Below, in pieces: positions 1 to 64,000 of a DNA stretch of 64,000 nucleotides. The stretch covers positions 13,453 to 77,452 of the forward strand of contig CANHGK010000008.1 in assembly GCA_947460235.1 (NCBI GenBank). The letters run 5' to 3'. The position numbers and the translations under genes were made by a program. Each line of letters starts with the position of its first letter. Positions within the stretch are counted from its first letter, which is position 1. This stretch comes from Paenibacillaceae bacterium (GTDB lineage Bacteria; Bacillota; Bacilli; Paenibacillales; CANHGK01). A model generated the notes under the pieces. It had not been told where the DNA came from and ran no database searches. It worked only from the letters and a program-made list of their open reading frames with translations.

Positions 1-76
1 GGACGGTTGACCGAACATTGATCATGGGTCGCGTGGATTGGATCGTTTATCCGTTTAATCAAATGAGGTCGTTTCA

Positions 77-1243
77 TTGAAGGATCATTGGATTTCGAAT
101 TATGATTGGTTTGCACTAAAAAATCAATTGTTAAGTAACCTTAGGGAATTCGGTGTTGATTTGATTGGGGTCGCGGATGCGAGGCCTTTTACAGAGTTGC
201 GGGAACGTTTGAATCAGTGGCACGATAATGGTTGGGCTTCTGGTTTCGAGGAACGCGATGTTGATTTACGCACAGAACCTAACCGCGCACTTGAATCTGG
301 TAGTGCTCGTTCGATCATTTCAATTGCAATCGCGTACCCTTCTAAATTGCTGAATCCTCCGAAATCGGAACTGGGTGCATATCGCGGAGTCATTGCTCGT
401 TCAGCGTGGGGGGAAGACTATCACACTGTTTTACGTGATCGGTTACAACGAATTCGAACATGGTTGATTTCGCGTGTCCCGGAAGCGGAAATTGTTTCTA
501 TGGTTGATACTGGCGTGTTATCGGACCGCGCGGTGGCGGAACGTGCTGGTATTGGTTTTAGTGGAAAGAATTGTTCGATTATTTCGCCTTCAATGGGTTC
601 GTGGTTATATCTCGGAGAATTGGTAACAAATTTACCTTTCGAAGCGGATATACCGATGCTTGATCAATGCGGAACATGTACAAAATGTATTGATGCATGT
701 CCGACGGGAGCGCTTGTCGGACCAGGACAGTTAAATGCACAAACATGTATTTCGTTAATTACGCAGTTAAAAGGTGTATTGGACGACGATCAAAAAAAAC
801 ATATTGGAAACCGATTATATGGGTGTGATACTTGCCAAGTCGTTTGCCCTTACAATAAAGGGATGGATTGGCACTTGCATCAGGAACTTGAACCAGATCC
901 AGCGTTGGCCAAACCACTGTTGAAACCGTTGATATCAATGAGTCAGCGCGTATTCCGTGATCAGTTTGGACGGACTGCAGCGGCTTGGCGAGGAAATGCG
1001 CCGATTCGCAGAAATGCGATTATTGGCTTGGGTCATTTTCGTGATGTAACGGCTGTACCGGAGTTGACGCGTGCCATGAATGAAGATGCGCGTGTAGAAA
1101 TACGGGAAGCGGCGGTTTGGGCGCTTGGAAGAATTGGTACGGATGATGCAAGGGACGCGCTCGTAAATCGGCTGGCGTCAAATCTAGAAGGAACTGAAGT
1201 TGTGATGAAAGCCTTGCAACAAGCATTGGCAACATTGAAGTGA
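77..1243 (+). CDS. queG: epoxyqueuosine reductase QueG
   Basis: Two 4Fe-4S ferredoxin motifs (CGTCTKCIDACP and CDTCQVVCPYN) are followed by C-terminal HEAT-like repeats. TTG start at 77 with a GAGGT RBS 7 nt upstream. Confidence 0.8.
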   Translation: MKDHWISNYDWFALKNQLLSNLREFGVDLIGVADARPFTELRERLNQWHDNGWASGFEERDVDLRTEPNRALESGSARSIISIAIAYPSKLLNPPKSELGAYRGVIARSAWGEDYHTVLRDRLQRIRTWLISRVPEAEIVSMVDTGVLSDRAVAERAGIGFSGKNCSIISPSMGSWLYLGELVTNLPFEADIPMLDQCGTCTKCIDACPTGALVGPGQLNAQTCISLITQLKGVLDDDQKKHIGNRLYGCDTCQVVCPYNKGMDWHLHQELEPDPALAKPLLKPLISMSQRVFRDQFGRTAAAWRGNAPIRRNAIIGLGHFRDVTAVPELTRAMNEDARVEIREAAVWALGRIGTDDARDALVNRLASNLEGTEVVMKALQQALATLK

Positions 1244-1267
1244 ACAAAATGTATGCGGAGGCGAAGC

Positions 1268-2296
1268 ATGCGATTACTACGGTTGGATCATGTCAAAGCT
1301 GGAATGATCATGATGAGCAATTTTGAAAAGTCACATCATAACATCATGATCAAAGAAGGAACTACTTTAACCGATTCGATGATCAACGCAATGCATCGCT
1401 GGGGTGTGAATTGGATTTATGTTTCTGGTGAGATAGAAACTAGAACAGCGTCCATTCCGGAATGGACGAAGGTTGAGACGTTTGAAGCGTTAAATGATGA
1501 ATTTGAAAATATTATTGAATGTATGAAGTATCACCGCGATTTACCAGCAAAACATCTAGATCAATTGCTCTGTAGATTGATCGTTGAACTTTCGGCGCAC
1601 AAAGCACAACTGTTTCAGTTGCGTGAAATTCGTTGTATTGAAAGAGATGATTTTTTACATGCATACCATGTCTGTGTACTTTCCTTAATGATTGGATTTC
1701 GGATGGAATTGCCATTTGAACAACTGAGAGCATTGGCGATCGGCGCATTTCTACATGACATTGGTAAATTTGACGTACATCATCTGGATTGTTCGTCCAA
1801 ACCAGAATTGCATCACACGTTTATTGGATATAAGAAGTTGAAAGGTGAACCGTTATTTCCTTTGCAATCATCACATGCGGCGTTAATGCATCACGAACAT
1901 GTGGATGGATCGGGAAAACCACGCGGGATAACAAGCAATGAAATGCATCAGATCGGTAAAATCGTCGGCATCGCGAACCGTTACGATCATTATTTTAGAG
2001 CATTAGCTCCATTTTCGGAAAATGATCCTCCTTTACAACACCATGATGTGTATGAACGAATGGTGGCTCAAGTGGGTGTCCAAAGTGATCATGATATTTT
2101 TCTGCATTTTTTGTCCTCTGTTGTCGTCTACCCTACAGGAGTTGAAGTGTTGTTGAATACGCATCAACATGCAATTGTGATCGTTCAACATCCTCACTTG
2201 CCTTCGCGGCCAATCATTCGTATCATAGACTCAGAACAAACTTTGCATGATTTGTCGAAAAATCCGAAATTGTTTATTATTGATGTGTTAACGTAA
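1268..2296 (+). CDS. HD-GYP-like domain protein with degenerate GYP motif (HHEHVDGSGKPRG)
   Basis: HD motif FLHDIGK and a HHExxDGxG-K-P block. The ATG at 1268 follows a GGAG RBS; the ORF-track start at 1253 lacks an RBS. Confidence 0.6.
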   Translation: MRLLRLDHVKAGMIMMSNFEKSHHNIMIKEGTTLTDSMINAMHRWGVNWIYVSGEIETRTASIPEWTKVETFEALNDEFENIIECMKYHRDLPAKHLDQLLCRLIVELSAHKAQLFQLREIRCIERDDFLHAYHVCVLSLMIGFRMELPFEQLRALAIGAFLHDIGKFDVHHLDCSSKPELHHTFIGYKKLKGEPLFPLQSSHAALMHHEHVDGSGKPRGITSNEMHQIGKIVGIANRYDHYFRALAPFSENDPPLQHHDVYERMVAQVGVQSDHDIFLHFLSSVVVYPTGVEVLLNTHQHAIVIVQHPHLPSRPIIRIIDSEQTLHDLSKNPKLFIIDVLT

Positions 2297-2302
2297 AGGA
2301 GA

Positions 2303-2542
2303 ATGACTATGTGGGTATATATCACGCCAGTGATCACGTTGATTGTAGGTCTAATAGGCGGCGCTGTAATTGGTTTTCAAGTTTTTAAGAAACAAATGAT
2401 GAGTCTCATGAATAACCCCGATCAAATGGCGTCGATGATGCGTCAAAATCCTGATATGTTAGAAAAGATGGGGCGTCAAATGGGCGCTAATTCCGCGCAA
2501 ATGAAAGCTGCAAAAAAAATGATGAATCGCCGTCCGCGATAA
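2303..2542 (+). CDS. yneF: UPF0154/YneF-like small membrane protein
   Basis: 79 aa with one N-terminal TM and a Met/Gln/Lys-rich tail (KKxMMxxMxxNP...MMRQ). RBS AAGGAG upstream. Confidence 0.5.
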   Translation: MTMWVYITPVITLIVGLIGGAVIGFQVFKKQMMSLMNNPDQMASMMRQNPDMLEKMGRQMGANSAQMKAAKKMMNRRPR

Positions 2543-2575
2543 AAGTTGCGAGAATGGCTACGGGGGACTTTCGAA

Positions 2576-3184
2576 ATGCCTAGTAAGGAATATCGCAATT
2601 CACATGTACAACAAAATCGCGAGCAATTGGAATTTCATGTGCGTGAAATTCTGCGACTTGTAGGTGAGAATCCTGAACGTGAAGGATTGATTGACACGCC
2701 TGCTCGCGTCGTAAGGATGTATGAAGAAATTTTTGGTGGTTACGCGGCGGATTCTGGGGAAGTGCTCGGGACACTTTTCGACGAAGCGCATGAAGAATTG
2801 GTTATTGTTAATGATATCGTGTTTTATAGTCAATGCGAACATCATATGGCACCATTTTTTGGGAAGGTCCATATAGGATATGTTCCAAGCGGGAAAATTT
2901 GTGGGCTAAGCAAATTTGCCCGACTTGTCGATACAGTAACGAAGCGTCTACAAGTTCAGGAACGAATTACTTCGCAATTGGCGGATTTAATTGCCGAAAC
3001 ATTAATTCCGCACGGCGTCATGGTTGTTGTCGAAGCAGAGCATCTTTGTATGTGCGCACGTGGTGTTCGAAAGTATGGAAGTCAAACGATTACATCTGCA
3101 GTGCGTGGACAATTTAAACGAGATGCTTCGTTACGTGGTGAATTTTTATCTTTGATTGGTAGAACGGCCGGCAAGTTGATTTAA
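2576..3184 (+). CDS. folE: GTP cyclohydrolase I FolE
   Basis: Conserved CEHHMAPF active-site block and [11 protein letters not shown] motif. ATG at 2576 follows a GGGGGA RBS. Confidence 0.85.
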
Positions 3185-3195
3185 TGAACATTGAA

Positions 3196-3252
3196 ATGTC
3201 GCGATACGAATGATTGATTTTGACGATCAAATTCGTTGCGACATTTTTTTAT
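3196..3252 (+). terminator. rho-independent terminator after folE
   Basis: Hairpin AATGTCGC...GCGACATT followed by a T7 run. Confidence 0.5.
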
Positions 3253-3277
3253 TCTCGATGAAAACATTATTTGAAAG

Positions 3278-6200
3278 ATGGTGTGGAACGTGAAAAAGAC
3301 ATGGATTGCATATCGATACCTACTCATCTGCGCAATTGTTTGCATCCTGTGGCTTCCTGCGTACTTAACTGCCTTAGCGGGCCCTGTCGGCGAAAAGGCT
3401 AACGCAATCCGTATTGCGAATTGGCCTAATGGATTTCAAAAAGATTCGGATTCGTTTCATGGTGGTGCATTTGATGGTAAGAATGTTTGGATGGCACCAT
3501 ATGATGCTGACCGTATCGTTAAGATTAATGTTGCAGATGGTGAGATGGGCTCAATTCGTGCTTTTCCAGATGGATACACGTATACGTCCGGAGCATTTAG
3601 TGGAGCAGTCTATGATGGCACTTCGGTTTGGTTCATTCCATTCAATGCAGAGCGGTTGATTAAGATTGATCCGATCACTCTAAAAGTTTCATATGGCCCA
3701 CAGTGGCCAAGTGATTTTAAGAAGATGCAATCCGCATTTGATGGCGGTGTTGTTATCGGTGATTATTTGTGGTTAATTCCCCATGCATCTGATAAATTAT
3801 TGCGTTTAAATATTAAAAATTTCGCGTGGGACGCGTATTCGAAATGGCCCAATAATTTTTCGCATGGTAATGGTGCATTTTCTGGTGGAGTAGCTTCGTT
3901 GGATGGAGGCACGCTTTGGTTGGTTCCGTCCGATGCGAATATGATCGTAAAAGTTAATGCTTCGAACGGTGAAATGACGGGAAACAATGCGTGGCCAATT
4001 GGATTTTCAAAAACGAATGGAGCATTTTCTGGAGGCGCTACAGATGGTAATGGTCTGTGGTTAGCACCAAAAAAAGCAGATAAATTGGTGCGACTTGATT
4101 TGGTGAGTGGTGGAATGACTAGTTTTGCGAAGTGGCCTGCGGGAATGTCAATTGGAATCAATGCGTTTTCTGGAGCGATATATGACGGGCGGGATATTTG
4201 GTTGACTCCGTATGGAGCGGATCGAATTGTTCGTGTCAAAACGAACGGAGAAATGAGTGCACCGATTACATGGCCAAATGGCTTAAACCGAGGGATTCAG
4301 GCGTTTCAAGGTTCGGTATTTGATGGTTCGGATTTATGGCTCATACCATCTTCGGCGGATGCTGTCTTGGAATTGGTTGGGAATCGAACTCCGACTGCGA
4401 ATGGATCAAGCATTCAATTAACTGAAGATATTCCATATAGCGGTTTGTTGTCAGCATCAGACCTGGATGCAGATCCGTTAAAATTTACGGTTGTCAAAAC
4501 ACCTTCTAAAGGTGTATTAACGTGGATAAATGATTCAACGGGAAACTATAAATATACTCCAAATCTAAATGCGAATGGATCGGATACCTTTACCTATCGG
4601 GTAAGTGATGGAGTTACCTTTTCTAGCGAGGCAACCGTTTCGGTTTCGATTGCAAATGAGAATGATCCACCTGTTGTGAATGCACTTACCATACAAGCGC
4701 GTGAAGATGAATCCAAAACTGGAATTGGGATCGCTAATGATCCAGAGTTAGATGCATTAGAATATCAGATTGTTTCAAATGGTTCAAAAGGAACGTTTAC
4801 TTTTACGAACAATAAGACCGGTGAATTTTTATATGTGCCAACACCGGATCAGAACGGAAGTGACGAAGTTTCGGTACGCGTTAAAGACGGGAAATTGTTT
4901 TCGAATACCGTTAAATGGCAAGTGAATATTGTTCCTGTTAATGATATGCCGATTGCAAAGGACGTTACATTGCAAACGAATGAAGATCTTGCTGTTCAAT
5001 CGAATTTGAAGGCTTCGGATATTGATGGCGATGCACTTTCCTATGAATTCATTCAACAACCAACGCATGGGAATGTGATGATCTCAGATATTACAAAAGG
5101 AACTGTGATTTATAAACCAGATGAAAATTATTTCGGTTCTGATCAATTTGTTTATACGGTATCAGATGGCCTTTTAACATCGGCGCCTGCGAATGTTAAA
5201 ATTAATATTGCACCGATTGACGATGCACCTGAATTAAGTAGTGCAAATTTTACAGTAGTTCAAGGCGTTTCATTGCATGAACAATTAACTGCTAGTGATT
5301 TGGAGAATGATCCGTTAACATTTGAAATCGTCTCACCTCCTACGCACGGTAAATGGAGTTGGATTAATGCAGCAGATGGGAGATTTACGTACGAACCCGA
5401 GTTGAATTGGACTGGAATTGAAACGATTCAAGTTGATGTAACGGATAATGTATTGAAATCGGAAGTGAAATCGATTTCGATTGTTGTTTCGCCGACCGTA
5501 AAAAAACCAGTTGAAGTAAAGCAAGAGTTTCAGGTGACGAGTGGTGTTTATACCGTTAATCGATTAAATGTTCCGAATTCTGAGCAGAATGATTTGACGT
5601 TTGCACTCATGCTGAATCCTGGAAAAGGGAAGTTTGAATGGATCGACAATCAACACGGGTATTTTTACTATCAATCCAAAAGTGGTTTTATTGGTGATGA
5701 CGAATTTGAATATTTAGTTAAGGATTCTGGCATATATTCTGAAATGGGTAAAATCATTTTGCACGTGTTGGCTGCAACGAATGCTCCAATTAATACGGTG
5801 AGCCCGACTCCTTCGCCTACGTCAGTCCCAACAAATAAGCCAACAGTGTCAATCACGCCATCACCTACACCTTTAATTGTGAATAGTCAATCTCCAGCAG
5901 TTTTGCTGTCAAATACACCAGCACCTACAGTATTGGTTTCAGCATCACCGAATGCGACTTCGGTGAATCAACAGAGTCATACGCCGTCTCCAACATCTGT
6001 AATTAATGTTTTGACAAATAATCCTAATGCAACAAGTTCATCAACACCGATTGCACCTGTTGCAACGCCAGTCGTGATTCCGCAAATTGTATACATTCCT
6101 TACTATATTGAAGTGACGCCGATTCCTACGGCTACTTCGACGCCTGTGATGATACCGAATCCTACACCAACGTTGGAAATTAAAAAAATAAACGTTACAG

Positions 6201-7207
6201 TTACACCGGTTCCGTTGTCGAAAGTGGTGAATATGCCAGAATTACATTCGAATCATGGATTGGACTGGGTGGAAATAGATGATCAGACATTGAATCAAGA
6301 AATTTCCAAAACAATCCCTTTGAAAATAATTGGCCAGAAAAATAAAGAAATTCAGTTCGAAGAAGTTGTTAATGATGATCAAAAGGTGTTATCAATGATT
6401 ATGAATGATCAATTGGTACTACGTCCGAATGATTCGTTTTTCACAATTAATTTTTCGGGAAAGCGAGTAAGCAAACCGGTGTCGATTACGATTAGGGCAT
6501 CGGATCGAATGGGGAATTGGTCTGATCAAATTGTGCTTGTTGATGTTCGCGAAGTTCAGCGTGTGGAAATTTCTGCATTGAATGATGTAGTACTACCTTT
6601 GCCTGAAGAATGGAAAATGCAATTGAATGCTGGAGCGAATTCGAAAAAAGCTGCGTTTATGAAGGTTGTTAAAATTCCTGTGACAATCGAAGTTCAAAAT
6701 CGCGATGAAGAAATGATGGTAAGTGCTCAGACGGATAGTGCGTGTGGTTTGCAAGTGGATGGGTTTAACGGGAAGTCAATATTGTCTGAGGACGAGTCCA
6801 GCCGAACATATTACTTGAATGTCGTTGTTACCGACCGTTCGTCATTACGTCCATGTCATGTAGAAGTGACAGCAACCAGTGAAGGTCTTTTGCCTCGCTC
6901 ACAATCGTTTACGATTACTCCCGAAAATGTTCGTCCGAAACTAAACTTTATTAATCCATTAATGGTTATTAAATCAAACCAGCGCAGATTAATCACAATT
7001 AAGGCGACCGATCCGAATCAAGATCGCTTGACGTATTCTGTTAAAGGTGGAAATGATCAGACGGTGAAATTGACTCGTCAAGGTAATGTTTGGTTTTTAA
7101 AACCTGCGCCTTCTTATAAAACGACCACAGGTGTTAAGTTTTCTGTCAGGGTTGAGGATGGAAGGGGCGGGTTTGATTCCAAAACGTTCCGAGTAATTGT
7201 TAAATAA
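3278..7207 (+). CDS. large secreted repeat protein: signal peptide, 7 propeller-like ~47-aa repeats, 4 cadherin/BIg-like ~95-aa repeats, Pro/Thr/Ser-rich linker, C-terminal domain
   Basis: N-terminal hydrophobic signal. Seven copies of AFSGGxxDGxxLWLxPxxADxIV(K/R)(V/I)...WPxGF. Four repeats with DxDxDPLxF...Y(T/K)PxxNxxGSDxFTYxVSDG. Low-complexity PT(S) stretch at nt ~5770-6230. No LPXTG or SLH motif seen. Confidence 0.6.
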   Translation: MVWNVKKTWIAYRYLLICAIVCILWLPAYLTALAGPVGEKANAIRIANWPNGFQKDSDSFHGGAFDGKNVWMAPYDADRIVKINVADGEMGSIRAFPDGYTYTSGAFSGAVYDGTSVWFIPFNAERLIKIDPITLKVSYGPQWPSDFKKMQSAFDGGVVIGDYLWLIPHASDKLLRLNIKNFAWDAYSKWPNNFSHGNGAFSGGVASLDGGTLWLVPSDANMIVKVNASNGEMTGNNAWPIGFSKTNGAFSGGATDGNGLWLAPKKADKLVRLDLVSGGMTSFAKWPAGMSIGINAFSGAIYDGRDIWLTPYGADRIVRVKTNGEMSAPITWPNGLNRGIQAFQGSVFDGSDLWLIPSSADAVLELVGNRTPTANGSSIQLTEDIPYSGLLSASDLDADPLKFTVVKTPSKGVLTWINDSTGNYKYTPNLNANGSDTFTYRVSDGVTFSSEATVSVSIANENDPPVVNALTIQAREDESKTGIGIANDPELDALEYQIVSNGSKGTFTFTNNKTGEFLYVPTPDQNGSDEVSVRVKDGKLFSNTVKWQVNIVPVNDMPIAKDVTLQTNEDLAVQSNLKASDIDGDALSYEFIQQPTHGNVMISDITKGTVIYKPDENYFGSDQFVYTVSDGLLTSAPANVKINIAPIDDAPELSSANFTVVQGVSLHEQLTASDLENDPLTFEIVSPPTHGKWSWINAADGRFTYEPELNWTGIETIQVDVTDNVLKSEVKSISIVVSPTVKKPVEVKQEFQVTSGVYTVNRLNVPNSEQNDLTFALMLNPGKGKFEWIDNQHGYFYYQSKSGFIGDDEFEYLVKDSGIYSEMGKIILHVLAATNAPINTVSPTPSPTSVPTNKPTVSITPSPTPLIVNSQSPAVLLSNTPAPTVLVSASPNATSVNQQSHTPSPTSVINVLTNNPNATSSSTPIAPVATPVVIPQIVYIPYYIEVTPIPTATSTPVMIPNPTPTLEIKKINVTVTPVPLSKVVNMPELHSNHGLDWVEIDDQTLNQEISKTIPLKIIGQKNKEIQFEEVVNDDQKVLSMIMNDQLVLRPNDSFFTINFSGKRVSKPVSITIRASDRMGNWSDQIVLVDVREVQRVEISALNDVVLPLPEEWKMQLNAGANSKKAAFMKVVKIPVTIEVQNRDEEMMVSAQTDSACGLQVDGFNGKSILSEDESSRTYYLNVVVTDRSSLRPCHVEVTATSEGLLPRSQSFTITPENVRPKLNFINPLMVIKSNQRRLITIKATDPNQDRLTYSVKGGNDQTVKLTRQGNVWFLKPAPSYKTTTGVKFSVRVEDGRGGFDSKTFRVIVK

Positions 7208-7222
7208 ACTAACATTATAATT

Positions 7223-7258
7223 TGACTTTGTGTGTAATGTTCGTGTATTATCATTTCA
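7223..7258 (+). promoter_or_regulatory. putative sigma-A promoter for the riboswitch-operon transcript
   Basis: TTGACT (7223) then ~18 nt then TATTAT, about 10 nt upstream of the riboswitch 5' end. Confidence 0.3.
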
Positions 7259-7274
7259 AGAAGATGAAAACACG

Positions 7275-7406
7275 ATATATCGACCTAGGGTTCCGTAGTT
7301 GTTGTTAATTTATATGACACACTAGCTGGTCCGAGAGGTAAAGAGTTCTGATGTTGATCTGTTTCAACCGATGAACTTACACACGGAGGGATAAAAGCCC
7401 GGGAGG
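7275..7406 (+). promoter_or_regulatory. guanidine-I riboswitch aptamer (ykkC/yxkD leader class)
   Basis: Conserved blocks CUAGGGUUCCG (7285-7295), GGUCCGAGAG (7328-7337) and ACACGGAGGGAUAAAAGCCCGGGAGG (7381-7406). Downstream gene context (TauA/NMT1-type ABC transporter plus ureohydrolase) is the classical guanidine-I context. Confidence 0.75.
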
Positions 7407-7431
7407 TTATGCATACTCCGCGGGCTTTTTG
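7396..7431 (+). terminator. riboswitch expression-platform terminator
   Basis: AGCCCGGGAG ... CUCCGCGGGCU stem with one bulge, followed by U5. The 5' arm is the 3' end of the aptamer, so the two structures are mutually exclusive. Confidence 0.6.
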
Positions 7432-7457
7432 TGTTCAAAAAAAGAGGAGGAATTGAG

Positions 7458-8501
7458 ATGAGCATGCCAGTAGCAATGAAATGGAGAAAGATGTTTGTGA
7501 TTTTTGCGGTAATCGTTGTATGCGTGTCAATGATGTTGTCAGGATGTGCAACGACGAATACTACGCAGAGTGAAACAGAGGGATCTTCAGATCAACCGAT
7601 TCAAATTGCACTGAGTCCTTGGCCGGGTTGGTACATCTGGTATTTGGCCGAGGAAAAAGGATTTTTCAAAAAACGTGGTGTGAATGTGGAACTGAAGTGG
7701 TTCCCTGTGTATAGCGATTCCTTGCAAGCATTATCTACGGGCCAAGTCGATGCAAATAGCCAGACATTGAGCGATACATTGGCGCCTCTTTCGAAGTCGA
7801 TTCCCTTAAAAGTGGTGTTGGTTAATGATAACTCGAATGGCGGCGATGCGATCGTAAGTAAGCCGGGCATCAACTCGATCGCTGACTTGAAAGGCAAAAC
7901 CGTTGCAACGGAACTTGGTACGGTCGACCATCTATTGCTGCTGACTGCTCTTGCGAATGCTGGAATGAAAGAAACAGACATCAATTATGTGAATATGACC
8001 GTCAATGATGCTGGACCTGCTTTTATTAATGGGAAAGTGGATGCGGCTGTGTTATGGGAGCCGTTCCAAACGAAAGCAGTTAAAGATGGCGGCGGAAAAG
8101 TATTATTCTCATCGAAAGAAACGCCTGGATTGATTCCTGATTTACTCGTGTTCAAAGCAGAAACAGTAGAGAAACGCGGCGATGATATTCAAAAAGTCGT
8201 CAACGCGTGGTTTGATGCATTAGCTGAATTGAAAGCTCATCCGGACGAGTCCATTGCCATTTTGGCGAAAAAAGCTGAGCAGACCCCAGCGGAGTTCAAA
8301 GAAGGATTGGATACGATCAAAGTGTTTACGAAAGCAGATAATATTAAAGCGTTTGATGCATTGGATGGATATGAGTCACTCTCCTTTACAGGCGGGAAAA
8401 CAGCGGAATTCTTACAAGGGTTGGAGATGGTTAGTTCCATTCCAGACGTAAAGGCAGCGCTTGAACCGAAGTTTGTGAAAGCTGCAGAAGCGGCGGAATA
8501 A
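7458..8501 (+). CDS. ABC transporter substrate-binding lipoprotein, NMT1/THI5 (SsuA/TauA-like) family
   Basis: Lipobox LSGC after signal peptide; NMT1-like periplasmic binding fold. ATG 7458 with a GGAGG RBS; the GTG at 7431 lies inside the terminator. Confidence 0.8.
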   Translation: MSMPVAMKWRKMFVIFAVIVVCVSMMLSGCATTNTTQSETEGSSDQPIQIALSPWPGWYIWYLAEEKGFFKKRGVNVELKWFPVYSDSLQALSTGQVDANSQTLSDTLAPLSKSIPLKVVLVNDNSNGGDAIVSKPGINSIADLKGKTVATELGTVDHLLLLTALANAGMKETDINYVNMTVNDAGPAFINGKVDAAVLWEPFQTKAVKDGGGKVLFSSKETPGLIPDLLVFKAETVEKRGDDIQKVVNAWFDALAELKAHPDESIAILAKKAEQTPAEFKEGLDTIKVFTKADNIKAFDALDGYESLSFTGGKTAEFLQGLEMVSSIPDVKAALEPKFVKAAEAAE

Positions 8502-8540
8502 TGGTTGGATGAATGGGATGGTTGGAGGAGGGCGAATCAA

Positions 8541-9299
8541 TTGAAGCAAAAAAAATATCTCGGATACTGGGCAATTAGTTCGTTTCTTCTCCTGTTTGGT
8601 GGATGGTTAGCGCTCAGTGAAAGCGGAGTGATGAATCCGACATTTTTGCCATCGCCTTTCGTGGTGTTCAAAACGATGGTGAAATTGCTCGGAACAGAGC
8701 AATATTGGACGCATATTGGCATGAGTTGTTTTCGAGTGGTAGCCGGTTTCTTGTTAGCGGTTGTAATTGGTGTACCACTTGGATTATTGGCAGGATATTC
8801 GAGGCGCGGAGCTGCATTTATTGAACCTCCGATGGAATTTATTCGTTATATGCCAGCAGTTGCGTTTATTCCGCTCGTGATGATATGGGCGGGGATCGGC
8901 GAATGGGCAAAAGTGATTATTATTTTTATCGGATGTTTTTTTCAGTTGGTGCTGATGGTAGCGGACATTACGAGGCGAGTAAATAAAGACTGGATCGATG
9001 CTGCGAGGACGATGGGTGCGACGCGCTGGGGTGTACTAGAGACGATCATTATTCCTGCGATCCGCCCAGAGTTGATGAATGGACTTCGATTATTGCTTGG
9101 ATGGGCTTGGACCTATTTGGTTGTTGCTGAGCTCGTCGCAGTAAATAGTGGTCTTGGATACGCAATTATGAAGGCGCAGCGGTTTTTGAATACAGATCAA
9201 ATTTTTGTTGGGATGATTGTGATCGGAGCACTAGGATTGATTAGTGATCGCGTATTCGCCTATTGTAACAAACGATTTTTCCCGTGGGCGCAATCCTAA
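8541..9299 (+). CDS. ABC transporter permease (binding-protein-dependent inner-membrane component)
   Basis: 6 TM with an EAA-like loop (AARTMGATRWGVLETIIIPAIRP). A TTG at 8541 follows GGAGGAGGG at the right spacing; an alternative ATG at 8505 has no RBS. Confidence 0.7.
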   Translation: MKQKKYLGYWAISSFLLLFGGWLALSESGVMNPTFLPSPFVVFKTMVKLLGTEQYWTHIGMSCFRVVAGFLLAVVIGVPLGLLAGYSRRGAAFIEPPMEFIRYMPAVAFIPLVMIWAGIGEWAKVIIIFIGCFFQLVLMVADITRRVNKDWIDAARTMGATRWGVLETIIIPAIRPELMNGLRLLLGWAWTYLVVAELVAVNSGLGYAIMKAQRFLNTDQIFVGMIVIGALGLISDRVFAYCNKRFFPWAQS

Positions 9300-9336
9300 G
9301 TGATGAGTGGGTTTGATAGATAGGGAGTGAATGTAG

Positions 9337-10092
9337 ATGTCAGCAGCTATAGAATTACAAAAACTCGGTAAAACGTTCGAGAGTAACCAAGGCATCGTCC
9401 ATGCACTTGAAGAAATCGAACTCTCCGTTCAAGCGGGAGAATTCGTGAGCGTACTTGGACCGAGTGGATGCGGCAAATCAACGATGCTTCGAATTTTGGC
9501 GGGACTAGAACCATATACGAGTGGACAAATCATTTGTGATGATCGCGTAATTACTGGTCCTGGTGCGGACCGTGGCATGGTTTTTCAGGCGTATACGCTT
9601 TTCCCGTGGTTAACCGTACGTGAAAATATCGAATATGGCCTCAAATTAGCAGGTAAACATATTTTTGAGCGTCGTCGTATTTCGGGGGCATGGCTCGATC
9701 GGATTGGATTATCGAGCTTTGCGAAGCACTATCCGAATCAATTGTCTGGTGGGATGAAACAGCGCGTGGCAATCGCACGTGCGTTAGCGAATAAACCGAA
9801 AGTTCTGCTCATGGACGAACCCTTTGGAGCGCTCGATGCACATACGAAATTAATGATGCAGCGGTTGTTGCAAGCATTGTGGGTGGATGAACGGCCGACG
9901 GTTGTGTTTATTACGCATGATGTTGATGAGGCGATTTATTTGGGGCAACGGGTCGTGGTGATGGGTGCAAGACCAGGGCGGATTGTAAAAGAATATCAGG
10001 TACACTTGCCAGAAAAACGCACCGAAGAAGTTCGAGGAAATGCACATTTTATTGAATTGCGAAAAATGTTATTACAAGATCTGGAACATTAA
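9337..10092 (+). CDS. ABC transporter ATP-binding protein
   Basis: Walker A GPSGCGKST, signature LSGGMKQR, Walker B LLMDEPFGALD. Confidence 0.85.
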   Translation: MSAAIELQKLGKTFESNQGIVHALEEIELSVQAGEFVSVLGPSGCGKSTMLRILAGLEPYTSGQIICDDRVITGPGADRGMVFQAYTLFPWLTVRENIEYGLKLAGKHIFERRRISGAWLDRIGLSSFAKHYPNQLSGGMKQRVAIARALANKPKVLLMDEPFGALDAHTKLMMQRLLQALWVDERPTVVFITHDVDEAIYLGQRVVVMGARPGRIVKEYQVHLPEKRTEEVRGNAHFIELRKMLLQDLEH

Positions 10093-10115
10093 ACAATTTA
10101 GAGAGAACATGGAGT

Positions 10116-11273
10116 GTGACGGATATGGCATTTTGGGATCAGCACGGATTAAACGCGCGGCGATTACAAAATAATGTGGAAGAATCAAAGGGAGATTTGC
10201 ATGGCATTCAGGCAGCGCATGCCGAGGCATTATTGCCAAGTACACGTGCAGACGCAGAAATTAAACGGGGTTTAGAGCTAGGACTTGAAGGTGCGGCAAG
10301 CATTGGTGATCGGACGATTTCTTGTTTTTCACGGGGCGAGTTGCCGCATTATGCGGGGATTAACACATTTTTGAAAATGCCGTATTTGGAAGATGTGCGA
10401 AGAGTCGGCGAGTATGATGCAGCAATTCTCGGTGTACCATTTGATATTGGTACGACCTATCGCTCAGGAACGCGTTTTGGTCCGCAGGCAATTCGCCGAA
10501 TTTCCGCTTTGTATCAAACGTACAATTATGAACTCGGTGTGGACTTGCGCGAGCAATTGAAACTATGCGATCTTGGAGATGTATTCACGATAGCGAATAT
10601 CGAGAAAAGTTTTGATCAAATTACAAAAGCCGTATCTCATGTAATGAGTCAAGGCACGATGCCGATTATTCTCGGTGGTGATCATTCAATCGGATATCCT
10701 TGTGTGCGCGGGGTCGCAGAAAACATTGACGGCGACATCGGAATTATTCATTTGGATCGTCATATCGACATTCAGGAAAAAGACATGGATGAGCGCATGC
10801 ATACGACGCCTTGGTTTCATGCAACCAATATCAAAAACGCAAAGCCGAAAAATCTCGTACAAATCGGGATCGGCGGCTGGCAAGTGCCGCGTGCCGGAGT
10901 TCAGGTAGGTCGTGAGCGCGGTACGACGATCATGACGATTAATGATGTCGAGACGCTTGGGATTGATAAAGTTGCTGAGATGGCGCTTGAAGTGGCGTGG
11001 AAAGGCTGTAAAGCGGTTTACTTGAGCTTTGATATTGATTCAATTGATTGCGGATTTGTGCCAGGGACGGGATGGCCTGAACCGGGAGGCTTTTTACCGC
11101 GCGAAGCACTTAAGTTAATGCAATTGGTGGCAAAAGAAGGACTGGCAGCGATGGAAGTTGTTGAAGTTGCGCCGGCCTATGATATTAGTGATACGACGGC
11201 GTTGCTCGCGGCACGTGCGGTACTTGATGTACTGGCAACGATGACGGCGCACGGAAAAATTGGAGGAAAGTAA
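10116..11273 (+). CDS. arginase/agmatinase-family ureohydrolase (candidate guanidine hydrolase)
   Basis: Ureohydrolase metal-site motifs GGDHSIGYP, HLDRHIDI and SFDIDSIDCGFVPGTG. The start is uncertain (GTG 10116 or ATG 10125). The stop overlaps the cbiM start. Confidence 0.7.
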   Translation: MTDMAFWDQHGLNARRLQNNVEESKGDLHGIQAAHAEALLPSTRADAEIKRGLELGLEGAASIGDRTISCFSRGELPHYAGINTFLKMPYLEDVRRVGEYDAAILGVPFDIGTTYRSGTRFGPQAIRRISALYQTYNYELGVDLREQLKLCDLGDVFTIANIEKSFDQITKAVSHVMSQGTMPIILGGDHSIGYPCVRGVAENIDGDIGIIHLDRHIDIQEKDMDERMHTTPWFHATNIKNAKPKNLVQIGIGGWQVPRAGVQVGRERGTTIMTINDVETLGIDKVAEMALEVAWKGCKAVYLSFDIDSIDCGFVPGTGWPEPGGFLPREALKLMQLVAKEGLAAMEVVEVAPAYDISDTTALLAARAVLDVLATMTAHGKIGGK

Positions 11274-11933
11274 ATGCACATCCCTGACGGATTTTTGGAT
11301 GCCAAAACATGGATCAGTACAACGCTACTTGGCGGGGCGGTGGTTATGTTGGCTTCGCGTAATGCCCAAGTAGGTTTGAAACGTGAACAAGTTCCCAAAA
11401 TGGGTCTGTTAGGGGCATTTATTTTTGCGACGCAAATGGTTAATTTTCCGATTGCTGGAGCAACTTCAGGACATTTTCTCGGCGGTGCAATGGCGGCAAT
11501 TTTGTTTGGACCTTGGGTCAGTGTGTTGTTGATGAGTGCAGTGCTGATTATTCAAGCGTTTATTTTTCAAGATGGTGGTGTAACCGTGCTGGGAGCAAAC
11601 ATCTTGTGTACAGGAGTTCTCGGTAGTTTTGCAGGGTATGGGATGTATCGTTTCCTTGGAGTACGGGGGTTTCAATGGCTTAGTGAATCAGTCAAAATTT
11701 TCACGGCTGCGTGGTGTTCAATTGTAGCTGCGGCGAGTGGTGTTTCGTTGTTACTTGCTTTATCAGGTACAATGCCACTTGCCATAGGATTACCGGCCAT
11801 GACAGGTTGGCATAGTTTGATTGGGATTGGTGAAGGCTTGATTAGTGTTTGGGTAATCGCTTATTGGCGCAAGGCGCAGGCCGTCGCTTCACCGATATTG
11901 GTTGATACGAATCAAAGCGGTGAACACCGATGA
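11274..11933 (+). CDS. cbiM: CbiM/NikM substrate-specific component of Ni/Co transporter
   Basis: Begins MHIPDGFLD, the processed N-terminus typical of CbiM/NikM. About 6 TM. The ATG directly abuts the upstream stop. Confidence 0.8.
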   Translation: MHIPDGFLDAKTWISTTLLGGAVVMLASRNAQVGLKREQVPKMGLLGAFIFATQMVNFPIAGATSGHFLGGAMAAILFGPWVSVLLMSAVLIIQAFIFQDGGVTVLGANILCTGVLGSFAGYGMYRFLGVRGFQWLSESVKIFTAAWCSIVAAASGVSLLLALSGTMPLAIGLPAMTGWHSLIGIGEGLISVWVIAYWRKAQAVASPILVDTNQSGEHR

Positions 11934-12199
11934 AGTTGCCGAATATGAAGTTATGGATCGGTGTTGTCGTAGTAATGGTTGTTTGTGGTGTCTTATCGTA
12001 TTTTTCTTCAACATCACCGGATGGACTCGAGCGCGTGGCAGTTGACCTAGGATTTTCTAATCAAGAGAAAACGTATTGGTCGAATGCGCCAGTAGCGAAT
12101 GGTCAATATGGAATCATGGGATGGATAGGCGTCGCACTCGTATTCGGACTCGTCTGGTTATGGGGACGCATCGTTACGAAAGGCAAAGATCGGGGATAG
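11930..12199 (+). CDS. PDGLE-domain small membrane protein (CbiN-like partner of CbiM)
   Basis: 89 aa with 2 TM and an SPDGLERVA motif. ATGA start/stop overlap with cbiM. Confidence 0.55.
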   Translation: MKLPNMKLWIGVVVVMVVCGVLSYFSSTSPDGLERVAVDLGFSNQEKTYWSNAPVANGQYGIMGWIGVALVFGLVWLWGRIVTKGKDRG

Positions 12200-12203
12200 T
12201 TAC

Positions 12204-13757
12204 ATGAAAAAAAGTGCACAATCGATTAAATATCGTACAGCGGGATTGCTCGTTGTACTCATGAGCATGGTGCTATGGTCGGACGAGCGTGTGTTAATTG
12301 GATATAGTGTAGTTCTTTGTTTATTCATGTGGTGGAGCGGGTTATCGCTTCGAGAGGCGGGGCAACGATTGTTGTTACTCATTCCTTTCGGTGCGGGAAC
12401 ACTCGCTTTTTTGCCGTTCCATGGACATGAGGTTGTGGTCGGTGATGTGATGGGGTGGCACGTATATGAAGATGGACTCACGAAGGCGATTGGTTTGCTA
12501 TTAAAAATGGTCAATGCGAGTTTGATCCTTAGTATGATGTTGCATAAGATTGATTCGGGGCAATTTTTTCATAGTTTGCGTGCGCTCGGATTGCCGAAAT
12601 TATTGACTGAGCTGTTGCAACTGATGATGCGCTATGTTCATGTGCTAGGGGAAGAAGCTCGGTCCATGGTACTTGCTCAAAAGGCGCGAGGATTTCGGGC
12701 ACAAGGTTGGTGGTGGTCGATCAACAATTATCGACGTTTTGGGCAGTTGATGGGTGTTTTATTTGTGCGAAGTTTACGGCGCAGTGAGCGAGTTGATTTG
12801 GCGATGCGTTCACGCGGGGAACGTGAATGGTTTGGGGGTACTGACATGGAAACGTCTATGGAAAAATCGTTAAGTGGTCGCTCGGAATGGGCCGTAGAAA
12901 TGAAGGGTGTCGGTTACTCCTATGCAGGAAGTAACTCACTAGCACTGCGCGGAATCGATTTGTCGATTCGAAGTGGGAGTAAAACGGTATTGATGGGGAT
13001 GAATGGTGCGGGGAAATCGACGCTCATTTCGTTATTGAACGGACTGGCGCAGGTCTCAAAGGGAATGTATCGTTTGTTCGGACAAGAAATTACGGAGAAA
13101 AATGCGATGCATGCGAGGCGTGGTGTCGGTGTCGTTTATCAGGACCCTGATGATCAATTGTTTTCGCCAACGGTCTCAGAAGACATCGCATATGGTCCAT
13201 CGAATATGGGCCTATCGGAATCGGAAATTGAAGATCGTGTTACATATGCGATTGGTGCAGTTGGGTTGAGCGCTTTGGCAGATAAGTCTCCGTTTGAACT
13301 TAGTTACGGACAGAAGCGGCGAGTTGCAATTGCCGGTGTGATGGCGATGCGACCACCAATGATGGTGCTCGATGAACCAATGGCCTATCTTGATCCGCGT
13401 GGTCGGGATGAATTGCAGGCATTGCTTGAACAGTTGCATTTGATGGGAACAACCCTCATCGTAGCGACGCACGATGTTGATTTTGCTGCAGAATGGGCAG
13501 ATCATGTGATCATTTTGCGCGACGGGAAAGTACTTGCTGAAGGGGATGTTTCGCTTTTATTCGATGAAAAAATTGTGTATGAAGCAGGGCTGCATTTGCC
13601 GAGGTTGGTCAGACCATTTCGATTGTTGCAAGGCGCAGGCGATGTGAAACCGCGCACGGTTCGACAAGCGGCGCAAGAAATGTGGCGTTTGATTTTGAAA
13701 GGGACGAATGCAGAAACGAAGCATGACGAGCAAAATCAACTCAAATCTTTTCGTTGA
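12204..13757 (+). CDS. fused CbiQ (T component) - CbiO (ABC ATPase) of Ni/Co transporter
   Basis: N-terminal ~220-aa polytopic membrane domain. C-terminal ABC domain with Walker A GMNGAGKST, signature LSYGQKRR and Walker B MVLDEPMAYLD. Confidence 0.75.
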   Translation: MKKSAQSIKYRTAGLLVVLMSMVLWSDERVLIGYSVVLCLFMWWSGLSLREAGQRLLLLIPFGAGTLAFLPFHGHEVVVGDVMGWHVYEDGLTKAIGLLLKMVNASLILSMMLHKIDSGQFFHSLRALGLPKLLTELLQLMMRYVHVLGEEARSMVLAQKARGFRAQGWWWSINNYRRFGQLMGVLFVRSLRRSERVDLAMRSRGEREWFGGTDMETSMEKSLSGRSEWAVEMKGVGYSYAGSNSLALRGIDLSIRSGSKTVLMGMNGAGKSTLISLLNGLAQVSKGMYRLFGQEITEKNAMHARRGVGVVYQDPDDQLFSPTVSEDIAYGPSNMGLSESEIEDRVTYAIGAVGLSALADKSPFELSYGQKRRVAIAGVMAMRPPMMVLDEPMAYLDPRGRDELQALLEQLHLMGTTLIVATHDVDFAAEWADHVIILRDGKVLAEGDVSLLFDEKIVYEAGLHLPRLVRPFRLLQGAGDVKPRTVRQAAQEMWRLILKGTNAETKHDEQNQLKSFR

Positions 13758-13783
13758 GTGAATAGATAATCGAGCGTATAATT
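13752..13783 (+). promoter_or_regulatory. putative sigma-A promoter for PilZ gene
   Basis: TTGAGT, 17-nt spacer, TATAAT. Confidence 0.35.
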
Positions 13784-13819
13784 TGATTATCTAATTTCGC
13801 GACAAATGAGGTGTTTAGC

Positions 13820-14233
13820 TTGGACGCAGTTTCAAATCAACGAGTGCATCCGCGGATCTCGATTAGTGGAAAGATCAAATTTTCGTTTATTGCATTTAAA
13901 ATTGGTGAAAACGGCAAATATGAAGAAGATATTTCAATTATTGAAACACAAATTCGCGATATTTCCCTTGGCGGCATCAGCTTTGAAGATGTGCGAAGTT
14001 ATGAGCCTGGCATGAAAGGGTATATTTTTATTGTAATCGGACGCAGAAGATATGCACTCGTTGGTGAAGTTGTACGGTGTATTTCAGGCCAAAATGCGTA
14101 TCAAGTCGGAATCGCATTAGATAAAAATTTGAATGATGATGGAATGTTTGAACCGAGTGAAGAAATTGTGGAATTAATTCAGCGCTTAGAAGTATTACTT
14201 GAACATGATCCGAATTATACGAACATCACGTAA
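13820..14233 (+). CDS. PilZ-domain protein (c-di-GMP receptor family), paralog A
   Basis: RxxxR motif (QRVHPR) and DxSxGG motif (RDISLGG). TTG 13820 follows a GAGGTG RBS. Confidence 0.65.
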   Translation: MDAVSNQRVHPRISISGKIKFSFIAFKIGENGKYEEDISIIETQIRDISLGGISFEDVRSYEPGMKGYIFIVIGRRRYALVGEVVRCISGQNAYQVGIALDKNLNDDGMFEPSEEIVELIQRLEVLLEHDPNYTNIT

Positions 14234-14247
14234 TTGGAGGACGGACT

Positions 14248-14598
14248 ATGTTTCAGCGCATTCCATTGGATGAGCCGATTAAGACGCATTGGGTGCTGCG
14301 TTTTTTTATTTTGTTTTTACCTTGTTTGTTCGTTCGGTTTGCCGTTGGTCCAATTCAAGCACATTTAGGAATTTTGCCGGGCAGTTTTTACTGGTTCGGC
14401 ATTTTATATTTTCCGATGACAAATTGGACGATATATTGGGTGATGTTTACGATTCGTGTAGGAATCAATCGGATCGCCGGAAATGAGCGGATTACCGTTC
14501 CTAAATTGCGGAAATTTTATCGTTGGTACTTAAACGTGCCGGGTGGATTGGTATTATCGGAGTTGGTATTTCAGGGCTATTTGTATAATGCGGGATAA
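14248..14598 (+). CDS. hypothetical membrane protein
   Basis: 116 aa, 3 predicted TM. GGAGG RBS upstream; no recognisable motif. Confidence 0.4.
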   Translation: MFQRIPLDEPIKTHWVLRFFILFLPCLFVRFAVGPIQAHLGILPGSFYWFGILYFPMTNWTIYWVMFTIRVGINRIAGNERITVPKLRKFYRWYLNVPGGLVLSELVFQGYLYNAG

Positions 14599-14611
14599 GA
14601 ATGGACGTGGA

Positions 14612-14640
14612 TCACTCATTCGAGTGGTCTTTTTTTTGCA
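14612..14640 (+). terminator. weak rho-independent terminator
   Basis: GATCACTC-ATTC-GAGTGGTC hairpin followed by T8. Confidence 0.35.
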
Positions 14641-14735
14641 GAAAAATCCAGTGTCACAATAGGAAAGGCAGGGGAATCTTTGTGTGGAAAAGAATTGTAT
14701 ACAGATAAATGCTACTAGGGAAAAGGAGGGGTTTT

Positions 14736-17438
14736 GTGTTTTGGAAAAGACGAAGACTTCACATTGGAATTATGATAACGATGATCTTTTGGATCGTTTT
14801 ATTGATGGCTAGTGAATCTGTATATGCTGCACAATCTGAGAAAATTGTGAATTTAGAGCAAGGATGGGCATATTCAAAGGCAGAGGTGAAACCGGACCAG
14901 ATGGATTCGGTGAAGTGGGAAGCACTAAATCAATTATCGGATAGCAAACTTTCTGAACAAAATTCGGAAACGCCGGTCGTTTCATTTCGGATTACATTGC
15001 CAAATGTGGACTGCGTGGAATGTGTGTTATCATTCGAGCGATATATTCGTTCATATGTGTTATATGTAGATGGGCACGAAGTTGCATCTTCAGGTGGTGG
15101 GGCTACCAGTCAATTGTTGTCACTGGGAAAACCAGATGCAATTATTGATTTACCGGGGACGCCAAAAGGGAAACAATTATTACTTGTGGAGAATATTTCA
15201 CACCGATCAACGCCGCTTTATTCACCAATTTATTTTGGTGATAAAGAAACAATAATACGAAAACAGTTGTCCGGGGAACGTACGCAAATCATTATATCAA
15301 TGCTCGTATTGATGACGGGATTGATTTCGACGATGTTGTATTTATCGCTCAAGAAAGATGCAGCTTTTTTGAATCTCGGATTATGTGCAACGAATATTGG
15401 GTTGTATATGCTAAGTTGTTCGGGCATGGTTCATTATTTCTCTAATGATATGCCATTTTGGGATTTTCTCGAATATTTGACTCTTTATACGATGCCGTTG
15501 ACGACGTGGTATTATTTCCGCAACTTTGTCACATCTAAACCAAGTTTACATTGGTCACTCGTGGCCGGAAATGGTGGATTTATTTTATTTTCGTTACTTC
15601 AACAAGTTCGTGGCATTGCATTGTTTGAGTACGTTGGGATTCAGCGCGTCGTATTTCTAGTATCGCTGGTGTTTATTATTGCAGAATTGGTCCGTTCTGC
15701 ACGAGCCGGGAATCGTGAGGCAAAAATGGTTGTAGCTGCCTTTATTATTACGTGCTTAATTACCATGTGTAAAATTATTGCACTCTTTTTTAATGTGGAT
15801 TTAACGAATTTAACTTCCTATGCCGGTGGATTTTTCATGTTGTCACAATTGTTCGTGATGACTGACCGTTTCCGCAGAATGAATGAAGAACTGAGCATTC
15901 ATTCCAAGAATCTGGAACGATTCAATGAAGTTATGGAAGGGGAAGTGCATAGTCGTACGAAGCAAGTGCGTACGTTGATGGACAATGTAGCGCAAGGATT
16001 TTTAACGGTTGGGCCGAATTTGATTGTGGAAAAAGAGTTTTCCAAGGCGTGTATTAAATTACTTGGTGAGGAACCTGCGGGCCGAAATATTGTTGATTTA
16101 TTAACACGGGGCGATGCATCGAAAACGGAATGGCTGGAGAGGATGTTCCGTGATGTATTCGAAACGACTGAGCAATTCAAAATTGATATGTATGTTCAAT
16201 TACTGCCGAGTGAAATTGTCAGAGATGGTAGAACGTTGGGGATTTCGATGGAAGTCGTTCGCAGTGTGAATGAAAAACCTGAACATCTGATTTTAATGTT
16301 TAACGATCTAACGAAACAACGCGCACTCGAAGAAAAATTGAAAAATGAAGAGAAGCTAATGCGTATGATTGTGACGGTTTTGTCGCGTTCACGAGATTAT
16401 GCGGACTTAGTAGATGATTACCATCAATTTGTCGACTACGACTTGCCGAGTCTATTGAAAAATGTTCATTCGGAAATGACGCCAGATGTTCGGGTGCTCA
16501 GACTCGTGCATACGTTCAAAGGAAATTTCGCACAAATGAACTCCATTCTCTTAGCGGCACATTTGCATGAGATTGAGCACACGATTAAACGCGGGGAGCA
16601 TGAGCGTTTGGAGGAGTGGGCATTTAGGGTTTCGCAATTCGAATGGAAACAAGCACTGCAAAAAGAACAGCAACGCATGTTTGAAATTTTACCGGCGCAT
16701 CATTGGAACGATCAAAAAAATGCGATCCCAGTGCCGCGTAATACATTACTACATTTGCGCGATTATATTTTAGATAACTTACCAAATGATTTGGCGTCAT
16801 CGTTGGTAAAAGAGGTTGAACGTTTATACCAAAAATCGTTTGCGAGTTTATTCGAAGCGGTTGCTGAAAACACTTCTCAACTTGCAGAACGAATAAATAA
16901 AATGATCGAACCAGTGACCATCGAAGGCGGGGAATGGTTTGTTGATTTGGAACCTTGGTATGGATGGTCAAAATCATTAATTCACATTTCGCGTAATCAA
17001 GTAGATCACGGGATCGAGGATCCGGATATACGCATCGATACCGGCAAAGAATTATATGGTAAAATAAGCATTTCGATTGCCCAAGATTTGAATCATGTCA
17101 CCATTCGTTTTGCAGATGATGGCGCTGGAATTAATGTCGATAAATTACGTAAAAAGTTAATTAGTAATCAAATGATTTCTGTCGCACAAGTAGCAACGTT
17201 GCCAGATCATGAGTTGTATCGTTATTTATTTATGGATTCAGTAAGTACGAGGGATTCTGTATCGGAGTTGTCAGGTCGTGGCGTAGGTCTGGCGAAAGTG
17301 CTTGAGGAGACTGAAAAACTTGGTGGAACAATCGAAGTGGAGTCTGTGGTTGGTATTGGAACGACATTTATTTTCTGCATTCCCGTCAGAGATGGGTTGC
17401 CAGTAGCACAACAATCACATCGTGAAATCGCATCGTAA
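14736..17438 (+). CDS. 7TMR-DISM sensor fused to HPt domain and CheA-type HATPase (class-II-like histidine kinase)
   Basis: Signal peptide KRRR...VYA-AQ, ~150-aa extracytoplasmic domain and 7 TM. HPt-like HTFKGNFAQMN. CheA-type N box HISRNQVDHGIE, G1 DDGAGIN, G2 GRGVGL. No HisKA H-box and no CheW-like P5 domain. GTG 14736 follows GGAGGGG. Confidence 0.7.
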   Translation: MFWKRRRLHIGIMITMIFWIVLLMASESVYAAQSEKIVNLEQGWAYSKAEVKPDQMDSVKWEALNQLSDSKLSEQNSETPVVSFRITLPNVDCVECVLSFERYIRSYVLYVDGHEVASSGGGATSQLLSLGKPDAIIDLPGTPKGKQLLLVENISHRSTPLYSPIYFGDKETIIRKQLSGERTQIIISMLVLMTGLISTMLYLSLKKDAAFLNLGLCATNIGLYMLSCSGMVHYFSNDMPFWDFLEYLTLYTMPLTTWYYFRNFVTSKPSLHWSLVAGNGGFILFSLLQQVRGIALFEYVGIQRVVFLVSLVFIIAELVRSARAGNREAKMVVAAFIITCLITMCKIIALFFNVDLTNLTSYAGGFFMLSQLFVMTDRFRRMNEELSIHSKNLERFNEVMEGEVHSRTKQVRTLMDNVAQGFLTVGPNLIVEKEFSKACIKLLGEEPAGRNIVDLLTRGDASKTEWLERMFRDVFETTEQFKIDMYVQLLPSEIVRDGRTLGISMEVVRSVNEKPEHLILMFNDLTKQRALEEKLKNEEKLMRMIVTVLSRSRDYADLVDDYHQFVDYDLPSLLKNVHSEMTPDVRVLRLVHTFKGNFAQMNSILLAAHLHEIEHTIKRGEHERLEEWAFRVSQFEWKQALQKEQQRMFEILPAHHWNDQKNAIPVPRNTLLHLRDYILDNLPNDLASSLVKEVERLYQKSFASLFEAVAENTSQLAERINKMIEPVTIEGGEWFVDLEPWYGWSKSLIHISRNQVDHGIEDPDIRIDTGKELYGKISISIAQDLNHVTIRFADDGAGINVDKLRKKLISNQMISVAQVATLPDHELYRYLFMDSVSTRDSVSELSGRGVGLAKVLEETEKLGGTIEVESVVGIGTTFIFCIPVRDGLPVAQQSHREIAS

Positions 17439-17445
17439 ACTAAAA

Positions 17446-17495
17446 AAAAGAGGCGGATCACGTTTTGAGAAACATGTGATCTGCCTCTTTCATTT
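17446..17495. terminator. bidirectional rho-independent terminator
   Basis: AGAGGCGGATCAC...GTGATCTGCCTCT stem flanked by A8 on the 5' side and T-rich sequence on the 3' side. Confidence 0.55.
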
Positions 17496-17510
17496 TGCAA
17501 TAAACTATGC

Positions 17511-17846
17511 CTAGTTTTGCTTTGCTTTAATAAAAAATGTTTGAATCCAAAGTACAAGGACCAAGAACGATGTTCCTAGTAATGAATAGTACAACAACAT
17601 GGTAAATGAATTCTCGCCACTATCTGCTGTGAATACCGTTCCCATGAGTGCAATTGGGAAGAAAATCACCAGGAGGATCGGTGACAAAATGAGAAACACA
17701 AGTTTACGAATTCGAACACTTGTCGTAGACACAATCCATTTCGTACGATTCAAGAAGAATAATAAACAATACAAAATAATTAATAACAATGGAACGCTAC
17801 AAACGAACAACCAAATCAACAAACCATCAGTAAAGGATACTTCCAT
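17511..17846 (-). CDS. hypothetical small membrane protein
   Basis: About 111 aa with 3 TM. ATG at 17846 follows an AAGGGAG RBS. Confidence 0.4.
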   Translation of the reverse strand: MEVSFTDGLLIWLFVCSVPLLLIILYCLLFFLNRTKWIVSTTSVRIRKLVFLILSPILLVIFFPIALMGTVFTADSGENSFTMLLYYSLLGTSFLVLVLWIQTFFIKAKQN

Positions 17847-17910
17847 TTGGCATAACTCCCTTATGTATAAAATGATATTCACGTCATGAATGTACCACTA
17901 AAATGCTACA

Positions 17911-18702
17911 TTAGACAACTTGATTATCATCTAAGAATGGTTTGTTTGCATAGAAATACATCCACGCCATCAAGATCGTTCCGCCGACCAAATTGCCGAG
18001 CGTGACCGGAACTAAATTGTGGACCACACCAGCAAATGCAATCGTGTCCGGATGTTCGTGAATGAGCGCGATGGCAAATGTACACATGTTTGCGATGCTG
18101 TGCTCATACCCCGAAATAAAGAAACAGAAAACGAGTAATATCATCGTAAAAATTTTTGGTCCATCTCCTCTGATTGACATCGGTAGAAAGAACGCCATAC
18201 ATACAAGCCAATTACACAAGATGCCACGAAAAAATAATTCGGTCGTCCCAACATGCATTTTTTTATCGACGACACTGAGTAAAAAACCGTTAACTGAATG
18301 ATCGTTAAACAATCCAGTTGCATAAATTAGCGCTGCAAATACGAGTGCACCAAGAATATTGCCGAGATAACTGAATAACCAAAGTTTTGTTACATCCAGC
18401 CATTTTAACTTTTTTCGCAAACCTGCATACGTAAAATAGAACGTATCTCCGGTGAACAAATCGCCACCTCCATATGCAATCAGCAATATCGCCGCTCCAA
18501 AGGTTAATGCTGCCATCGGGTACGTTAATGCTGAATGTTCCAAATAAAAAAAGTTTCCCGTTTTGAATGCGACAATAACGCCAAACCCAATAAACATACT
18601 TGCAAGCATTGAACGCGACATATAACGGAACATACTTTGCTTGAATATTTTCTGTTTCTTAAGCGCAAGGGTTTCGACTTCGATTAGTGCTTCGGTTTCC
18701 AT
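17911..18702 (-). CDS. formate/nitrite transporter (FNT) family channel
   Basis: GGDLFTG and GNLVGG motifs. ATG 18702 follows a GGAAGGA RBS. Confidence 0.65.
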   Translation of the reverse strand: METEALIEVETLALKKQKIFKQSMFRYMSRSMLASMFIGFGVIVAFKTGNFFYLEHSALTYPMAALTFGAAILLIAYGGGDLFTGDTFYFTYAGLRKKLKWLDVTKLWLFSYLGNILGALVFAALIYATGLFNDHSVNGFLLSVVDKKMHVGTTELFFRGILCNWLVCMAFFLPMSIRGDGPKIFTMILLVFCFFISGYEHSIANMCTFAIALIHEHPDTIAFAGVVHNLVPVTLGNLVGGTILMAWMYFYANKPFLDDNQVV

Positions 18703-18857
18703 AAGATTGTATCCTTCCAAAAAAAGAATGATCATTCATTTAATATAACAATTGATATCGTTTGGTTTAAGTGATGTCGGTCACATTTGTGAAAATAAAA
18801 ACACCGAGCTCAGTTAAGAGTCTCGGCGCATTACGTAACATTTATGATTATTTTTGA

Positions 18858-19580
18858 TTACACACCACTGCCAGAAACTGCTGGCGAAGTTGTTGGAGTA
18901 GGAGTCGTTGCTTGAGCGGCTTGCATTTCTTTGAGGTGCTTCACTTTTAATACAAGTTCTTGTTTTTCTGCTGCAATGACGTCTTTTAATGCAGCTGCGA
19001 TGTCTGAGGTTTTGTCCGCTGTGATTGCAGTCGTTAATTTGTCATGCGCAGCCTTTTCTGCGTCAATCGTTGTTTGATCTGGTTGTGTCAGTTTGCTTGG
19101 ATCTGGTCGTGCACCTGAAGTGCGAAGTGCATCCATTTGTGTTTTGAATTCTTTTTCAGCTTTAATCAATGCATCTGCATCTGTTTTTAGTTCAGGGGCA
19201 TATGCGTTTACGAGCAATTGCAAATATTTTTGTTGATGTACTCCGCCGCCAGGACCTCCTATGCCAATCATGCCGCCGTGATCACCGCGACCACCATCAA
19301 ATTTTCCGTCCATCATTTCTTGCCCGCCAGGTCCACCATGACCACCATGACCACCATGACCACCGCGTCCCCCGTGATGACCTCCAGGACCTCCAGGACC
19401 TCCATGTCTGCCAAGGCCGCCAAATCCTTCAAATCCATTTTGATCTTGTTGTTGAGATGTACCAGGTGTTGTCGATGGTGTCGTAGTATTTGCTGTTGCG
19501 AATGCAGCGTAGCCACCGATGCTTGCGCCGAGAACAGCGATAATCGCAATTGTTGAGCTAAGTTTGCTAAGTTTTTTCAT
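18858..19580 (-). CDS. secreted His/Gly-rich protein with C-terminal alpha-helical (DUF2680-like) region
   Basis: Signal peptide. Low-complexity HGGPGGPGGHHGGRGGHGGHGGHGGPGG. GGAGG RBS. Confidence 0.5.
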   Translation of the reverse strand: MKKLSKLSSTIAIIAVLGASIGGYAAFATANTTTPSTTPGTSQQQDQNGFEGFGGLGRHGGPGGPGGHHGGRGGHGGHGGHGGPGGQEMMDGKFDGGRGDHGGMIGIGGPGGGVHQQKYLQLLVNAYAPELKTDADALIKAEKEFKTQMDALRTSGARPDPSKLTQPDQTTIDAEKAAHDKLTTAITADKTSDIAAALKDVIAAEKQELVLKVKHLKEMQAAQATTPTPTTSPAVSGSGV

Positions 19581-19742
19581 TGGAAATTCCTCCTTGGAAT
19601 GGTGACGGGCGATGCCGCCTGTGTTTTTGTTGTTTGTCTTGCTTGTCTATAGAATACCCATAGCTTGTGGGATGAAATCCGACTTGTTATGAAAGATGAT
19701 GAAAGATTATGAGAGGGATTATGGGAAAGTTGTGAAACAAAA

Positions 19743-19780
19743 ATACCGCATCCCCCCGAAGGAGTGATGCGGTATGGATT
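19743..19780 (-). terminator. terminator of aconitase gene
   Basis: ATACCGCATC...GATGCGGTAT 10-bp stem followed by T5 on the minus strand. Confidence 0.55.
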
Positions 19781-19790
19781 GTGAATTGGA

Positions 19791-22502
19791 TTATTTACCG
19801 TTCATGATTTGACGTAATACGGTTTGGAGAATACCACCGTTACGATAGTATTGAACTTCTACGAGGCTATCCAAACGAACGATTGCTTCAAAAGTAAATG
19901 TGCTACCATCCTCACGAGTCACATGAACTGGTAACAATTGACCTGGTTTGACATCGTCATTCAAGCCAGGGAAGTCAAACGTCTCACGGCCTGTTAAACC
20001 AATGGAATTCCAGCTTTCGCCTGCTTTGAAATTGAGCGGCAATACACCCATACCAACCAAGTTGGAACGGTGAATACGCTCGAACGATTCGGTAATTACG
20101 GCTTTCACGCCGAGCAAGAATGTACCTTTCGCTGCCCAGTCACGGGAGGAACCTGTACCATATTCTTTACCGCCAAGAATGACAAGCGGTGTGTTCGTTG
20201 TTTTGTATTGCATCGCTGCATCGTAAATTGACATGACTTCGCCAGTTGGCAAGTATGTCGTAACGCCGCCCTCCGTGCCAGGAGCCATAAGGTTACGAAT
20301 ACGGATGTTCGCGAATGTTCCGCGCATCATGACATCGTGACTTCCGCGGCGTGCGCCGTAGGAGTTGAAGTCTTCGCGAGCAACACCTTTGCCATTCAAA
20401 TACGTTCCTGCAGGTGATTTCGGTGAAATGTTACCCGCTGGGGAGATATGGTCCGTCGTAATCGAATCGCCGAGAACCGCTAATGCTTTTGCACCGTTGA
20501 TGGATTCGATTGGGCTTGGCGCTGGCGCCAAGTTCTCGAAGAACGGAGGCTCTTGGATATAAGTGGATTCGGAGTTCCACTCATACAATTTGCCTGAAGG
20601 GATCTCGATTTCGTTCCAACGTTGGTTGCCACTAAATACGAATTCATATTGTGTTTTATATAATTCAGGACCCATTGCGGATTGGATCGCATCAGCTACT
20701 TCTTTGGATGTAGGCCAGATGTCTTTCAAGTAAACTGCATTACCTTCTTTGTCTGTACCAATTGGTTCGTTTGCGAAGTCGATTTCAACGGTGCCTGCAA
20801 TTGCATATGCAACGACAAGTGGAGGTGATGCAAGATAGTTCGCTTTCACTTGAGCATGAACGCGGCCTTCGAAGTTACGGTTACCGGAAAGAACTGCTGC
20901 AACCGTCAAATCACCATCCGAGATTGCTTGACCAACTTCATCTGGCAATGGACCAGAGTTACCAATACACGTTGCGCATCCGTAACCAGCTACGTGGAAA
21001 CCGAGTGCTTCAAGTGATTCTAATACGTCAGCATTCTTCAAGTATTCGGTAACAACGCGTGAACCTGGCGTTAAACTGGATTTCACGTAAGCAGGTTTCG
21101 TCAAGCCTTTCGCGACCGCTTTCTTCGCAATTAAGCCGGCACCTAGCATAACGCTAGGGTTCGATGTATTCGTACATGATGTGATTGCCGCGATGACAAC
21201 TGCACCATTCTTCATTTGTTCTTCTTCGCGCTCTGCGATCGCAACGCCAACGGATTGGTTCATTTTCTCTTCAGAGAGACCATAACCGCCTTTGTCCACG
21301 GATTTACGTGCGATTTCTTGGAATGAAGCTTTAACGTTCGTAAGTTCTACACGGTCTTGAGGACGTTTCGGACCTGCAAGGCTTGGAACAACTGTGGATA
21401 GATCAAGTTCAACCAATTCTGTAAAAATAGGGTCCGGTGTTTCGTCCGTACGGAACAAACCTTGTGCTTTATAGTAGGACTCAACGAGCGCGATTTGTGC
21501 TTCGTCGCGGCCTGTTGCATTCAAATAATTGATGGTTTCAGCATCTACAGGGAAGAAGCCAACGGTCGCGCCATATTCAGGAGCCATGTTCGCAACCGTA
21601 GCACGGTCAGCCAAACTGATGTTGGATAAGCCTGCGCCATAGAACTCAACAAATTTACCTACAACGCCTTTTTTACGAAGTAATTGTGTAATTGTGAGCG
21701 CAAGGTCAGTTGCTGTTGCACCTTCTGCAAGCACACCAGTCAACTTGAAACCGATGACTTCTGGAGTTACGAAATACAGAGGTTGACCAAGCATGCCTGC
21801 TTCAGCCTCGATTCCGCCAACGCCCCAACCAACAACGCCAAGACCGTTGATCATCGTTGTGTGCGAATCTGTTCCGACAAGTGAATCAGGATATACATAC
21901 ATTTCACCACCGACTACTTTGGATGCTGCTACGGAAGCAAGGTACTCCAAATTTACTTGGTGAACGATTCCTGTTGCTGGTGGTACAGCACGGAAATTAT
22001 CAAAGGCAACTTGTGCCCAGCGCAAAAAGCGGTAACGTTCTTCGTTGCGTTGGAACTCAAGATTCATGTTTTGTTCTAGCGCAGTTGGGCTGCCAAACGC
22101 GTCAACCATGACGGAGTGGTCAATAACCAAGTCAACTGGTACAAGCGGATTAATTCGGTCAGGGTTTCCGCCAAGGCGTTGAACCGTTGCGCGCATTGCG
22201 GCAAGGTCAACTACAACCGGTACGCCTGTGAAATCCTGCAAAACAATTCGTGCAGGAATAAAAGGGATTTCTTTGATGTGTTCTTTTGTATTTGCCCAGT
22301 TTGCGATCAAATTCACATGATCTTCTGTGATTGCAAGACCGTCGAATTGTCGGATTGCAGCCTCGAGCAAAACCTTAATTGAAAATGGCAAGTTAGCCGT
22401 TTCCGGATGCTTTGCTGCAAAGTCTGGCAAGCTGTAAAATGCATAGCTTTTGTCGCCGACCGTAAGCGAGCGGCGTGTTGAAAAATCGTCTTGATAAGCC
22501 AT
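19791..22502 (-). CDS. acnA: aconitate hydratase A
   Basis: 903 aa, collinear with Bacillus CitB (MAYQDDF...YSLP...IKVLLE). Aconitase Fe-S ligands are present. GGAGGAGG RBS before the ATG at 22502. Confidence 0.9.
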
Positions 22503-22711
22503 TCCTAGTTCCTCCTCCAAGTCCATCGTACCATCGGTTCGCATAAATGCACGGATAGCACATTCGCGCATTTCATGCTATTATCCATACTAGTATAGCG
22601 TTTTGGAGGCATCACGACAAGCAAGCATACATGTGCATTTTGTAACATATTCTATTGAGAACGGGAATGAACGCCCTGCCATTAGGTATGGGTGCAGGAG
22701 GAACAATACAT

Positions 22712-23866
22712 ATGACAATTACGAATCAATCAATTCCATTAATCGGCGTTCTTTATGGCGGAAAATCCGGCGAACATGACGTATCGGTCGTCACCGCGTT
22801 TTCAGTTATGAAAGCGAATGATTACAGCAAATATGCAATGCTTCCCATCTATATTACATACGACGGTGTATTCAAAATCGGTCAAGTTTTGAACTCGTTC
22901 CATTACGCAGCTTCGGACGAATTACGAATGGGAGAAACGACAGGTCCTCGTTCGCATCAATTTGACGGACAAATTCAACAAGAGCGTCTTCAATCATTAT
23001 CCGATTTTTTATTGGTATGTAAGAATGAGGGGGTTTCTGTACTTTTCCCACTTTTACATGGCACATATGGTGAAGATGGTGTTATTCAAGGTTTATTCGA
23101 GATGGCACATATTCCATATGTCGGCGCTGGTGTACTCGCATCTGCTTGCGGAATGGATAAAGTGGCAATGAAGCGGATGTTCGCACAGGCGGGATTACCG
23201 AATTGTACATATCGATCATTTTATGCGCATCAATGGCATAATGAATATGAACATTGGGTCACTGAAATCGAAGTCGTGCTTGGATACCCGTGTTTCGTCA
23301 AACCAGCGAATCTTGGTTCTAGCGTTGGCATTGGTAAGGCACGTAATCGTGATGAATTACTTGCGGTCGTAGAAAATGCACTTCGTTTTGATCAACGTAT
23401 TATTGTGGAAGAGTATATCGATGGTCGGGAAATTGAAGTCAGCGTACTTGGCAATGAATATCCGGAAGCATCGTTGCCTGGGGAGATTGTTTCATCGAAT
23501 GACTTTTATGATTACAACGCTAAATATGTGGACGGCAAATCGACAATGCATATTCCTGCGTTGATCAGTGAAGAACAAATCGAACAAATTCGTGCACTTG
23601 CCGTTCAGGCCTACCGAGCGGTGGATGCGAGCGGATTATCACGCGTAGACTTTTTCTTAGTTAAAGAAACAGGGGACTGGTTAGTAAATGAAATTAATAC
23701 AATGCCAGGGTTTACGCCATTTAGTATGTATCCACTCATGTGGCAGGCAACAGGCAAGCCATATGCTGAATTGTTGGATGATTTGATTCGATTAGCGATC
23801 GAACGTTTCGAATCTCGTCATGCAATTTCGTACTCCTTCAATAAAGAAGAGAAGGCGCAGGTGTAA
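22712..23866 (+). CDS. ddl: D-alanine--D-alanine ligase
   Basis: ATP-grasp fold with the N-terminal IGVLYGGKSGEHDVS motif. GGAGG RBS before ATG 22712. Confidence 0.8.
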   Translation: MTITNQSIPLIGVLYGGKSGEHDVSVVTAFSVMKANDYSKYAMLPIYITYDGVFKIGQVLNSFHYAASDELRMGETTGPRSHQFDGQIQQERLQSLSDFLLVCKNEGVSVLFPLLHGTYGEDGVIQGLFEMAHIPYVGAGVLASACGMDKVAMKRMFAQAGLPNCTYRSFYAHQWHNEYEHWVTEIEVVLGYPCFVKPANLGSSVGIGKARNRDELLAVVENALRFDQRIIVEEYIDGREIEVSVLGNEYPEASLPGEIVSSNDFYDYNAKYVDGKSTMHIPALISEEQIEQIRALAVQAYRAVDASGLSRVDFFLVKETGDWLVNEINTMPGFTPFSMYPLMWQATGKPYAELLDDLIRLAIERFESRHAISYSFNKEEKAQV

Positions 23867-23868
23867 TC

Positions 23869-24189
23869 ATGGGGTTTCAAACGGAATTTAATAGTGTATG
23901 TAAATTCAAGTCGATGCAGGAATTATATGATTTGCTTGAGTATGGAAAAGGAAAAATGATCAAAAAAGGATTCCGTGTTTTTCCGACCGGGCAACGTGTG
24001 ATTGCATATTCTCCCGAAAATGTCGCCGTTGCAATTGTTCAAATATTAGCTTCAATTGCTGAAATAAACTTTGCAGGAGAAGAGGTAACACAGGTCGAAA
24101 TGAAACTAGTGAGGAAACTCTCAGAAGAAGAATCTAGAGTACAGACAAATTTGGCCTATGAATGCTTCTTCTCCATCCAACAGGAATAA
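23869..24189 (+). CDS. hypothetical protein
   Basis: 106 aa ORF starting 2 nt after the ddl stop. No recognisable motif. Confidence 0.35.
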   Translation: MGFQTEFNSVCKFKSMQELYDLLEYGKGKMIKKGFRVFPTGQRVIAYSPENVAVAIVQILASIAEINFAGEEVTQVEMKLVRKLSEEESRVQTNLAYECFFSIQQE

Positions 24190-24220
24190 CAAGATCTGTA
24201 TGGTAATCAGGGGGTGTTGA

Positions 24221-24883
24221 TTGTTGGAAATTCAAGATGGGGTTGGCCCGCGTGCGTTGACGATTTATTTTCGTTCGCAGGAACCGAAAGACGTACAACG
24301 TATATCTACGTTTTCGATTTGGATCCGATATCAGGAAGACGGGCGTACTGTAGAGACGTCACAACGGGTTGAGCCCTCAGATGTAAATGGTTATTTGTGG
24401 TGCAAGTGGGATAATCGCCCAAAACAGATCTTTGCAATTGGTGTCCGAAAAGATACAATGGACCCGCGCGTTGCAAATGGTTATGAACAGATGTATTTAA
24501 TCGAGACCGAAGACCAACCCGTGTATTCAATTGCACCTGATGGATTGATTTACGGGATGCCAGCTTCATTTGAACAGTTGGAAGTTGTCATTCATTATCG
24601 ATCAAGCAATCAATTATATTTACATTATTGTACCAACTTCAAGTCATGGACGAGTTTGCCTGGTGAATCATTTACGAACGCGGAAGGTTCCGATGGATAC
24701 CTTCGAATTCGTGTGCCATTACAATTCGATGAGTATATTGCAGGTGCGGCGATTAATGATGGTCGAGGCTGGTGGGACAATAATCGGGGAAGAGATTACA
24801 CATTTTTCCCAGGAGAATATATTATTGAACCATCTGGTATTGTAAGAACAGGTGCTCCGGAAGGCTCAAAACGAAATGCATAG
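24221..24883 (+). CDS. hypothetical protein with two CBM25/26-like (starch-binding-like) modules, no signal peptide
   Basis: Two segments match the LTIYF...W and GWWDNNRGRDYTF pattern of CBM25/26 modules. Start uncertain. Confidence 0.35.
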   Translation: MLEIQDGVGPRALTIYFRSQEPKDVQRISTFSIWIRYQEDGRTVETSQRVEPSDVNGYLWCKWDNRPKQIFAIGVRKDTMDPRVANGYEQMYLIETEDQPVYSIAPDGLIYGMPASFEQLEVVIHYRSSNQLYLHYCTNFKSWTSLPGESFTNAEGSDGYLRIRVPLQFDEYIAGAAINDGRGWWDNNRGRDYTFFPGEYIIEPSGIVRTGAPEGSKRNA

Positions 24884-24889
24884 TAGTAA

Positions 24890-24930
24890 TGAAGATCTGT
24901 ACGTCGCAAAGACGTACAGATCTTTTGTTT
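24890..24930 (+). terminator. rho-independent terminator
   Basis: Perfect 14-bp stem AAGATCTGTACGTC/GACGTACAGATCTT followed by TTGTTTT. Confidence 0.55.
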
Positions 24931-25002
24931 TAGTTGAAGTAATCGTTTGAAGCGATCTAAAAACTGTAGTTCAGAATGAATGGTTACATGCTGCTTGACA
25001 CA

Positions 25003-25040
25003 AAAAAAGATGACTCCCGATGTATTCAGGAGTCAACTCA
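25003..25040 (-). terminator. terminator of PilZ paralog B
   Basis: TGACTCC...GGAGTCA stem followed by T7 on the minus strand. Confidence 0.4.
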
Positions 25041-25067
25041 TGGCAGAACAGGTTTAATTTCAATGGT

Positions 25068-25451
25068 TTATTTGGATTGTTTTTTTGATACAATTTTTTT
25101 CTGCATAAATGTATAAAAGAAATTGAAGTCTTGGTACGAATCATGGTCAAATGAGAATCCATATCCGAATACACCCATTTGGATTGTCGTTTTACGTTGG
25201 ATGGTGCCTTTAAATGCGACACGGCGTTCATCAAGTATGAAAACGACTTCATATAGAACGACTGGGCTGACCGGAAGTTGAGCATTCGATTGAAAGAAAA
25301 TTCCGCCAGTGCTTACATCTTGCACATGTATTGTAATATTGCCCTTGTTTTCTACAGGTTGACCTTGAATTTTACGAATGGTCAAAATCCCTTTAACACT
25401 GATTTCTAACCGCTCATATTTTCGATTTTGGCTTCCGTTTTTCGGTTGCAT
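25068..25451 (-). CDS. PilZ-domain protein, paralog B
   Basis: RxxxR motif (NRKYER) and DxSxGG motif (QDVSTGG). ATG 25451 follows a GGAGG RBS. Confidence 0.6.
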   Translation of the reverse strand: MQPKNGSQNRKYERLEISVKGILTIRKIQGQPVENKGNITIHVQDVSTGGIFFQSNAQLPVSPVVLYEVVFILDERRVAFKGTIQRKTTIQMGVFGYGFSFDHDSYQDFNFFYTFMQKKIVSKKQSK

Positions 25452-25615
25452 TGCATTCGCCTCCGTCCAACTGCAAAAAAATATTTTCACCAATATCTTA
25501 CTACATGTCAATGTTATTTGACTAGTCTAAAATGTATGCGTTTTCAAAAAAATAAAAAAAGGACGTTCGTTCAGTGAAATACGAATTTCATGAACAAAAC
25601 GTCGAAGATTTACGA

Positions 25616-26035
25616 TTATTTACCTAAAAGTCCTTTGTGCGCACTATAATCGATATGTTCTTGGTCCAAAAAGCTGCGTAGCCACTTATGATCGCGTTTT
25701 GGCGTTGCTAAAATATAGCCTTTGACGCAGTCGTCTATCGTAACAGAAGTTGCATTACGCTCGAGTGCGATTTGACCAATCTTGGCAGCGATCGTATGTC
25801 GCCCAATATCTCGGAATGGTCCTGGTATTGGTGAAACGAGACGTTCGAGCATCGCTTTGGATTCGTTGTTCCACAAGGGGCGTGACGTTTCTACATAGTA
25901 ATTTTGCCAGTCCAACTTTGACTTGCCATCCGCCATCGGAAATACTTTGAAAAATTTACGGAACATGAAGTAACCGCCGACACTCATGAAGAACATTAGA
26001 AATGATCCCCAAATCGCCACGACTAGACTGTTCAT
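25616..26035 (-). CDS. hypothetical membrane-anchored protein
   Basis: 139 aa with one N-terminal TM. Hairpin plus T-run terminator downstream on the minus strand. Confidence 0.35.
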   Translation of the reverse strand: MNSLVVAIWGSFLMFFMSVGGYFMFRKFFKVFPMADGKSKLDWQNYYVETSRPLWNNESKAMLERLVSPIPGPFRDIGRHTIAAKIGQIALERNATSVTIDDCVKGYILATPKRDHKWLRSFLDQEHIDYSAHKGLLGK

Positions 26036-26087
26036 TGTTTCATCACATGCCTTTCAAAAAAGTATCCATACAATCATTATACTACGA

Positions 26088-26810
26088 TCATTTTGCTTTC
26101 ACATCTTTTGGTGGATTGAGAAATGTTTCGATGCCTTCTGCGATACCGCTGGCTAGCAAGATCTGATACGCTTCATCGTTTAGCAATTGATCTTCGTCAG
26201 AATTGCTGAGGAATCCGGTTTCGATGAGCGCGACAGGGACGTTAGACCAGTTAAAGCCAGTAAGGTCGGATCTGGTGGAAACGCCAAGCGAGGTGGCGCC
26301 AGTCGCTTGGATTGTACGATCTAATACATATTGTGCAATCTTGCGACTTGATTCCGCGAGTTGTTTATTATGGATGGCAGAAGTAGCAGGATACAATAAA
26401 CGAATGCCATGCATCTTTTGGTTTGTTGAACTATCAGCGTGGATTCGAATGACGGCCTCTGCATGGGCATCATTACAAATGGTTGCTCGTTGTTTATTGC
26501 TGATTTTGACATTGTGTGTTTCCCGTGTCATAACTACGTTGATGTTTTGTTTGATGAGTTGCGATTGTACGAGCTTGGCGATGGCTAATGTGATTTTGAA
26601 TTCGGGCACATGTGAGTTCCTGCCAGTTGCACCAGATGTGACGCTTGCTTTTTTGATCTTGGTAAAAGGACTGTTCGCTTCCTTGGTTGGGTCACCGTGT
26701 AATTGATGGCCTGCATCAATACAGACGGTTCGTTGTTTGGTGGTAGAGGCGAATGTTGTTTCGGTAGCTATAATGCTGAACATGATCACGAAAATGAGCA
26801 AGGTGCGCAT
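26088..26810 (-). CDS. N-acetylmuramoyl-L-alanine amidase, Amidase_3 family (CwlD-like)
   Basis: Signal peptide and Amidase_3 blocks (CIDAGHQ, ADAVIRIHADSS). Confidence 0.7.
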   Translation of the reverse strand: MRTLLIFVIMFSIIATETTFASTTKQRTVCIDAGHQLHGDPTKEANSPFTKIKKASVTSGATGRNSHVPEFKITLAIAKLVQSQLIKQNINVVMTRETHNVKISNKQRATICNDAHAEAVIRIHADSSTNQKMHGIRLLYPATSAIHNKQLAESSRKIAQYVLDRTIQATGATSLGVSTRSDLTGFNWSNVPVALIETGFLSNSDEDQLLNDEAYQILLASGIAEGIETFLNPPKDVKAK

Positions 26811-26939
26811 GGTGATAACCCCGTTATAAAAAAGATTTTCAAGCATCATAACACGGCAAAGCGATTCACTCAAACGGTAATTGCCCAATCAGGGACAATC
26901 GCCTACAATAGGATGGAATGAAAAGGAGTGACAACGCAA

Positions 26940-28079
26940 ATGTTGAAGATTGGTTCACATGTTTCGTTTTCGGAAAAAGGATTGCTTGGAGCGACGGAAG
27001 AAGCAATCTCATACAATTCAGGCACGTTTATGATTTATACCGGCGCACCGCAAAATACGAAACGGCGTCCGATGGAAGACTTTTTTGTTCCAGAAGGTTT
27101 AGCAAAAATGCAATCGGCAGGAATTGGCGAGATCATCGTTCATGCTCCATATATTATTAATCTAGCTTCCTATAAAGCAGATACGTTTCAACTTGCTGTT
27201 GATTTCTTACGATCCGAAATCGAACGGACAGCATTTATGGGCGTAAAACAAATTGTGTTGCATCCGGGTGCCTTTACGGATAAAGATGCGGAGTACGGAA
27301 TCGCTCGCATTGCAGAAGGGTTGAATGAGGTGCTTTCTGCATCAAATCCGACTGTAAATATTGCGATGGAGACGATGGCCGGTAAAGGTACAGAGATTGG
27401 TCGCTCATTTGAAGAGCTGGCAGCGATTATCGATAAAGTTAACCATAATGACCGATTAACGATTTGTTTAGATACATGCCACGTACACGATGCAGGCTAT
27501 GATCTTGTGAATGACTTAGATGGAGTCATCGAACATTTTGATCGGACAATTGGATTGAACCGTTTGGCGGTTCTGCATCTTAATGACAGCAAAAATCCTC
27601 GAGGCGCATCGAAAGACAGGCATGCTCCGATTGGTGCAGGATATATTGGATATGAGGCAATGCGAAGTGTTGTGTCGCATGAAAAGTTGGCCCATCTTCC
27701 AATGATTTTGGAGACCCCTTGGATTGGCGAACGAACAGATAAAGTAGAGCGCCCGATGTATGAAGTGGAAATCGCGTTGTTGCAAGGTGGTCATGCGCTC
27801 GAGCAACGCATGGGCGCGGCGTTTATGGAAGATGTTGAGAAGCTGGGACATTTTTTTCGAGGTGAATCGATCGACCCTCGTGAGACGGTGCTTCGTGTGT
27901 GGGAATCGATTCGTAGCGCAGTTAAACCCAAAAAAGGCGAGCCTGCACTAGACAAACGTGAACCAATGGAGCGTTTATATGATCAAATCATTGAAGCGGG
28001 CGTATTCAGCGGGTTGTCAGAAGAACAAATTAATCAACGGTTAACGGCATGGTTTTCGAAGGCTGCAAAACAAAGTTGA
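26940..28079 (+). CDS. nfo: endonuclease IV (Nfo) with ~95-aa C-terminal extension
   Basis: AP-endonuclease family 2 motifs ([22 protein letters not shown]). AAAGGAG RBS before ATG 26940. Confidence 0.75.
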
Positions 28080-28094
28080 TGTTGGGGGTTGTGA

Positions 28095-28997
28095 ATGGAG
28101 ACGCATGGTTTTACATTTTTGGCGCATGGCAATACTCCGCTAGCCAACCGGCTGCGCTTGTTAATTAGTTGTCCCGACCGGCCAGGGATTGTGGCAGCAG
28201 TATCAAGATTTTTGGCGGATCATGAGGCGAATATCGTGGCGTCCGACCAATATACGATGGACCCAGATGGTGGATTGTTTTATTTGCGGATGGAGTTTGA
28301 CGTTCCGAATTTATTGGAAGCTGCGCCGAGAATCGAACAAGATTTCGTTCGTATTGCTGCGGAGTTTCAAATGGAATATCAACTCAATCCGGCGGCGAAA
28401 AAGAAGCGGATCGCGATTTTCGTGTCCAAAGAAGATCATTGTTTGCTAGAGTTACTCTGGCAATGGCGTTCTGGTGCGTTTTTTGCGGATATAGCAATGG
28501 TTATCGGGAACCATCCTGATTTGAGACAGCATGCGGAGTCCTTTGACATTCCATACCATCATGTGCCGGTCACGCCCGAGTTAAAAGCAGATGTAGAACG
28601 AACGCATCTTCAATTGTTGAAAGACGCAAACGTGGATTTGGTGATATTGGCCCGTTATATGCAGATTATTTCACCATCTTTTATACAGCAATATCATAAC
28701 CGAATCATAAATATTCATCATTCCTTTTTACCGGCATTTGTGGGAGGAAACCCATATAAACAAGCGTATCACCGCGGGGTCAAAATTATCGGAGCGACGG
28801 CGCATTATGTGACTGAGGAACTCGATGCAGGACCGATCATCGAACAAGATGTTCAACGAGTGAATCACAAGAATGATATCGACTCACTGAAGCGAATTGG
28901 TGGGATGATCGAGCGCGCGGTGCTTGCACGTGCGGTTGGATGGCATTTGGAAGACCGCATCCTTGTGCATGGCAATAAAACCGTCGTATTTACGTAA
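28095..28997 (+). CDS. purU: formyltetrahydrofolate deformylase
   Basis: N-terminal ACT domain (LLISCPDRPGIVAAVSRFL) plus a formyl-transferase domain. Confidence 0.85.
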   Translation: METHGFTFLAHGNTPLANRLRLLISCPDRPGIVAAVSRFLADHEANIVASDQYTMDPDGGLFYLRMEFDVPNLLEAAPRIEQDFVRIAAEFQMEYQLNPAAKKKRIAIFVSKEDHCLLELLWQWRSGAFFADIAMVIGNHPDLRQHAESFDIPYHHVPVTPELKADVERTHLQLLKDANVDLVILARYMQIISPSFIQQYHNRIINIHHSFLPAFVGGNPYKQAYHRGVKIIGATAHYVTEELDAGPIIEQDVQRVNHKNDIDSLKRIGGMIERAVLARAVGWHLEDRILVHGNKTVVFT

Positions 28998-29073
28998 TTT
29001 TTGCAGTTGTGAATCCGTACTTGAATTGTGATAGAATAGGCATATTGAATGAGAACTGGGAGGAATTATTTTC

Positions 29074-31107
29074 ATGAGTCAGCAACAAACGATTACGCAA
29101 TTATCGGTGAACACGATCCGTACGCTGTCAATTGACGCGGTAGAGAAAGCAAACTCCGGGCATCCAGGAATGCCAATGGGTGCAGCTCCAATGGGCTACA
29201 CATTATTTGCTCGTTCAATGAAACATAATCCATCGAACCCACAATGGTGGAATCGCGACCGTTTCGTATTGTCCGCAGGTCATGGTTCGATGTTGCTGTA
29301 TAGCGCCTTACATTTAAGTGGTTATGATTTGCCGATGGAGCAAATTCAACAGTTCCGTCAATGGGGTAGTAAAACACCGGGTCACCCAGAGTTCGGGCAC
29401 ACGGCTGGAGTTGACGCAACAACAGGACCGCTTGGACAAGGAATTGCAATGGCGGTTGGTATGGCAATGGGCGAAGCACACCTTGGCGCGGTTTATAATC
29501 GCGAAGGCTTCGACGTGATGAACCATTATACGTATGTTGTTTGCGGTGATGGAGATTTGATGGAAGGCGTAGCGTCTGAAGCGGCGTCACTTGCGGGTCA
29601 TCTTAAATTAGGTAAATTAATTTTATTATACGATTCAAATGATATCTCGCTTGACGGGAAATTAAATATGTCATTCAGTGAAAATGTTCGTCAGCGTTTT
29701 GATGCATACGGCTGGCAAACGATTTTAATTGAAGATGGTAACGATGTTGATGCAATTGAAGCAGCCGTGAAATCAGCACAAGCGGTAACAGACAAACCGA
29801 CATTGATCGAAGTGAAAACCGTGATCGGTTTCGGAAGTCCGAACAAAGGCGGCAAAGGCGGCCACGAAGGTCCACACGGATCACCGCTCGGGAAAGACGA
29901 AACACTTCTAACGAAACAACAATATGGTTGGCCAGTAGATCAACCTTTCTTCGTACCAGACGAAGTTCGCGCTCATTTTGCAGAAGTAAAAAAAGCAGGC
30001 GAAGCGGCTGAAGTAGAATACCAACAATTACTTGCATCATACCAAGCGGCACATCCGGAAGCGGCGAAAGAATTCGTTCGCGTCATGAACGGTGAATTGC
30101 CAATCGGTTGGGATGAGAAGTTGCCTGCATACCCTGCGGATGGAAAAACAATGTCCACACGCGTGGCATCTGGCGCGGTATTGAACGCACTTGCAAGTTC
30201 GATTTCGAATCTTGTGGGTGGATCTGCAGATTTGGCTTCATCGAACAACACAATGCTTAAAGGGTTAGGCGATTTCTTTCCAGGCAACTATGCAGCACGC
30301 AACATCTGGTTTGGCGTACGTGAATTTGCAATGGCAGCAGCGCTTAATGGGTTAAGTTTGCATGGCGGTTTGAAAGTGTTCGGCGGTACATTCTTCGTAT
30401 TTAGTGATTATTTGCGACCTGCAGTTCGCTTATCGGCATTGATGCACCAACCGGTATTATATGTATTAACACATGACTCGATTGCAGTCGGTGAAGACGG
30501 TCCTACGCATGAACCGGTTGAACAATTAGCAGCAATGCGTGTAATACCTGGAATTACGGTAATGCGTCCGGCCGATGCGAATGAAACGCGTGAAGCGTAT
30601 CGTTGGGCGTTAACAGAAGCAAAAGGTCCAGTTGCGATGGTATTGACGCGTCAAAACTTACCGATTCTTGCAGAAACGGTTGAACATGCAGGAGAAGGTT
30701 TGGCTAAAGGTGCGTACATCCTTTCTGAAGCAACGAATGGTCATCCAGAATTGATCTTGCTTGCGACGGGTTCCGAAGTTTCATTAGCGATGAGTTCGAA
30801 GAAAGAACTTGAAGCCAAAGGAATTCCGACCCGCGTTGTAAGTATGCCGAGTTGGGAATTGTTCGAAAAACAAGATGAAGAGTATCGCGATGAAGTGATT
30901 CCTTCTTCAGTCAAAGCTCGTATTTCCATCGAAATGGCATATCCGATGGGCTGGGAGCGCTATACTGGTGATCATGGTAAGGTAATTGGGATTCGTACCT
31001 TCGGTGCATCGGCACCTGGCGATCGCGTGATGAAAGAATATGGTTTTACGGTAGAGAATGTTGTGAACACCGCATTGTCGATGCGTGAAGCAGCACTTAG
31101 AGATTAA
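29074..31107 (+). CDS. tkt: transketolase
   Basis: TPP-binding motifs ([12 protein letters not shown]) across 677 aa. GGAGG RBS. Confidence 0.9.
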
Positions 31108-31147
31108 TGCATTCTTTTTAAAAAATATATTGATTGGAGCTAAAATC

Positions 31148-31459
31148 ATGAGCAACTTTAGTAATGTAGAAGTCGTTCGCGCAGCGAACGTATATTTCGA
31201 AGGAAAAGTAACAAGTCGTACCGTTTTGTTCGCAGATGGCACGAAAAAAACACTTGGGATCATGTTGCCCGGTGAATATGAGTTTGGAACAGAAGTTGCG
31301 GAATTGATGGAAATTCAAGCTGGCGAGTTGGATGTGAAATTACCTGGTAATGATGCTTGGGTAACGATCAAGGGCGGCGAATCATTCCACGTTCCAGCAA
31401 ACGCGAAATTTCAATTGGTTGTCAAAACAGTAGCGGATTACTGCTGTTCGTACCTCTAA
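31148..31459 (+). CDS. ppnP: pyrimidine/purine nucleoside phosphorylase PpnP (DUF1255)
   Basis: 103 aa, collinear with PpnP (NVYFEGKV...GEYEFGT...). GGAG RBS. Confidence 0.65.
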
Positions 31460-31469
31460 GAATAGAAGA

Positions 31470-31512
31470 AAAAGCCCCAATCCACATTCGGATTGGGGCT
31501 TTTTCTTCGTTC
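31470..31512. terminator. bidirectional terminator
   Basis: AAAAGCCCCAATCC...GGATTGGGGCTTTTT. Confidence 0.6.
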
Positions 31513-31520
31513 GCTGGTAA

Positions 31521-32495
31521 TTATAAAAACTGTAATAGTTTATCGCTGGATGTTTTTGAAATGTTCAAGATGCCGCTGGTTAGTGCATATTCTTCTTGTG
31601 GTGTAATTAGATTTGCGGAAACCTTTTTTTGACGTAGAATAGCATGATTCATCATTTCGCGGATTTCAACGGGTAATTGAATACTTGTGATGCCAACATT
31701 CGTAAATTTAACACCGAAATCAGCGTGATTACGATGCAAATGTAACAGAATGAACGCACAAATTTCATGTTTTTTATGCAGAACATCTTCAAGCTTTCTC
31801 GTGCGAACGATTTCACGAACGCGCAATTGAATCGTAAGTTTCATTTGGTCATGAAGTGATTTAAATTGAATCGATAATTTTGGATTATTAATCCGGTACT
31901 GACAAACAAAATGGATTGAAAATGAAACTTGATCTGAACTTGTTAATTCAAGTTCACTAAAGGTGAGTTGTTGTTGACGCATGTCTACATTCAGTGCACT
32001 AACATGAACAGAGATGTTCCAAAAGAAGTAACGTCCAGGTTGCAGTTCGCGCTGAAAGATATTATCAAAATACAGCAAACCGACTTCATGCGGGGCAACT
32101 TCAACCACTTGAACAAGCGGTCCTAATAATATCCCATGTTTATATAGTGCCGGTTCAATCGAAAGATCAATGTCGGGCAGTTGAGGGTTAACTAGTTTGA
32201 TCTCATGCTGAAAAAGAATGTTCCAAAAAGTGTATACTCCAGTTGATAAAATTTCATGATATCTTCCGTTTATGTAATGTAATCCAAAGGAACCGTCAGG
32301 AATTTCAAATGTCGTAAGTAATTCACGTAATTCCGGATGGTTGATAAATAGCTCAAGAGGATGTCCTGTAACTTGAAATGGAATTTCAATGGAAGTACGA
32401 ATCACTTCGTACTTCCTAAACCAAGAGAGTTGATGATTGCCAGGTGAGAGTACACGCTTGAAAATCCCGCGTTCAAACAAAAGGCCGCGCTCCAT
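31521..32495 (-). CDS. SPFH/band-7-like domain protein (hypothetical)
   Basis: Weak resemblance to the stomatin/prohibitin core (LTSSDQVSFSIHFVCQYRINNP ... DFGVKFTNVGITSIQLP). Confidence 0.35.
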   Translation of the reverse strand: MERGLLFERGIFKRVLSPGNHQLSWFRKYEVIRTSIEIPFQVTGHPLELFINHPELRELLTTFEIPDGSFGLHYINGRYHEILSTGVYTFWNILFQHEIKLVNPQLPDIDLSIEPALYKHGILLGPLVQVVEVAPHEVGLLYFDNIFQRELQPGRYFFWNISVHVSALNVDMRQQQLTFSELELTSSDQVSFSIHFVCQYRINNPKLSIQFKSLHDQMKLTIQLRVREIVRTRKLEDVLHKKHEICAFILLHLHRNHADFGVKFTNVGITSIQLPVEIREMMNHAILRQKKVSANLITPQEEYALTSGILNISKTSSDKLLQFL

Positions 32496-32679
32496 TTCCG
32501 AAATAATAATGGTCTTATTAATAGGTTAACAACTCCCTCATGTGATATGGTCGCTCTGTGCGCATACGTTTTCAATTAAATCCAAAGTTAAATTTATATT
32601 GTCGAATATGATAAAAGTTTTGGAGAATTTGTATAATTTTAAAACATCATATCACACACCATGCTTTTTTACAAAAAAA

Positions 32680-32725
32680 AAGCCCTAGATTTGGTTTTTT
32701 ACACCGAAATCTGGGGCTGATTTGA
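32680..32725 (-). terminator. terminator of queD
   Basis: AGCCCCAGATTT...AAATCTAGGGCT stem followed by T9 on the minus strand. Confidence 0.55.
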
Positions 32726-32744
32726 AATGATTATTTACAATTGA

Positions 32745-33170
32745 TTATCCGCGTTTTGGACGATAAATAACGTAACTGGTTGGCGTCTCGCGCAACAAAA
32801 CTTGCCAAACTAACGGTTTGTTCTCACGTTGATCAAGATAGGCTTGCACGGTTTCGCAAATCGTTTCCGCAACAACTTCTGTTGTAGGAAAACGCTGACT
32901 AAAATCCATATGCTCATTCATCACAGAATGATCAAATCGTCCATGAACAAGATCTTTGATCGTCTTAAAATCGACGAGAAAACCAGCTTGATCAAGCGAG
33001 TCGCCAACGATTGTAATGTCACAGTAATACGTGTGTCCATGCATCTTTTGGCAGATGCCTGCGGTTGGATCTGGGATAAAATGCGCTGCGGCAAAATGCA
33101 TATCCTTATGCAATTCATACTTGTAAGGATGTGCAGTAGTCGGATAGTAATAATTCATGGTGGCGGTCAC
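32745..33170 (-). CDS. queD: 6-carboxy-5,6,7,8-tetrahydropterin synthase QueD / PTPS family
   Basis: CxxxHGH zinc motif (CQKMHGHTY) and catalytic His/Glu pattern in 141 aa. Confidence 0.7.
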   Translation of the reverse strand: MTATMNYYYPTTAHPYKYELHKDMHFAAAHFIPDPTAGICQKMHGHTYYCDITIVGDSLDQAGFLVDFKTIKDLVHGRFDHSVMNEHMDFSQRFPTTEVVAETICETVQAYLDQRENKPLVWQVLLRETPTSYVIYRPKRG

Positions 33171-33385
33171 CTCAGGAGTTGTAAGTTATACGAGTCTTAT
33201 GCACTCGCTATACAAATCGTATCAACTAAATGAACGATAGTCAAACGAAGTTGCTCTAAATTACGTTCTTTTTTTGTGGACTCTTAATCCCGTCAATTCC
33301 GAGTAGTTAACTTGACTTTGGAGTGGGGTGATGATAAATTTATGTAAGTAAAATTGATTGTAGCCATAAGGAGTGTTTATGTATC

Positions 33386-34408
33386 GTGAATAAAAATTCT
33401 AACCAATTCATGCTAATATTTCTGTTATTGAGCACTTTGGTTTTAGGTGGTTGCGGCGGGGCCGAATCAACTACCTCAATTAGTATTTTAAACGTCTCTT
33501 ACGATCCGACGAGAGAATTTTATGAGGACTACAATAAAAAATTTGTTCAACAATGGAAAGATGAGCATCATCAAGATGTTTCTGTGAAACAGTCGCATGG
33601 CGGGTCGGGTAAACAAGCGAGAAGTGTCATGGAGGGTTTAAAGGCAGACGTTGTCACCTTGGCGCTATCATACGATGTAAATAAAATCCAAAAAAATGGA
33701 TTGGTTAGACCGGAATGGCAAAGTCGTTTCCCCGCAAATAGTAGTCCATATACTTCGACAATTATTTTTGTAGTTCGTAGAGGAAATCCTTTTGGAATTA
33801 AGGACTGGAATGACTTAATTCACAAGGGGATTTCTGTAATTACACCGAATCCTAAAACATCCGGAGGAGCTAGATATAATTATCTTGCTGCATTTGCCTA
33901 TGCAAAGCAAACGTATGGAAATAACGAGTCACAAATCGAAGCATTTTTGAAGAAGTTGTATTTAAACGTCCCTATCCTTGATTCGGGTGCGAGAGCTTCA
34001 ACGACAACATTTGTGGAACGCCAAATAGGCGATGTATTATTGGCATGGGAGAATGATGCATTACTTGTTAAAACTGAATTTGGCGATGAGTTTGAGTTGA
34101 TCTATCCATCAATCAGTATTAAGGCTGAACCTCCAGTAGCGATTGTTGATAAAGTAGTTGACCGCAAAGGTACACGAGAAATTGCAACCGCATATTTAGC
34201 AGGGCTATATTCAAAAGAAGCTCAAGAATTATTGGCGAAGCATTATTTGCGTCCGACAGATCCAGATATCTTGAAAGAACATGTTTCTCAATTTCCGAAT
34301 TTGAAACTCGCAGAAATCGATCGTGATTTTGGCGGATGGGATGCAATTCACAACGCACATTTTGCGGATGGCGCGCTGTTCGATCAAATTTATACAACGA
34401 ATAAATAA
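33386..34408 (+). CDS. cysP: sulfate/thiosulfate ABC transporter substrate-binding lipoprotein
   Basis: Lipobox LGGCG. Sbp/CysP family, followed by cysT-cysW-cysA. AAGGAG RBS. Confidence 0.8.
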   Translation: MNKNSNQFMLIFLLLSTLVLGGCGGAESTTSISILNVSYDPTREFYEDYNKKFVQQWKDEHHQDVSVKQSHGGSGKQARSVMEGLKADVVTLALSYDVNKIQKNGLVRPEWQSRFPANSSPYTSTIIFVVRRGNPFGIKDWNDLIHKGISVITPNPKTSGGARYNYLAAFAYAKQTYGNNESQIEAFLKKLYLNVPILDSGARASTTTFVERQIGDVLLAWENDALLVKTEFGDEFELIYPSISIKAEPPVAIVDKVVDRKGTREIATAYLAGLYSKEAQELLAKHYLRPTDPDILKEHVSQFPNLKLAEIDRDFGGWDAIHNAHFADGALFDQIYTTNK

Positions 34409-34428
34409 ATTAATAGGAGGCTGTTCAG

Positions 34429-35262
34429 GTGAGTACACGCCGTACATCGTCCGTGATTCCCGGTTTTGGGTTGACCATGGGCTATACCATTGTCTATTTG
34501 AGTTTAATTGTTTTGATCCCTTTAGCAGGATTATTTTTCAAAATGGGTAGCGGTGACTGGCAGCACATTATCGAAGTCATCACGAGCCCACGTGTACTTG
34601 CGGCGTTCCGGGTCAGTTTGTTGACATCACTTGGTGCAGCACTTGCAAATGGTGTCATTGGATTATTAATCGCTTGGGTATTGGTGCGTTATCCATTTTC
34701 AGGACGAAAATTCGTGGATGCACTTATTGATCTTCCGTTTGCCCTACCTACTGCAGTCGCAGGGATCGCATTAACATCTTTGTATTCTCCAAAAGGATGG
34801 ATGGGACAACTCTTTGGAGAGATCGGAATTAAAATTGCATATACCCCGCTAGGAATTAGTCTTGCTTTGTTATTTATAGGCTTACCATTTGTAGTTCGGA
34901 CCATTCAACCGGTTTTGCAGGATGCGGAAACAGATGTTGAAGAAGCTGCGCTTACGTTAGGTGCATCGCGCTGGGTAACATTTTGGAAAGTAATTTTGCC
35001 AACATTATTACCATCTTGGTTGACTGGTGTCTCGCTTGCATTCGCACGTGGAATTGGTGAATACGGTTCTGTCGTTTTTATTTCCGGAAATATGCCAATG
35101 AAAACTGAAATTGTTCCACTATTAATTATTACCCAATTAGAGCAATTTGATTACGTAGCTGCGGCATCAATCGCTGTTGTAATGTTATTGTTGTCTTTTT
35201 TAATGTTGTTTGTGATAAATACTCTTCAGTGGCTAGCACGCCGCCGAATGCAAAATACGTAG
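34429..35262 (+). CDS. cysT: sulfate ABC transporter permease CysT
   Basis: 6 TM with an EAA loop (EAALTLGASRWVTFWKVILP). Confidence 0.8.
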   Translation: MSTRRTSSVIPGFGLTMGYTIVYLSLIVLIPLAGLFFKMGSGDWQHIIEVITSPRVLAAFRVSLLTSLGAALANGVIGLLIAWVLVRYPFSGRKFVDALIDLPFALPTAVAGIALTSLYSPKGWMGQLFGEIGIKIAYTPLGISLALLFIGLPFVVRTIQPVLQDAETDVEEAALTLGASRWVTFWKVILPTLLPSWLTGVSLAFARGIGEYGSVVFISGNMPMKTEIVPLLIITQLEQFDYVAAASIAVVMLLLSFLMLFVINTLQWLARRRMQNT

Positions 35263-35308
35263 AATCGCTTTGGAGGTGTTTAGGATGTCTAAAGGAGGAG
35301 CCCACGTA

Positions 35309-36142
35309 ATGTCCGGGAATCGGTCGGCGAGCATTGGGGGGTTACGTGAGCCGCGCTGGGTGAAAGTTGCACTCATTTCCATTACCCTGCTTTTAATCGG
35401 GTTGTTCATAGTGTTACCACTTATCGTGGTCGGAGAACACGCTTTTCGGAAAGGATTCGAAGTGTTTTGGGCGGCTATAAGTGATGATGCAGCGTTATCT
35501 GCGGTAAAATTAACATTAACAGTTGCGCTGTGGACGGTGCCAGTCAATGCTCTTTTTGGGATAGCTGCGGCGTGGGTATTAACAAAATTTCAATTTCGCG
35601 GAAAAAATATATTGCTGACATTAATTGATTTACCATTCGCGGTATCGCCGGTTATTGCCGGATTAATTTATGTTTTGATGTATGGAACAAATGGTTGGTT
35701 AGGGAAGTATTTGGATCAAGCTGACATTACGGTGATTTTTTCAACGCCGGGGATTGTGATTGCAACGATTTTTGTTACGTTTCCATTTGTTGTGCGCGAG
35801 TTGATGCCATTGATGCAGTCGCAGGGAATTAATGAAGAAGAAGCGGCAGTTACATTAGGAGCAAGTGGCTGGAGGGTGTTTTGGCAAGTAACATTGCCGA
35901 ACATCAAGTGGGCATTGTTATACGGTATTATTTTATGTAATGCGAGAGCGATGGGGGAGTTCGGCGCAGTATCAGTTGTTTCAGGACATATCCGCGGCGA
36001 AACGAACACGTTACCACTTCATATTGAAATTTTATATAATGAATATCACTTTGTGGAAGCTTTTGCAGTGTCGATGTTACTGGTTGTTCTTGCGCTCATT
36101 ACATTGATCATCAAAAGCATCATGGAAGGATGGGAATCATGA
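35309..36142 (+). CDS. cysW: sulfate ABC transporter permease CysW
   Basis: EAA loop (EEAAVTLGASGWRVFWQVTLP). GGAGGAG RBS before ATG 35309. Confidence 0.8.
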   Translation: MSGNRSASIGGLREPRWVKVALISITLLLIGLFIVLPLIVVGEHAFRKGFEVFWAAISDDAALSAVKLTLTVALWTVPVNALFGIAAAWVLTKFQFRGKNILLTLIDLPFAVSPVIAGLIYVLMYGTNGWLGKYLDQADITVIFSTPGIVIATIFVTFPFVVRELMPLMQSQGINEEEAAVTLGASGWRVFWQVTLPNIKWALLYGIILCNARAMGEFGAVSVVSGHIRGETNTLPLHIEILYNEYHFVEAFAVSMLLVVLALITLIIKSIMEGWES

Positions 36143-37206
36143 GCCAATGGCATATCGATGTGCAAAATGTAAATAAATTTTATGGAGAGTATCACGCAAG
36201 TAAAAACATTTCTTTTCAAGTTGAAAAGGGTAAACTGGTCGGTTTACTTGGACCGAGTGGTGGTGGAAAAACTACGATTTTACGGATGATCGCTGGACTT
36301 GAGCAACCAGATAACGGTTCGATTCTTTTTCGCGGACAAGAGATGAATCGAGTTGAGCCACAAAAACGAGGTATCGGGGTCGTTTTTCAAAATTATGCAT
36401 TGTTTAAGCATATGACCGTGTTTGATAATATTGCATTTGGATTAAATGTACAGAAGAAATCAAAGTCATTTATTAAAGAACGTGTTAACGAGTTGTTAGA
36501 TTTGACGAATTTAAGTGGACTTGGGAAGCGCTATCCTAATGAACTATCGGGCGGACAACGCCAACGCGTCGCTTTTGCACGTGCGCTAGCACCTGAACCG
36601 CAAATTTTATTGTTGGATGAACCTTTTGCTGCCATCGATGCACATGTACGCCGGGAATTGCGTTCGTGGCTCCGCGAAATGATCGATCGATTGGGGATTA
36701 CGACGTTATTCGTAACGCACGACCAAGAAGAAGCGATTGAAATTGCTGACCAAATATTGGTAGTGAATCAAGGTCGCATTGAGCAACATGGTACACCGAT
36801 TGAAATTTATCAATCTCCACAAACGGACTTTGTTGCTCGGTTTATTGGTGAATCTACGCAATTCGTCCCAAAAGGGATAATTCATGGGTTTAACGGCGTT
36901 GCTGACGGTCGGGAAGTGTTAATCCGACCTGAATTCGTAGAAATTGGCAAACCCAATGAAATTGCGCTTCCATCCGCAGCATCTCAAGGGACGGTACGAC
37001 ACCTTTATTACCGCGGCGCAAGTTGGGAAGTAGAAGTCGAAGTCGGTGGTGAGTTGCTCATTGGGAATCGTTCGGTTGAAAAATCATCATTGAAAATCGG
37101 GGATAAGGTTAGTGTACTTGTCCATCGGTTAATAGTATTTGAGAACGGCAAAGCGAATATCGTGGAAAATCAATTTAAGTATGATCCAATGCCGGTGTTT
37201 ATTTAA
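36130..37206 (+). CDS. cysA: sulfate ABC transporter ATP-binding protein CysA
   Basis: Walker A GPSGGGKTT, signature LSGGQRQR and a C-terminal TOBE-like domain. Confidence 0.85.
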   Translation: MGIMSQWHIDVQNVNKFYGEYHASKNISFQVEKGKLVGLLGPSGGGKTTILRMIAGLEQPDNGSILFRGQEMNRVEPQKRGIGVVFQNYALFKHMTVFDNIAFGLNVQKKSKSFIKERVNELLDLTNLSGLGKRYPNELSGGQRQRVAFARALAPEPQILLLDEPFAAIDAHVRRELRSWLREMIDRLGITTLFVTHDQEEAIEIADQILVVNQGRIEQHGTPIEIYQSPQTDFVARFIGESTQFVPKGIIHGFNGVADGREVLIRPEFVEIGKPNEIALPSAASQGTVRHLYYRGASWEVEVEVGGELLIGNRSVEKSSLKIGDKVSVLVHRLIVFENGKANIVENQFKYDPMPVFI

Positions 37207-37211
37207 TGAAA

Positions 37212-37260
37212 AAACCTTCACAATTGTTCAATCCGAGTGGATGAACTAGTGTGAAGGTTT
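37212..37260. terminator. bidirectional terminator
   Basis: AAAACCTTCACA...TGTGAAGGTTTTT. Confidence 0.55.
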
Positions 37261-37264
37261 TTAA

Positions 37265-38527
37265 TTATACGGATGCTTCTGCAGTCGTACGACTTTCTAA
37301 ATAAGCAGTTAATTTTTGACGAACATGAATCGCAGCCCCGGACAGTAAGCAACCATATTTATAACCGGCTTCGTCGTTTTCGACGCGGATAATCCGACCG
37401 ATCAATGGTGGCAATTCTGCTTCGTAAGGGAAGTGCAATACGATAAACATATCTTGTGCAAGTGGTGTTGCTGATGTAATCATCATCCCACCAGCCGAGA
37501 GATCAAAGAATTTACCTTCAACAGTTTGACCAACGAATGCGCCTTCTGCTGTATACTGATGAATCGAAATTTGAACGTCGATGCCCATGCGAATACGCGG
37601 TGCACGGCGACGATTCGTTTCTGGTTGTTCAGGATCGAATCGTTTCGTAATTTTGGCATTCATCAAGTCTTCGTATGTCATCACAACAGAGGATAAATCC
37701 ATTGCGCCAACTTCTTTTAGCATTGCCGTTTGATAAACATTTTTGCCGTTTTGGAGTATTGGTAGTGGCAATTGATATTCATCTGCAAGTTTGGAGGCAA
37801 TCTGTAAATCTTTATACATTAATTGAAGTGAGAATTGATTAGAAAAGTCGCGGGAAAGGATTTTCTCGCCTTTCATTTCAGCCATACGGCTGCTAGCACC
37901 GCCAGCAAGGACGACTTTCATAAATGCTTCTGGATCAATCCCTGATTTACTTGCAATGGCTAAGCCTTCGCAAAGGCCTAATACGTTGATTCCAACAATT
38001 GTATTTGCTGCAATTTTAGTATATCCACCTGAACCAGGGCCCCCCATATATATTGCATCTTTTCCCATTGCCAGGAAAAGATCGCGATGATCATCTAAAA
38101 TGGTTTGTTCGCCGCCAATCATGAACACCAAGCTACCGTCGATTGCCGCGGGTTTACTACCGGATACTGGCGCATCAAGAAAATCGATGCCATGTGATGC
38201 CAGTTCGATATGTAGTCGGATACTTAAGCCAGGTGAAATTGTGGAACAGTCGATAACCGTTACTGCGGGATGTAATCCATCCATGATGCCATTAGCACCA
38301 AAGTAAACATTCTCAATGGAGCTGTCATCACTCAACATGGTAATAACCACTTCAGACGATTTGACAACTTCTGCTGCACTTGCATGTGCAATTGCACCAA
38401 GTTCAATAAGCTCGTTCACACGTGAGTTCGTTCGGTTATATACGTTTAATGTGTAACCTTTCTTGATCAAGTTTGCTGCCATCGGTTGTCCCATAGTTCC
38501 GAGTCCAATAAAGCCTATTTTTTTCAT
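37265..38527 (-). CDS. NAD-binding beta-hydroxyacid (3-hydroxyisobutyrate-type) dehydrogenase fused to C-terminal PilZ domain
   Basis: N-terminal GFIGLGTMG Rossmann motif and HIBADH-like core. C-terminal ~110 aa carry RxxxR (NRRRAPRIR) and DxSxGG (FDLSAGG). GAGGTGA RBS before ATG 38527. Confidence 0.7.
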   Translation of the reverse strand: MKKIGFIGLGTMGQPMAANLIKKGYTLNVYNRTNSRVNELIELGAIAHASAAEVVKSSEVVITMLSDDSSIENVYFGANGIMDGLHPAVTVIDCSTISPGLSIRLHIELASHGIDFLDAPVSGSKPAAIDGSLVFMIGGEQTILDDHRDLFLAMGKDAIYMGGPGSGGYTKIAANTIVGINVLGLCEGLAIASKSGIDPEAFMKVVLAGGASSRMAEMKGEKILSRDFSNQFSLQLMYKDLQIASKLADEYQLPLPILQNGKNVYQTAMLKEVGAMDLSSVVMTYEDLMNAKITKRFDPEQPETNRRRAPRIRMGIDVQISIHQYTAEGAFVGQTVEGKFFDLSAGGMMITSATPLAQDMFIVLHFPYEAELPPLIGRIIRVENDEAGYKYGCLLSGAAIHVRQKLTAYLESRTTAEASV

Positions 38528-38705
38528 CCAATGATCACCTCGCGTACATTGTAACACGACATTTCATCGCTGTGAATGCTTTTACTTGCTTTTTTCCGTT
38601 GTTTTCAAGTATGCTATGTGATAAATATAATAGAACATCAAGGAAAAGACAGCCTAACAATGTTCGTGAAATGTGCAGGCCTTGTCTTATTAGGAGGATA
38701 CTTCA

Positions 38706-40088
38706 TTGAAAATCATCACAAATCCCGCACAACCAGACCGGTTGCTGACGTTAACCTACGATAAAGCGTTTCCGTTTGTGCAATCGCATGAACTTGATCA
38801 ATTAGCTGCACCAATTAAGTTGGCGCATGACCAGTTACATTTGAAAACTGGCGCTGGTAATGAATATGCCGGTTGGGTTGATTTGCCGTATTCCTACGAC
38901 AAAGTTGAATTCGCTCGAATTTTGGAATGTGCTGAGCGTATCCGTGAACAAGCAGATATTTTGATCGTGATCGGAATTGGTGGATCCTACTTAGGCGCAC
39001 GCGCGGCGCTTGAAATGCTTGGAAATGCGTTTAGTCCTGTATTAACGAAAGAACAACGCAAAGCGCCTCAAGTGTATTTCTTAGGGCACCATATTAGTTC
39101 GACGTATGCTGCACAATTATTCGAAGTGATGAAAGACAAAGATGTTGCGGTAAATGTCATTTCCAAATCTGGAACTACGACTGAACCTGCAGTTGCATTC
39201 CGAATGATGAAATCTTTCCTTGAAGAGAAATATGGTAAAGAAGGCGCAAAAACGCGTATTTATGCAACGACAGATAAATCTCGCGGTGCACTTCGCACAT
39301 TAGCTGACAGCGAAGGTTACGAGACGTTTGTCATTCCAGATGACGTTGGTGGTCGTTATTCTGTGTTGACACCAGTTGGTTTGCTACCACTTGCGGCAGC
39401 TGGATTAGATATTGTATCCATGATGCGCGGTGCACAAGCTTCCGTTGATGCATACTCCATTACGAATCTTGCTGACAATCCGGCATACCAATATGCTGCG
39501 GTGCGAACTGCGTTATATCGCAAAGGCAAAACAACTGAAATTCTTGTAAACTATGAGCCATATATGCACTTCGTGTCGGAGTGGTGGAAACAATTATTTG
39601 GCGAGAGCGAAGGCAAAGATCACAAAGGGATTTTCCCGGCTGCAGTTGATTTTTCATCCGATTTACATTCGATGGGGCAATACATTCAAGAAGGTCGACG
39701 CAATATTTTCGAAACTGTACTTCGTATTGAGCAAATGCCTCTCGATATTGTCATTGAAGCGGATAAAGATAACTTGGATGGGTTGAACTTCCTCGCAGGC
39801 AAAACGATGCAAGAAGTGAATCAGAAGGCGTTTGAAGGCACATTGCTAGCTCACCACGAAGGCGGGGTACCTAACATGGTCGTGAACCTTCCTTCTGCAA
39901 GTGCATATACGTTTGGCAACCTTGTATATTTCTTCGAAAAAGCTTGCGGAATTAGCGGTTACTTGCTTGGAGTAAATCCATTCGATCAACCAGGCGTGGA
40001 AGCTTACAAGAAGAATATGTTTGCGTTGCTTGGGAAACCAGGCTTTGAAGAAGAAAAAGCGCGCTTAGAAGCACTATTAAAGCGTTAA
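38706..40088 (+). CDS. pgi: glucose-6-phosphate isomerase
   Basis: Collinear with Bacillus Pgi over the full length ([21 protein letters not shown]). TTG start follows AGGAGGA. Confidence 0.85.
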
Positions 40089-40090
40089 TT

Positions 40091-40726
40091 ATGGCATTAC
40101 GTTATAGATTGATTGCAAAAGCCGCACAAACGGAACTCGTTGTGCGGCGTTCGCGTTTTATTAGCTTTATTGAACCAGTTGGGACGGAAACGGATGTCGC
40201 TCAAGCCCTTGAGCGGATCCGAAAATTGCATCCTACGGCAACGCATCACTGTTATGCGTATCAATTAAAGGAACCACAACAACTGCAGAAATGCTCCGAT
40301 GATGGTGAACCATCTGGCACAGCAGGACGACCAATATTAGATGTGATTCAGCATCACGGGTTATTTCATACGCTTATAGTTGTAGTTCGTTATTTTGGTG
40401 GGGTAATGCTTGGTGCTGGCGGTTTAATTCGCGCGTATGGAGATTCTGCGGCGGAAGCGATTGCTGTTAGTGATGTTCTTGAACGACGGACACATCGAGC
40501 ACTTGAAATTGAAGTTGATTATTCAACGTATGGTAAGTTGGAATTTGCCCTGCGAAATGAAGGCGTTCTGATTGGTGATGTTGAATTTGGCGCAGCGGTA
40601 ACGTTTATTTGTTGGCCTGAAGTGGAAGCGGTGGAAGAATTAAGGAAGAGCATTATAGATTGGACAAATAATCGTGCGAAAATTAATCATAACGGTCTAA
40701 AAATACTTGACCATCAGTGCAAATAG
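40091..40726 (+). CDS. YigZ/IMPACT-family protein
   Basis: UPF0029 N-terminal domain (RSRFISF...HHCYAY). Confidence 0.7.
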   Translation: MALRYRLIAKAAQTELVVRRSRFISFIEPVGTETDVAQALERIRKLHPTATHHCYAYQLKEPQQLQKCSDDGEPSGTAGRPILDVIQHHGLFHTLIVVVRYFGGVMLGAGGLIRAYGDSAAEAIAVSDVLERRTHRALEIEVDYSTYGKLEFALRNEGVLIGDVEFGAAVTFICWPEVEAVEELRKSIIDWTNNRAKINHNGLKILDHQCK

Positions 40727-40783
40727 TGTCAAAATAAGCAACGAAGAATAAATTTGACTAATAGTCCAAAAAAGGTGATTAAT

Positions 40784-41083
40784 ATGTTGGATGTTGTAAC
40801 GGTAAGTCATACCGGCCAAAAGCGCAACCGTTCTATTTATCAAGTTCAGTTTTTGGTACATGGTGCACCTGCAGTTGCTACTGTAGAATTTTCCCCAGCA
40901 AATTTGGTGAAACGCAGAATTATTTCTGCAAAATATAACCCTCAGACAAAAGAACATATGGATCTGATCGTTAATTTAGAAAAGACGTTTATGCCAATCA
41001 TGAATGTTGCCTTGAAGAAGGAGCAAAAAGATTGGTTGTTGGATGCGACTGAGCGTTCCGAAGCGTATCAAAAATTTCATTAA
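40784..41083 (+). CDS. hypothetical protein
   Basis: 99 aa with an RBS AAAGGTGA. No recognisable motif. Confidence 0.35.
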   Translation: MLDVVTVSHTGQKRNRSIYQVQFLVHGAPAVATVEFSPANLVKRRIISAKYNPQTKEHMDLIVNLEKTFMPIMNVALKKEQKDWLLDATERSEAYQKFH

Positions 41084-41097
41084 TGTTTGTATTGCTA

Positions 41098-41140
41098 AAA
41101 AAAGGTCCTTCATGCGAATTTGCATGAGGGACCTTTTTTA
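41098..41140. terminator. bidirectional terminator
   Basis: AAAAAAGGTCCTTCATGC...GCATGAGGGACCTTTTTT. Confidence 0.55.
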
Positions 41141-41144
41141 ATAC

Positions 41145-42917
41145 TTACATTCCGCTAAACAATGGAAATAGTGTAGAAAGTTCAACCAAATGTTCTTGTA
41201 ACCATTTGGAGAATCCGTCTTGAAGTGCTGTAGAGACTTCTTGTTCATCTTCCGCGGTTGGTTTCGTCATCTCTTTGTCTTTCATTGGGTCGAATTTCGG
41301 TAAATTCAATTCGTCAACAGCTTTACTAGATGATTTAACATGCATGCCAATTTTTGCGGGATATTGTTCTAAGCCGGCCATTTGTGAACCTGAAACATCC
41401 CAAATTAAATTCCAATCGGAATCGATTTGGTTGTTGGTTGTTTTCACAATTGATCCAAATGTGCCGCGCAATGTAGTATCGACTGCTTTTTCGCCGTATG
41501 CAAAGGTAATGTCTGCGTCTGATTTATTGGAATCCGTTTGATTTTCTTCATTGGTATTAATATTGGCCGACCAAATAAATGGCCCTTGGTCCGGAATGTT
41601 TAGTTTTTGATTCATGGTTAAATGTGTCATTTGGTGATGTTCATCCATAATCATATAATGCGTTTTAAGGGATGTATCCGCATAAGTGATATTACCTTGC
41701 GTTAACAATAATTTGAATTCACTTGCCCTAGGATCTTCAGTATTATCAATCGCGCTGGAATAATCGATCTTAGACCATTCTTTTTCACCAATACTTTGAA
41801 GTTCGAATTGTAATGTTCTGCTTAATAGGTGATCATTCATGTCCACAAAAACAACCATTTCAGCTTTGCGGATTTTGGTTTGTTTGAGGCTTTTGTCTGC
41901 GTCTTCTGCATTTGCTTGCAGGGTCGTTTTCCATTGCGCCAAAGTCTGTATCGTGGTCAGAGGTGTACCTGTTGTATCGGCATACATTTGTAATGCTTTT
42001 TCGTAACGTGTATGAATGAGCGTTAATAACTCGTCGTCAGAAGCGACTTGTTTCATCAATCCAACAATAAATGCTTTTAGCTCACTTTCCGTAAATTCAA
42101 TGGTCAACTTACGGGCTTGTATGGATTTACCGTCAACTTCAAAACTGCTTCCTGATTCGATTTTGAATTGGTCTTTATTCAAATGATCATTGAACCAAGC
42201 GGAATAGCGTAACGCGATCGGTAAAAATTCACTAATAGACGGTTGGATTGCTGCTTTCCATTCATCGTACGTATATACTTTGCGAGGAATGTTTTGCAAT
42301 CCGGAATCTTTCATATTGTCCAAGTTTGCATACAACCACCGATCGTAAAATGGCATTAATTTTACACCGAGAAATTTACTTTTGCCATCACCGATCGATT
42401 TGCCATATGCAAAGTCTACATTTGCCCAAAGATCTTTATTATGATTGATCGAAAATGCTCCAGCGAGTTCTGATTTATCTTTGTTTGAACGGATTTCTTG
42501 ATTAAAAGTAAGTTCAGTAATGAATTGATAAACGGGGCGAATATTTTCGGGGACACGCTCTAATCCATCTAATGAAAGGTTCAAACTAGCCTTTTGTTGT
42601 TGATTTCCGTCAATTATTAGTTTGTTAATCTCTTCAAATGATTTTGAAAATGATGTGCTGATATCCGTTACATTCTGTGCTTCAGCTTCAACATAAATTT
42701 GGAAGGGCGATTTGAACATGTCGTACTTGGCATAAGTGATATAACCTGTACAAATTACGATAAGTACCGCAACGGTGATGCTGGACCATTTTTTCCAATT
42801 TCGAATCCATTTCGTTTTTTCGACGACAGGTTTAAACTCAGAATCCGTTGTTGATTCAGGTGTGACATCAGATGTAACTTCTTTATTATCGGTTGTTTCC
42901 AAGGTGAAATCCCCCAA
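41145..42917 (-). CDS. hypothetical membrane-anchored extracytoplasmic protein
   Basis: 590 aa with one N-terminal TM after an acidic ~50-aa cytoplasmic tail. No recognisable catalytic motifs. Confidence 0.45.
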   Translation of the reverse strand: MGDFTLETTDNKEVTSDVTPESTTDSEFKPVVEKTKWIRNWKKWSSITVAVLIVICTGYITYAKYDMFKSPFQIYVEAEAQNVTDISTSFSKSFEEINKLIIDGNQQQKASLNLSLDGLERVPENIRPVYQFITELTFNQEIRSNKDKSELAGAFSINHNKDLWANVDFAYGKSIGDGKSKFLGVKLMPFYDRWLYANLDNMKDSGLQNIPRKVYTYDEWKAAIQPSISEFLPIALRYSAWFNDHLNKDQFKIESGSSFEVDGKSIQARKLTIEFTESELKAFIVGLMKQVASDDELLTLIHTRYEKALQMYADTTGTPLTTIQTLAQWKTTLQANAEDADKSLKQTKIRKAEMVVFVDMNDHLLSRTLQFELQSIGEKEWSKIDYSSAIDNTEDPRASEFKLLLTQGNITYADTSLKTHYMIMDEHHQMTHLTMNQKLNIPDQGPFIWSANINTNEENQTDSNKSDADITFAYGEKAVDTTLRGTFGSIVKTTNNQIDSDWNLIWDVSGSQMAGLEQYPAKIGMHVKSSSKAVDELNLPKFDPMKDKEMTKPTAEDEQEVSTALQDGFSKWLQEHLVELSTLFPLFSGM

Positions 42918-43083
42918 TCAGCTGTATTGCTCCGTAAGCGCAATCGTTTTCAGGATAGCACGACAAAAGCGTATTCGTCAAAATAAAACACATCTCTACA
43001 AAAAAATGAAGCGTAAGTTGCTGAAAAAAAGAGGGTAGCGATAAAACGAGAGGAAACGAAACTAAAAACTTCGCAAAGATCGA

Positions 43084-43455
43084 TCAATCCACGATTAATT
43101 TTGATACCATTTCCATATGTCCTGAGCCACACGGAATGGAGCAACGAATATCATATGCACCCGTTGTTTCCAGCGTAACGACTTGTTTGCCACTTCCAAC
43201 GATGTTCAAATCAAGATCTGAAATTAAAAGTCCGTGATTGCCTTCTTTTGCAACAAAATCGATCAGCACTTTCGCACCTTTTTTCACATGATATTCCGTT
43301 TGATCAAACTTAAAATTTGTTGCGGTAATCGTCACTGAAGACGTGACATTTTTAAAATCCTGTTCTGGAATTGATTTTTTGGTTTCTGAGGAACAGCCCA
43401 TTAACATGGCAATCAATGTGCCAATGATCATGCATATCATCCAAAGATGTTTCAT
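43084..43455 (-). CDS. cupredoxin-like lipoprotein with CuA-type copper motif
   Basis: Lipobox LMGCS. C-x3-C-G-x-G-H-x-x-M (CSIPCGSGHMEM) resembles the CuA site of cytochrome oxidase subunit II. Confidence 0.5.
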   Translation of the reverse strand: MKHLWMICMIIGTLIAMLMGCSSETKKSIPEQDFKNVTSSVTITATNFKFDQTEYHVKKGAKVLIDFVAKEGNHGLLISDLDLNIVGSGKQVVTLETTGAYDIRCSIPCGSGHMEMVSKLIVD

Positions 43456-43577
43456 TGTGTTATTTACTCCTTCAAGATATCTGTGCTTTCCCTTATTGTA
43501 TGCGTTCGTAATATGCGTTCGTTTGACAAAGTTGTGAAAAAGGTTACAAATCTATGACTGAATTGAATTTTTAAATA

Positions 43578-43640
43578 AAAAAACAAACCGCTTTTCTCAG
43601 AGTTCGTCATTCACTCCGAAAAAAGTGGTTTGTCAGTCAT
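43578..43640 (-). terminator. terminator of membrane-protein gene
   Basis: ACAAACCACTTTT...AAAAGCGGTTTGT stem followed by T7 on the minus strand. Confidence 0.4.
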
Positions 43641-43691
43641 TGATAAGGCAATGACTTGGAGAATTCAATGTTGTGGACATCGAATTCTCAC

Positions 43692-44120
43692 TTACTGTGT
43701 TACAGGTCCACGGTTTGTATCGAATGGGGTGCTCAAGGGAATAAATAAATCAACGATCCCAATCACGAGCGCGGCCATCAATGCACCCAACAACGTCGAA
43801 CTGACTCCGACTACGAGGAATTGTGCCAAGTAAATGACGACTGCACTTGTCAAAAATCCGACGATTCCACGACCAAACGGTGTCACGCGCGTTCCCATCA
43901 GCCCTTCAATAACCCAACCCATAATTGCGATCACTAGAGCCAGGAAAAAAGCGCTCCAGAAACCACCAACAGTGAATTGAGGAACGAGGTAACCGACGAT
44001 GAGCAGAACGATAGCGGAGACCACAAAACGGACGATTGTTCCAATCCATTGCACGGCTGAGACCTCCTCTCGTTTTAATGGTGCCTGCATATGATGCCCG
44101 AAAACGCGAAAAACATACAA
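43692..44120 (-). CDS. membrane protein (phage-holin-4/DUF360-like)
   Basis: 4 TM, about 130 aa. Start uncertain (M1 or M11). Confidence 0.4.
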   Translation of the reverse strand: MYVFRVFGHHMQAPLKREEVSAVQWIGTIVRFVVSAIVLLIVGYLVPQFTVGGFWSAFFLALVIAIMGWVIEGLMGTRVTPFGRGIVGFLTSAVVIYLAQFLVVGVSSTLLGALMAALVIGIVDLFIPLSTPFDTNRGPVTQ

Positions 44121-44182
44121 AACAATGTTATAATTGAACTCAGCAAACTGTAATTGATGAACGGGAAGAGGGATGAATCAGA

Positions 44183-46624
44183 TTGTTTGCCAAAGCAAAA
44201 CACATTTTGGAATATCCGAAGCTCATCGAACGATTGACCAGCTATGCGGCGACGTTCATGGGCAAAGAAAAATGTTCCGCGTTAGAACCGTCTTCTGATG
44301 AACAAACAGTGATCTCGTTATTGCAACAGACGGATGAGGCCGTGGAAATTTGTCGTTTGTTTGGTTCAGCGCCATTCGGCGGGATACGCGATGTTCGACA
44401 ATCACTCGCACTTGCCCGAGTCGGATCGATGCTTACACCAAATTCACTATTGGAAATTGCACAAACCATTCAAGGTGCGCGTAGACTGCGTTCCTTTATT
44501 TTAGATGCCAATCCAAAGATCAGCATTGTTTTGCTTGCGGATGTTGCTGGCAAAATTACGGATTTAAATGTGCTTGAAACGGAAATTTTGCGTTGTCTTG
44601 ATGAAGATGCTGGTGTTCGGGATCAAGCGAGTGCGGCACTTGCGTCAATTCGCTCGTCAATTCGCACCAGTGAATCGCGGGTGCGTGATCGGTTGGATCA
44701 AATGATTCGCAATACTACGACACAAAAGATGCTTCAAGATCCACTGATTACGATCCGAAACGACCGATTTGTTTTGCCGGTGAAACAAGAGTACCGTTCA
44801 AATTTTGGCGGAATCGTTCACGATCAATCGTCATCTGGCGCGACGTTGTACATGGAACCAGAATCGGTTGTGCCGTTAAACAATAAACTGCGTGAACTTG
44901 TATTGGATGAAAGGCGTGAAGTGGAGCGGATATTAGTCTCGTTGACACAATCCGTTGCCCTCGAAGACGAAGCATTACAACACAATTTGCAATCAACAAC
45001 GTGGCTGGATGTATGGTTTGCCAAAGCAAATCTGGCCAATTCGATGAAAGCAACGAAACCGGTAATCAATTCGCACGGGGAGGTTCGCCTGCGTAAGGCG
45101 AGACATCCATTGATTCCGCATGATCGAGTCGTGCCAATTGATGTGCAGCTGAATCGAAACATTTCGACGTTAATTATTACTGGGCCAAATACAGGTGGTA
45201 AAACCGTTACGCTCAAATGCGTTGGACTACTAACCCTAATGGCAATGAGCGGTATGTTCATTCCTGCAGAAGAAGATAGCCGCTGTGCGATTTTTGAAGG
45301 GGTATATGTGGATATTGGAGATGAACAAAGCATTGAACAAAGCTTAAGTACATTTTCGAGTCACATGACGCAAATCGTTTCGATGTTGCCGAAGTTGTCT
45401 GAGCGGACGCTCGTGCTCCTCGATGAGGTAGGTGCTGGAACAGACCCGGCGGAAGGTTCAGCGCTTGCAAGAGCGATTTTGGATGAAATTCATCGGCGCG
45501 GCGGACGTACGCTGGCGACGACGCATTATAAAGAATTAAAGGCGTATGCATTCGATCGTGCGGGAATGCAAAATGCGAGCATGGAGTTTGATGTACAGAC
45601 GCTCAGGCCGACGTATCGCTTAATTGTTGGTGTACCTGGACGTTCGAATGCATTTGCGATTGCCGAGCGGCTTGGTTTGCCCTCTCCCATTCTTGAGGAT
45701 GCAGCAACCTTGGTCGAAGTTGAAGATCAAAAGTTGGAGCAATTGTTGGCAAATTTGGAGTCAGAGCGAATTTCGCTTGAAAATGAACGTAAAGAAGTTT
45801 TGGCGTTGCGACGTTCCATTGAACAACAGCAAAGTTCCATTGATAAAGAACAAGTGAAAATCGAACGCGAACGTGAACGAAGTAAAAAACAAATTCGACT
45901 TGAAGCAGAGGAAGTTGTACGCAAGGCGCGCGCGGAAGCGGAATCAATTATCGCTGATTTGAAAGCAAAACAAGCGGAATTCGAATCGGGACAGACGATG
46001 GCTTTGAAACCACACGAGTGGAATTCAATTCGTCGCCGACTTGATCATGCTGTACCGGCACAAGAAAGTGGTTGGGAGTCACAACCATCCAAAACGCCCT
46101 CGATCGGTGGCCATCATGTTTCCATTGAGTCACTTGGAGTGGGAGATTGGGTTGTGTATCAGCGTCTCGGGCAAAAAGCACAATTGCTTGAACGTTCAGG
46201 GACGGACCAATGGTGGATCCAATGTGGGTCAATGCGGCTCAAAGCGAAAAACAGCGAGATGATCCCAGCATTGTCTGCACCGGATGGAAGTGTGGGTAAA
46301 GCTTCCGCAAAAGGTCAAGTTGAACTTAACATCCAAGCAAAAGATCGCATCAGTATTTCGATGTCGCGAAGTCGAGATGGTGTCAAAAACGAACTGGATT
46401 TGCGAGGAACACGCGTCGAAGATGCGATCGAAATGATCGACCGATATTTAGATGAAGCAATCTTAAGTGGATATGGAATTGTTCATTTGATTCACGGCAA
46501 AGGTACTGGTGCACTTCGCCAAGCGATACAGCCGTTTTTACAGCGGCATCCGCATGTTGCCTCTTTTCGCATGGCGAATTATAATGAAGGCGGTTCGGGT
46601 GTAACCGTAGTCGATTTGAAATAA
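44183..46624 (+). CDS. mutS2: endonuclease MutS2 (MutS domain plus C-terminal Smr)
   Basis: Walker A GPNTGGKT, a MutS ATPase domain, and a C-terminal Smr domain (LDLRGTRVEDA...HGKGTGALR). Confidence 0.85.
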   Translation: MFAKAKHILEYPKLIERLTSYAATFMGKEKCSALEPSSDEQTVISLLQQTDEAVEICRLFGSAPFGGIRDVRQSLALARVGSMLTPNSLLEIAQTIQGARRLRSFILDANPKISIVLLADVAGKITDLNVLETEILRCLDEDAGVRDQASAALASIRSSIRTSESRVRDRLDQMIRNTTTQKMLQDPLITIRNDRFVLPVKQEYRSNFGGIVHDQSSSGATLYMEPESVVPLNNKLRELVLDERREVERILVSLTQSVALEDEALQHNLQSTTWLDVWFAKANLANSMKATKPVINSHGEVRLRKARHPLIPHDRVVPIDVQLNRNISTLIITGPNTGGKTVTLKCVGLLTLMAMSGMFIPAEEDSRCAIFEGVYVDIGDEQSIEQSLSTFSSHMTQIVSMLPKLSERTLVLLDEVGAGTDPAEGSALARAILDEIHRRGGRTLATTHYKELKAYAFDRAGMQNASMEFDVQTLRPTYRLIVGVPGRSNAFAIAERLGLPSPILEDAATLVEVEDQKLEQLLANLESERISLENERKEVLALRRSIEQQQSSIDKEQVKIERERERSKKQIRLEAEEVVRKARAEAESIIADLKAKQAEFESGQTMALKPHEWNSIRRRLDHAVPAQESGWESQPSKTPSIGGHHVSIESLGVGDWVVYQRLGQKAQLLERSGTDQWWIQCGSMRLKAKNSEMIPALSAPDGSVGKASAKGQVELNIQAKDRISISMSRSRDGVKNELDLRGTRVEDAIEMIDRYLDEAILSGYGIVHLIHGKGTGALRQAIQPFLQRHPHVASFRMANYNEGGSGVTVVDLK

Positions 46625-46656
46625 TGGATTTGAACATCGCTTTGGAGGAATCCGGC

Positions 46657-46740
46657 ATGAAATATTTATGGGGAACATTGTTTATTCTCTCGCTGCTATT
46701 TTTATTTATTGGCGTGAATTATTGGCTTAATAACGGATGA
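46657..46740 (+). CDS. possible 27-aa hydrophobic micropeptide
   Basis: GGAGGAA RBS 6 nt before the ATG. MKYLWGTLFILSLLFLFIGVNYWLNNG forms a single TM helix. Confidence 0.3.
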   Translation: MKYLWGTLFILSLLFLFIGVNYWLNNG

Positions 46741-46762
46741 AAGATGAGAAGGAGCGAGTACG

Positions 46763-47248
46763 GTGAAGGTTTGTCCATGGTGTGAAATGGAGATTTATGG
46801 AGAATCGGAATTGGGCGAAGATAGCAAGCGCTGTCCGCATTGTGAAAATGATCTCGGTGATTACCGAATTGTTAATTTGGATTTAGGAATGGACGAAGAG
46901 GAAGACGAAGATGTTTTGACTGAAGCAAACCCCCAAACGGAAACGGAAGAGGCAGTTGAGGTCTATTTTGGGCCATTTGAACAAGTGGTCCGCAATATTC
47001 AAGATGCACATGACGAGACGTGGGAATGCTCGAATTGCGAAGAAATGATGATTCAAGTGAGCGAGCATACGGTCGAATCATCCAATTGGAATCCGATTAC
47101 ATTAAGCGGGTGGAATCAACCATTGCTCTCGGCTCCATTTCAGGTTACATCATGGATTTGTCCAGGTTGCTTCCGTATGGAACAAGCATTATCCGAAAAA
47201 GATCGTAAACAATTAATGTTGGAATGGTCCAACCAAGCCTCAAAATAA
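46763..47248 (+). CDS. zinc-ribbon protein (two CxxC...CxxC pairs), acidic
   Basis: CPWC...CPHC and CSNC...CPGC pairs. AAGGAG RBS before the GTG. Confidence 0.45.
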   Translation: MKVCPWCEMEIYGESELGEDSKRCPHCENDLGDYRIVNLDLGMDEEEDEDVLTEANPQTETEEAVEVYFGPFEQVVRNIQDAHDETWECSNCEEMMIQVSEHTVESSNWNPITLSGWNQPLLSAPFQVTSWICPGCFRMEQALSEKDRKQLMLEWSNQASK

Positions 47249-47250
47249 AA

Positions 47251-47312
47251 AAAGACGTCCAAATGATTCGGAGTCCTTGAATGATTCCGCTTCATTCGGA
47301 CGTTTTGTATGT
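47251..47312 (+). terminator. rho-independent terminator
   Basis: GACGTCCAAATGA...TCATTCGGACGT stem followed by TTTTGT. Confidence 0.5.
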
Positions 47313-47488
47313 CCACGATGGACAAGGAGTGGGTAAAATCAGTAAGGGGTCTTGGAATTGGAACATAGTTGCAGGTTAGAATTTAGTATGCGCTTTCACG
47401 GAAGGCTAAAGCCCTTGGACCGATTGTAATGGGAATCGGAATATGGGCATTGAGGTGGAATGACGTTCGGAGCAAAAAAGTGGTTTAA

Positions 47489-47902
47489 TTATTGACGCAT
47501 CGACTCTTCAAAAATGACTTGATGAATCATTTCAAAATAAAATTCATAAATCGCCATTTGGTCGACGTGATAGTAACGAACTCCATACATATTGCCTTGA
47601 CTGCGTAGTACTTCAACAAGAATGGCTTTGCGTTTATAAACAATTTTCATTGGTACTTTAGCGGGATACGTTTCATTGCTTCGGATCAGCAATCCTCCCA
47701 GCGAAAAGTTGATAACGCTTGCAACAGAGGTGATGATTTTGTCATTTTCTTTGTGATAAATCGTAATTTCAATTGGTTTTTCTGGAACGTCTACACGAAG
47801 GTCCCGGCGGTTTTCTTCGAAATCTTTTTTCTCACGCGCCATCCTTTCATCCAACGTTTCCGGTTGTGCGGGTTGTTCTTGAGGGGGATTTTGGTCAGTC
47901 AA
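47489..47902 (-). CDS. PilZ-domain protein, paralog C
   Basis: RxxxR motif (NRRDLR) and xSxGG motif (NFSLGG). C-terminus similar to paralog B. The TTG at 47902 follows GAGGTGA; a GTG at 47911 is also possible. Confidence 0.55.
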   Translation of the reverse strand: MTDQNPPQEQPAQPETLDERMAREKKDFEENRRDLRVDVPEKPIEITIYHKENDKIITSVASVINFSLGGLLIRSNETYPAKVPMKIVYKRKAILVEVLRSQGNMYGVRYYHVDQMAIYEFYFEMIHQVIFEESMRQ

Positions 47903-48065
47903 TCTGATCACCTCACTATGTTGAATCTATAGTCACTTTTTTCGACATTTACCATAAGAATCCCTTTTATTTGATTAACTTTTTTAACATTACCAGTTTG
48001 AAAACGGATATGCATAATTATATAATTAATCGATTATATAATAACGAACAAGGAAGTGTTCTGAA

Positions 48066-48506
48066 ATGAATGTAGCAAAAAGTTATCAGTCCCTGCATGA
48101 AAATTGCATTTTTTTTGGTGGGGCATCAGATGTTGAAACAATGATTAAGGAAGAAGGGATCCAAGTTATTGTTGACTTGCGCGGCGAAGCGACTGCGTGT
48201 GCGGATCCAGAAGCGGACGTCGAGTGGATACAAATCCCATTAGGTGACAACACACTTGAAAGTCAGGATGTATTATTCAAACAGGCAATTGATCAAGTTG
48301 TGAGTGCATATCACGATGGGAAAAAAGTTGCACTCCATTGCGGCGGTGGAAAAGGTCGTACGGGTACCGTTGCAGCGGGTGTACTGATTTCGTTGGGGAT
48401 TTGTGACACGATAGACGACGCAGAACAAGTGGCAAAACAAATCCGATCGGTCATTCAAATTAAACCAGAGCAAAAAGAAGCGTTACAAAAGATCTATGCA
48501 AAATAA
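48066..48506 (+). CDS. dual-specificity/tyrosine protein phosphatase
   Basis: P-loop HCGGGKGRTG (CX5R). Confidence 0.65.
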   Translation: MNVAKSYQSLHENCIFFGGASDVETMIKEEGIQVIVDLRGEATACADPEADVEWIQIPLGDNTLESQDVLFKQAIDQVVSAYHDGKKVALHCGGGKGRTGTVAAGVLISLGICDTIDDAEQVAKQIRSVIQIKPEQKEALQKIYAK

Positions 48507-48557
48507 GACAAAGCCTATGACTCAAAAAAAGAGTCATAGGCTTTATTTGTTATAAGA

Positions 48558-50255
48558 TTATTCCCAGTCAGTTACTGCACCTTTTGCAGCGGAAGAAACT
48601 AATTTAGCGAATTTATATAGAACGCCTTTTTTGTGTTTCAACTCAGGAGCAACGAATGCCGCGCGGCGTGCAGCCATTTCTTCGTCGGAAATGTGCAAGG
48701 TCAATTTTTGGTTGATGCTGTCGATCGTTACTTGATCACCGGTTTGTACGAGAGCGATTGGACCGCCAACTTGTGCTTCCGGAGCAACGTGACCGACGAC
48801 GAAACCGTGCGTTCCACCAGAGAAACGACCATCAGTAATTAATCCGACAGTTTCACCGAGACCTTTACCGACAAGGATTGCAGTGATCGATAGCATCTCT
48901 GGCATACCCGGACCGCCTTTAGGACCTTCGTAACGGATAATGACAACATCTCCCGCTTTAATTTCATCCTTCAAAACGGCTTCTGTTGCTTCTTCTTCGG
49001 AATCATATGGACGTGCAGGACCAGTAATTGTACTTACTTTTAATCCGCACATTTTTGCTAATGCGCCTTCAGGCGCTAAGTTGCCAGAAAGCACAACGAG
49101 TGGTCCCGTTGGACGAATTGGATTGTCAAAGGAACGAATGATGACTTGTCCTGGTGTGAGTGGTGTTGCTTCTGCCAAGTTTTCAGCGACGGTTTTACCT
49201 GTAACCGTTAAGCAATCTCCGTGCAACAATCCTTCAGCAAGCAAAACTTTCATAACGGCAGTGACTCCGCCAACTTTGTGCAAATCTTCCCAAACATATT
49301 TGCCGCTTGGACGTAGGTCAGCGATATGAGGTGTTTTGAGGCGAATTCGCTCAAAGTCTGCATAATCAAGTGGTAGGTCAATGGAGTGTGCGATTGCAAT
49401 TAAATGTAAGAATGCGTTTGTTGAACCACCAAGTGCCATAACAACAGTAATCGCGTTCTCAAACGCTTCTTTTGTCATGATGTCACGTGGACGGATGTCT
49501 TTGCGAAGCAAATCGACAACGGTTTGACCTGCTAAATGACAGTCATCGTTTTTGTTAGGATCAGTTGCAGGATTGGAAGAACTGCCCGGCAAGCTCATGC
49601 CCATCGCTTCAATTGCTGCAGCCATTGTATTTGCCGTGTACATACCGCCGCATGAACCTGCGCCAGGACATGCGTTACATTCAATATTATAAAGATCGTC
49701 TTTGGAAATTTTTCCGGCATTGTATTGACCAACACCTTCAAATCCGGAAACGATGTCTAATTTCTTATCTCCATGATGGCCTGCGCGAATCGTACCGCCA
49801 TATACGAATACAGCAGGTAAGTTCATCCGGCCCATCGCGATCATACAACCAGGCATATTTTTATCGCAACCGCCGATTGCAACAACCCCGTCAAGCATCT
49901 CTGCGCCGACAACGGTTTCGATCGAATCTGCAATGACTTCGCGGCTCACGAGGGAGTAGTTCATGCCTTCTGTTCCCATCGAAATTCCATCGGATACCGT
50001 AATCGTGTTAAAAATCAATGGCGCGCCGCCGCCTGCTGAAACGCCAGCTTTCGCACGAATCGCCAATTGATCGATGTGCATATTGCAAGGCGTTACTTCG
50101 CTCCATGTACTTGCAATGCCAATCATCGGTTTCTTAAAATCCTCATCTTTAAATCCAACGGCACGAAGCATCGCACGGTTCGGCGTACGGTTCTCGCCTT
50201 CGCTAATCGCAATACTGCGGATTCTCAAATCGCGTTCTTTATTGTTCTCGCTCAT
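48558..50255 (-). CDS. ilvD: dihydroxy-acid dehydratase
   Basis: Full-length ILVD/EDD family with Fe-S ligand cysteines (CNMHIDQ, CDKNMPG) and the SDG loop. AAAGGA RBS before ATG 50255. Confidence 0.9.
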
Positions 50256-50445
50256 GTTCACATATCCTTTCATTAATAACGAGGTGTCAGACTGCTACTG
50301 ATTATAACAAAATGAACTTGAATTGGAAAACAAAATGAACATTATTTTGTATGAATTCGGTTGCAAAAAAGGAAAACAAACCATATGATGAAAATGTTAT
50401 TTTGCCCATGAGATGGGTGGTTTGCTGATGCCGGGAGGGCTTGTC

Positions 50446-50937
50446 ATGGATCAATTGAAACGAAAACTGCTTGAATTGCTAAACACGGATGCGAGAATGA
50501 CGGCCGCGACGCTTGCTACAATGCTCGACGCAGAAGAAGAGCAAGTGAAACAAGCACTTCGCGAGATGGAAGAAGAACACGTCATTATTAAATATGCCCC
50601 TGTTGTGAACTGGGGAAAAGTTGATGAAGATAAAGTAACCGCATTAATTGAAGTACAGATACATCCAGAAAAAGGACGCGGTTTCGATGGAATCGCAGAA
50701 AAGATTTACCGCTATCCAGAAGTGAAGTCCGTTTACTTAATGTCAGGAGCCTATGATTTGTGTGTTGAAATTGAAGGCCGCACATTAAAGGAAGTTGCTT
50801 CGTTCGTATCGCAACGATTATCGACGGTTGAAGCAGTATTGTCGACGAAAACATATTTCATTCTGAAGAAGTACAAACAGGATGGAGTTATTTTCGAAGA
50901 TACTGAAGGAGATCAGAGGATGCTGGTGTCGCCATGA
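50446..50937 (+). CDS. Lrp/AsnC-family transcriptional regulator
   Basis: HTH followed by a RAM domain. GGGAGGG RBS. Translationally coupled to the downstream aminotransferase, as in the Bacillus yugG-yugH arrangement. Confidence 0.75.
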   Translation: MDQLKRKLLELLNTDARMTAATLATMLDAEEEQVKQALREMEEEHVIIKYAPVVNWGKVDEDKVTALIEVQIHPEKGRGFDGIAEKIYRYPEVKSVYLMSGAYDLCVEIEGRTLKEVASFVSQRLSTVEAVLSTKTYFILKKYKQDGVIFEDTEGDQRMLVSP

Positions 50938-52130
50938 CCATTCAAACCGAAAAGGGAATGCTTTCTTACTTAAATAGCACGGTAAAAGCGATTCCTCCAT
51001 CAGGAATTCGTAAATTTTTTGACTTAGCCAGCGCAAGCAAAGATATCATATCTCTTGGCGTTGGGGAACCGGATTTTGTAACGCCTTGGAATGTTCGTCA
51101 AGCGGCGGTTGAAGGCATTGAAACTGGACGTACGAGTTACACAGGTAATGCTGGATTGCCAGAACTGCGCGAAGAAATTGCGATCTATTTGCATCGCGAA
51201 TTTGAATTACACTATGAGCCGATGAAAGAAGTCATCGTGACGATTGGCGGCAGTGAAGCGATCGATTTGGCGTTGCGTGCGCTTATCGAACATGGGGATG
51301 AAATTTTGATCCCTGAACCATGCTATATCTCATATTCACCGCTTACTCGCTTGCATGGCGGTGTGCCGGTGGGCATTGAGACATTTGCATCAGATCAATT
51401 TAAGCTGCGAGCGGATGCGCTCGAAAAGGCGATTACGCCAAAATCAAAGGTGCTTATTTTGTGCTATCCATCCAATCCGACGGGCGGGATTATGACGCGT
51501 GAAGAAATGTTGCCGATCGCACAATTGGTCGAGAAACACGATTTGATTGTCATTTCCGATGAAATTTACGCAGAACTTACGTATGGCATGAAGCATACGA
51601 GTTTTGCTTCGCTTCCGGGTATGAAAGATCGCACGATATTGGTTAGTGGATTTTCTAAAGCGTTTGCGATGACTGGTTGGCGCATGGGGTATGCGTGCGG
51701 ACATCCGGATCTGATTGCTGCGATGCTCAAAATCCATCAGTACACGGTGATGTGCGCACCGATCATGGGCCAACTTGCTTCGATCGAAGCACTTCGGCAT
51801 GGGATGGAAGAAAAAGATAAAATGCGTGAGTCCTATAATCAACGCCGTCGTTTGGTCGTAACTGGGTTCCGTCAAATCGGACTTGAATGCCATGAGCCGC
51901 ATGGTGCATTTTATGCATTTCCTTCTATTCAATCAACGGGATTGACGTCTGAGCAATTTGCATATCGCCTATTACAAGAAGGCAAAGTTGCTGCAGTTCC
52001 AGGACATGTTTTCGGTCTTGGTGGGGAAGGATTTTTGCGTTGCTCATATGCTACATCTGTTTCCAAACTAAATGAGGCCATTGAACGAATTGGTAATCTA
52101 ATTATTATGCTATCAGATGAAAAAAAATAA
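50934..52130 (+). CDS. PLP-dependent aminotransferase, class I/II
   Basis: Fold-type I aminotransferase with the PLP-lysine context SGFSKAFAMTGWR. Confidence 0.8.
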   Translation: MTIQTEKGMLSYLNSTVKAIPPSGIRKFFDLASASKDIISLGVGEPDFVTPWNVRQAAVEGIETGRTSYTGNAGLPELREEIAIYLHREFELHYEPMKEVIVTIGGSEAIDLALRALIEHGDEILIPEPCYISYSPLTRLHGGVPVGIETFASDQFKLRADALEKAITPKSKVLILCYPSNPTGGIMTREEMLPIAQLVEKHDLIVISDEIYAELTYGMKHTSFASLPGMKDRTILVSGFSKAFAMTGWRMGYACGHPDLIAAMLKIHQYTVMCAPIMGQLASIEALRHGMEEKDKMRESYNQRRRLVVTGFRQIGLECHEPHGAFYAFPSIQSTGLTSEQFAYRLLQEGKVAAVPGHVFGLGGEGFLRCSYATSVSKLNEAIERIGNLIIMLSDEKK

Positions 52131-52254
52131 AAATTTGTGTATATATTTACCAATAAAATCATATAATAATCGTTTTAAATTCCAATTAATGTGTGGTATA
52201 CTTTTTTTCACAACACCAGTAATGGGTGTATTTGGTAACGGAGGTGATGAAAGC

Positions 52255-52509
52255 ATGTTAAGTTACGCGAGATGTCAAACGGTTAACAATGAGAGTGTTG
52301 CGTGGGAAAAAGACACAGCTACATTGAATCAAAAATTGCCAATGAATTTGATCCGTAACCAGTTTATGCTCTCAAAAGAAATTGAGCATATGCGTAAAAT
52401 GATGGAACATGCTGTACTTTCTGGACTCTCTTTCACATCGCCTCAAGTTGTGACAATTAGTCAGCAATTGGATTTGAAATTAGTAGAATATATGAAAAAC
52501 AAGAAATAG
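52255..52509 (+). CDS. Spo0E-like sporulation regulatory (aspartyl-phosphate phosphatase) family protein
   Basis: 84 aa with a Spo0E-family helix pair (MLSKEIEHMRKMM...SPQVVTISQQLDLKLVEY). GGAGGTGA RBS. Confidence 0.5.
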   Translation: MLSYARCQTVNNESVAWEKDTATLNQKLPMNLIRNQFMLSKEIEHMRKMMEHAVLSGLSFTSPQVVTISQQLDLKLVEYMKNKK

Positions 52510-52518
52510 TATGTTAAG

Positions 52519-52560
52519 GCATCCGATCAGATGGTTTTCTCATTTGATCGGATTTTTTTA
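52519..52560 (+). terminator. rho-independent terminator
   Basis: ATCCGATCA...TGATCGGAT stem followed by T7. Confidence 0.5.
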
Positions 52561-52661
52561 TTTGATCACGCATCAATTGATGACTGAAATTCGTAACTAG
52601 TGCAGGAATAGAGTAAAATAAAACTATTGAAAACCGTGATGTAAAACTGGAGGTTGTACAC

Positions 52662-53243
52662 ATGAAAATTTATACAAAAACTGGAGATCAAGGCGAAACT
52701 TCAGTGATTGGGGGCCGAGTTTCCAAAGATGATTTGCGAATCGAAACGTATGGAACCATTGATGAATGTAATAGTTTTGTCGGCTTGGCGATTGCAGCAT
52801 TACGCAAAGAAGGCTCCACTGGAACATTTGATGATGTATTGCTAGATCTTGAAATTATTCAACATGAATTATTTGATTGCGGATCGGATTTAGCTTATGT
52901 GAATCCATCCGCTTCCGGCTATAAAGTAAGTGAATCAATGGTCAAATCGTTGGAAGGATCTATCGATAAATACGATGCGGAAACGCCGGATATTACGAAG
53001 TTTATTTTGCCTGGCGGAACGGAAGCGGCCTCACTGATGCATGTGTGCAGAACTGTTGTTAGACGTTCGGAGCGATTGGTTGTCACGTTGTACAAAACGA
53101 CAGAAATTAATGTGGAAGTGCTGCGTTATTTGAATCGATTATCCGATTGGTTTTTTACCGTCGCGCGTTTGGTCAATCATCGTGCCGGTGTACAGGATAT
53201 TACGTATGTTCGCAGTGCGGATGTATTCCGCAAAACAAAATGA
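52662..53243 (+). CDS. cob(I)yrinic acid a,c-diamide adenosyltransferase, PduO type
   Basis: N-terminus MKIYTKTGDQGETS...RIETYGTIDE is typical of PduO-type ATP:cobalamin adenosyltransferases. Confidence 0.8.
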   Translation: MKIYTKTGDQGETSVIGGRVSKDDLRIETYGTIDECNSFVGLAIAALRKEGSTGTFDDVLLDLEIIQHELFDCGSDLAYVNPSASGYKVSESMVKSLEGSIDKYDAETPDITKFILPGGTEAASLMHVCRTVVRRSERLVVTLYKTTEINVEVLRYLNRLSDWFFTVARLVNHRAGVQDITYVRSADVFRKTK

Positions 53244-54196
53244 CCGAGACAATGAAAACGTATCATTGGAGCGGAACCGTTGCTGCGGACGACGCAAATT
53301 GTTCGATTCATTCATGGCTACGTGAACGGATGGGTTTCACAAGGCGTTTTCTTAGGCGAGTAAAAGTGACTGGCATATTACTTCGAAATGGGAATCGAGA
53401 TTACTGGAATTTACTTGTTGCTGCCGGAGATTACATCGAGTTGGAATGGAAAGAGCAATTGGCAGATATCCAATTAAACCATGACCGACGCGGTAATCAT
53501 TCTGATCTAATCCTTGATATCATTGCTCAGGACGATGATTTATGTGTCGTGAACAAGCCATCAGGTATGCTTGTTCATCCGGTCAAAAGTGAACGAATCA
53601 ATACGGCATTAGATATTTTGCAACGCGAACAACCGACGATTTCGTTTCGACCGGTGAATCGTATCGACCGTGAAACGAGCGGAATCGTTTTATTTTCCAA
53701 ACATGTACTTGCGCATCAAAAATTATCAGAGCAATTCGTTGAACGTTCTGCTTCCAAAGTGTATTTGGCTTGGGTTTGCGGCGAGGTTCCTTGCGAGTCG
53801 GTGTTGAATGAATTGCCAATTGTCAAAGATCATGATCACGCGGTGCGTAGATTTGTATGTCGGGGTGAAGTTATTCCTGAAGAAGCACAACAGGCATCGA
53901 CGATGATTCGCGGGATTCGATCCATCGAGTTGCCGAACGTGGGAATCATTAGTCTAGTTGAAGCAAAACCACTCACGGGGCGAACGCATCAAATTCGGGT
54001 TCATTTGTCGGCAATGGGTACACCGATTTTGGGGGATGTACTTTATGGCGGAATGATCATTCCCAACATTGCTGAGCGAATTCTATTGCACGCAAGCGAA
54101 CTAAGGGTCTTGCATCCACTAACGAAACAAGAACGTTGTTGGCATGCAGAATTACCAGATGATATGAATTTGTTCATGAAATTAACGATTGATTGA
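53240..54196 (+). CDS. RluA-family pseudouridine synthase
   Basis: Catalytic HRIDRETSG-type motif (VNRIDRETSGIVLF), VNKPSGMLVHP, and an N-terminal S4-like region. ATGA overlap with the upstream gene. Confidence 0.8.
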   Translation: MTETMKTYHWSGTVAADDANCSIHSWLRERMGFTRRFLRRVKVTGILLRNGNRDYWNLLVAAGDYIELEWKEQLADIQLNHDRRGNHSDLILDIIAQDDDLCVVNKPSGMLVHPVKSERINTALDILQREQPTISFRPVNRIDRETSGIVLFSKHVLAHQKLSEQFVERSASKVYLAWVCGEVPCESVLNELPIVKDHDHAVRRFVCRGEVIPEEAQQASTMIRGIRSIELPNVGIISLVEAKPLTGRTHQIRVHLSAMGTPILGDVLYGGMIIPNIAERILLHASELRVLHPLTKQERCWHAELPDDMNLFMKLTID

Positions 54197-54215
54197 AGGT
54201 AAAGGAGCGGTTAGA

Positions 54216-54584
54216 ATGTCGGTTGTTATATATTCCTATGATAAATGCGGTACATGCCGTAATGCATTAAAATGGTTGAAGCAATCAGGTGTCGCGTGCG
54301 AGGTCGTACCAATCGTTGATCGACCGCCTACGGAAGCACAGCTCCAAGAGATGATTGCAAATAGCGGCAAGCCCTTATCGAAATGGTTTAATACATCTGG
54401 AGAAGTGTATCGCCAACTGTCGCTAAAAGATAAATTGCCATCGATGACTCCGGAAGAACAAATCCGATTGCTTGCAAGCAATGGTAAATTGTTGAAACGT
54501 CCAATTGTCAGCGATGGTCAACAGGTAACCGTCGGATTCAACGAGGCTGAGTTTGGAGATACGTGGACGGTGCATCATGTCTAA
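54216..54584 (+). CDS. ArsC/Spx-family protein (YffB-like)
   Basis: N-terminal CGTC redox motif in a thioredoxin-like ArsC fold. AAGGAG RBS. Confidence 0.6.
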   Translation: MSVVIYSYDKCGTCRNALKWLKQSGVACEVVPIVDRPPTEAQLQEMIANSGKPLSKWFNTSGEVYRQLSLKDKLPSMTPEEQIRLLASNGKLLKRPIVSDGQQVTVGFNEAEFGDTWTVHHV

Positions 54585-55635
54585 ACCGAATAAAGGTTCA
54601 TTTCGATGGCTGCTGGCAACGACCGGAATATTTATTGCAACGAAATTGAAATGGGTAATCGGTCTCATTAAGTTAAGTAAGTTTGGTGGCACGTTAATTA
54701 GTATGATCATTTCGGTTGGCGCATATGCCCTTGCGTCACCACTTGAATTCGCGATCGGATTCGTGTTACTCATTTTTATTCATGAACTGGGTCATGTCAT
54801 TGCGGCAAAACAAAAAGGTGTTCCGGCGTCAGCGCCACTCTTTATTCCGTTTCTCGGAGCATTAATTACGATGAAGAAAAATCCGCGTGACGCGGTTACG
54901 GAAGCATATATTGCGTTTGGTGGCCCGTTAATTGGCTCAATCGGAGCGTGGATTGTTGGATGGCTCGGAATTGTAATGAAAAATGATTTGCTGCTGCATT
55001 TGGCATATACAGGTGTGTTTATTAATTTAATTAACTTATTGCCGATTCATCCACTAGATGGTGGTCGAATTTCTGTCGCAGTGACTCGCTGGCTATGGCT
55101 CGTTGGTTTGGTCGGCGGATTGTGGATTATTCTACAAATGCAAGCGTGGTTCTTTCTGTTTATTTGGGCATTGTTTGCCTATGAGTTATACCAAAAATTC
55201 GTTAAATTCCGTAACCGCCGCAAACCGATGGAAGTGAATACATCCATCCGCGTAATGTTGGATCCAGAGCGGTCATTTTGGATTCCAGGGGAAGAGCATC
55301 GTGCGCAATTGCAAATTCGTACGTATACAACTTTGGAAGGCGAACAAAAAATTGAGTTGGAGTGGCCGATCGTTGGTATGCAGGAAACATTGCATTTGAA
55401 CTATGCGATTTTGGTGGATGCAATTGAAGTATATGGTGTAAAGAAGATATTGGATGCGGAAGGTCATGTGGTCGCGGCGGACGTGAAGGTCGTCATTCGT
55501 GGGCGCCAGTATGAAGCGGAAGATTATTACGATGTACCGCTCAACGTGCGATTAAGTTATGGAGCGGCATATCTTGGTTTGGCCGGCGCACTTGGATGGA
55601 GTCTGTATTATATCGGCATCATCACGGTGGCGTGA
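54577..55635 (+). CDS. site-2 protease family (M50) zinc metalloprotease
   Basis: HExxH in a TM helix (IHELGHVIAA) and multiple TM segments. Overlaps the upstream stop. Confidence 0.65.
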   Translation: MSKPNKGSFRWLLATTGIFIATKLKWVIGLIKLSKFGGTLISMIISVGAYALASPLEFAIGFVLLIFIHELGHVIAAKQKGVPASAPLFIPFLGALITMKKNPRDAVTEAYIAFGGPLIGSIGAWIVGWLGIVMKNDLLLHLAYTGVFINLINLLPIHPLDGGRISVAVTRWLWLVGLVGGLWIILQMQAWFFLFIWALFAYELYQKFVKFRNRRKPMEVNTSIRVMLDPERSFWIPGEEHRAQLQIRTYTTLEGEQKIELEWPIVGMQETLHLNYAILVDAIEVYGVKKILDAEGHVVAADVKVVIRGRQYEAEDYYDVPLNVRLSYGAAYLGLAGALGWSLYYIGIITVA

Positions 55636-55663
55636 TTTTTTATAATGTAAGGGGATCAAAGCG

Positions 55664-56884
55664 ATGGAACAGCTTCGAAACTTGAAAAAAACGTCGTCCA
55701 GTCGCGTTCAGCAACTGGGCGCGTCTATTTTTGCACGACTTGCAGCGAGTAAGTCACACCGAATTGCATCTGGAAAACGGACGATCGATCTTAGCATTGG
55801 TAGTCCTGATTTGCCTCCGACGGCGAAACTCATTGATGAGATGGCGAGCGCATTACATAACGAAGATGCTTTTACATATCCATCTTCCAAAGGGACGAGC
55901 TATTTTCGTGAAACCGCAGCAAAGTGGATGTTCGCGCGTTTTGGTGTTGAAGTTGATGCGGATCAAGAACTTATTTCGTTAATTGGTACACAAGATGGGC
56001 TTGCGCATATCTCGCTAGCAATCGGTGATTCTGGCGATATCGCACTCGTGCCGGATCCAGGATATCCAATTCATCATGCAGGACCAATGCTCGCGGGCAT
56101 GGAAGTATACCGGATGCCGCTACATGCAGCGAATGGATATTTGCCTGATCTTGATGCAATTCCTACAGATATTATCGAAAAAACGGTCATGCTATTGCTT
56201 AGTTATCCGAGTAATCCAACTACTGCAGTTGCAACAGTCGATGATATGGCAAAATGGGTCGACTTTTGCCGGGCACATGGAATTTTGCTCATTCACGATT
56301 TGGCGTATTCCGAAATGGCGTTCGATGGGTTCGATCCACCAAGTGTGCTCTCCATTCCAGGTGCAAAAGAAATCGCGATTGAATTTCATTCACTCTCTAA
56401 AAGTTTTAATCTTGCTGGTTCACGGATTGGATTCGTTGTTGGTCAGCGCGATGTAATTAGTAGTTTGCGTTCGCTCAAAGAAAATATTGATTATGGCGTG
56501 TTTCATGCCGTTCAACAAACTGGCGTTGTCGCGTTGGAGACGGATATCGAACGAATTTTACAAAAGAAAAGTCCGATTGCAGCTTCGATATATAAACCGC
56601 GTAGAGATCTTTTGATTCACATCCTTCGTGAAATGGGTTGGAATATCGAGATGCCGCGTGCCACGATGTTTGTGTGGGCACCGATTCCAGTTGGTATCGA
56701 TTCAGAGACATTTGCGGAACGATTACTTTCAAGCACAGGTGTCGTTGTTGTGCCCGGCCGAGCGTTCGGTGAACATGGGGAAGGTTTTGTGCGCATCGCA
56801 CTTGTACAAGCAGTCGAAGTAATTCGCGAAGCGGCACAGTTAATGGGACAATTTTGGCAGGAAGAAGGTTGGAAAAATAAATGA
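55664..56884 (+). CDS. class I/II aminotransferase (DapL/LL-diaminopimelate aminotransferase-like)
   Basis: Fold-type I PLP enzyme with lysine context SLSKSFNLAGSRIGF. Confidence 0.7.
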   Translation: MEQLRNLKKTSSSRVQQLGASIFARLAASKSHRIASGKRTIDLSIGSPDLPPTAKLIDEMASALHNEDAFTYPSSKGTSYFRETAAKWMFARFGVEVDADQELISLIGTQDGLAHISLAIGDSGDIALVPDPGYPIHHAGPMLAGMEVYRMPLHAANGYLPDLDAIPTDIIEKTVMLLLSYPSNPTTAVATVDDMAKWVDFCRAHGILLIHDLAYSEMAFDGFDPPSVLSIPGAKEIAIEFHSLSKSFNLAGSRIGFVVGQRDVISSLRSLKENIDYGVFHAVQQTGVVALETDIERILQKKSPIAASIYKPRRDLLIHILREMGWNIEMPRATMFVWAPIPVGIDSETFAERLLSSTGVVVVPGRAFGEHGEGFVRIALVQAVEVIREAAQLMGQFWQEEGWKNK

Positions 56885-57795
56885 AAACAGATCAACAAAC
56901 AAACACAGGGTACGATGTGATGATCGTCGATAGTTTTGCTTTATTATTTCGCGGGTATTTTGCCAGCGCAGCCATGCGCACACCGGAACCGAACCGTTTA
57001 GGTCAATATACAAACGGGCTTCAACAATTTTTGCGATACTTATTGGATGCGATGACGACGTTTTCGCCGAAACATATTTGCTGTGCCTTTGACGCTGGTT
57101 CCAAAACATTCCGAAATGAAATGTACGACGGTTATAAGTCGAACCGTCCCGAACCACCGGAAGCATTACGCCCACAATTCGAAGGACTGTGGGAATTGAC
57201 GCGCGGGATGGGCTTGCCAAGTTATCGGATGACCGATTATGAAGCAGACGACCTCATCGGGTCGATCGCGGCAAAAGCATCTGCACAAGGGCTGCGTACT
57301 GCAATTTTGACGGGGGATGGCGATTCCTTGCAATTAATTGACGCAAACACGGACGTTATTCTCATGAAAAAAGGCTTTAGTCAATATGCCGTCGTAAACG
57401 AAACCGGACTACAAGAATACAAAGGAGTTCGTCGTCCTGGTCAAATTGTCGATTTGAAAGCGCTAATGGGTGACGCGAGTGATATGATTCCCGGTTGCCC
57501 AAAAATAGGGGAGAAAACGGCATTATTACTATTAAATCAGTTTGATAACATTGACCAACTGTATGCGCGCATCGAAGAAGTACCAGCGAGATGGCAGTCA
57601 TTACTGCGTGAACATCAGGATAAAGTGTTGATGTCATATTCACTCGCATCAATTTGCACAACGATTGATGTGGAGATGGAATCGGCATTACATGAACCGT
57701 GGTCACCTAACCGAGAACAATTGCAGGAGACCTTTGAACAGTGGGCAATGGAAAAAGCGGCACCTGCTTGGGGAAAATGGTTGGACCGAGAATGA
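56881..57795 (+). CDS. 5'-3' exonuclease (YpcP-like, PIN/FEN domain)
   Basis: Collinear with the Pol I 5'-nuclease domain (acidic clusters DAGSKTFRNE, GYEADD, H3TH). ATGA overlap with the upstream gene. Confidence 0.75.
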   Translation: MKTDQQTNTGYDVMIVDSFALLFRGYFASAAMRTPEPNRLGQYTNGLQQFLRYLLDAMTTFSPKHICCAFDAGSKTFRNEMYDGYKSNRPEPPEALRPQFEGLWELTRGMGLPSYRMTDYEADDLIGSIAAKASAQGLRTAILTGDGDSLQLIDANTDVILMKKGFSQYAVVNETGLQEYKGVRRPGQIVDLKALMGDASDMIPGCPKIGEKTALLLLNQFDNIDQLYARIEEVPARWQSLLREHQDKVLMSYSLASICTTIDVEMESALHEPWSPNREQLQETFEQWAMEKAAPAWGKWLDRE

Positions 57796-57805
57796 AACAA
57801 AAAAG

Positions 57806-57862
57806 CGGTTTTATCGGGATGCACTGATTTCAAAGTGCACTCCGATAAAACCGCTTTAATTT
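57806..57862. terminator. bidirectional terminator
   Basis: AAAGCGGTTTTATCGG...CCGATAAAACCGCTTT. Confidence 0.55.
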
Positions 57863-58152
57863 TAATGGTCACTAAACGTAATCATGCCTACGATTTGAAC
57901 GAGGAAGTTAGAAAGTTCTTCAGCTTCTTCATCATTCAAATTGTAAGCGAAGCCAATATAACCCTCTTCATCAATGTCGTCCGGACCGATAATTGCGGTG
58001 CGACCGGATTGAATATCCATAATCAATTTTTTTCCGAAAAATCGATCCGTGGTGGTGATTGCCAAGTCAAAGCGGCGAGTCTGTCCAACGAAACATACAA
58101 AACGGGTCGACGTTTGTTCGGTGTGGTCGTATAGATAATCGAAAGGGGACAT
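57862..58152 (-). CDS. DUF1292/UPF0473-like small acidic protein
   Basis: 96 aa with an acidic DEEGYIGFAYNLNDEEAEEL segment. Confidence 0.4.
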   Translation of the reverse strand: MSPFDYLYDHTEQTSTRFVCFVGQTRRFDLAITTTDRFFGKKLIMDIQSGRTAIIGPDDIDEEGYIGFAYNLNDEEAEELSNFLVQIVGMITFSDH

Positions 58153-58164
58153 ACTTGCTCCTTT

Positions 58165-58740
58165 TCACTCTAAAATAATATCTTTGTTCATAATTTGTTT
58201 GTACAGAATGTAGCTTTTAAGATTGTGTAGATTTTCTTTGGATACGATTAAGAATTCGCAACCATAACGTTTGCTTCCTTCAGCACCAACTTCGTTAACA
58301 ATTTTGATTTGCGCGACAAGCGGCAAGTCCATGTTAATCAGCGTATAGTGGCGGTCGGTTTGAACCGAGTTTTCATTAGTAGCAGAAAAACCAGCACCTT
58401 TGTGACTAATATCACTAAGTGAAATTTGAATATGCGATCCGGTTTTGTCGTCTTCAAGATTATCGATAAGATACGCTTTCATACCAGTTTTGATGCGCGG
58501 ATATTTACGTCGAACATCATTCAAGTCCACAAGTGCAAGTGGAATGAACAAATAAACGTTGTTTTGATGAACGTTAATCGCTCGCACGATGAATTCTTTG
58601 CCGCCATATGCGCAAGTCACATATTGTCCTACGCGTAATCTAGATGCGTCTGGAAGCGCAATTTTCATTAATTCTCCGTGATATAGAACGACTTCACCTT
58701 CAAGGATCTCGTCTCCGATTGTAATTTTTACCGTGTCCAT
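58165..58740 (-). CDS. YcgR/DgrA(YpfA)-like PilZ protein (PilZN + PilZ)
   Basis: C-terminal PilZ with an RxxxxR block (RRKYPRIK) and DISHKGAGF. Two-domain layout about 190 aa. GGAGG RBS before ATG 58740. Lies 25 nt downstream of corA on the same strand. Confidence 0.6.
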   Translation of the reverse strand: MDTVKITIGDEILEGEVVLYHGELMKIALPDASRLRVGQYVTCAYGGKEFIVRAINVHQNNVYLFIPLALVDLNDVRRKYPRIKTGMKAYLIDNLEDDKTGSHIQISLSDISHKGAGFSATNENSVQTDRHYTLINMDLPLVAQIKIVNEVGAEGSKRYGCEFLIVSKENLHNLKSYILYKQIMNKDIILE

Positions 58741-58852
58741 GGAACGGCCTCCTCTAAACAGTGCTGAGCCTGCATATGATTGCTTCGATTGCGAAATAGG
58801 ATAGACAAAAAAATCCATACCTTCCACAGTTACTGTATACTATTCTACAACG

Positions 58853-59788
58853 TTAGAGCCATTCCTTCTTCCGGAAAATAAAAATCATCGTCGTTGCCAT
58901 CAAAATAAAAAAGCCAATGACCATAAAGTAGCCATATTTCCAATCGAGCTCAGGCATGACTTTGAAGTTCATTCCATATAATCCGGTAATTACGGTCATT
59001 GGCATGAAGATGGTCGTCAGTGCGGTAAATGTTCTCATGACTTCGTTGGCGCGGTTTGCAAGGTTCAATTGATATGCCTCGCGTAAGTTGCCTACGAGAT
59101 CGCGAAACGTCTCGAATGTCTCCGTAATTTTGATCATATTTTCGTGGATATCGCTGAAATACTTCTGTAGTTTCTCATCAATGAGTCGCAAGTTTCGGTT
59201 TTTGAGCGCCGCGATCAAGTCACGCTGTGGGCCGAGGACTTTCTTGAGCCAAAGAATTTCACTGCGTAACCCCATGATTTCATTCAAATGAGACTTTTTA
59301 TTGTGAATCAGAATGTCTTCATCTAATATTTCAATTTTCGTCTCAATCTTGTCGATAACGGTAAAATAGTTGTCAACGACTAAGTCGATCATATGATAAA
59401 CAAACCAGTCCGGTGAGTCGACGGATTCCTGCAAAAGAATCGGTTTGACTGCGCGAATTTCATTTAATTTTTGCTTCGTAACGGTAATTACAAAATACTC
59501 ACCTAAGAAAATATTCAATTCGCGGATGAAAATTTCTTCGTCATCGTAGCGGATACTGTTTACGACGATATAGTAGAGTTGTTCATGCACTTCAATTTTC
59601 GGACGTTGTTCCTCGTCCGCCATAATATCCTCGATGACAAGGTCGTCAATGTTGAAAAGTTTCTGTAATAACAGCAAATCGTCGGTGTCGGCATCAATCC
59701 AATAAAAGCCGCTTTCCGGATGTCGGGTTGCCTCGACGACACTGTCGAGGATCTCGAAAACTCCGTTTTGCACCAAACGGATCTTCAT
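58853..59788 (-). CDS. corA: magnesium/cobalt transporter CorA
   Basis: GMNF signature (YGMNFKVMPEL) followed by two C-terminal TM helices. Confidence 0.85.
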   Translation of the reverse strand: MKIRLVQNGVFEILDSVVEATRHPESGFYWIDADTDDLLLLQKLFNIDDLVIEDIMADEEQRPKIEVHEQLYYIVVNSIRYDDEEIFIRELNIFLGEYFVITVTKQKLNEIRAVKPILLQESVDSPDWFVYHMIDLVVDNYFTVIDKIETKIEILDEDILIHNKKSHLNEIMGLRSEILWLKKVLGPQRDLIAALKNRNLRLIDEKLQKYFSDIHENMIKITETFETFRDLVGNLREAYQLNLANRANEVMRTFTALTTIFMPMTVITGLYGMNFKVMPELDWKYGYFMVIGFFILMATTMIFIFRKKEWL

Positions 59789-60085
59789 GGGGAATCACTC
59801 CTAACGGACGTAACTACACCCTACACGGTAATGGCAAGGGCAGTCCGGCCAATATGATGTTTGAAAAAAGTACAATTGTCCCAGGGCCTCGGTCGTTCTC
59901 CGTCCATGCCATTTCACTCCTTTATTTCCCGAAATGTCCGCATCCTTTCCAACTATACTCCTCAAAACTAATGCTTTCAAGCGTAAGTTTCCTTGATTAA
60001 AATGCGCTCCTTGACCTGTCAACTCATATGTTATACATTCATCTTTAGACTGCTTTTAATGGTGACAATTGTAGGAGGGTTGGGT

Positions 60086-62197
60086 ATGCCGATTAAGGTA
60101 CCTGATTTTTTACCGGCGAAGGAAACGTTGGTACGTGAAAATATTTTCGTAATGGATGAATCGCGTGCATATCAACAAGATATTCGCCCGCTTAGTATCG
60201 CAATTTTAAATTTAATGCCTAATAAAGAAGTGACAGAAACACAATTGCTTCGATTGATTGGGAATACCCCACTTCAAATCGAAGTAACGTTACTGCATCC
60301 TGCAACGCATCGTGCGAAACATACAGACGAAGCGTACTTGCAGTCTTTTTATCGTACATTTGAAGAGATTAAGGAACATAATGTCGATGGATTGATCATT
60401 ACCGGAGCGCCGATTGGGCATTTACCATATGATCAGGTGAGTTATTGGGAAGAGTTGAAGCAAATTATGGAGTGGAGTAAGAAACATGTTACTTCTACTT
60501 TATTCTTATGCTGGGGCGCGCTTGCTGGACTGTACCATCATTATGGAATTGAGAAAGTTTATGATGACAAAAAGACATTCGGAATTTTTCCGCATAAACG
60601 CAGTTTGCGAAATAAGCCTTTGATGCGCGGATTTGATGATGTGTTCTGGGTTCCGCATTCCCGCTATAACTATATTCGCAAGGCAGATGTCGATGCACAT
60701 CCAGAATTAGAAATCTTGTCTGAATCCGAGGAAACGGGTGTGTATTTAGTTGCATCTAAGGATGGCCGGCATGTTTTTGTAACTGGTCATGCAGAATATG
60801 AAGCTAATTCACTTCGTGAAGAATATGAACGAGATCAAATACGTGGGTTAGATACGTCGATCCCGGAGAACTATTTCCCGAATAACGACCCATCCAGAGA
60901 TGTGATGGTGTCCTGGCGGGCGCATGCATCACTTATGTTTAGTAACTGGTTGAACTATTACGTCTATCAAGCGACTCCGTACGATGTTGAACGAGTGAAT
61001 TTGCCAGTGATGGATTGGCGTTCGAAAGGGTTTTTGATGGACTCAAGACTTGCCCAAATCGGCACACATTCGGATCCTGCTACGGGCGGTGTAAGTTTTC
61101 CAATTTATAATTCAACGGCATTCCGGCATCCGGGTCTCGGCCAAAGTACAGGATTTGACTATTCGCGTTCAAAAAACCCTACGCGTTCCGTGCTTGAACA
61201 AGCCATTGCGGAGATTGAGAGCGGTGACACGGGTTTCGCATGTAGTACTGGTATGGCGGCGTTGCAGACGGTATTTGCTTTATTCCGTACAGGCGATCAT
61301 TTGATTTGTTCACTTGATTTGTACGGTGGTACATACCGGATGATTGAACAAATATTATCGCGTGCGGGTGTGACTGCATCATATGTGGATACGAATGATT
61401 TACAGGCCATCGAATCAGTGGCCAAACCAGAAACAAAAGCTATTTTCATTGAGACTCCGACGAATCCGATGATGATGATTACGGATATACGCAAAGCTGC
61501 AAAGTGGGCGAAGGCACGCGGTTTGCTTACGATTGTAGATAATACGTTAATGACTCCATATTTCCAGCGTCCGATTGAACTTGGAGCGGATATCGTTGTG
61601 CATAGTGCGACCAAATATTTGGGCGGACACAATGACGTTTTAGCGGGTTTAATTGTGACAAAGGGCGAGAAACTTAACACGGAAATGGCCTTTTTGCATA
61701 ATGCAATTGGTGCTGTTCTCGGAGCGAACGACAGTTGGTTGTTAATGCGCGGGATGAAAACATTGGCGCTTCGGATGGAGCGTCACGAATACAATGCGAC
61801 GATGTTGGCGCAATATTTGACAAAACATCCGCTAGTTGAAAATGTATTTTATCCAGGGCTTAAGATTCACCCGGGATATGAAGTGCAGAAGGAACAGGCA
61901 ACAGGTAATACGGGGATTTTCTCATTCCGAGTGAAAGATTCGCGCTATGTTGCGCCAATACTGAAACACATTAAATTGATCAATTTTGCGGAAAGTCTGG
62001 GCGGTGTTGAATCGCTGATGACCTATCCAATGGTGCAGACGCATTCCAATATTCCAGCGCATATCCGTAATGTAATTGGTGTGGATGATTGTTTGCTTCG
62101 TCTTTCCGCTGGCGTAGAGCATATTGATGATTTGGTGGCTGATTTGAGCCAAGCGTTGCAAAAAGCAGCTGACGACGTAGTAGTCGGAGGGGAGTGA
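60086..62197 (+). CDS. metA-metI: in-frame fusion: homoserine O-acyltransferase MetA (N) + cystathionine gamma-synthase/O-acetylhomoserine thiolyase MetI (C)
   Basis: Residues 1-~305 are collinear with MetA through the conserved C-terminus [13 protein letters not shown]. After a ~20-aa linker, a complete Cys/Met-PLP enzyme follows (LAQIG...PIYNSTAF...SATKYLGGH). No stop codon separates them. GGAGGG RBS before ATG 60086. An internal AAAGGG plus ATG (MDSRLAQIG) sits at the junction. Confidence 0.7.
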
Positions 62198-62203
62198 TTC
62201 ATC

Positions 62204-63364
62204 ATGGCTAATCATCGTGACGAACAACACCAGTTTGAAACAAAATTACTTCATTGGGGCTCCGAAATGGATCCGCACTATGGTGCATCGAATGTTCCAA
62301 TTTATCAATGTTCTACATTTCATCAAGAAGATGTGGACAATCCGCCAGAGCATGACTATACACGTTCTGGTAATCCGACGCGTCAAGCGGTTGAGGATCA
62401 AATTGCCTATCTCGAAGGTGGCGCGCGGGGATTTGCGTTTGCGTCGGGGATGGCTGCGATCAGCACAGCATTTTTCTTATTGAGCGCTGGAGATCATGTC
62501 ATCGTGACCGAAGATGTGTATGGCGGGACGTATCGTATTTTAACGACATTGCTGAAACAAATGAACATCGAATCAACGTTCGTAGATATGACAAATATCG
62601 ACGAGGTGAAAGCAGCACTCAAACCGAACACCAAAGCAGTATATATGGAAACGCCGTCTAATCCGACACTTCGGATTACGGATATTCGTACGGTTTGTGA
62701 TTGGGCGCATGCAAATGGGTTGCTCACGATGCTCGATAACACATTTATGACGCCGTATCACCAAAAGTCGATTCCTCTTGGCGTCGATGTGGTATTGCAT
62801 AGTGCAACTAAATTTCTTGGCGGACATTCAGATGTGCTTGCAGGGTTGGCTGTCGCTGCAAATGACTCAATTGGTCGCCGTTTAAAAGGATTGCAGAATA
62901 GTCTTGGCAACGTTGCCGGACAATTTGATTCCTGGTTACTCATGCGCGGAATCAAAACATTGGCAGTTCGCATGGAGCAACATGAGTCGAGCGCGCGTAA
63001 GTTAGCGCAGTGGCTCGTTACCGATCCGCGCGTTGTGAATGTATTTTATCCAGGGTTACCGAATCATCCAGGCCGTGTTGTTCACGAATCACAGTCCAAA
63101 GGTTACGGCGCGATCGTATCGTTCGACGTCGGTTCAGGTGAACGTGCCCGCGAAGTCATGAGTAAAGTGAAATTGCCACTCGTTGCTGTGAGTCTAGGTG
63201 CAGTCGAAAGTATTCTCTCGTATCCACCCAAAATGTCGCATGCCGCGATGCCGCAAGAAGTTCGCATGGCACGTGGAATTACCGATGGCGTGTTACGATT
63301 CTCTGTCGGTTTAGAAAATATTGATGATTTAATTGCGGATTTGGATCAAGCATTGGGTAAATAG
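62204..63364 (+). CDS. metC: cystathionine beta-lyase
   Basis: Cys/Met-metabolism PLP family, collinear with Bacillus MetC (SATKFLGGHSDV). GGAGGGGAG RBS. Confidence 0.8.
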   Translation: MANHRDEQHQFETKLLHWGSEMDPHYGASNVPIYQCSTFHQEDVDNPPEHDYTRSGNPTRQAVEDQIAYLEGGARGFAFASGMAAISTAFFLLSAGDHVIVTEDVYGGTYRILTTLLKQMNIESTFVDMTNIDEVKAALKPNTKAVYMETPSNPTLRITDIRTVCDWAHANGLLTMLDNTFMTPYHQKSIPLGVDVVLHSATKFLGGHSDVLAGLAVAANDSIGRRLKGLQNSLGNVAGQFDSWLLMRGIKTLAVRMEQHESSARKLAQWLVTDPRVVNVFYPGLPNHPGRVVHESQSKGYGAIVSFDVGSGERAREVMSKVKLPLVAVSLGAVESILSYPPKMSHAAMPQEVRMARGITDGVLRFSVGLENIDDLIADLDQALGK

Positions 63365-63531
63365 CGTATAAAAAGGTCGATTTCTCATGTTCATTTTTTA
63401 TGAACTTGAAGAAATTGACCTTTTTTGATGTGAAATAACGTTTAGGATTGATGGTAAGGATTGGACGTATAGAAGGGAAACGTGAGGTGGGGCAGGAATT
63501 TATTTAGACACGGTGAAAGGACGGTGGGTGA

Positions 63532-64000
63532 TGGGTAAGTTTAGGAATTTTAAAGCCTTGTTTCGAAATAGCTTAGGTAAGCGGCTTTTTATCATATCAT
63601 TGCTCAGTATTTTTACGGTAGTGGGCGTTGCGGAAGTGTTTGCATTTCCGAAGTATGTGGACAATTTGGTGCAGACGAAACGTGATTCATTACAAATGTC
63701 CGTGCGTCAGTCGCGCGATCAATTGGATTATTTTTTGGGTGCATTTATTGATATTAGTACCAAATTAAATAAAGATTTACGGTTGCGAGAGACATTAAAT
63801 AACATTGTAGAAAAAGATAAGAATGGTCAAATTTCATTGCGTAATTTGGCGGTGAATGAGGCGCAGCAACTCGTGCAAAATGAGTTTGATACCTTAAATC
63901 AGGTTTGGGGAATTCGTTTATTTCGGTGGACTAATCAGGCCAACTACGAAGGTAGCTATCAAGGGCTTCAATCCCGTATTTTGCAAGATCCGACGTTATT
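63532..64000 (+). CDS. membrane sensor protein, N-terminal fragment (runs off window)
   Basis: ATG 63532 after GGTGGGTGATG. One TM (LFIISLLSIFTVVGVA) followed by an extracytoplasmic domain. Incomplete at the window edge. Confidence 0.3.

Follow-up and report, generated by a model that had tools for sequence, protein, structure and literature searches.

A guanidine-I riboswitch just under the Rfam gathering score very likely controls a guanidinase operon with an ECF-type metal importer in a Paenibacillaceae bacterium

Seven tightly packed genes (7458-13757, + strand) lie in the window, by which we mean the whole 64-kb stretch of DNA analysed. They are preceded by an intergenic gap of 250 nt, running from the stop codon of a surface-protein gene at 7207 to the first ATG at 7458; an earlier reading, made from the sequence alone, had given the leader 170 nt. 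The features of the gap and the operon are collected in Table 1.

Table 1. Features of the leader and of the operon behind it (window positions)
Feature	Position	Strand	Remarks
GlnR/TnrA-type box TGTTAAATAAACTAACA	7198..7214	+	exact TGTNAN7TNACA; 7 nt upstream of -35
Sigma-A-type promoter candidate	7222..7251	+	TTGACT 7222-7227, 18-nt spacer, TATTAT 7246-7251
Guanidine-I (ykkC subtype 1) aptamer	7274..7407	+	RF00442, R1 lineage model, covariation
P1	7280-7285 with 7337-7342	+	4 of 6 pairs
Conserved block CTAGGGTTCCG	7285-7295	+	
P1a/P1b	7288-7332	+	helix of aptamer
Second exact TGTNAN7TNACA match TGTTAATTTATATGACA	7303..7319	+	inside distal P1b hairpin
Conserved block GGTCCGAGAG	7328-7337	+	
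Subtype marker adenosine	7336	+	equivalent to A46 of guanidine-I structure (C49 in PRPP/ppGpp aptamers)
P2	7343-7380	+	6 pairs, U7378-A7379 bulged
Conserved block ACACGGAGGGATAAAAGCCCGGGAGG	7381-7406	+	
P3	7382-7402	+	short helix, 4 pairs
Intrinsic terminator	7396..7430	+	hairpin and T-run: 5' arm AGCCCGGGAG 7396-7405, 10-nt loop 7406-7415, 3' arm CTCCGCGGGCT 7416-7426 (G7420 bulged), T5 7426-7430
RBS and substrate-binding lipoprotein gene	7444..8501	+	RBS GAGGAGG 7444-7450, ATG 7458, lipobox LSGC
ABC permease	8505-9299	+	BPD_transp_1 9.2e-28
ABC ATPase	9337-10092	+	ABC_tran 1.9e-34
Arginase-family hydrolase, GdmH-type guanidinase	10116..11273	+	PDB matches; gene callers start 10125, 382 aa
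CbiM/NikM-like S-component	11274-11933	+	Pfam CbiM 4.8e-54
PDGLE-domain small protein	11930-12199	+	Pfam PDGLE 6.6e-10
CbiQ-CbiO fusion	12204-13757	+	Pfam CbiQ and ABC_tran

The binding protein encoded by the first gene belongs to the NMT1/SsuA family (Pfam NMT1 3.5e-28, NCBIfam SsuA_fam 1.3e-62) and resembles GimA of the guanidine importer GimABC (PMC12704784). It is 41-47% identical to the binding proteins that cyanobacterial loci encode behind gdmH, and its nearest relatives are in Paenibacillaceae and Bacillales genomes (up to 74% identity); a PDB search with it found no close solved homologue and thus no pointer to its ligand. The hydrolase finds in the PDB the N. inopinata guanidinase (9fek, E = 3.7e-157) and Synechocystis GdmH (7esr/7oi1, 4.5e-150; structure identities according to PMC11410670), the next-best family being guanidinobutyrase at 2.7e-48. 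It shares 58-63% identity with cyanobacterial gdmH and 77-88% with the Bacillota copies, and so groups with the characterised GdmH-type enzymes, apart from agmatinases and guanidino-acid hydrolases. Its nearest characterised relatives are two Ni-dependent guanidinases, and it would split guanidine into urea and ammonium. The sequence-only reading had seen an ABC system and a ureohydrolase here and called this a guanidine context. Both are present, but the context was undersold: the hydrolase lies near Ni-dependent guanidinases, and the operon continues into genes for ECF metal uptake.

The start and stop codons of these ECF genes (11274..13757) touch or overlap the preceding genes. The S-component has as its nearest PDB entries 4m58/4m5b (E = 2e-23), with Rhodobacter CbiM (5x3x) at 7.4e-13. 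Together these proteins would form an ECF-type Ni/Co importer that probably supplies nickel to the guanidinase, nickel being its presumed metal. No homologues of GhaA or GhaB were found in the 64-kb window when the cyanobacterial ORFs that lie between gdmH and the binding-protein gene were used as queries. The gene order of the window is repeated in six related loci (L001, L005, L009, L012, L016, L017), and weak GhaB-like matches occur outside the operon in L001, L012 and L016.

The gap contains a full-length match to RF00442, the guanidine-I family (model positions 1-107 of 107, 58.9 bits), with E = 3.5e-10 in a search of the leader and E = 6.4e-8 when the whole window, both strands, was searched against 4227 families. 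The window has this one aptamer copy only. The curated gathering score of RF00442, which is an operational cut-off and not a biological definition of the class, is 63 bits, 4 bits more than the window copy attains. A scan of the window at default gathering cut-offs therefore returned no Rfam match, and the riboswitch is absent from standard annotation; a search by E-value exposed it. The earlier reading had named the lack of an RF00442 hit above threshold as what would speak against it, and by the letter this is the outcome, although the match spans the entire model. Two further matches of the E-value search were set aside as chance: Thr_leader at 31412-31507, whose 35 bits fall short of its gathering score of 55 (E = 0.009), and MPMV_package (E = 8.6). 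The seven relatives tested with RF00442 all score above the gathering score (67.8-96 bits). What costs the window copy its score is two mismatches in P1 (C7281/A7341 and G7282/A7340), the 2-nt bulge of P2 and two loops lengthened by insertions, and not the conserved nucleotides, which are intact. With a model built from its own lineage (R1, of which the window sequence is part) it reaches 72.1 bits, the lowest of 83 copies. The leader is not an assembly artefact, since a 281-nt stretch of it is 100% identical in an independent metagenome assembly (SRR6788424); the exact operon proteins also recur in independent metagenomes (Logan contigs). A metagenome scan for close relatives of the leader found none.

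The three blocks that the sequence-only reading had recognised as ykkC-like are where it had put them. They carry the blocks of the class (CUAGGGUUCCG, GGUCC(G/A)AGAG and ACGGA(G/A)GGA-N5-GCC(C/U)GGGAG) with zero substitutions, and all 38 invariant columns of a 73-sequence alignment, like the nearly invariant nucleotides, are intact in the window copy. All four helices of the class form, P1 with only 4/6 pairs; in P1 the window copy is the outlier of the alignment, the relatives being 97.7% paired. In a constrained fold the three junction-proximal pairs of P1 form together with P1a, P2 and P3; the full leader, folded as a whole, has no exceptional stability (z = -1.73). Measured against the guanidine-I model, the window copy has a 1-nt instead of a 2-nt bulge in P1a, and its P1b and P2 loops are enlarged, with 21 and 24 unaligned nt where the model has 9 and 6.

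Searching for relatives yielded 82 related aptamer copies in 80 loci, from which 73 distinct copies, window included, were aligned and examined for covariation over 27 pairs. Helix cells are paired in 94.0% of cases; shuffling lowers this to 74.4% and sliding the register to 31-48%. Of the pairs, 19/27 have compensatory changes on both sides; in P3, for example, pair 153/165 goes from G-C to A-U in 27 sequences. Not one of 500 shuffles attained the observed covariation value on any measure. In 56/57 Bacillota loci the gene right after the aptamer is that of the binding protein, whatever gene precedes the aptamer.

At its 3' end the aptamer runs into a G+C-rich hairpin of nine pairs (eight G-C, one A-U) with one bulge, followed immediately by U5. 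The terminator that had been proposed here is thus a real hairpin with its T5, its 3' coordinates having been off by one. A simple terminator scan does not list it because its loop exceeds the 8-nt limit of that scan. The core of the hairpin is worth -15.7 kcal/mol, or -20.5 once an A-U extension is counted, and P3 alone -3.3; by nearest-neighbour energies the terminator fold (-40.5 kcal/mol) is 23 kcal/mol more stable than the aptamer fold (-17.4). Four bases, C7398, C7399, C7400 and G7402, belong both to the 3' strand of P3 and to the 5' arm of the terminator, so that the two structures are mutually exclusive, as the earlier reading had proposed. A survey anchored on the GCC arm found an equivalent hairpin overlapping P3, with a T-run, in 56/63 Bacillota copies. 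This conserved overlap implies that the default state is OFF and that guanidine should switch it ON. We are confident that the leader (7274-7430) is a guanidine-I riboswitch acting as a transcriptional ON switch for the seven-gene guanidine operon, and we infer ligand binding and the direction of switching in vivo from the features described.

The mechanism that we propose is as follows. Transcription most likely starts at about 7258-7260 from the TTGACT-18-TATTAT promoter, and the nascent RNA would form P1, P1a/P1b and P2. If there is no guanidine, the four-pair P3 would yield its 3' strand to the more stable terminator (7396-7426 plus U5) and the polymerase would halt before the first gene. 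Guanidinium, if present, would be held in a pocket around the invariant GAGAG and ACGGAGGGA blocks and would keep P3 in place; with C7398-C7400 and G7402 occupied, the terminator could not nucleate and read-through into the operon would follow.

The promoter candidate has 10/12 consensus positions and is joint-best in 6900-14800, where that count alone is not above chance; the call is supported because its position relative to a GlnR/TnrA-type box is conserved in relatives. The -10 ends 23 nt before the start of the Rfam match, so the promoter sequence that the sequence-only reading had set about 10 nt upstream is present but lies farther off. The box, which overlaps the upstream gene's stop codon, matches the GlnR/TnrA consensus TGTNAN7TNACA (PMC6191146; PMC9948412) at a conserved promoter position. 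The same layout of box, -35 and -10 is found in six Cohnella-type loci (L002, L003, L004, L006, L013, L018), and at least one box lies within 260 nt upstream of the aptamer in 56/63 Bacillota relatives (shuffles: mean 0.63, maximum 3). Going by its place 7 nt upstream of the -35, this candidate box probably adds control by nitrogen status at initiation, binding of GlnR or TnrA and its sign being predictions. The conservation of the candidate boxes suggests joint control by nitrogen status and guanidine, and full expression would require guanidine together with the right nitrogen status. A simple scan found no terminator between the surface-protein gene and the leader, so that read-through from upstream into the leader is possible.

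The second exact match to the consensus needs separate mention. A box inside the aptamer occurs in the window copy only (1/63 Bacillota copies), and a scan of the JGI metagenome collection found no other guanidine-I aptamer with a GlnR box in P1b. Its 16-mer is identical to one at L009:9774-9789, which lies there between promoter and aptamer, and in the RNA the two half-sites of the box, TGTTA and TGACA, pair to make the distal P1b stem. Does the DNA that encodes P1b (7303-7319, about +45 to +61 from the presumed start) double as a second GlnR/TnrA operator? We think this rather unlikely. If it did, a repressor bound under nitrogen excess would block elongation inside the riboswitch, the same letters would be an operator for a protein as DNA and a structural hairpin as RNA, and with the conserved upstream box there would be a three-checkpoint gate consisting of initiation, roadblock and antitermination.

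Could the riboswitch be decaying, with an aptamer that folds or binds poorly, so that the leader attenuates constitutively or terminates leakily and the actual regulation is left to the GlnR/TnrA-type promoter? The low scores invite the question, for the window copy ranks last with the lineage model and, alone among the eight tested, falls under the Rfam gathering score, and it has mismatches at two P1 pairs where relatives are almost always paired. These defects, however, spare every invariant and nearly invariant nucleotide, the helices listed above still form, and the terminator is intact and strong. Loop length says little, varying widely in functional-looking relatives (aptamers of 86-153 nt). 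The downstream ORFs are all intact (7/7), and identical copies of the proteins and of the leader are found in independent metagenomes; a permanently terminating leader before an intact operon would face counter-selection. We accordingly regard decay as improbable and retain a working ON switch as the preferred reading.

A match to RF00442 does not by itself settle the ligand, because this family also matches subtype-2 RNAs, and the ykkC subtypes are set apart by few nucleotides (PMC9881157; PMC6031431). The same scaffold could then belong to a subtype-2 variant that binds ppGpp, PRPP or a nucleoside diphosphate, or to the orphan subtype 2d. The nucleotide equivalent to A46 separates subtype 1 from subtypes 2a and 2b, which have a pyrimidine there (PMC6031431). 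We fixed this position in the window through the published PRPP alignment, as the second A of GAGAG and the ninth base of GGTCCGAGAG. It is an adenosine in the window and in 81/81 copies collected, and a C in 24/24 PRPP rows read; the marker thus follows guanidine-I and not subtypes 2a and 2b, a check of the kind that the sequence-only reading had proposed. The surrounding blocks agree: PRPP aptamers have GGUCC(G/A)AGCG in 24/24 rows where the window has GGUCCGAGAG, and CACC(G/A/U) and mostly CCCAG(A/G) where it has CACGG and CCCGGG, so that CACGG and CCCGGGAG fit guanidine-I. The gene context points the same way, since a GimABC-like importer and a GdmH-type guanidinase lie directly downstream, and not the branched-chain amino-acid or purine biosynthesis genes of subtypes 2a and 2b, nor NUDIX or EamA/TauE genes. 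Subtype 2d, described as nearest to guanidine-I, was compared by its description. Taking these points together we consider a subtype-2 ligand very improbable. It may be added that the flanks of the window aptamer and its relatives look, by eye, unlike PRPP flanks; in subtypes 2a and 2b conserved 5' and 3' extensions make up a helix P0.

One might also suppose that the aptamer match arose by chance in AT-rich intergenic DNA and that the hairpin is a plain terminator of the surface-protein gene, as the sub-threshold score and the lack of a separate terminator after that gene might suggest. The comparative data effectively refute this, for an orthologous covarying element recurs at the same position behind any upstream gene. 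The whole-window E-value is low, three long blocks agree letter for letter with the family consensus, and the stretch from the upstream stop codon to the aptamer holds a promoter-like element and its conserved regulator box.

Experiments in Synechocystis and other species have established that guanidine-I riboswitches control gdmH and guanidine ABC importers (PMC12704784; PMC12186494), and the riboswitch of the window is nothing new in kind: guanidine-I switches, their terminator platforms and their link to guanidinase and ABC importers are all known. What the window copy illustrates is that the Rfam gathering score can miss a guanidine-I riboswitch that is fully formed, so that default annotation leaves such operons seemingly unregulated. 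The operon itself shows, with its relatives, that several Bacillales lineages have a riboswitch-controlled guanidinase operon that includes an ECF Ni/Co importer, GhaAB-type nickel maturases not being detected within it. The importer offers a testable answer to how a guanidinase is supplied with nickel without chaperones, a point called unclear for comammox Nitrospira. The strong conservation of GlnR/TnrA-type boxes before the riboswitches predicts, further, that nitrogen-status and guanidine sensing are combined in Bacillota, as they are through NtcA in cyanobacteria. A text search of the literature, which is no proof of novelty, found no paper on either the ECF importer or the GlnR/TnrA boxes in this setting.

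How does the locus compare with known systems? With the terminator-type guanidine-I ON switches of Bacillota it shares the three-helix architecture, the identical conserved blocks, the A46-equivalent adenosine, a P3 whose 3' strand is shared with the terminator, and guanidine-related target genes; it differs in its weak P1 (4/6) and in the 2-nt bulge of P2. The nif promoter of Paenibacillus polymyxa, with its two GlnR sites (PMC6191146), is similar in that TGTNAN7TNACA sites flank the promoter: by analogy, the site upstream of the -35 would be read as activating and another, found in many relatives downstream of the -10 or start, as repressing. In the window, by contrast, the only downstream match is inside aptamer-coding DNA, the presumed target is an operon for guanidine assimilation with a riboswitch of its own, and the sites are candidates.

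Synechocystis sp. PCC 6803 (gdmH-ghaAB and gimABC; PMC12704784) has likewise a guanidine-I switch over GdmH and a homologous ABC guanidine importer, and a nitrogen-regulator site at the promoter on top of the riboswitch, NtcA there and a GlnR/TnrA-type candidate in the window. The order in the window is reversed, with the importer before gdmH and both apparently in one unit behind a single riboswitch; where Synechocystis has ghaAB, the window has a CbiM/PDGLE/CbiQ-O importer after gdmH; and its platform is an intrinsic terminator, which is absent from the cyanobacterial relatives examined. The operon of comammox Nitrospira (PMC11410670) is closer in order, consisting of a guanidine-I switch, a transporter and then a GdmH-type guanidinase, and its enzyme (9FEK) is the best PDB match of the window hydrolase. 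Both operons are without Ni chaperones. The comammox transporter is an APC permease whereas that of the window is an ABC system, and the route of nickel loading is described as unclear for comammox (PMC11410670) whereas the window operon has a dedicated metal uptake system.

A full-length match to RF00442 (guanidine-I; model positions 1-107) covers 7274-7407 of the plus strand at 58.9 bits in E-value mode, with E-values of 3.5e-10 for the leader and 6.4e-8 for the whole window on both strands against all 4227 families. The gathering score is 63, however, leaving the window copy 4 bits short, and a default scan of the 64 kb on both strands returned no family at gathering thresholds, neither RF00442 nor any tRNA, rRNA or other riboswitch. 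The sequence-only reading, which had looked to RF00442, is thus borne out in the length of the match but not in its score. The shortfall is accounted for by the cmscan alignment: P1 has mismatches at two of its six pairs, P2 has two deleted positions (on its 3' strand, a bulge of 2 nt), one P1a bulge nucleotide is missing relative to the model, and the unaligned loops are enlarged (P1b, 21 nt vs 9 in the model; P2, 24 vs 6). The same alignment matches all upper-case consensus nucleotides of the family. We hold it very probable that the leader is a true transcriptional ON riboswitch of the guanidine-I class (subtype 1), in a slightly weakened form that escapes default Rfam annotation. Its three signature blocks lie exactly where they had been placed by eye. 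Since 281 nt of leader recur with 100% identity in an independent metagenome assembly, blocks, terminator and promoter are not an assembly artefact. The sole other sub-threshold match in the window, Thr_leader at 31412-31507 (35 bits vs 55, E = 0.009), is probably due to chance.

Features of the riboswitch leader and the operon behind it (window coordinates)
Feature	Sequence	Position	Strand	Remark
GlnR/TnrA-type box	TGTTAAATAAACTAACA	7198-7214	+	exact TGTNAN7TNACA, just upstream of -35
Promoter candidate	TTGACT-18-TATTAT	7222-7251	+	consensus match
Conserved block	CTAGGGTTCCG	7285-7295		direct reading of 7100-7560
Second box	TGTTAATTTATATGACA	7303-7319	+	exact TGTNAN7TNACA, inside distal P1b hairpin
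Conserved block	GGTCCGAGAG	7328-7337		direct reading of 7100-7560
Conserved block	ACACGGAGGGATAAAAGCCCGGGAGG	7381-7406		direct reading of 7100-7560
Terminator 5' arm	AGCCCGGGAG	7396-7405	+	direct reading; paired arm from 7396/7397
Terminator 3' arm	CTCCGCGGGCT	7416-7426	+	G7420 bulged
Terminator T5 run		7426-7430	+	direct reading; hairpin loop 10 nt
RBS	GAGGAGG	7444-7450	+	precedes ATG 7458
Binding protein, NMT1/SsuA family		ATG 7458	+	lipobox LSGC
ECF metal importer		11274-13757		CbiM/NikM-type S-component, small PDGLE-domain protein, CbiQ-CbiO fusion

Relatives were collected by searching one genome per species with the first downstream gene, which gave 80 loci, mostly from Paenibacillus and Cohnella, along with further Bacillales and a picocyanobacterial block. 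A three-block pattern search recovers the aptamer from almost every locus, and a covariance model built on the relatives yields 82 copies. In 56/57 Bacillota loci the aptamer immediately precedes the binding-protein gene; in the cyanobacterial loci it lies about 4 kb upstream of that gene, in front of gdmH (Ni-dependent guanidinase), in agreement with the published arrangement in Synechocystis. From first to last block the relatives span 86-153 nt, a range that includes the 121 nt of the window. Seventy-three distinct copies were aligned with MAFFT, which is blind to structure, and the Rfam helices were then written onto the columns. Standard pairs occupy 94.0% of cells, against 74.4% in shuffles and 31-48% when partners are displaced by 1-3 columns. 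Two-sided changes are seen in 19 of 27 pairs, P3 changes cleanly from G-C to A-U in 27 sequences, and none of 500 shuffles attains the observed value on any measure. Because the helices covary beyond both shuffles and slid registers, the fold is real in the lineage. The window copy contains the whole fold, P1 being its weak point. Seven relatives run against RF00442 all exceed the threshold (67.8-96 bits); a lineage model scores the window copy lowest of 83, at 72.1 bits, a value that is not independent, the window sequence being part of the model. Some loci have several guanidine-I aptamers: three each within 10 kb in L019 and L020, and two each in L047, L050 and L054. L049 has a second aptamer at 9523-9622 on the opposite (minus) strand, some 140 nt away from the copy that precedes the binding-protein gene, giving two riboswitches that diverge from a single intergenic region.

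Which ligand is sensed? RF00442 also matches ykkC subtype-2 RNAs, and a match does not therefore name the ligand by itself. (One paper calls RF00442 matches on ilv/leu operons guanidine riboswitches; under published definitions these would be subtype 2a.) At the A46-equivalent position guanidine-I has adenosine, whereas the ppGpp/PRPP classes have a pyrimidine (C49; Knappenberger et al., PMC6031431), and sorting by this position alone separates gene contexts almost completely (PMC6031431). We mapped it via the published PRPP alignment (PMC5912903, supplementary file 2), in which PRPP aptamers read GGUCC(G/A)AGCG, with C in all 24 rows read, and guanidine-I aptamers GGUCC(G/A)AGAG. This difference falls at the ninth base of the block, making A7336 the marker in the window; every one of the 81 collected copies has A there. 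The marker is distinct from the sixth base, G or A among the relatives, which varies in PRPP aptamers too. In addition, the window has CACGG where PRPP rows have CACC(G/A/U), and CCCGGGAG where they mostly have CCCAG(A/G). The preference of the sequence-only reading for guanidine over ppGpp or PRPP is upheld by the adenosine at A7336, which is C in PRPP aptamers. Subtypes 2c and 2d, compared by gene context only, do not fit, their NUDIX/HAD hydrolases and EamA/TauE transporters being a mismatch to this locus.

The overlapping terminator reported earlier is present, although its 3' coordinates had been set one base too high. Four of its 5'-arm bases, C7398, C7399, C7400 and G7402, are also used by P3 (C7382-G7402, G7388-C7400, G7389-C7399, G7390-C7398), so that aptamer and terminator are mutually exclusive, as had been claimed. 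Nearest-neighbour energies, which leave out tertiary contacts and ligand, are -20.5 kcal/mol for the terminator hairpin vs -3.3 for P3 alone, and -40.5 vs -17.4 kcal/mol for the terminator and aptamer folds with P1, P1a and P2 enforced. They indicate that termination is the default state; read-through would need a ligand-stabilised P3, the published mode of guanidine-I switches (PMC12704784). A GCC(C/T)GGGAG arm in a hairpin running straight into a T-run occurs in 56 of 63 Bacillota copies. The 17 cyanobacterial-type copies (L061-L080) all lack such a hairpin with T-run, as does the proteobacterial L060. Some 15-25 nt ahead of the gdmH start codon, L061-L080 instead have a C-rich stretch ending CTCCGTG, the complement of CACGGAG in the aptamer; having this stretch and no terminator, they imply a different expression platform.

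The riboswitch itself is unsurprising, its class being known; the interest lies in the probable nickel importer of its operon and in conserved nitrogen-regulator boxes. The binding-protein gene is followed by permease, ATPase and arginase-family genes. The last product matches PDB 9fek (E = 3.7e-157) and 7esr/7oi1 (E = 4.5e-150) best, the next family following only at E = 2.7e-48; 9FEK is the Nitrospira inopinata guanidinase and 7OI1/7ESR are Synechocystis GdmH (PMC11410670). The ABC system and ureohydrolase first noted here are an NMT1/SsuA importer and an arginase-family guanidinase relative. The three ECF genes behind them are packed so closely that start and stop codons touch or overlap. 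Their S-component is nearer to 4m58/4m5b (E = 2e-23), the nickel-binding component NikM2 of Thermoanaerobacter, than to Rhodobacter CbiM 5x3x (E = 7.4e-13); the PDGLE partner is below the threshold of every CbiN model. We infer that the substrate is nickel, because there is no cobalamin riboswitch and because the importer is co-transcribed with an enzyme whose characterised relatives need Ni2+. Six relatives (L001, L005, L009, L012, L016, L017) have the identical seven-gene order. In these and in L003, L004 and L007 the CbiM/PDGLE/CbiQ-CbiO importer sits with the guanidine importer, usually with the guanidinase as well; in the latter three it follows the ABC genes with no guanidinase between. 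The 64-kb window has no homologues of the cyanobacterial ORFs at the ghaA/ghaB (nickel maturase) position. The riboswitch would control guanidine import, a guanidinase and probable nickel uptake; the guanidine importer GimABC, GdmH, GhaAB and riboswitch control have been described (PMC12704784, PMC12186494).

Beyond the operon, the next promoter-like site (TTGAGT-17-TATAAT, 10/12; 13754) directly follows the last stop codon and precedes a 140-aa PilZ-domain ORF and a 116-aa ORF that matches no family, a unit ending at the next clean terminator (14609-14630). In L001, one of the closest relatives, Rfam 5_ureB_sRNA matches 3704-4015 with 96.8 bits, some 1.1 kb ahead of the riboswitch, probably reflecting a conserved urease gene adjoining the operon; a urease there would suit urea as guanidinase product. 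In L006, L010, L011, L014, L015, L019 and L020 the permease gene is about 8 kb from its matching ATPase gene, and our guess is that the inserted genes encode a guanidine carboxylase pathway.

The sigma-A promoter motif proposed earlier is present, just downstream of an exact TGTNAN7TNACA, the site common to GlnR and TnrA (PMC6191146, PMC9948412). The window has two exact matches vs 1.66 expected by chance, so the count there is uninformative alone. Among the relatives, at least one exact box lies within 260 nt upstream of the aptamer in 56/63 Bacillota riboswitch copies (Paenibacillaceae, Bacillaceae), many loci having two boxes 50-60 nt apart that flank or overlap the promoter; dinucleotide shuffles of these AT-rich segments gave on average 0.63 box-bearing segments (maximum 3), and the window's own segment acquired one in 58 of 5000. 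Five of the seven box-less copies are second, internal riboswitches inside operons. Six Cohnella-type loci share the order box, 6-8 nt, TTGAC-type -35, 17-18 nt, -10, and the window's layout is identical; as sequence evidence, this box-anchored layout supports the promoter far better than a consensus match. A GlnR site directly upstream of -35 has been read as activating, and one downstream of the start as repressing (PMC6191146). The candidate boxes suggest nitrogen-status control on top of guanidine sensing. The window operon is probably under GlnR/TnrA control as well, and its expression would need a nitrogen-status signal and guanidine together. The upstream gene (3278-7207), whose 1309-aa product contains bacterial Ig/cadherin-like domains in repeats (Big_9, Cadherin_4 and Cadherin_5), has its stop codon within the box, and no terminator lies between it and the promoter.

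The second box of the window has half-sites that form the distal P1b stem in RNA. In the other 62 Bacillota copies the aptamer is free of boxes, relaxed ones included, and no guanidine-I aptamer in the JGI metagenome collection has one at the P1b position. Its 16-mer GTTAATTTATATGACA is identical to L009:9774-9789, which lies between promoter and aptamer. This box may act as an operator within the DNA that encodes the riboswitch, may be a relic, or may be coincidental, the last because every hairpin is an inverted repeat.

In a text search, no paper turned up that connects GlnR/TnrA with guanidine operons. In Synechocystis NtcA is combined with the riboswitch (PMC12704784), an arrangement that the predicted GlnR/TnrA control plus riboswitch of the window would mirror.

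Follow-up and report, generated by a model that had tools for sequence, protein, structure and literature searches.

A predicted guanidine-assimilation operon joining a guanidine-I riboswitch, an ABC importer, a GdmH-type guanidinase and an ECF nickel/cobalt transporter

Within the window, a 64-kb (64,000-nt) stretch of DNA from a Paenibacillaceae-like host, seven genes at 7458-13757 lie downstream of a guanidine-I riboswitch. We hold with good confidence that this is a guanidine-assimilation operon in which riboswitch, importer, Ni-guanidinase and nickel importer work as one unit. The elements of the operon, their order, coupling, orthology and conservation across genomes are established by sequence or computation. 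The whole arrangement, judged from this comparative evidence, is more than chance, since the same gene order and the same riboswitch occur in at least four other genomes.

In the mechanism that we propose, one promoter at approximately 7222-7251 would read the operon, and the riboswitch would head the transcript. When guanidine is absent, the terminator at 7393-7434 would form and transcription would stop; when guanidine is bound, the aptamer would hold the 5' arm of the terminator and RNA polymerase would read through all seven genes. The TauABC/GimABC-like ABC importer would then take up guanidine, and the GdmH-type guanidinase would convert it to urea and ammonium, an activity that would need Ni2+ in the two-metal site. 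The ECF Nik(M-N-QO) transporter would provide more nickel exactly when the nickel enzyme is made, and would occupy the place of the HypA/HypB-type (GhaA/GhaB) chaperones in cyanobacterial operons. No such chaperone is encoded in the operon or in the rest of the 64-kb window, and the genome may encode one elsewhere. GlnR/TnrA boxes upstream of the -35 hexamer and in the leader probably limit expression to nitrogen limitation, and the operon would answer nitrogen status and guanidine jointly. Its features are as follows.

7198-7214, no strand assigned: putative GlnR/TnrA box 1, TGTTAAATAAACTAACA, 7 nt upstream of the -35 hexamer
7222-7251, + strand: sigma-70-type promoter-like site, TTGACT-18 nt-TATTAT, consensus match 10/12
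7274-7407, + strand: guanidine-I (ykkC subtype 1) riboswitch aptamer, RF00442, 58.9 bits
7303-7319, no strand assigned: putative GlnR/TnrA box 2, TGTTAATTTATATGACA, within a long variable aptamer loop
7393-7434, + strand: intrinsic terminator (expression platform), -23.8 kcal/mol, then UUUUUGUGUU
7458-8501, + strand: binding lipoprotein, NMT1/SsuA family, TauA/GimA-like, lipobox LSGC
8505-9299, + strand: ABC importer permease, TauC/SaoP-like by domain profile matches
9337-10092, + strand: ABC importer ATPase, PF00005 120 bits
10125-11273, + strand: GdmH-type guanidinase (guanidine hydrolase) with an arginase fold; ORF start at GTG 10116
11274-11933, + strand: ECF S-component, NikM/CbiM type, PF01891 184 bits
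11930-12199, + strand: PDGLE-domain small subunit, 89 aa, NikN-like, PF13190 39 bits
12204-13757, + strand: CbiQ+CbiO fusion, 517 aa, PF02361 97 bits, PF00005 101 bits
13758-13800, + strand: AU-rich hairpin and short U-tract, z -2.2, directly 3' of the last stop codon

The gene content and layout given in the initial annotation (importer, hydrolase, CbiM/PDGLE/CbiQ-CbiO, all on the + strand) match this list. Its count of eight ORFs does not, and the correct number is seven, the CbiQ-CbiO fusion being a single ORF.

The leader

The aptamer is missed when the window is searched at the Rfam gathering score, falling about 4 bits under the cut-off; a local search scores it at 58.9 bits (E 5e-10) against a gathering score of 63. 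It matches the RF00442 model over its full length, with all core segments there (CUAGGGUUCCG, CUGGUCCGAGAG and ACACGGAGGGAUAAAAGCCCGGGAG), and its score is lowered by two insertions, one of which is the loop insertion that carries GlnR/TnrA box 2. Orthologous leaders score 66.7-85.8 bits, above the gathering score, and compensatory changes are present in half of the predicted aptamer pairs (9/18). By these comparisons, 7274-7407 is a genuine guanidine-I aptamer, and the leader RNA would be expected to bind guanidine.

The terminator that follows is unusually stable (z -4.1), with none of 200 shuffled sequences folding equally well. The aptamer's 3' strand doubles as the terminator's 5' arm (AAAAGCCCGGGAG), an overlap that points to a transcriptional ON switch. 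An equivalent leader hairpin and T-run are kept in three other loci (L001, L083 and L085). The aptamer starts 23 nt downstream of the promoter-like site, which is a consensus match only.

Only two matches to TGTNAN7TNACA occur in the 64-kb window, and these are the two boxes listed above, which flank the promoter and leader. Box 1 is centered near -52 relative to the predicted start site, an activator-type position, and box 2 lies at about +45 to +61, a repressor-type position (see PMC6191146 and PMC9948412 for the GlnR/TnrA consensus and for how the position of a site bears on its role). These positions agree with the activator and repressor sites known for P. polymyxa GlnR. Boxes are found at equivalent positions in L001, L083, L085 and L090, and across six loci 8 of 12 boxes fall within 1.6% of the sequence. 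The putative boxes, to which GlnR would be predicted to bind, suggest that the operon is controlled by nitrogen status besides guanidine.

The hydrolase and the two transporters

The first three genes (7458-10092) encode a TauABC/GimABC-like ABC importer whose substrate is presumably guanidine. The lipoprotein matches PF09084 (99 bits) and TIGR01728 (212 bits, cut-off 163.5), and its gene is preceded by a GGAGG Shine-Dalgarno sequence 8 nt upstream of 7458. The permease may truly start at TTG 8541; an identical permease sequence has a 252-aa gene call elsewhere.

The hydrolase aligns at 526 bits to 9FEK and at 503 bits to 7ESR/7OI1, two crystallised Ni-dependent guanidinases to which it is 64% and 63% identical, respectively, whereas the next ureohydrolase family reaches 168 bits. 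Its metal-ligand motifs GGDH, HxDRHxD and SFDxD and its active-site Trp motif GTGWPEPGG are invariant. Translation probably begins at ATG 10125 rather than GTG 10116, because databases contain an identical protein of 382 aa. The nickel dependence and guanidine specificity of the GdmH family have been described previously (PMC11410670, PMC12186494, PMC12704784). Judged by these alignments, and in line with the initial annotation, the protein is closely orthologous to two Ni-dependent guanidinases that have been characterised by experiment, and we infer that this particular hydrolase likewise depends on nickel.

The S-component of the ECF transporter is more similar to TtNikM2 (4M58, 86 bits) than to RcCbiM (5X3X, 52 bits). 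It retains every Ni-binding residue of crystallised TtNikM2, with M1, H2, H67, Q94, G101, G102, N109 and E187 invariant and H180 nearly invariant (for the roles of the binding residues, see PMC3945884). Selectivity for nickel versus cobalt cannot be read from this protein, because the binding residues are common to NikM and CbiM. The PDGLE protein is a two-helix membrane subunit and shares homology (E 3e-13) with the stretch that extends a fused M-N protein at its C terminus. It had been described as a PDGLE-domain, CbiN-like protein, and the domain assignment stands. We rejected its identification as CbiN, since it has no CbiN Pfam match and scores 21.7 bits on the CbiN NCBIfam model, below the cut-off of 115; it is NikN-like instead. 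CbiN is Co-specific, and NikN is unrelated to it (PMC2667541). The fusion protein comprises a T-component (CbiQ/NikQ, residues ~16-205) and an ATPase (CbiO/NikO, residues ~231-480; TIGR04521 ECF ATPase, 240 bits), an arrangement kept in L001, L083, L085 and L090-L092. All four ECF functions are thus found by profile searches among the three genes, and the transporter is complete, as first suggested. Its predicted substrate is nickel.

Two other identities were weighed. If the hydrolase were an ordinary Mn-dependent enzyme acting on agmatine or guanidino acids, its score on TIGR01230 (agmatinase; 175.0 bits, cut-off 174.3) would be accounted for, as would the 'agmatinase' label that sources give its homologs, as automated annotation does. 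However, Synechocystis GdmH is annotated in the same manner and has been shown to be no agmatinase (PMC12623156, PMC12186494), the window hydrolase scores 133-168 bits with agmatinases and guanidinobutyrase compared to more than 500 bits with guanidinases, and the gene resides under a guanidine-specific riboswitch. We therefore give this reading almost no credence. It is only slightly more credible, and still very improbable, that the ECF transporter takes up cobalt, destined for B12 synthesis or for a hydrolase loaded with Co. The Pfam and NCBIfam names of its proteins are CbiM, CbiQ and CbiO, and the metal-binding site accommodates Co2+ as well (PMC3945884). Yet neither a cobalamin riboswitch nor a B12 gene is present anywhere in the 64-kb window, the small subunit is not the CbiN that marks cobalt systems, the S-component is nearer to TtNikM2 than to RcCbiM, and the partner enzyme belongs to a Ni-dependent family.

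The transcription unit and the role of the ECF module

Direct reading of the sequence confirms the TAA-ATG at 11271-11276 between the hydrolase and CbiM genes, and the ATGA overlap at 11930-11933 between the CbiM and PDGLE genes. A further ATGA overlap had been reported at 12204, where we see instead the stop codon TAG (12197-12199) of the PDGLE gene, a 4-nt gap and then the ATG of CbiQ-CbiO. The remaining gaps are 40 nt or less, and the tight spacing claimed originally is upheld. The initial annotation had also placed the first terminator-like structures after 13757. This is correct for strong terminators, the first of which past the operon is at 14609-14630, but five weak hairpin-plus-T sites are present on the + strand within the operon (9891, 11455, 11730, 12393, e.g. 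the hairpin 12393-12406, and 13457). The hairpin at 13758-13800 is possibly a weak terminator, or else an operator of the promoter-like site of the next gene (13754-13782; TTGAGT, 17 nt, TATAAT).

These internal sites, together with a promoter-like match at 8473-8502 and the internal promoter of the Synechocystis importer genes (PMC12704784), might be taken to mean that the seven genes are split into separate transcripts for importer, hydrolase and ECF module. We consider this quite improbable. The stems of the internal sites are short, and the 10-kb region holds 14 terminator-like sites compared to 8.9 +/- 2.6 in shuffles, which is just ~2 sd above chance; no + strand promoter-like site occurs between 8502 and 13754. 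Moreover, the GdmH/CbiM and CbiM/PDGLE genes abut or overlap, the PDGLE and CbiQ-CbiO genes are 4 nt apart, and relatives keep the gene order together with the riboswitch. Co-transcription of all seven genes is what we infer. A greater, though still unlikely, prospect is that the ECF module is a general nitrogen-limitation nickel importer that lies by guanidine genes through shared descent and has no specific role in GdmH maturation, for example serving urease, an enzyme that is also needed to process the urea released by GdmH. In all three GdmH-less Paenibacillaceae sampled, the module forms a unit of its own beside genes for a guanidine importer or guanidine carboxylase, with S-components that are 53-60% identical. 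Cohnella luojiensis has the order riboswitch, importer, 209-nt gap, ECF, and in P. curdlanolyticus and P. cellulosilyticus the module lies 3' of a guanidine carboxylase pathway cluster. At these loci (L090-L092) it has its own promoter-like site and GlnR box, and in L091 a terminator precedes it. Furthermore, urease accessory genes reside within 2-7 kb of GdmH at eight other loci, and in B. subtilis GlnR/TnrA targets ureABC. Against this, the window and four other genomes show translational coupling of the module to GdmH, and neither a promoter nor a terminator nor a GlnR box separates the two; the 64-kb window contains no urease gene; and distant Bacillota join GdmH to ECF parts or NicO in different ways, which argues for function over inherited synteny. 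This explanation also overlaps with the one that we prefer, as the pump could serve both enzymes.

The genomes that share both layout and riboswitch with the window (L001, L083, L085, L086) are from Paenibacillus swuensis, P. alkalitolerans, a Bacillales MAG and Effusibacillus. GdmH is also paired with an ECF transporter in Ammoniphilus and with ECF parts in Alkalihalobacterium and Virgibacillus, and a GdmH paralog in Desulfotomaculum is followed by NicO, an unrelated Ni/Co permease. From these gene neighborhoods, the link between GdmH and a transporter recurs over Bacillota in several independent arrangements. HypA/HypB genes are directly 3' of GdmH in three loci from other phyla, and Kyrpidia and Thermogemmatispora (L084, L087) have a comammox-like layout. 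The earlier assertion that adjacency strongly implies nickel is therefore supported, but adjacency alone carries less weight, given that homologous modules also adjoin GdmH-less guanidine clusters. For that reason the module is not exclusive to GdmH, and it may serve nitrogen scavenging more broadly, e.g. through urease.

Comparison with known systems

Nickel transporters in operons for nickel enzymes are a known theme, which tempers the novelty originally claimed: HupE is encoded together with metformin hydrolase in one operon (PMC11399263), and Nik/CbiMNQO genes adjoin urease genes (PMC2667541). The part of the claim that stands is the combination, as no paper joining GdmH with an ECF nickel transporter was found in a search that did not extend to Funck et al. 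2022 and Sinn et al. 2021.

The metformin hydrolase operon of Aminobacter and Pseudomonas (hypA-hypB-mefH alpha/beta-hupE) likewise clusters a GdmH-related Ni-dependent ureohydrolase with a nickel uptake transporter (PMC11399263). Unlike the window, it uses a secondary HupE permease rather than an ECF system, includes HypA/HypB, acts on metformin and has no riboswitch. The Nik(MN)QO and NikMNQO transporters (TtNikM2, RcNik(MN)QO), which often adjoin urease genes, share with the window the Met1-His2 N terminus and His67 of the square-planar site in the S-component, a small two-helix partner, a T-component and an ATPase. They also share the location beside a nickel enzyme that is the usual ground for naming such systems Nik. 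In the window, however, Q and O are fused in one polypeptide, the partner is GdmH rather than urease or hydrogenase, and control lies with a guanidine riboswitch rather than with NikR.

The comammox locus of Nitrospira inopinata, comprising a guanidine-I riboswitch, an APC permease and a guanidinase, has in common with the window an orthologous enzyme (64%, 526 bits), riboswitch control and the lack of a nearby nickel chaperone. The route by which the comammox guanidinase is loaded with nickel has been called 'unclear' (PMC11410670). The window differs in using an ABC importer and in having a dedicated nickel importer. Synechocystis sp. PCC 6803 carries gdmH-ghaA-ghaB-gimABC (sll1077-sll1082) under guanidine-I riboswitch and NtcA control. 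Both systems place this riboswitch ahead of a GdmH ortholog (63% identical) and a TauABC-like guanidine importer, and both have a second nitrogen layer, namely NtcA in Synechocystis and the predicted GlnR/TnrA boxes in the window. In contrast to Synechocystis, the window has the importer genes before the hydrolase rather than after it, uses a transcription terminator as its switch in a Firmicute, and couples gdmH to a complete ECF-type nickel transporter in place of the GhaA/GhaB (HypA/HypB-like) maturases. The operon would thus represent a sensible and apparently undescribed variant of the cyanobacterial pathway, with importer, Ni-guanidinase and nickel pump placed behind one guanidine-sensing switch.

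Organization and predicted regulation of the operon

Seven ORFs, all on the + strand and running in one direction, occupy positions 7458-13757, rather than the eight counted in the initial annotation.

Genes of the operon (coordinates, strand, Pfam and NCBIfam assignment)
7458-8501, +, NMT1/SsuA-family substrate-binding lipoprotein
8505-9299, +, binding-protein-dependent permease
9337-10092, +, ABC ATPase
10116/10125-11273, +, arginase-family hydrolase
11274-11933, +, CbiM-family ECF S-component
11930-12199, +, PDGLE-domain protein, 89 aa
12204-13757, +, CbiQ T-component/ECF ATPase fusion, 517 aa

The start of the hydrolase was put at the ATG at 10125 by an identical 382-aa database protein. 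When the junctions cited by the initial annotation are read directly, the TAA-ATG at 11271-11276 and the ATGA at 11930-11933 are both present, but the overlap claimed at 12204 proves to be a TAG stop codon, four bases and an ATG. The first three genes, encoding a binding protein, a permease and an ATPase under a guanidine riboswitch, form a TauABC/GimABC-like importer with guanidine as its predicted substrate. A genome-wide scan with an alignment of GdmH, the Ni-dependent guanidine hydrolase (guanidinase), gave 80 loci, to which twelve targeted look-ups added further ones, and importers homologous to that of the window adjoin GdmH in most of the 80. At the protein level, the GdmH clade counts 4,832 members at E <= 1e-60.

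The flanks of the operon are unrelated to it, with a gene for a cadherin-like surface protein upstream and a PilZ protein, an unannotated ORF and a sensor kinase downstream. The first strong terminator past the operon is at 14609-14630. A promoter-like site within 13754-13800 (TTGAGT, 17 nt, TATAAT; 10/12) overlaps the stop codon of the CbiQ-CbiO fusion gene, the last of the operon, and a 12-bp AU-rich inverted repeat lies across its -10 box, upstream of the PilZ-domain gene at 13811-14233. The ORF at 14248-14598 (116 aa) has no family match and a terminator-like hairpin soon after its start (14281-14304), and it may not be a real gene.

An Rfam search of the whole window at the gathering threshold returned no match, and on that basis the riboswitch would have been wrongly dismissed. 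A local search matches the full length of model RF00442 (Guanidine-I, ykkC subtype 1) to positions 7274-7407 at an E value of 5e-10; its 58.9 bits fall short of the gathering score of 63 because of 21-nt and 24-nt loop insertions in the aptamer. All conserved core segments are present (CUAGGGUUCCG, CUGGUCCGAGAG and ACACGGAGGGAUAAAAGCCCGGGAG), and an alignment of six sequences reveals compensatory changes in 9 of 18 predicted pairs. Orthologous leaders from a Bacillales MAG (L001), Paenibacillus swuensis (L083), P. alkalitolerans (L085), Effusibacillus lacus (L086) and Cohnella luojiensis (L090) score 66.7-85.8 bits with RF00442. The E value of the local search and the scores of these leaders support the assignment of the aptamer to this family, although its own score stays below the gathering threshold.

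A hairpin with a run of U residues after it directly adjoins the aptamer on its 3' side (7393-7434; -23.8 kcal/mol, z -4.1). The 5' arm of this hairpin, GCCCGGGAG, is the conserved 3' strand of the aptamer, such that terminator and aptamer compete, and an equivalent terminator is kept in the Bacillales MAG, P. swuensis and P. alkalitolerans. This pairing of aptamer and terminator is a standard guanidine-I transcriptional ON switch, wherein the RNA is predicted to bind guanidine. Ahead of the aptamer, positions 7222-7251 resemble a promoter (TTGACT, 18 nt, TATTAT).

The leader also carries a palindrome that corresponds to the GlnR/TnrA consensus TGTNAN7TNACA (PMC6191146, PMC9948412). Only two such boxes occur in the 64-kb window, which equals the number expected by chance window-wide, and both are located in the operon leader.

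GlnR/TnrA boxes in the leader (both match the consensus)
7198-7214, box 1, 7 nt upstream of the -35 hexamer
7303-7319, box 2, inside the variable loop of the aptamer

In L001, L083, L085 and L090, too, boxes precede the aptamer, by 55-160 nt, and over six loci 8 of 12 boxes fall within 1.6% of the sequence. In P. polymyxa, a GlnR site upstream of the -35 element serves for activation and one downstream of the transcription start for repression (PMC6191146, PMC9948412), and the boxes in the window have the same geometry. We infer that nitrogen status and guanidine jointly control the operon, with GlnR as the predicted binding protein. This predicted use of GlnR together with a riboswitch parallels the use of NtcA together with a riboswitch in Synechocystis (PMC12704784), a likeness which suggests that different phyla may have reached the same regulatory logic.

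The hydrolase and the metal of the adjoining transporter

When the hydrolase was compared with all PDB sequences, the top matches were the guanidinase of Nitrospira inopinata (9FEK; 526 bits, 64% identity) and GdmH of Synechocystis (7ESR/7OI1; 503 bits, 63% identity), with identities taken over ~350 residues. The next family, guanidinobutyrase, reaches 168 bits, and agmatinases score at most 139. The arginase fold is evident (PF00491, 272 bits), and both the six metal ligands in GGDH, HxDRHxD and SFDxDxxD and the GTGWPEPGG segment carrying the active-site Trp are invariant across 16 homologs. This Trp has been discussed for both solved guanidinase structures (PMC11410670), and members of the GdmH family require Ni2+ and act specifically on free guanidine (PMC11410670, PMC12186494, PMC12704784). 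We rejected the label 'agmatinase', for which the threshold of TIGR01230 is passed by 0.7 bits; the same misannotation was once applied to Sll1077. Given the guanidinase scores, the invariant motifs and the earlier misannotation of Sll1077, we treat the hydrolase as a GdmH ortholog, predicted from its sequence to depend on Ni and to act on guanidine.

The S-component of the transporter (PF01891, 184 bits) begins with Met-His. Residues M1, H2, H67, Q94, G101, G102, N109 and E187 are invariant in an alignment of S-components, and H180 is nearly so. The protein aligns to TtNikM2 without gaps through the metal site and scores 86 bits with it versus 52 bits with RcCbiM. Roles have been assigned to the metal-site residues, including the His/Glu pair of a hydrogen-bond network (PMC3945884), but these residues are common to Ni and Co systems and therefore do not decide the metal.

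Other features bear on this choice. Cobalt systems are recognised by their CbiN subunit, to which NikN is not related (PMC2667541). The small subunit has no Pfam match to CbiN, and with 21.7 bits it stays below the cut-off of the NCBIfam CbiN model (115). A fused M-N protein of Ferviditalea, which has the Nik(MN) architecture, carries a C-terminal extension homologous to this subunit (E 3e-13). Neither a cobalamin riboswitch nor a B12 gene was found within the 64-kb window. The presence of a PDGLE subunit rather than CbiN, the lack of a B12 context in the window and the adjoining, putatively Ni-dependent enzyme favour the prediction of a nickel importer of the NikMNQO type, an assignment based on architecture and context.

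The 517-aa fusion protein matches CbiQ (PF02361, 97 bits) and the ABC ATPase domain (PF00005, 101 bits); the ECF ATPase model TIGR04521 scores 240 bits on it, below the equivalog cut-off of 330. CbiQ and CbiO are fused in the Paenibacillaceae (the window, L001, L083, L085 and the ECF loci L090-L092), whereas Effusibacillus and Ammoniphilus carry them as separate genes. ECF complexes contain one T-component and two ATPase domains. The 1:1 fusion hence poses a question of stoichiometry, which dimerisation of the fusion protein or translation from an internal start might resolve.

Neighbours of GdmH across genomes

Representatives of the link between GdmH and a metal transporter range from the complete arrangement of the window to a single adjoining transporter gene.

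Loci with GdmH and transporter genes
L001 (Bacillales MAG), L083 (P. swuensis), L085 (P. alkalitolerans): riboswitch, importer, GdmH, CbiM, PDGLE, fused CbiQ-CbiO
L086 (Effusibacillus lacus): riboswitch, importer, GdmH, CbiM, PDGLE, separate Q and O
L089 (Ammoniphilus): GdmH-CbiM-PDGLE-CbiQ-CbiO, without importer or riboswitch
L037 (Alkalihalobacterium): divergent CbiM and CbiQ, plus an ECF ATPase after GdmH
L030 (Virgibacillus): ECF ATPase after GdmH
L088 (Desulfotomaculum nigrificans): NicO permease after a GdmH paralog

Counted over 89 loci with Pfam-verified seeds, the ECF link is confined to Bacillota. The ECF markers used in the count are CbiM, PDGLE and CbiQ only, the 'CbiO' jackhmmer family having spread to all ABC ATPases and its matches having been ignored, and ORF calling was crude in high-GC loci. 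No riboswitch was found at E <= 0.01 ahead of GdmH in Ammoniphilus, Alkalihalobacterium and Virgibacillus, and thus the ECF link in these genera is not riboswitch-based. The Desulfotomaculum cluster (L088, 1-8586) combines two GdmH-family paralogs, NicO, three NMT1-type binding proteins, an isochorismatase-family protein and a pyruvoyl-dependent arginine decarboxylase. In Virgibacillus (L030, 9287-9757) and Alkalihalobacterium (L037, 9357-9830), an HSP20/alpha-crystallin gene resides directly upstream of GdmH, perhaps as a response to protein denaturation by guanidine.

GdmH is not a constant neighbour of the closest S-component homologs (53-60% identity). In Cohnella luojiensis (L090, ~3880-9650), a 209-nt gap separates riboswitch and importer from the ECF module that comes after them, and there is no hydrolase. 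In P. curdlanolyticus and P. cellulosilyticus (L091 and L092, ~1-9700), the module comes immediately after a cluster for the guanidine carboxylase pathway, for which we know of no Ni requirement. The gaps ahead of these three modules contain no GdmH remnants by tblastn and match no known RNA family. All three hold a promoter-like site and a TGTNAN7TNACA palindrome, and that of L091 also holds a strong terminator; for this reason we regard the ECF module in these loci, where it is followed by spoVT, as a separate unit. The initial annotation had taken a Ni/Co uptake system in the same transcript as a strong sign that the hydrolase needs Ni (or Co), and the separate modules weaken adjacency as an argument for a role specific to GdmH. 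The data are consistent with the ECF module being a Ni importer for nitrogen limitation that was later translationally fused to gdmH in the lineages that carry this gene. The Cohnella gap region (L090, ~6840-6950) also shows, ahead of the ECF module, a promoter-like site, a leader of ~60 nt and a CCCGGGA...TCCCGGG hairpin with a T-run; this hairpin, which matches no Rfam family, may be an attenuator or a new riboswitch.

Searches with jackhmmer and Pfam-verified seeds revealed no HypA, HypB/UreG, UreD or NicO, neither in the operon nor elsewhere in the 64-kb window. With the HypA and HypB seeds of this search, both proteins do turn up directly after GdmH in three loci of other phyla, Planctomycetota and Chloroflexota (L021, L027 and L067). 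Two other families occupy this position elsewhere, and neither has a Pfam or NCBIfam match. One is a protein of ~140-180 aa with an extremely His-rich N-terminus, found directly 3' of GdmH in 34 of the 89 loci, mostly from Alphaproteobacteria (e.g. L069:11130-11627), which we consider a candidate for an undescribed Ni-binding partner of GdmH. Its PDB matches were discarded, being to His-tags. The other, of ~600 aa, lies directly 3' of GdmH in 22 of the 89 loci and often overlaps the GdmH stop codon (e.g. L018:11139-12977); its hosts are Bryobacteraceae, Planctomycetota, Verrucomicrobiota, Myxococcota and Poribacteria, and it may be another accessory factor. Sharing the same position beside GdmH in other phyla, both unannotated families are candidates for further Ni-delivery factors. 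Kyrpidia and Thermogemmatispora (L084, 7001-11615; L087, 7001-11588) carry GdmH, a 316-aa protein that weakly resembles metallophosphoesterases, an APC permease and a ~247-aa protein without annotation, a layout that resembles the comammox locus with two uncharacterised conserved partners.

Proposed nickel supply and relation to known systems

That GdmH opens up guanidine as a source of nitrogen by hydrolysing it has been recognised only recently; in comammox bacteria guanidine also serves as a source of energy. How GdmH is loaded with Ni rather than Mn is understood only where HypA/HypB-like maturases are present. Gene order, translational coupling, orthology and conservation, as established here by computation, fit a probable scheme in which the promoter fires upon nitrogen limitation and transcripts stop at 7434 unless guanidine stabilises the aptamer. 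Read-through, assuming that the seven genes are co-transcribed, would then yield the guanidine importer, GdmH and the Ni importer, the last of which would supply the metal of GdmH; urease, acting downstream, would need Ni as well.

Taken together, these observations permit a broader reading, which we advance tentatively and consider somewhat unlikely: the Bacillota guanidinase would be matured without a HypA/HypB-type chaperone, a guanidine-induced and translationally coupled ECF Ni importer would suffice and would functionally replace GhaA/GhaB, and sensing by GlnR and the riboswitch would be combined, with an operator placed in the aptamer loop. If true, this would answer how guanidinases that lack a chaperone obtain Ni. 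The comammox enzyme is one example, and the study describing it left its Ni loading unexplained (PMC11410670). The Firmicute operons point to a second solution for Ni supply, namely a dedicated Ni pump switched on together with the enzyme. The seven-gene cassette offers a compact test case and could serve to express active guanidinase in other hosts.

In the literature searched, which included the comammox supplements and Wang et al. 2021 (Funck et al. 2022, Nelson et al. 2017 and Sinn et al. 2021 were outside its scope), we found no prior description of GdmH or guanidinase together with CbiM, NikM, ECF, CbiMNQO or PDGLE. The principle itself is not new, since the metformin hydrolase operon already pairs a Ni-ureohydrolase with the Ni transporter HupE (PMC11399263) and NikMNQO systems are located next to urease (PMC2667541). 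Among the closest described systems are the gdmH-ghaAB-gimABC cluster of Synechocystis and the chaperone-less comammox locus. As far as we can tell, what is new relative to these is that GdmH is joined both to a guanidine riboswitch and to an ECF importer that is translationally coupled and predicted to carry Ni, in a window without HypA/HypB.

Follow-up and report, generated by a model that had tools for sequence, protein, structure and literature searches.

Positions 7458-10092 of the window, by which we mean the whole 64-kb stretch of DNA that was analysed, are filled by three co-oriented genes encoding a binding protein, a permease and an ATPase. A promoter-like sequence, a riboswitch aptamer and an intrinsic terminator lie ahead of them. 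The three genes open a seven-gene unit that reaches past 10092, to 13757, and comprises gimABC-type genes, gdmH and the genes of an ECF transporter. The leader elements and all seven genes are on the + strand. 3' of the operon, a promoter-like site (13754-13782) is followed by an unrelated PilZ gene. An NMT1/TauA-family ABC importer at 7458-10092 had been proposed in the original prediction and is confirmed by matches to Pfam NMT1, BPD_transp_1 and ABC_tran. That prediction was made without the published GimABC system (2025) and without the extension of the unit to 13757, with gdmH and a Ni/Co ECF transporter.

The first gene (7458-8501) encodes a predicted GimA-like guanidine-binding lipoprotein of 347 aa (Pfam NMT1, 3.5e-28; NMT1_2, 2.1e-16). 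Read from ATG 7458, which has the ribosome binding site GAGGAGG at 7444-7450, the protein carries the lipobox LSGC with Cys30. The cysteine had previously been numbered Cys39, a count that applies only from GTG 7431, which is situated inside the terminator U-tract. The second gene (8505-9299) encodes a GimB-like ABC permease (BPD_transp_1, 9.2e-28); translation more likely begins at TTG 8541, 8 nt past GGAGGAGGG, than at 8505. The third (9337-10092) encodes a GimC-like ABC ATPase (ABC_tran, 1.9e-34).

Guanidine-I riboswitch in the leader

A covariance-model match to RF00442, the Guanidine-I (ykkC subtype 1) riboswitch aptamer, was found at 7274-7407. In a local scan the match scored 58.9 bits (E 9e-10) and covered model positions 1-107 of 107. 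This is about 4 bits under the Rfam gathering score of 63 bits, which is a curated threshold and not a structural feature. The whole-window Rfam scan at gathering score returned zero matches, the aptamer being seen only in the local scan by E-value, where Guanidine-I was the sole credible match and no other riboswitch family matched around the aptamer. A TPP riboswitch was considered and rejected: with an E-value limit of 10, none matched in 6900-7800, and none matched window-wide at gathering score.

The invariant blocks of the aptamer, CUAGGGUUCCG, CUGGUCCGAGAG (7326-7337) and ACACGGAGGGAUAAAAGCCCGGGAG (7381-7405), are every one intact. They hold the CCGAGAG bulge (7331-7337), CACGG (7382-7386) and GGGAG (7401-7405), described as the guanidinium-contacting positions (PMC5340920). 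The pocket is that of subtype 1. The GA bulge of GGUCCGAGAG carries an adenosine rather than a pyrimidine, CACGG forms the floor, and GGGAG forms the wall together with the A-rich loop; the bulge adenosine sets guanidine aptamers apart from those for ppGpp and PRPP (PMC6031431, PMC5340920). Across 16 aligned loci, covariation was seen at 16/25 aptamer pairs. The Guanidine-I aptamer is genuine, though marginal by Rfam's standard, and the leader RNA is predicted to bind guanidinium.

An intrinsic terminator followed by a U-run occupies 7393-7430 (fold -22.4 kcal/mol, z = -3.75). Its 5' arm, AAAAGCCCGGGAG, is at the same time the 3' strand of aptamer helix P3, and because this strand serves both structures the element is read as an ON switch. 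The P3/terminator overlap is present in 8/8 orthologous loci. Likewise, a Guanidine-I riboswitch stands ahead of the binding-protein orthologue in all eight Paenibacillaceae loci sampled, so that the control by a riboswitch originally proposed for the importer is upheld by the aptamer as well as by its conserved linkage. A putative sigma-70-like promoter (TTGACT, 18-nt spacer, TATTAT; 7222-7251), with 10/12 matches in a consensus scan, ends about 22 nt 5' of the aptamer. Its placement is tentative: it was identified by pattern alone, and shuffled sequence yielded at least as many sites in the scan.

We regard it as very unlikely that the aptamer is a decaying relic and that control of the operon rests with the promoter only or with nitrogen regulation. 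Decay would fit a score below 63 bits that a standard scan leaves unreported, as well as the two non-pairs at the base of P1, and nitrogen regulation has a parallel in Synechocystis, where gimABC has its own NtcA-dependent promoter. However, the score shortfall is explained by those two mismatches at the base of a short P1 and by insertions of 21 and 24 nt in the loops of P1b and P2, all invariant nucleotides are kept, and the terminator, which cannot coexist with the aptamer fold, is strong and suitably positioned. Moreover, the orthologous leaders, alike in terminator design, score 61.9-93.6 bits against RF00442.

The importer and its predicted ligand

Guanidine import by transporters of this kind is already known. 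From 2021-2024 at the latest, such transporters in guanidine-I operons were interpreted as importing guanidine (PMC12186494, PMC11410670), and in 2025 the activity was shown experimentally for GimABC in cyanobacteria. GimABC of Synechocystis sp. PCC 6803 (Sll1080-Sll1082; PMC12704784, bioRxiv 10.1101/2025.03.14.643060) is likewise a three-component NitT/TauT-type importer, and all three of its subunits are homologous to the window proteins over the full length. As reference for the binding protein we used the GimA orthologue of Synechocystis salina, the locus of which encodes a GdmH with 99% identity to Sll1077; 128/331 residues are identical (39%, E 8e-75). The permease and the ATPase share 39% (E 9e-50) and 50% (E 9e-87) identity with the GimB and GimC orthologues of locus L001. 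Synechocystis GimA has a KD of 97 nM for guanidine, and gimA and gimB mutants do not grow at 0.1 mM guanidine (PMC12704784).

The residues W59, W62, D135, F205 and D233 (Sll1080 numbering) have been proposed to form a guanidinium cage in GimA (PMC12704784). Their equivalents in the window protein are W55, W58, D130, W200 and D228, that is, the same succession of W, W, D, aromatic and D; four of the five are identical, and the fifth is a conservative change from Phe to Trp. Trp in place of Phe is also found in the products of 10 cyanobacterial gimA genes adjoining gdmH, and the five positions are invariant among 120 homologues. We infer from these residues that guanidine is the ligand of the lipoprotein, captured in an aromatic and acidic cage. 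The GimA cage itself was derived by docking into a predicted model, and this, together with an identity to GimA of only 39%, counts against the explanation of the locus as a guanidine operon.

A paralogous NMT1-type binding protein, sought as an internal control, was not found in the window, and E. coli SsuA and TauA were therefore taken as controls. SsuABC and TauABC share the NMT1/SsuA fold and the ABC family with the window importer, at about 23-26% identity and with different regulation. The counterparts of W55 and W58 are Q and S in SsuA and Q and A in TauA, and D130 is replaced by Glu in both. W200 is common to SsuA and TauA and D228 is common to TauA, so that only W55, W58 and D130 discriminate. 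A W-x-x-W pair together with Asp130 serves as a simple signature telling GimA-type binders from SsuA/TauA; Asp228, although a conserved residue of the family, is found in TauA too.

The replacement of these three residues bears on whether the importer might carry aliphatic sulfonates, taurine, nitrate or an HMP/thiamine precursor and merely happen to lie 3' of the RNA element. The original prediction had warned that the fold is easily mis-annotated as a sulfonate transporter. Indeed, the binding protein passes the NCBIfam subfamily model TIGR01728 SsuA_fam (211.7 bits, cut-off 163.5), E. coli SsuA is the closest of its solved homologues (E 3.7e-20), and several orthologues carry the database name 'aliphatic sulfonate ABC transporter substrate-binding protein'. 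The equivalog models, in contrast, are failed by a wide margin, both for SsuA (NF008588, 88.7 vs 299) and for TauA (TIGR01729, 73.8 vs 304), and NF008553 is not passed either (54.1 against 490). The window holds neither the desulfonation genes ssuD, ssuE and tauD nor a TPP riboswitch, and the riboswitch linkage in 8/8 loci goes with a guanidine-catabolic cargo. A sulfonate, taurine, nitrate or HMP importer is hence extremely unlikely.

Predicted guanidine hydrolase and nickel/cobalt transporter

The fourth gene (10116-11273), which starts 23 nt 3' of the ATPase stop codon, matches solved guanidinases of the arginase family (PDB 9fek, E 3.7e-157; 7esr/7oi1, Sll1077, E 4.5e-150), at 61% and 64% identity; the next family follows at 2.7e-48. 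The guanidinase-diagnostic residues are kept as T114, H229, W320 and E350, corresponding to T105, H222, W313 and E344 of the Nitrospira inopinata enzyme (PMC11410670), and the sequence contains the binuclear metal motifs GGDHS, DRHID and SFDIDSID. Judged by these matches, the gene is an orthologue of GdmH guanidine hydrolase. In its diagnostic residues and metal ligands the enzyme thus agrees with GdmH of the GhaA/GhaB system (Sll1077-1079) and with the N. inopinata guanidinase (7OI1/7ESR, 9FEK). The enzyme is probably translated from ATG 10125; the product read from the GTG start is absent from the protein collection, which points to a different start codon.

The orthologue next to the importer adds to the GimA homology and the kept cage residues in supporting the guanidine originally named as substrate. 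A small guanidino compound had been allowed for as well, and substituted or larger compounds (methylguanidine, aminoguanidine, hydroxyguanidine or agmatine-like) could be imported with free guanidine acting only as the signal. Five residues do not settle the specificity of a binding protein, and methylguanidine-processing operons under riboswitch control exist (PMC12508155). Nevertheless, the cage agrees with the one proposed in GimA for free guanidinium, there is little space in the aptamer pocket for anything larger (PMC5340920), and genes for a dioxygenase, a lyase or demethylation are absent from the operon. The co-transcribed enzyme, with its four diagnostic residues, is orthologous to a GdmH reported to be highly specific for free guanidine (PMC12186494). 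We consider a larger guanidino substrate unlikely and favor free guanidine.

The remaining three genes encode a Ni/Co ECF transporter. The CbiM/NikM-type S component (11274-11933; CbiM, 4.8e-54) has its start codon directly after the gdmH stop codon; its closest solved chain is 4m58 (E 2e-23), and M1-H2 and the aligned H67 are conserved. Overlapping it by 4 nt is a gene for a small PDGLE-domain membrane protein, a CbiN/NikN-like accessory component (11930-12199; PDGLE, 6.6e-10), which is fused to CbiM in L082. The final gene of the operon (12204-13757) encodes a fusion of CbiQ, the T component, and CbiO, the ATPase (CbiQ, 1.4e-27; ABC_tran, 9.1e-29). A NikMNQO-like ECF transporter probably supplies the Ni2+ needed by GdmH, with the reservation that sequence does not tell Ni from Co.

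Cyanobacterial-type gdmH loci are arranged differently. Among 80 such loci a hypA-like gene was found at 76 and a hypB-like gene at 70, and an ECF transporter at none. By comparison, the window and three other Paenibacillaceae gdmH loci have the ECF transporter in every case and hypA/B in none; neither hypA nor hypB was found anywhere in the 64-kb window. Where Sll1077-1079 has HypA/HypB-like maturases, the window instead has the Ni/Co ECF transporter, and this importer in the operon slot of the HypA/HypB-type maturases (GhaAB) beside cyanobacterial gdmH is a modestly new feature. In the literature searched, no relevant account was found of a nickel or cobalt transporter tied to guanidine riboswitches. 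Neighboring Ni chaperones are missing in Nitrospira inopinata too, which uses an APC permease (PMC11410670). We lean slightly towards the view that uptake of the metal cofactor, too, is under guanidine-riboswitch control in Paenibacillaceae, through the NikMNQO-like importer co-transcribed with gdmH. Because of this co-transcription, the nickel supply of GdmH would be turned on by the substrate itself. An ECF transporter is also part of the L086 operon, which is without gdmH.

Proposed function and relation to known systems

From gene content, leader and conserved residues, the locus is very probably a guanidine-inducible assimilation operon of this Paenibacillaceae bacterium, combining a riboswitch, a GimABC-type importer, GdmH and an ECF transporter. 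Transcription would start near 7258 and, without guanidine, end at the terminator. Intracellular guanidinium bound to the aptamer would stabilize helix P3, which would then sequester the 5' arm of the terminator; the terminator could not form, RNA polymerase would read through, and the seven genes would be expressed. The lipoprotein of the GimABC-type importer would capture guanidinium in its cage of W55, W58, W200, D130 and D228. GdmH would convert guanidine to urea and ammonium, while the ECF transporter would bring in Ni2+ for the enzyme. Guanidine uptake would reinforce induction, and hydrolysis would remove the inducer. The physiological role of the operon may be the supply of a nitrogen source; a urease or urea carboxylase that would complete the pathway was not found within the 64-kb window.

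In Synechocystis as in the window, gimABC is clustered with gdmH and a Guanidine-I riboswitch. The order differs, since here the riboswitch directly precedes the binding-protein gene and gimABC is followed by gdmH, whereas in Synechocystis the riboswitch precedes gdmH and an NtcA-dependent promoter of its own drives gimABC. A further difference is the Gram-positive lipoprotein anchor of the window binding protein, unlike Synechocystis GimA. In enterobacteria and Pseudomonas, a Guanidine-I-controlled ABC transporter, with a binding protein of NCBIfam TIGR03427, is encoded in an operon with guanidine carboxylase. Its fold and riboswitch class are those of the window, and it is inferred to import guanidine ahead of catabolism, as proposed here (PMC12186494, PMC5340920). 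The catabolic route is carboxylation in that operon and hydrolytic, by GdmH, in the window. In addition, the window binding protein scores 133.9 bits against TIGR03427 ABC_peri_uca, under the cut-off of 333.9, and hence belongs to another subfamily.

The locus does not overturn current understanding. Guanidine assimilation has until now been studied in cyanobacteria, comammox Nitrospira and proteobacteria; the locus would add soil Firmicutes to these groups, and the co-regulated Ni/Co ECF transporter would be a small addition to the metal supply of Ni-dependent guanidinases. For annotation, many Paenibacillus and Cohnella binding proteins now labeled 'aliphatic sulfonate' or generic NitT/TauT most likely belong to a guanidine importer, and the neighboring 'agmatinase' is most likely a guanidine hydrolase. 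The binding-protein orthogroup is linked to gdmH in L082, L083 and L087. In Cohnella algarum (L089), a binding protein of the window type is paired instead with the guanidine carboxylase pathway.

Organization of the operon and its guanidine-I leader

Domain matches delineate seven genes on the forward strand, encoding an NMT1-family binding protein (7458-8501), a BPD_transp_1 permease (8505-9299), an ABC ATPase (9337-10092), an arginase-family enzyme (10116-11273), CbiM (11274-11933), a small PDGLE-domain protein (11930-12199) and a CbiQ-CbiO fusion (12204-13757). Since the intergenic gaps measure only -4 to 37 nt, the genes constitute one transcription unit. The region 7458-10092, originally assigned to an importer, comprises exactly the three importer genes. 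The operon is preceded by the gene of a large cadherin-like surface protein (3278-7207), a secreted protein of 1309 aa that combines repeats in its N-terminal region with five Big_9/cadherin-like domains and a linker rich in Pro, Thr and Ser. It is followed by one of two PilZ-domain genes in the window, encoding a stand-alone protein of 140 aa (13811-14233) with its own promoter-like site (13754-13782). The other PilZ protein (37265-38557, reverse strand) is a fusion in which a 6-phosphogluconate/3-hydroxyisobutyrate dehydrogenase-like enzyme carries the PilZ domain at its C-terminus.

The mechanical ORF starts at 7431, 8505 and 10116 are probably too far upstream. GGAGG-type ribosome-binding sites are found at proper spacing before ATG 7458, TTG 8541 and ATG 10125, and a product starting at GTG 10116 was absent from the protein collection searched. 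In the binding protein, a lipoprotein signal of the Gram-positive type includes the lipobox LSGC. Its lipidated cysteine is residue 30 when numbered from ATG 7458, a start codon with the ribosome-binding site GAGGAGG 7 nt before it; the original numbering, Cys39, holds only from GTG 7431, a codon within the terminator U-tract.

Scanning the whole 64-kb window with Rfam at gathering score gave no matches. A local scan placed a full-model match to Guanidine-I (RF00442) at 7274-7407 (58.9 bits, E 9e-10; gathering score 63). The shortfall stems from two non-pairs at the P1 base and from enlarged P1b and P2 loops, whose insertions of 21 and 24 nt each fold as an extended hairpin. All invariant aptamer blocks are kept, namely CUAGGGUUCCG (7285-7295), CUGGUCCGAGAG (7326-7337) and ACACGGAGGGAUAAAAGCCCGGGAG (7381-7405). 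In crystal structures, the adenosine of the GA bulge sets guanidine aptamers apart from the variants for ppGpp and PRPP (PMC6031431), and the pocket has a guanine floor and a GGGAG wall (PMC5340920). Following these papers, bulge, floor and wall all lie within the invariant blocks of the window. The 3' strand of P3, AAAAGCCCGGGAG (7393-7405), also serves a terminator hairpin as its 5' arm; this hairpin (7393-7430) folds at -22.4 kcal/mol (z = -3.75) and is followed by a U-run. Such an overlap is the classical ON-switch design. Just upstream of the aptamer lies a promoter-like site (TTGACT, 18 nt, TATTAT; 7222-7251), a pattern match only.

Homologues of the binding protein number in the thousands; the 120 best share 60-75% identity with it and belong almost without exception to Paenibacillus, Cohnella and their relatives. 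Eight loci were fetched from such homologues (L082-L089). In each of the eight, the binding-protein gene is immediately preceded by a Guanidine-I match (61.9-93.6 bits), and a terminator uses the conserved AAAAGCCYGGGAG as its 5' arm. An alignment of 16 leaders, both window-type and cyanobacterial, contained compensatory changes in 16 of 25 predicted pairs. Because linkage and terminator are conserved and the pairs covary, we regard the window element as a true Guanidine-I member despite its sub-threshold score.

The importer and its predicted substrate

GimABC (Sll1080-1082) of Synechocystis imports guanidine with high affinity: ITC gave a KD of 97 nM for guanidine binding by GimA, W59, W62, F205, D135 and D233 form the proposed cage, and gimA and gimB mutants do not grow at 0.1 mM guanidine (PMC12704784). 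As GimA reference we used a Synechocystis salina locus, found via the Sll1077 sequence taken from a PDB alignment, which contains a Guanidine-I riboswitch (88.4 bits), gdmH, hypA-like and hypB-like genes, gimA, gimB and gimC. The window binding protein is 39% identical to this GimA over 331 residues (E 8e-75), the permease 39% to GimB and the ATPase 50% to GimC. Aligned to GimA, the cage residues correspond to W55, W58, D130, W200 and D228, which are invariant across all of the best 120 homologues; Trp in place of Phe at position 200 is likewise encoded by 10 cyanobacterial gimA genes adjoining gdmH. Escherichia coli SsuA and TauA served as negative controls. In place of the Trp pair SsuA has Q/S and TauA Q/A, and both have Glu at position 130. 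Since W200 is shared by both controls and D228 by TauA, the signature that discriminates the window protein from them at the residue level is W55, W58 and D130. In agreement with the cage residues, only the broad SsuA_fam subfamily model scored above cut-off, and the equivalog-level models for SsuA, TauA and TIGR03427 failed by wide margins.

In the window and the eight related loci, the same binding-protein orthogroup always lies behind a Guanidine-I riboswitch, with varying cargo. It is accompanied by gdmH and an ECF transporter in the window, Ferviditalea candida (L082), P. swuensis (L083) and P. alkalitolerans (L087), by an ECF transporter without gdmH in P. gansuensis (L086), and by a guanidine carboxylase pathway behind a second Guanidine-I in Cohnella algarum (L089); in L084, L085 and L088 the importer stands alone, in two cases adjoining a urea-type ABC transporter. 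The ties of one orthogroup to both known routes of guanidine degradation independently and strongly support guanidine as the substrate. Conserved linkage, GimABC homology, the retained cage and guanidine-degrading neighbours thus uphold the original prediction, and we consider it very likely that a working Guanidine-I ON switch here controls an importer of guanidine. Residual doubts concern mainly the sub-threshold aptamer, the derivation of the support from the sequence of this orthologue, and the lack of any urea-degrading enzyme within the 64-kb window.

An association between ABC transporters of this fold and ykkC/guanidine-I operons has been recognized since the riboswitch was characterized (PMC5340920); reviews describe the transporters as guanidine importers (PMC12186494), and in 2025 experiments confirmed this for one of them (PMC12704784). 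The window importer is therefore a Gram-positive addition to an already known system. Its differences from known GimABC systems are modest: the riboswitch directly precedes gimA, gimABC is followed by gdmH, Trp replaces F205 of Synechocystis GimA, and an ECF metal importer stands in place of the nickel maturases of cyanobacterial gdmH loci. For the last alone, no description was found in the literature searched.

A probable guanidine hydrolase and a co-transcribed metal transporter

The arginase-family protein (10116-11273) is 64% identical to the Nitrospira inopinata guanidinase (9fek, E 3.7e-157) and 61% to Sll1077 (7esr/7oi1, E 4.5e-150); the next family, guanidinobutyrase, follows at E 2.7e-48. 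This GdmH orthologue keeps the metal-ligand motifs and T114, H229, W320 and E350, four residues diagnostic of guanidinases (PMC11410670). It barely passes the NCBIfam agmatinase equivalog model (175.0 bits, cut-off 174.3), so automatic annotation would name it agmatinase, as first happened to Sll1077 (PMC12186494).

The last three genes (11274-13757) encode a CbiM/NikM-type ECF transporter. Its S component keeps M1-H2 and an aligned H67, and is nearer to the solved chain 4m58 (E 2e-23), which we take to be the nickel-specific NikM2, than to CbiM 5x3x (E 7e-13). Because GdmH is Ni2+-dependent (PMC12186494, PMC11410670), nickel supply is the natural inference for the ECF module, cobalt being also compatible with the sequence. 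Among 80 cyanobacterial-type gdmH loci, 76 have a hypA-like and 70 a hypB-like gene, and none has an ECF transporter; all four Paenibacillaceae gdmH loci (the window and three others) have the ECF transporter, and hypA/B are absent from all four. Here, an ECF transporter is co-transcribed with gdmH under a guanidine riboswitch, and the nickel maturases are replaced by a metal importer.

Alongside the observed sequence features, homologies, residue conservation, conserved linkage and terminator design, we propose a mechanism in which guanidinium binding to the aptamer would prevent termination, the importer would scavenge guanidine, GdmH would convert it to urea and ammonium, and the ECF module would supply Ni2+. 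Uptake would then act as positive and hydrolysis as negative feedback.

Neighbourhoods of related loci

In Paenibacillus gansuensis (L086, 7776-13310), riboswitch, gimABC and CbiM-PDGLE-CbiQO follow one another with no gdmH between, so that guanidine controls the Ni/Co transporter in an operon that lacks the hydrolase gene. Upstream of this operon are urease genes together with a urea-type ABC transporter. The Cohnella algarum locus (L089, 7822-17032) encodes a binding protein 71% identical to that of the window, followed by the second Guanidine-I (10711-10844). Behind it lie two DUF1989 genes and genes for a biotin carboxylase of 1292 aa and for an amidase, a set that we assign to the guanidine carboxylase pathway and that stands where other loci have gdmH.

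Several relatives carry urease and/or a five-gene Peripla_BP_6-type (UrtABCDE-like) ABC transporter immediately upstream of the guanidine operon (L082, 390-5161; L083, 1-4519; L084, 2828-7694; L086, 1-5950; L088, 2769-7619). These neighbours fit urea as the GdmH product; neither was found in the window. In Ferviditalea candida (L082), an Rfam match to 5_ureB_sRNA (4017-4323, forward strand; 118 bits, E 1.7e-30) lies antisense to the urease alpha-subunit gene; here the model has probably picked up conserved urease coding sequence and not a genuine sRNA. A MAG contig binned as 'Sphingobacterium thalpophilum' (L040) carries gimA and a gdmH whose product shares 91% identity with the cyanobacterial enzyme, and may be a mis-binned cyanobacterial contig.

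Follow-up and report, generated by a model that had tools for sequence, protein, structure and literature searches.

A gene for a predicted guanidine hydrolase, gdmH, lies fourth of seven tightly packed genes on the forward strand of the window (the whole 64-kb stretch of DNA analysed), behind a predicted guanidine-I riboswitch and in the order gimA-gimB-gimC-like, gdmH, cbiM, PDGLE and cbiQ-cbiO (Table 1). The successive intergenic gaps along the seven genes are 3, 37, 32, 0, -4 and 4 nt and the genes are presumably co-transcribed.

Table 1. Features of the gdmH region and its leader, with positions given in the window
Feature	Position	Strand	Remarks
SigA/Sigma-70-like promoter, TTGACT-18 nt-TATTAT	7222..7251	+	~22 nt 5' of aptamer; consensus match only
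Guanidine-I (ykkC) riboswitch aptamer (predicted)	7274..7407	+	RF00442 58.9 bits, E 5e-10, model 1-107
Intrinsic terminator (expression platform, predicted)	7393..7431	+	Hairpin 7393-7405/7416-7429, then U-tract
GimA-like substrate-binding lipoprotein	7458..8501	+	NMT1 PF09084 3.7e-28; TIGR01728 SsuA_fam 211.5 (cutoff 163.5)
GimB-like ABC permease	8505..9299	+	BPD_transp_1 9.2e-28
GimC-like ABC ATPase	9337..10092	+	ABC_tran 1.9e-34; best NCBIfam matches NitT/TauT-type ATPases
gdmH, arginase-fold guanidine hydrolase (predicted)	10125..11273	+	382 aa from ATG 10125, 385 aa if GTG 10116; Arginase PF00491 E 7.9e-81, profile positions 2-277 of 280
CbiM/NikM-type S component, ECF metal importer (predicted Ni2+)	11274..11933	+	CbiM PF01891 4.8e-54
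PDGLE-domain small membrane protein, CbiN/NikN position	11930..12199	+	PDGLE PF13190 6.6e-10
Fused CbiQ (T component) and CbiO (ATPase), 517 aa	12204..13757	+	CbiQ PF02361 1.4e-27 (aa 16-205); ABC_tran 9.1e-29 (aa 248-394); ECF_ATPase TIGR04521 3.7e-71

The gdmH ORF extends over 10116..11273 (+) if read from its GTG codon, but ATG 10125 is the likelier start since a GGAG at 10111-10114 lies ten nt 5' of this ATG and only one nt before the GTG, alignments with homologues begin at residue 4 and public gene callers give a 382-aa protein (P0001) that is 100 % identical to the window GdmH. Likewise, the GimA-like ORF is listed from GTG 7431 with ATG 7458, downstream of GAGGAGG at 7444-7450, the likelier start. 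At its 3' end gdmH was originally thought to overlap the start of cbiM. The tight linkage of the two genes stands but the overlap does not, the TAA at 11271-11273 abutting the ATG at 11274-11276 (TAAATG) with a spacer of zero and no base in common.

The protein has the arginase fold and the three motifs ascribed to it in the original prediction, with GGDHS at aa 187-191 (nt 10674-10688), (L)DRHID at aa 213/214-218 (nt 10755-10769) and SFDIDSIDC at aa 304-312 (nt 11025-11051). Its nearest relatives are Paenibacillaceae proteins that are 82-88 % identical. In a PDB search the best matches were 9FEK (3.7e-157) and 7ESR/7OI1 (4.5e-150), followed by a guanidinobutyrase at 2.7e-48, and 9FEK and 7OI1 are the characterised guanidinases of Nitrospira inopinata and Synechocystis (PMC11410670). 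The bit scores to these two enzymes were 526 and 503 vs at most 168 to any other ureohydrolase in the PDB, with identities of 64.0 % to the N. inopinata guanidinase (9FEK) and 62.8 % to Synechocystis GdmH (7ESR/7OI1) compared to 31.8 % to the guanidinobutyrase GbuA, 31.6 % to E. coli SpeB and 25.8 % to human ARG1. In keeping with this, a neighbor-joining tree of 58 sequences with 100 bootstrap replicates grouped the window protein with the characterised guanidinases, apart from the agmatinases, guanidinobutyrases and arginases (bootstrap 92/100), rather than among Mn-agmatinases or formiminoglutamases, a placement that would have spoken against the original assignment.

Alignment with GdmH-type, agmatinase, arginase and guanidinobutyrase sequences, which had been proposed as a check, likewise placed the protein closest to the guanidinases with all six metal ligands kept (H190, D214, H216, D218, D306 and D308), identical in both guanidinases and corresponding to the binuclear-metal ligands H182, D207, H209, D211, D299 and D301 of the N. 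inopinata enzyme (PMC11410670). In addition, T114, H229, W320 and E350, at positions tied to guanidine hydrolysis, are identical to those of both guanidinases. Guanidine specificity has been linked to T97 and W305 in Synechocystis and T105 and W313 in N. inopinata, together with H222 and E344 (PMC11410670). W320 is the pocket-closing Trp of the window GdmH; its position is occupied by Thr in GbuA, SpeB and ARG1, while the position of T114 reads Ser, Ser and Gln respectively.

The public names of the protein and its close relatives are 'agmatinase' or 'agmatinase family protein', which would make it a Mn-dependent SpeB converting agmatine to putrescine and urea. The TIGR01230 agmatinase equivalog is matched at 175.0 vs a cutoff of 174.3, and the label stems in part from this cutoff being passed by only 0.7 bit. 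The agmatinase model NF002564 is matched at 219, under its cutoff of 302. The identity to SpeB is half that to Sll1077 and the N. inopinata guanidinase, both of which favour guanidine as substrate with a kcat/KM that exceeds the agmatine value by orders of magnitude, and T114 and W320 stand where SpeB has Ser and Thr. With a guanidine riboswitch upstream and an operon free of polyamine genes, next to no credence can be given to the agmatinase reading.

On these grounds the original prediction of a GdmH-type, probably Ni-dependent guanidine hydrolase is borne out by the sequence, with 63-64 % identity, the bootstrap support, the retained Thr and Trp and the guanidine-I riboswitch upstream all pointing to a member of the guanidinase clade that would use guanidine as its substrate and Ni as its metal. 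The enzyme family itself has been known since 2021-2022. In crystals of the N. inopinata enzyme each site held one Ni and one Mn (PMC11410670), so a pure di-Ni centre is uncertain. A member of this clade could instead act mainly on a different small guanidino molecule (methylguanidine or guanylurea, for example) and hydrolyse guanidine as a side substrate. The characterised guanidinases have a high KM for guanidine (~14 mM for N. inopinata) and their authors themselves raised the possibility of another substrate (PMC11410670), while some clade members (L016, L017 and P0121) carry Thr for Trp at the gating position. The window GdmH carries the canonical Thr, His, Trp and Glu set, it is encoded behind an intact guanidine-I aptamer core of a riboswitch class described as highly guanidine-specific (PMC11410670), and the neighbouring substrate-binding protein shares its family with a protein that binds guanidine with nanomolar affinity (PMC12704784), such that this alternative is very improbable and guanidine the likelier substrate.

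The central DxHxD block of the enzyme had been singled out as atypical, with altered first-shell or second-shell residues as would be expected of a family member selecting Ni over Mn. The change of Ala to Arg is real, D-R-H-[V/L/I/A]-D being found in 80/80 related loci and DRHVD in both characterised guanidinases, but the ligands are not altered, with D, H and D all kept and only the non-ligand second position differing. Within this dataset Arg at the second position occurs only in proteins at least 37 % identical to the window GdmH, remoter ureohydrolases having A, S, T, C, N, D or E; DRHxD is thus a valid diagnostic signature of the GdmH clade and of proteins near it, any part in Ni selection being hypothetical. 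The arginine itself, R215, adjoins the first Asp ligand of the block.

Upstream of the first gene, positions 7274-7431 of the leader are predicted to form a guanidine-I riboswitch together with its terminator, which would respond to guanidine. A gathering-threshold Rfam scan of the whole window gave no match to it since the score lies below the RF00442 gathering score of 63, the aptamer being recovered by a search of the 501-nt leader in E-value mode. Loop insertions of 21 and 24 nt account for the shortfall together with a weakened P1, which is interrupted in the window aptamer. At the orthologous leader positions of six Paenibacillaceae loci the scores are 67-90 bits, above the gathering cut-off. 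Comparison of the window with these six orthologues showed that the aptamer cores CTAGGGTTCCG, CTGG.CCGAGAG and CACGGA.GGA.AAA.GCC.GGGAG are invariant in 7/7 sequences, with compensatory changes in P1 and P1b. The 5' arm of the terminator, AAAAGCCCGGGAG, overlaps the 3' end of the aptamer (P3), and the hairpin has a folding energy of -22.4 kcal/mol (z -3.75) with 0/200 shuffles folding equally well. A hairpin followed by a T-run is present in 6/6 orthologous leaders. The candidate promoter 5' of the aptamer, with 10/12 matches, has the best score in 7000-14800, the number of such sites in this interval being at chance level.

The three genes between the leader and gdmH encode a substrate-binding protein, permease and ATPase of the NitT/TauT family with the same family labels as sll1080-82. 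The substrate-binding protein has an N-terminal signal peptide with the lipobox LSGC and belongs to TIGR01728, the family given to Synechocystis Sll1080/GimA (Wang 2021 Suppl. Data 3), which binds guanidine with a KD of ~97 nM (PMC12704784). It is this shared TIGRFAM family and the gene position that make the protein GimA-like and a putative guanidine binder. The best NCBIfam relatives of the GimB-like permease are SaoP/TauC/SsuC-type permeases and its gene is kept 5' of gdmH in Paenibacillaceae loci.

The genes 3' of gdmH encode an ECF-type metal importer, which probably transports Ni. The window CbiM matches Thermoanaerobacter NikM2 at 2e-23 (4M58) but Rhodobacter CbiM at no better than 7e-13 (5X3X), and Met1-His2 and His67 align with 4M58. 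The PDGLE and cbiM ORFs overlap by 4 nt at the cbiM stop, and a PDGLE ORF follows CbiM in 9 related loci. In the window and 7 Paenibacillaceae loci CbiQ-CbiO reads as one ORF from stop to stop, with two ORFs in Bacillaceae loci. A sequencing frameshift as the source of the Q-O fusion was considered and rejected, the fusion being kept in the seven related loci.

Specificity of CbiM-type S components for Ni or Co cannot be read from sequence. The module may be viewed as a Co or mixed Ni/Co importer that is merely adjacent to gdmH, or that serves a Co or Ni-Mn supply to an enzyme that is not strictly Ni-dependent. Its Pfam and NCBIfam names are all 'cobalt', the MH...H67 metal-binding motif is common to Ni and Co S components and the N. 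inopinata guanidinase held both Ni and Mn, as noted above. Yet all the NCBIfam scores of the module, including those to the CbiM equivalogs, fall under their cutoffs, the Rfam scan found no cobalamin (B12) riboswitch in the whole 64-kb window and the window holds no B12 biosynthesis genes. Mere adjacency is countered by the zero spacer between gdmH and cbiM and by the persistence of the pair in two Bacillota families. The absence of a cobalamin riboswitch, the nearness to NikM2, the urease cluster found beside the same ECF module in two related loci (L003 and L007), and the Ni dependence of GdmH and of the related metformin hydrolase, whose operon carries a Ni importer (PMC12186494, PMC11399263, PMC10927577), together favour Ni over Co and a cobalt or mixed importer is unlikely.

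The arrangement of these genes recurs in related genomes. The order gimABC-gdmH-cbiM is present in loci L001-3, 5, 7-9 and 13, with the gdmH-cbiM pair also in L022, L035, L036 and L039, such that the adjacency is kept across two Bacillota families. Among 80 loci, the commonest specific families directly 3' of gdmH were CbiM (11 loci) and PDGLE (9 loci). The ECF importer 3' of gdmH represents a modest variation that is shared by Paenibacillaceae and some Bacillaceae. In the literature searched, no main text was found to link CbiM or an ECF importer to GdmH or to guanidine riboswitches, while row env-82 of a supplementary table has the same gene order without comment (Wang et al., 2021).

No HypA/HypB (GhaA/GhaB-type) genes were detected in the 64-kb window by tblastn, with the E. 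coli HypA and HypB proteins as queries, and by HypB/UreG motif scans; the same probes found HypA/HypB in Planctomycetota loci. Likewise, tblastn with E. coli queries and motif scans found no urease or UreG within the window, although these probes gave matches in other loci. A HypA/HypB pair could be encoded elsewhere in the genome. Co-encoding of GhaA/GhaB is typical of cyanobacteria and not universal, N. inopinata being without them (PMC11410670), and as such their absence is no strict bar to GdmH membership.

Taken together, the window very probably carries a GdmH orthologue in a seven-gene, guanidine-inducible assimilation operon with GimABC-like and ECF importers, the latter most likely for Ni2+. 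When guanidine is absent, the leader RNA would fold the terminator and transcription would halt; when it is present, the aptamer would fold and hold a GCCC segment in P3, blocking the terminator and allowing readthrough. Readthrough would lead to co-expression of the GimABC-like high-affinity guanidine importer, GdmH and the CbiM/PDGLE/CbiQ-CbiO importer, with the ECF importer supplying the metal needed by GdmH, most likely Ni2+. GdmH, as a binuclear-metal arginase-fold hydrolase, would convert free guanidine to urea and ammonium, the urea passing to a urease encoded elsewhere. In this lineage a dedicated importer would provide the Ni supply in the place taken in the Synechocystis operon by the HypA/HypB-like GhaA/GhaB chaperones. 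A further and tentative suggestion, less likely than not, is that in Paenibacillaceae and some Bacillaceae GdmH is metallated without HypA/HypB, riboswitch-driven Ni supply by an ECF importer with fused Q-O subunits being sufficient, and that R215 could act from the second shell to bias the enzyme to Ni over Mn.

The closest known system is the GdmH operon of Synechocystis sp. PCC 6803, which comprises a guanidine-I riboswitch, gdmH/sll1077, ghaA, ghaB and gimABC/sll1080-82. Both loci share the enzyme clade, with identical ligands and Thr, His, Trp and Glu residues, a NitT/TauT-type ABC importer family beside gdmH, and the same riboswitch class with a terminator-type ON switch (PMC12704784). 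However, in the window the order is reversed, the importer preceding gdmH under a single leader, whereas in Synechocystis the genes are split between two NtcA-controlled transcription units (PMC12704784). In addition, the window differs in having the ECF CbiM/PDGLE/CbiQO importer 3' of gdmH and no GhaA/GhaB in its 64 kb.

The N. inopinata locus consists of a guanidine-I riboswitch, an APC permease and the guanidinase, with no ABC transporter or metal importer in the operon (PMC11410670). It resembles the window in encoding the enzyme of the closest solved structure, in riboswitch control and in having no Ni chaperone genes nearby. Its Ni-loading route has been stated as unclear (PMC11410670), and unlike N. 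inopinata the window couples the enzyme gene to a metal importer. The metformin/dimethylguanidine hydrolase operons, with hypA/hypB, mfmAB or mefH and hupE/ureJ, likewise encode a Ni-dependent ureohydrolase (a predicted property in the window) together with a Ni uptake gene. In contrast, the metformin enzyme is heteromeric with one inactive subunit, its structures 8RYI/8SNF score at most 135 bits vs the window protein, and these operons have HypAB chaperones and a HupE/UreJ-type permease, not an ECF importer, with no riboswitch reported.

The importer itself is like NikMNQO/CbiMNQO (TtNikM2 4M58; RcCbiMQO 5X3X) in having an S component of the CbiM fold that carries His67 and an N-terminal Met-His, as well as in its small two-TM partner, its CbiQ T component and its CbiO ATPase, but differs in the fusion of Q and O in the window lineage and in the PDGLE type of the small subunit. 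Ni/Co ECF importers are reportedly controlled as a rule by NikR or a B12 riboswitch, whereas the window importer is predicted to be guanidine-controlled.

While current understanding is not overturned, the window protein and hundreds of relatives carrying the 'agmatinase' label are better read as guanidine hydrolases. This relabelling alters what would be predicted of nitrogen metabolism in soil Bacillota, with guanidine being converted to urea and then ammonium. With a riboswitch that would sense the substrate and switch on a metal importer alongside the enzyme, the operon lends itself naturally to studying how GdmH acquires Ni in the absence of GhaA/GhaB, a point raised for the comammox enzyme (PMC11410670).

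The open reading frame at 10116..11273 (+) matches the arginase family in a Pfam profile search (PF00491, E 7.9e-81), bearing out the original prediction of an arginase-fold enzyme, and the three sequence blocks named there are all present: GGDHS (residues 187-191, numbered from the 385-residue GTG version), LDRHID (213-218) and SFDIDSIDC (304-312). ATG 10125 is the likelier start of gdmH, being preceded by GGAG (10111-10114) and agreeing with homologue alignments that begin at residue 4 and with the identical 382-aa protein reported by public gene callers. The public label "agmatinase" is a mis-annotation of this protein, which it and its relatives probably bear because the NCBIfam equivalog TIGR01230 is narrowly passed (175.0 against a cutoff of 174.3, a margin of 0.7 bit).

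When all PDB sequences were searched, the best match was the Nitrospira inopinata guanidinase 9FEK (526 bits, E 3.7e-157) followed by Synechocystis GdmH (Sll1077; 7ESR/7OI1, 503 bits, E 4.5e-150), both experimentally proven to hydrolyse guanidine (PMC11410670, PMC8390497, PMC12186494). A wide gap separates these from the third match, guanidinobutyrase 3NIO (168 bits, E 2.7e-48), with agmatinases, metformin hydrolase, arginases and formiminoglutamases scoring lower still. Identity is 64.0 % to 9FEK and 62.8 % to 7ESR, compared with 31.8 % to GbuA (3NIO), 31.6 % to E. coli SpeB (7LOL) and 25.8 % to human ARG1 (1WVA). In a neighbour-joining tree of 58 sequences, comprising both guanidinases, GbuA, SpeB and ARG1 (the last two verified identical to 7LOL and 1WVA) and 52 database relatives, the window protein fell inside the guanidinase clade (bootstrap 92/100) rather than among Mn-agmatinases or formiminoglutamases. 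Its equivalents of the six N. inopinata metal ligands (H190, D214, H216, D218, D306, D308) and of four guanidine-hydrolysis residues (T114, H229, W320, E350) are all identical. The Thr and Trp confer guanidine specificity (PMC11410670); in the alignment the Thr position is S, S and Q in GbuA, SpeB and ARG1 respectively, with T at the Trp position in all three. The score gap, clade placement and ten conserved residues support the predicted GdmH-type guanidine hydrolase. The protein is a new addition to this known family, as yet uncharacterised and wrongly annotated, presumably with guanidine as substrate and Ni as metal.

The predicted departure of DRHID from the DAHxD block is real, but the ligands D, H and D are unaltered and the sole difference lies in the non-ligand second residue. 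D-R-H-[V/L/I/A]-D occurs in 80/80 related loci and likewise in both characterised guanidinases. In a set of representatives from 50 % identity clusters, an Arg here is confined to proteins sharing at least 37 % identity with the window protein, almost all of which are fragments or lie close to the GdmH clade; intact remoter ureohydrolases have A, S, T, C, N, D or E. The Arg is thus a genuine clade signature; no paper discussing a possible part for it in Ni selection was found in the literature searched.

gdmH is the fourth of seven genes on the same strand (see table), with intergenic gaps of 3, 37, 32, 0, -4 and 4 nt. The claimed overlap between gdmH and cbiM does not exist, the TAA (11271-11273) directly abutting the cbiM ATG. 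For the substrate-binding protein (SBP) gene, the listed GTG start (7431) falls within the terminator U-tract and ATG 7458 after GAGGAGG (7444-7450) is likelier, yielding a signal peptide with lipobox LSGC and so a lipoprotein.

Features of the gdmH operon and its flanks (window positions)
Feature	Position	Strand	Remark
Secreted protein	3278-7207		1309 aa
Promoter-like TTGACT-18-TATTAT	7222-7251	+	
Guanidine-I riboswitch aptamer	7274-7407	+	RF00442
Terminator	7393-7431	+	overlaps aptamer 3′ end
NMT1/SsuA-family lipoprotein SBP	7458-8501	+	
ABC permease	8505-9299	+	
ABC ATPase	9337-10092	+	
gdmH	10125-11273	+	arginase family, guanidinase clade
CbiM-type S component	11274-11933	+	
PDGLE-domain small membrane protein	11930-12199	+	
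Fused CbiQ-CbiO	12204-13757	+	517 aa
Promoter-like TTGAGT-17-TATAAT	13754-13782		
PilZ-domain gene	13811-14233		
Membrane protein gene	14248-14598		116 aa
Terminator-like hairpin	14609-14630		
7TMR-DISM histidine kinase	14709-17438		909 aa

The default Rfam gathering scan did not report the leader riboswitch, since the RF00442 match over the full model scores 58.9 bits (E 5e-10), below the gathering score of 63, because its loops contain long insertions and its P1 is interrupted. Equivalent leaders in six Paenibacillaceae relatives score 67-90 bits, having invariant cores in common with the window leader and compensatory pairs. The terminator hairpin (-22.4 kcal/mol, z -3.75) overlaps the aptamer in the usual ON-switch design of the guanidine-I class (PMC12704784).

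By family label, the three genes upstream of gdmH match Synechocystis sll1080-82, which encode the guanidine importer GimABC; the KD of GimA for guanidine is ~97 nM (PMC12704784). Downstream, the CbiM-type protein retains Met1-His2 and His67 and is nearer Thermoanaerobacter NikM2 (4M58, 2e-23) than Rhodobacter CbiM (5X3X, 7e-13). CbiQ (T component) and CbiO (ATPase) form a single ORF, a fusion kept in Paenibacillaceae (loci L001-3, L007-9, L013) with separate genes in Bacillaceae (L022, L035, L036, L039). An ECF transporter normally requires two ATPase domains per T component, and the 1:1 fusion is therefore odd. Searches of the 64-kb window for a cobalamin riboswitch, HypA/HypB, UreG and urease were all negative.

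The PilZ-domain and membrane protein genes downstream probably form a separate unit, having their own promoter-like site and terminator-like hairpin. The upstream secreted protein combines four Big_9/cadherin-like repeats with a Pro/Thr/Ser-rich linker; other neighbouring genes encode QueG, an HD protein, GTP cyclohydrolase I, an FNT transporter, aconitase and D-Ala-D-Ala ligase. Neither these nor the secreted protein and kinase are tied to guanidine metabolism.

The nearest relatives of the window protein are from Paenibacillaceae (Paenibacillus, Cohnella, MAGs; 82-88 % identity), which makes this family the most likely origin of the window. The riboswitch-gimABC-gdmH-cbiM order is conserved in L001-3, 5, 7-9 and 13, the gdmH-cbiM pair occurring also in Ammoniphilus, Cytobacillus and Neobacillus loci. 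In Planctomycetota loci hypA-hypB lie downstream of gdmH. When the first two ORFs downstream of gdmH were surveyed with Pfam in the 80 loci, CbiM was present in 11, PDGLE in 9, HypA in 5 and CobW/HypB in 4. Urease clusters, recognised by UreC and UreG motifs, lie beside the operon in nine loci (L003, L007, L018, L026, L027, L031-33, L067), including two close relatives bearing the ECF module, L003 (~10900-13100) and L007 (~1500-3700, with a 5′ ureB sRNA Rfam match).

Other layouts were also seen. Four Planctomycetota loci have a tandem second gdmH paralogue (L042 9122-10303, L047 9146-10300, L053 5565-6737, L072 9136-10311), 59-62 % identical to the window protein, retaining DRHxD and followed by hypA-hypB, a layout resembling the two-gene metformin/dimethylguanidine hydrolase operons. 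In alkaliphilic/halophilic Bacillaceae (L037, L040, L045, L046, L049, L050, L052, L054, L057-59, L061, L063, L066) a CbiO-like ATPase, 45-50 % identical to that of the window, directly follows gdmH, mostly with a CbiM-like gene a few kb off, at times on the opposite strand; this is a rearranged form of the same enzyme-importer linkage. The GdmH-clade proteins of Neobacillus drentensis and Bacillus sp. MUM 116 (L016, L017; gdmH 8001-9146) and the database protein P0121 (63-71 % identity) have Thr for the gating Trp (PGTGTPEPGG), with neither gimABC nor cbiM near the two genes, and may have a different substrate range.

The analysis establishes homology, conserved residues, the RNA element and the order of the genes; we infer the substrate, the metal, co-transcription of the operon and the specificity of its transporters. 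Guanidine binding by the aptamer would prevent terminator formation such that the entire operon is transcribed, with GimABC-like proteins importing guanidine, the ECF module importing Ni2+ and GdmH converting guanidine to urea and ammonium, the urea being handled by a urease encoded elsewhere.

The enzyme family, riboswitch control and ABC importer are already published (PMC11410670, PMC12186494, PMC12704784, PMC8390497), and a Ni uptake gene in a ureohydrolase operon is known from metformin hydrolase with HupE/UreJ (PMC11399263, PMC10927577). The ECF CbiM-type importer takes the place occupied in Synechocystis by the HypA/HypB-like chaperones GhaA/GhaB; no discussion of this was found in the searchable literature, the same gene order being one uncommented row (env-82) of a supplementary table (Wang et al., 2021). 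The architecture is a modest variant of the known. The route of Ni loading without chaperones was considered unclear by the N. inopinata authors (PMC11410670), and it is on this chaperone-less loading of guanidinase that the operon bears.
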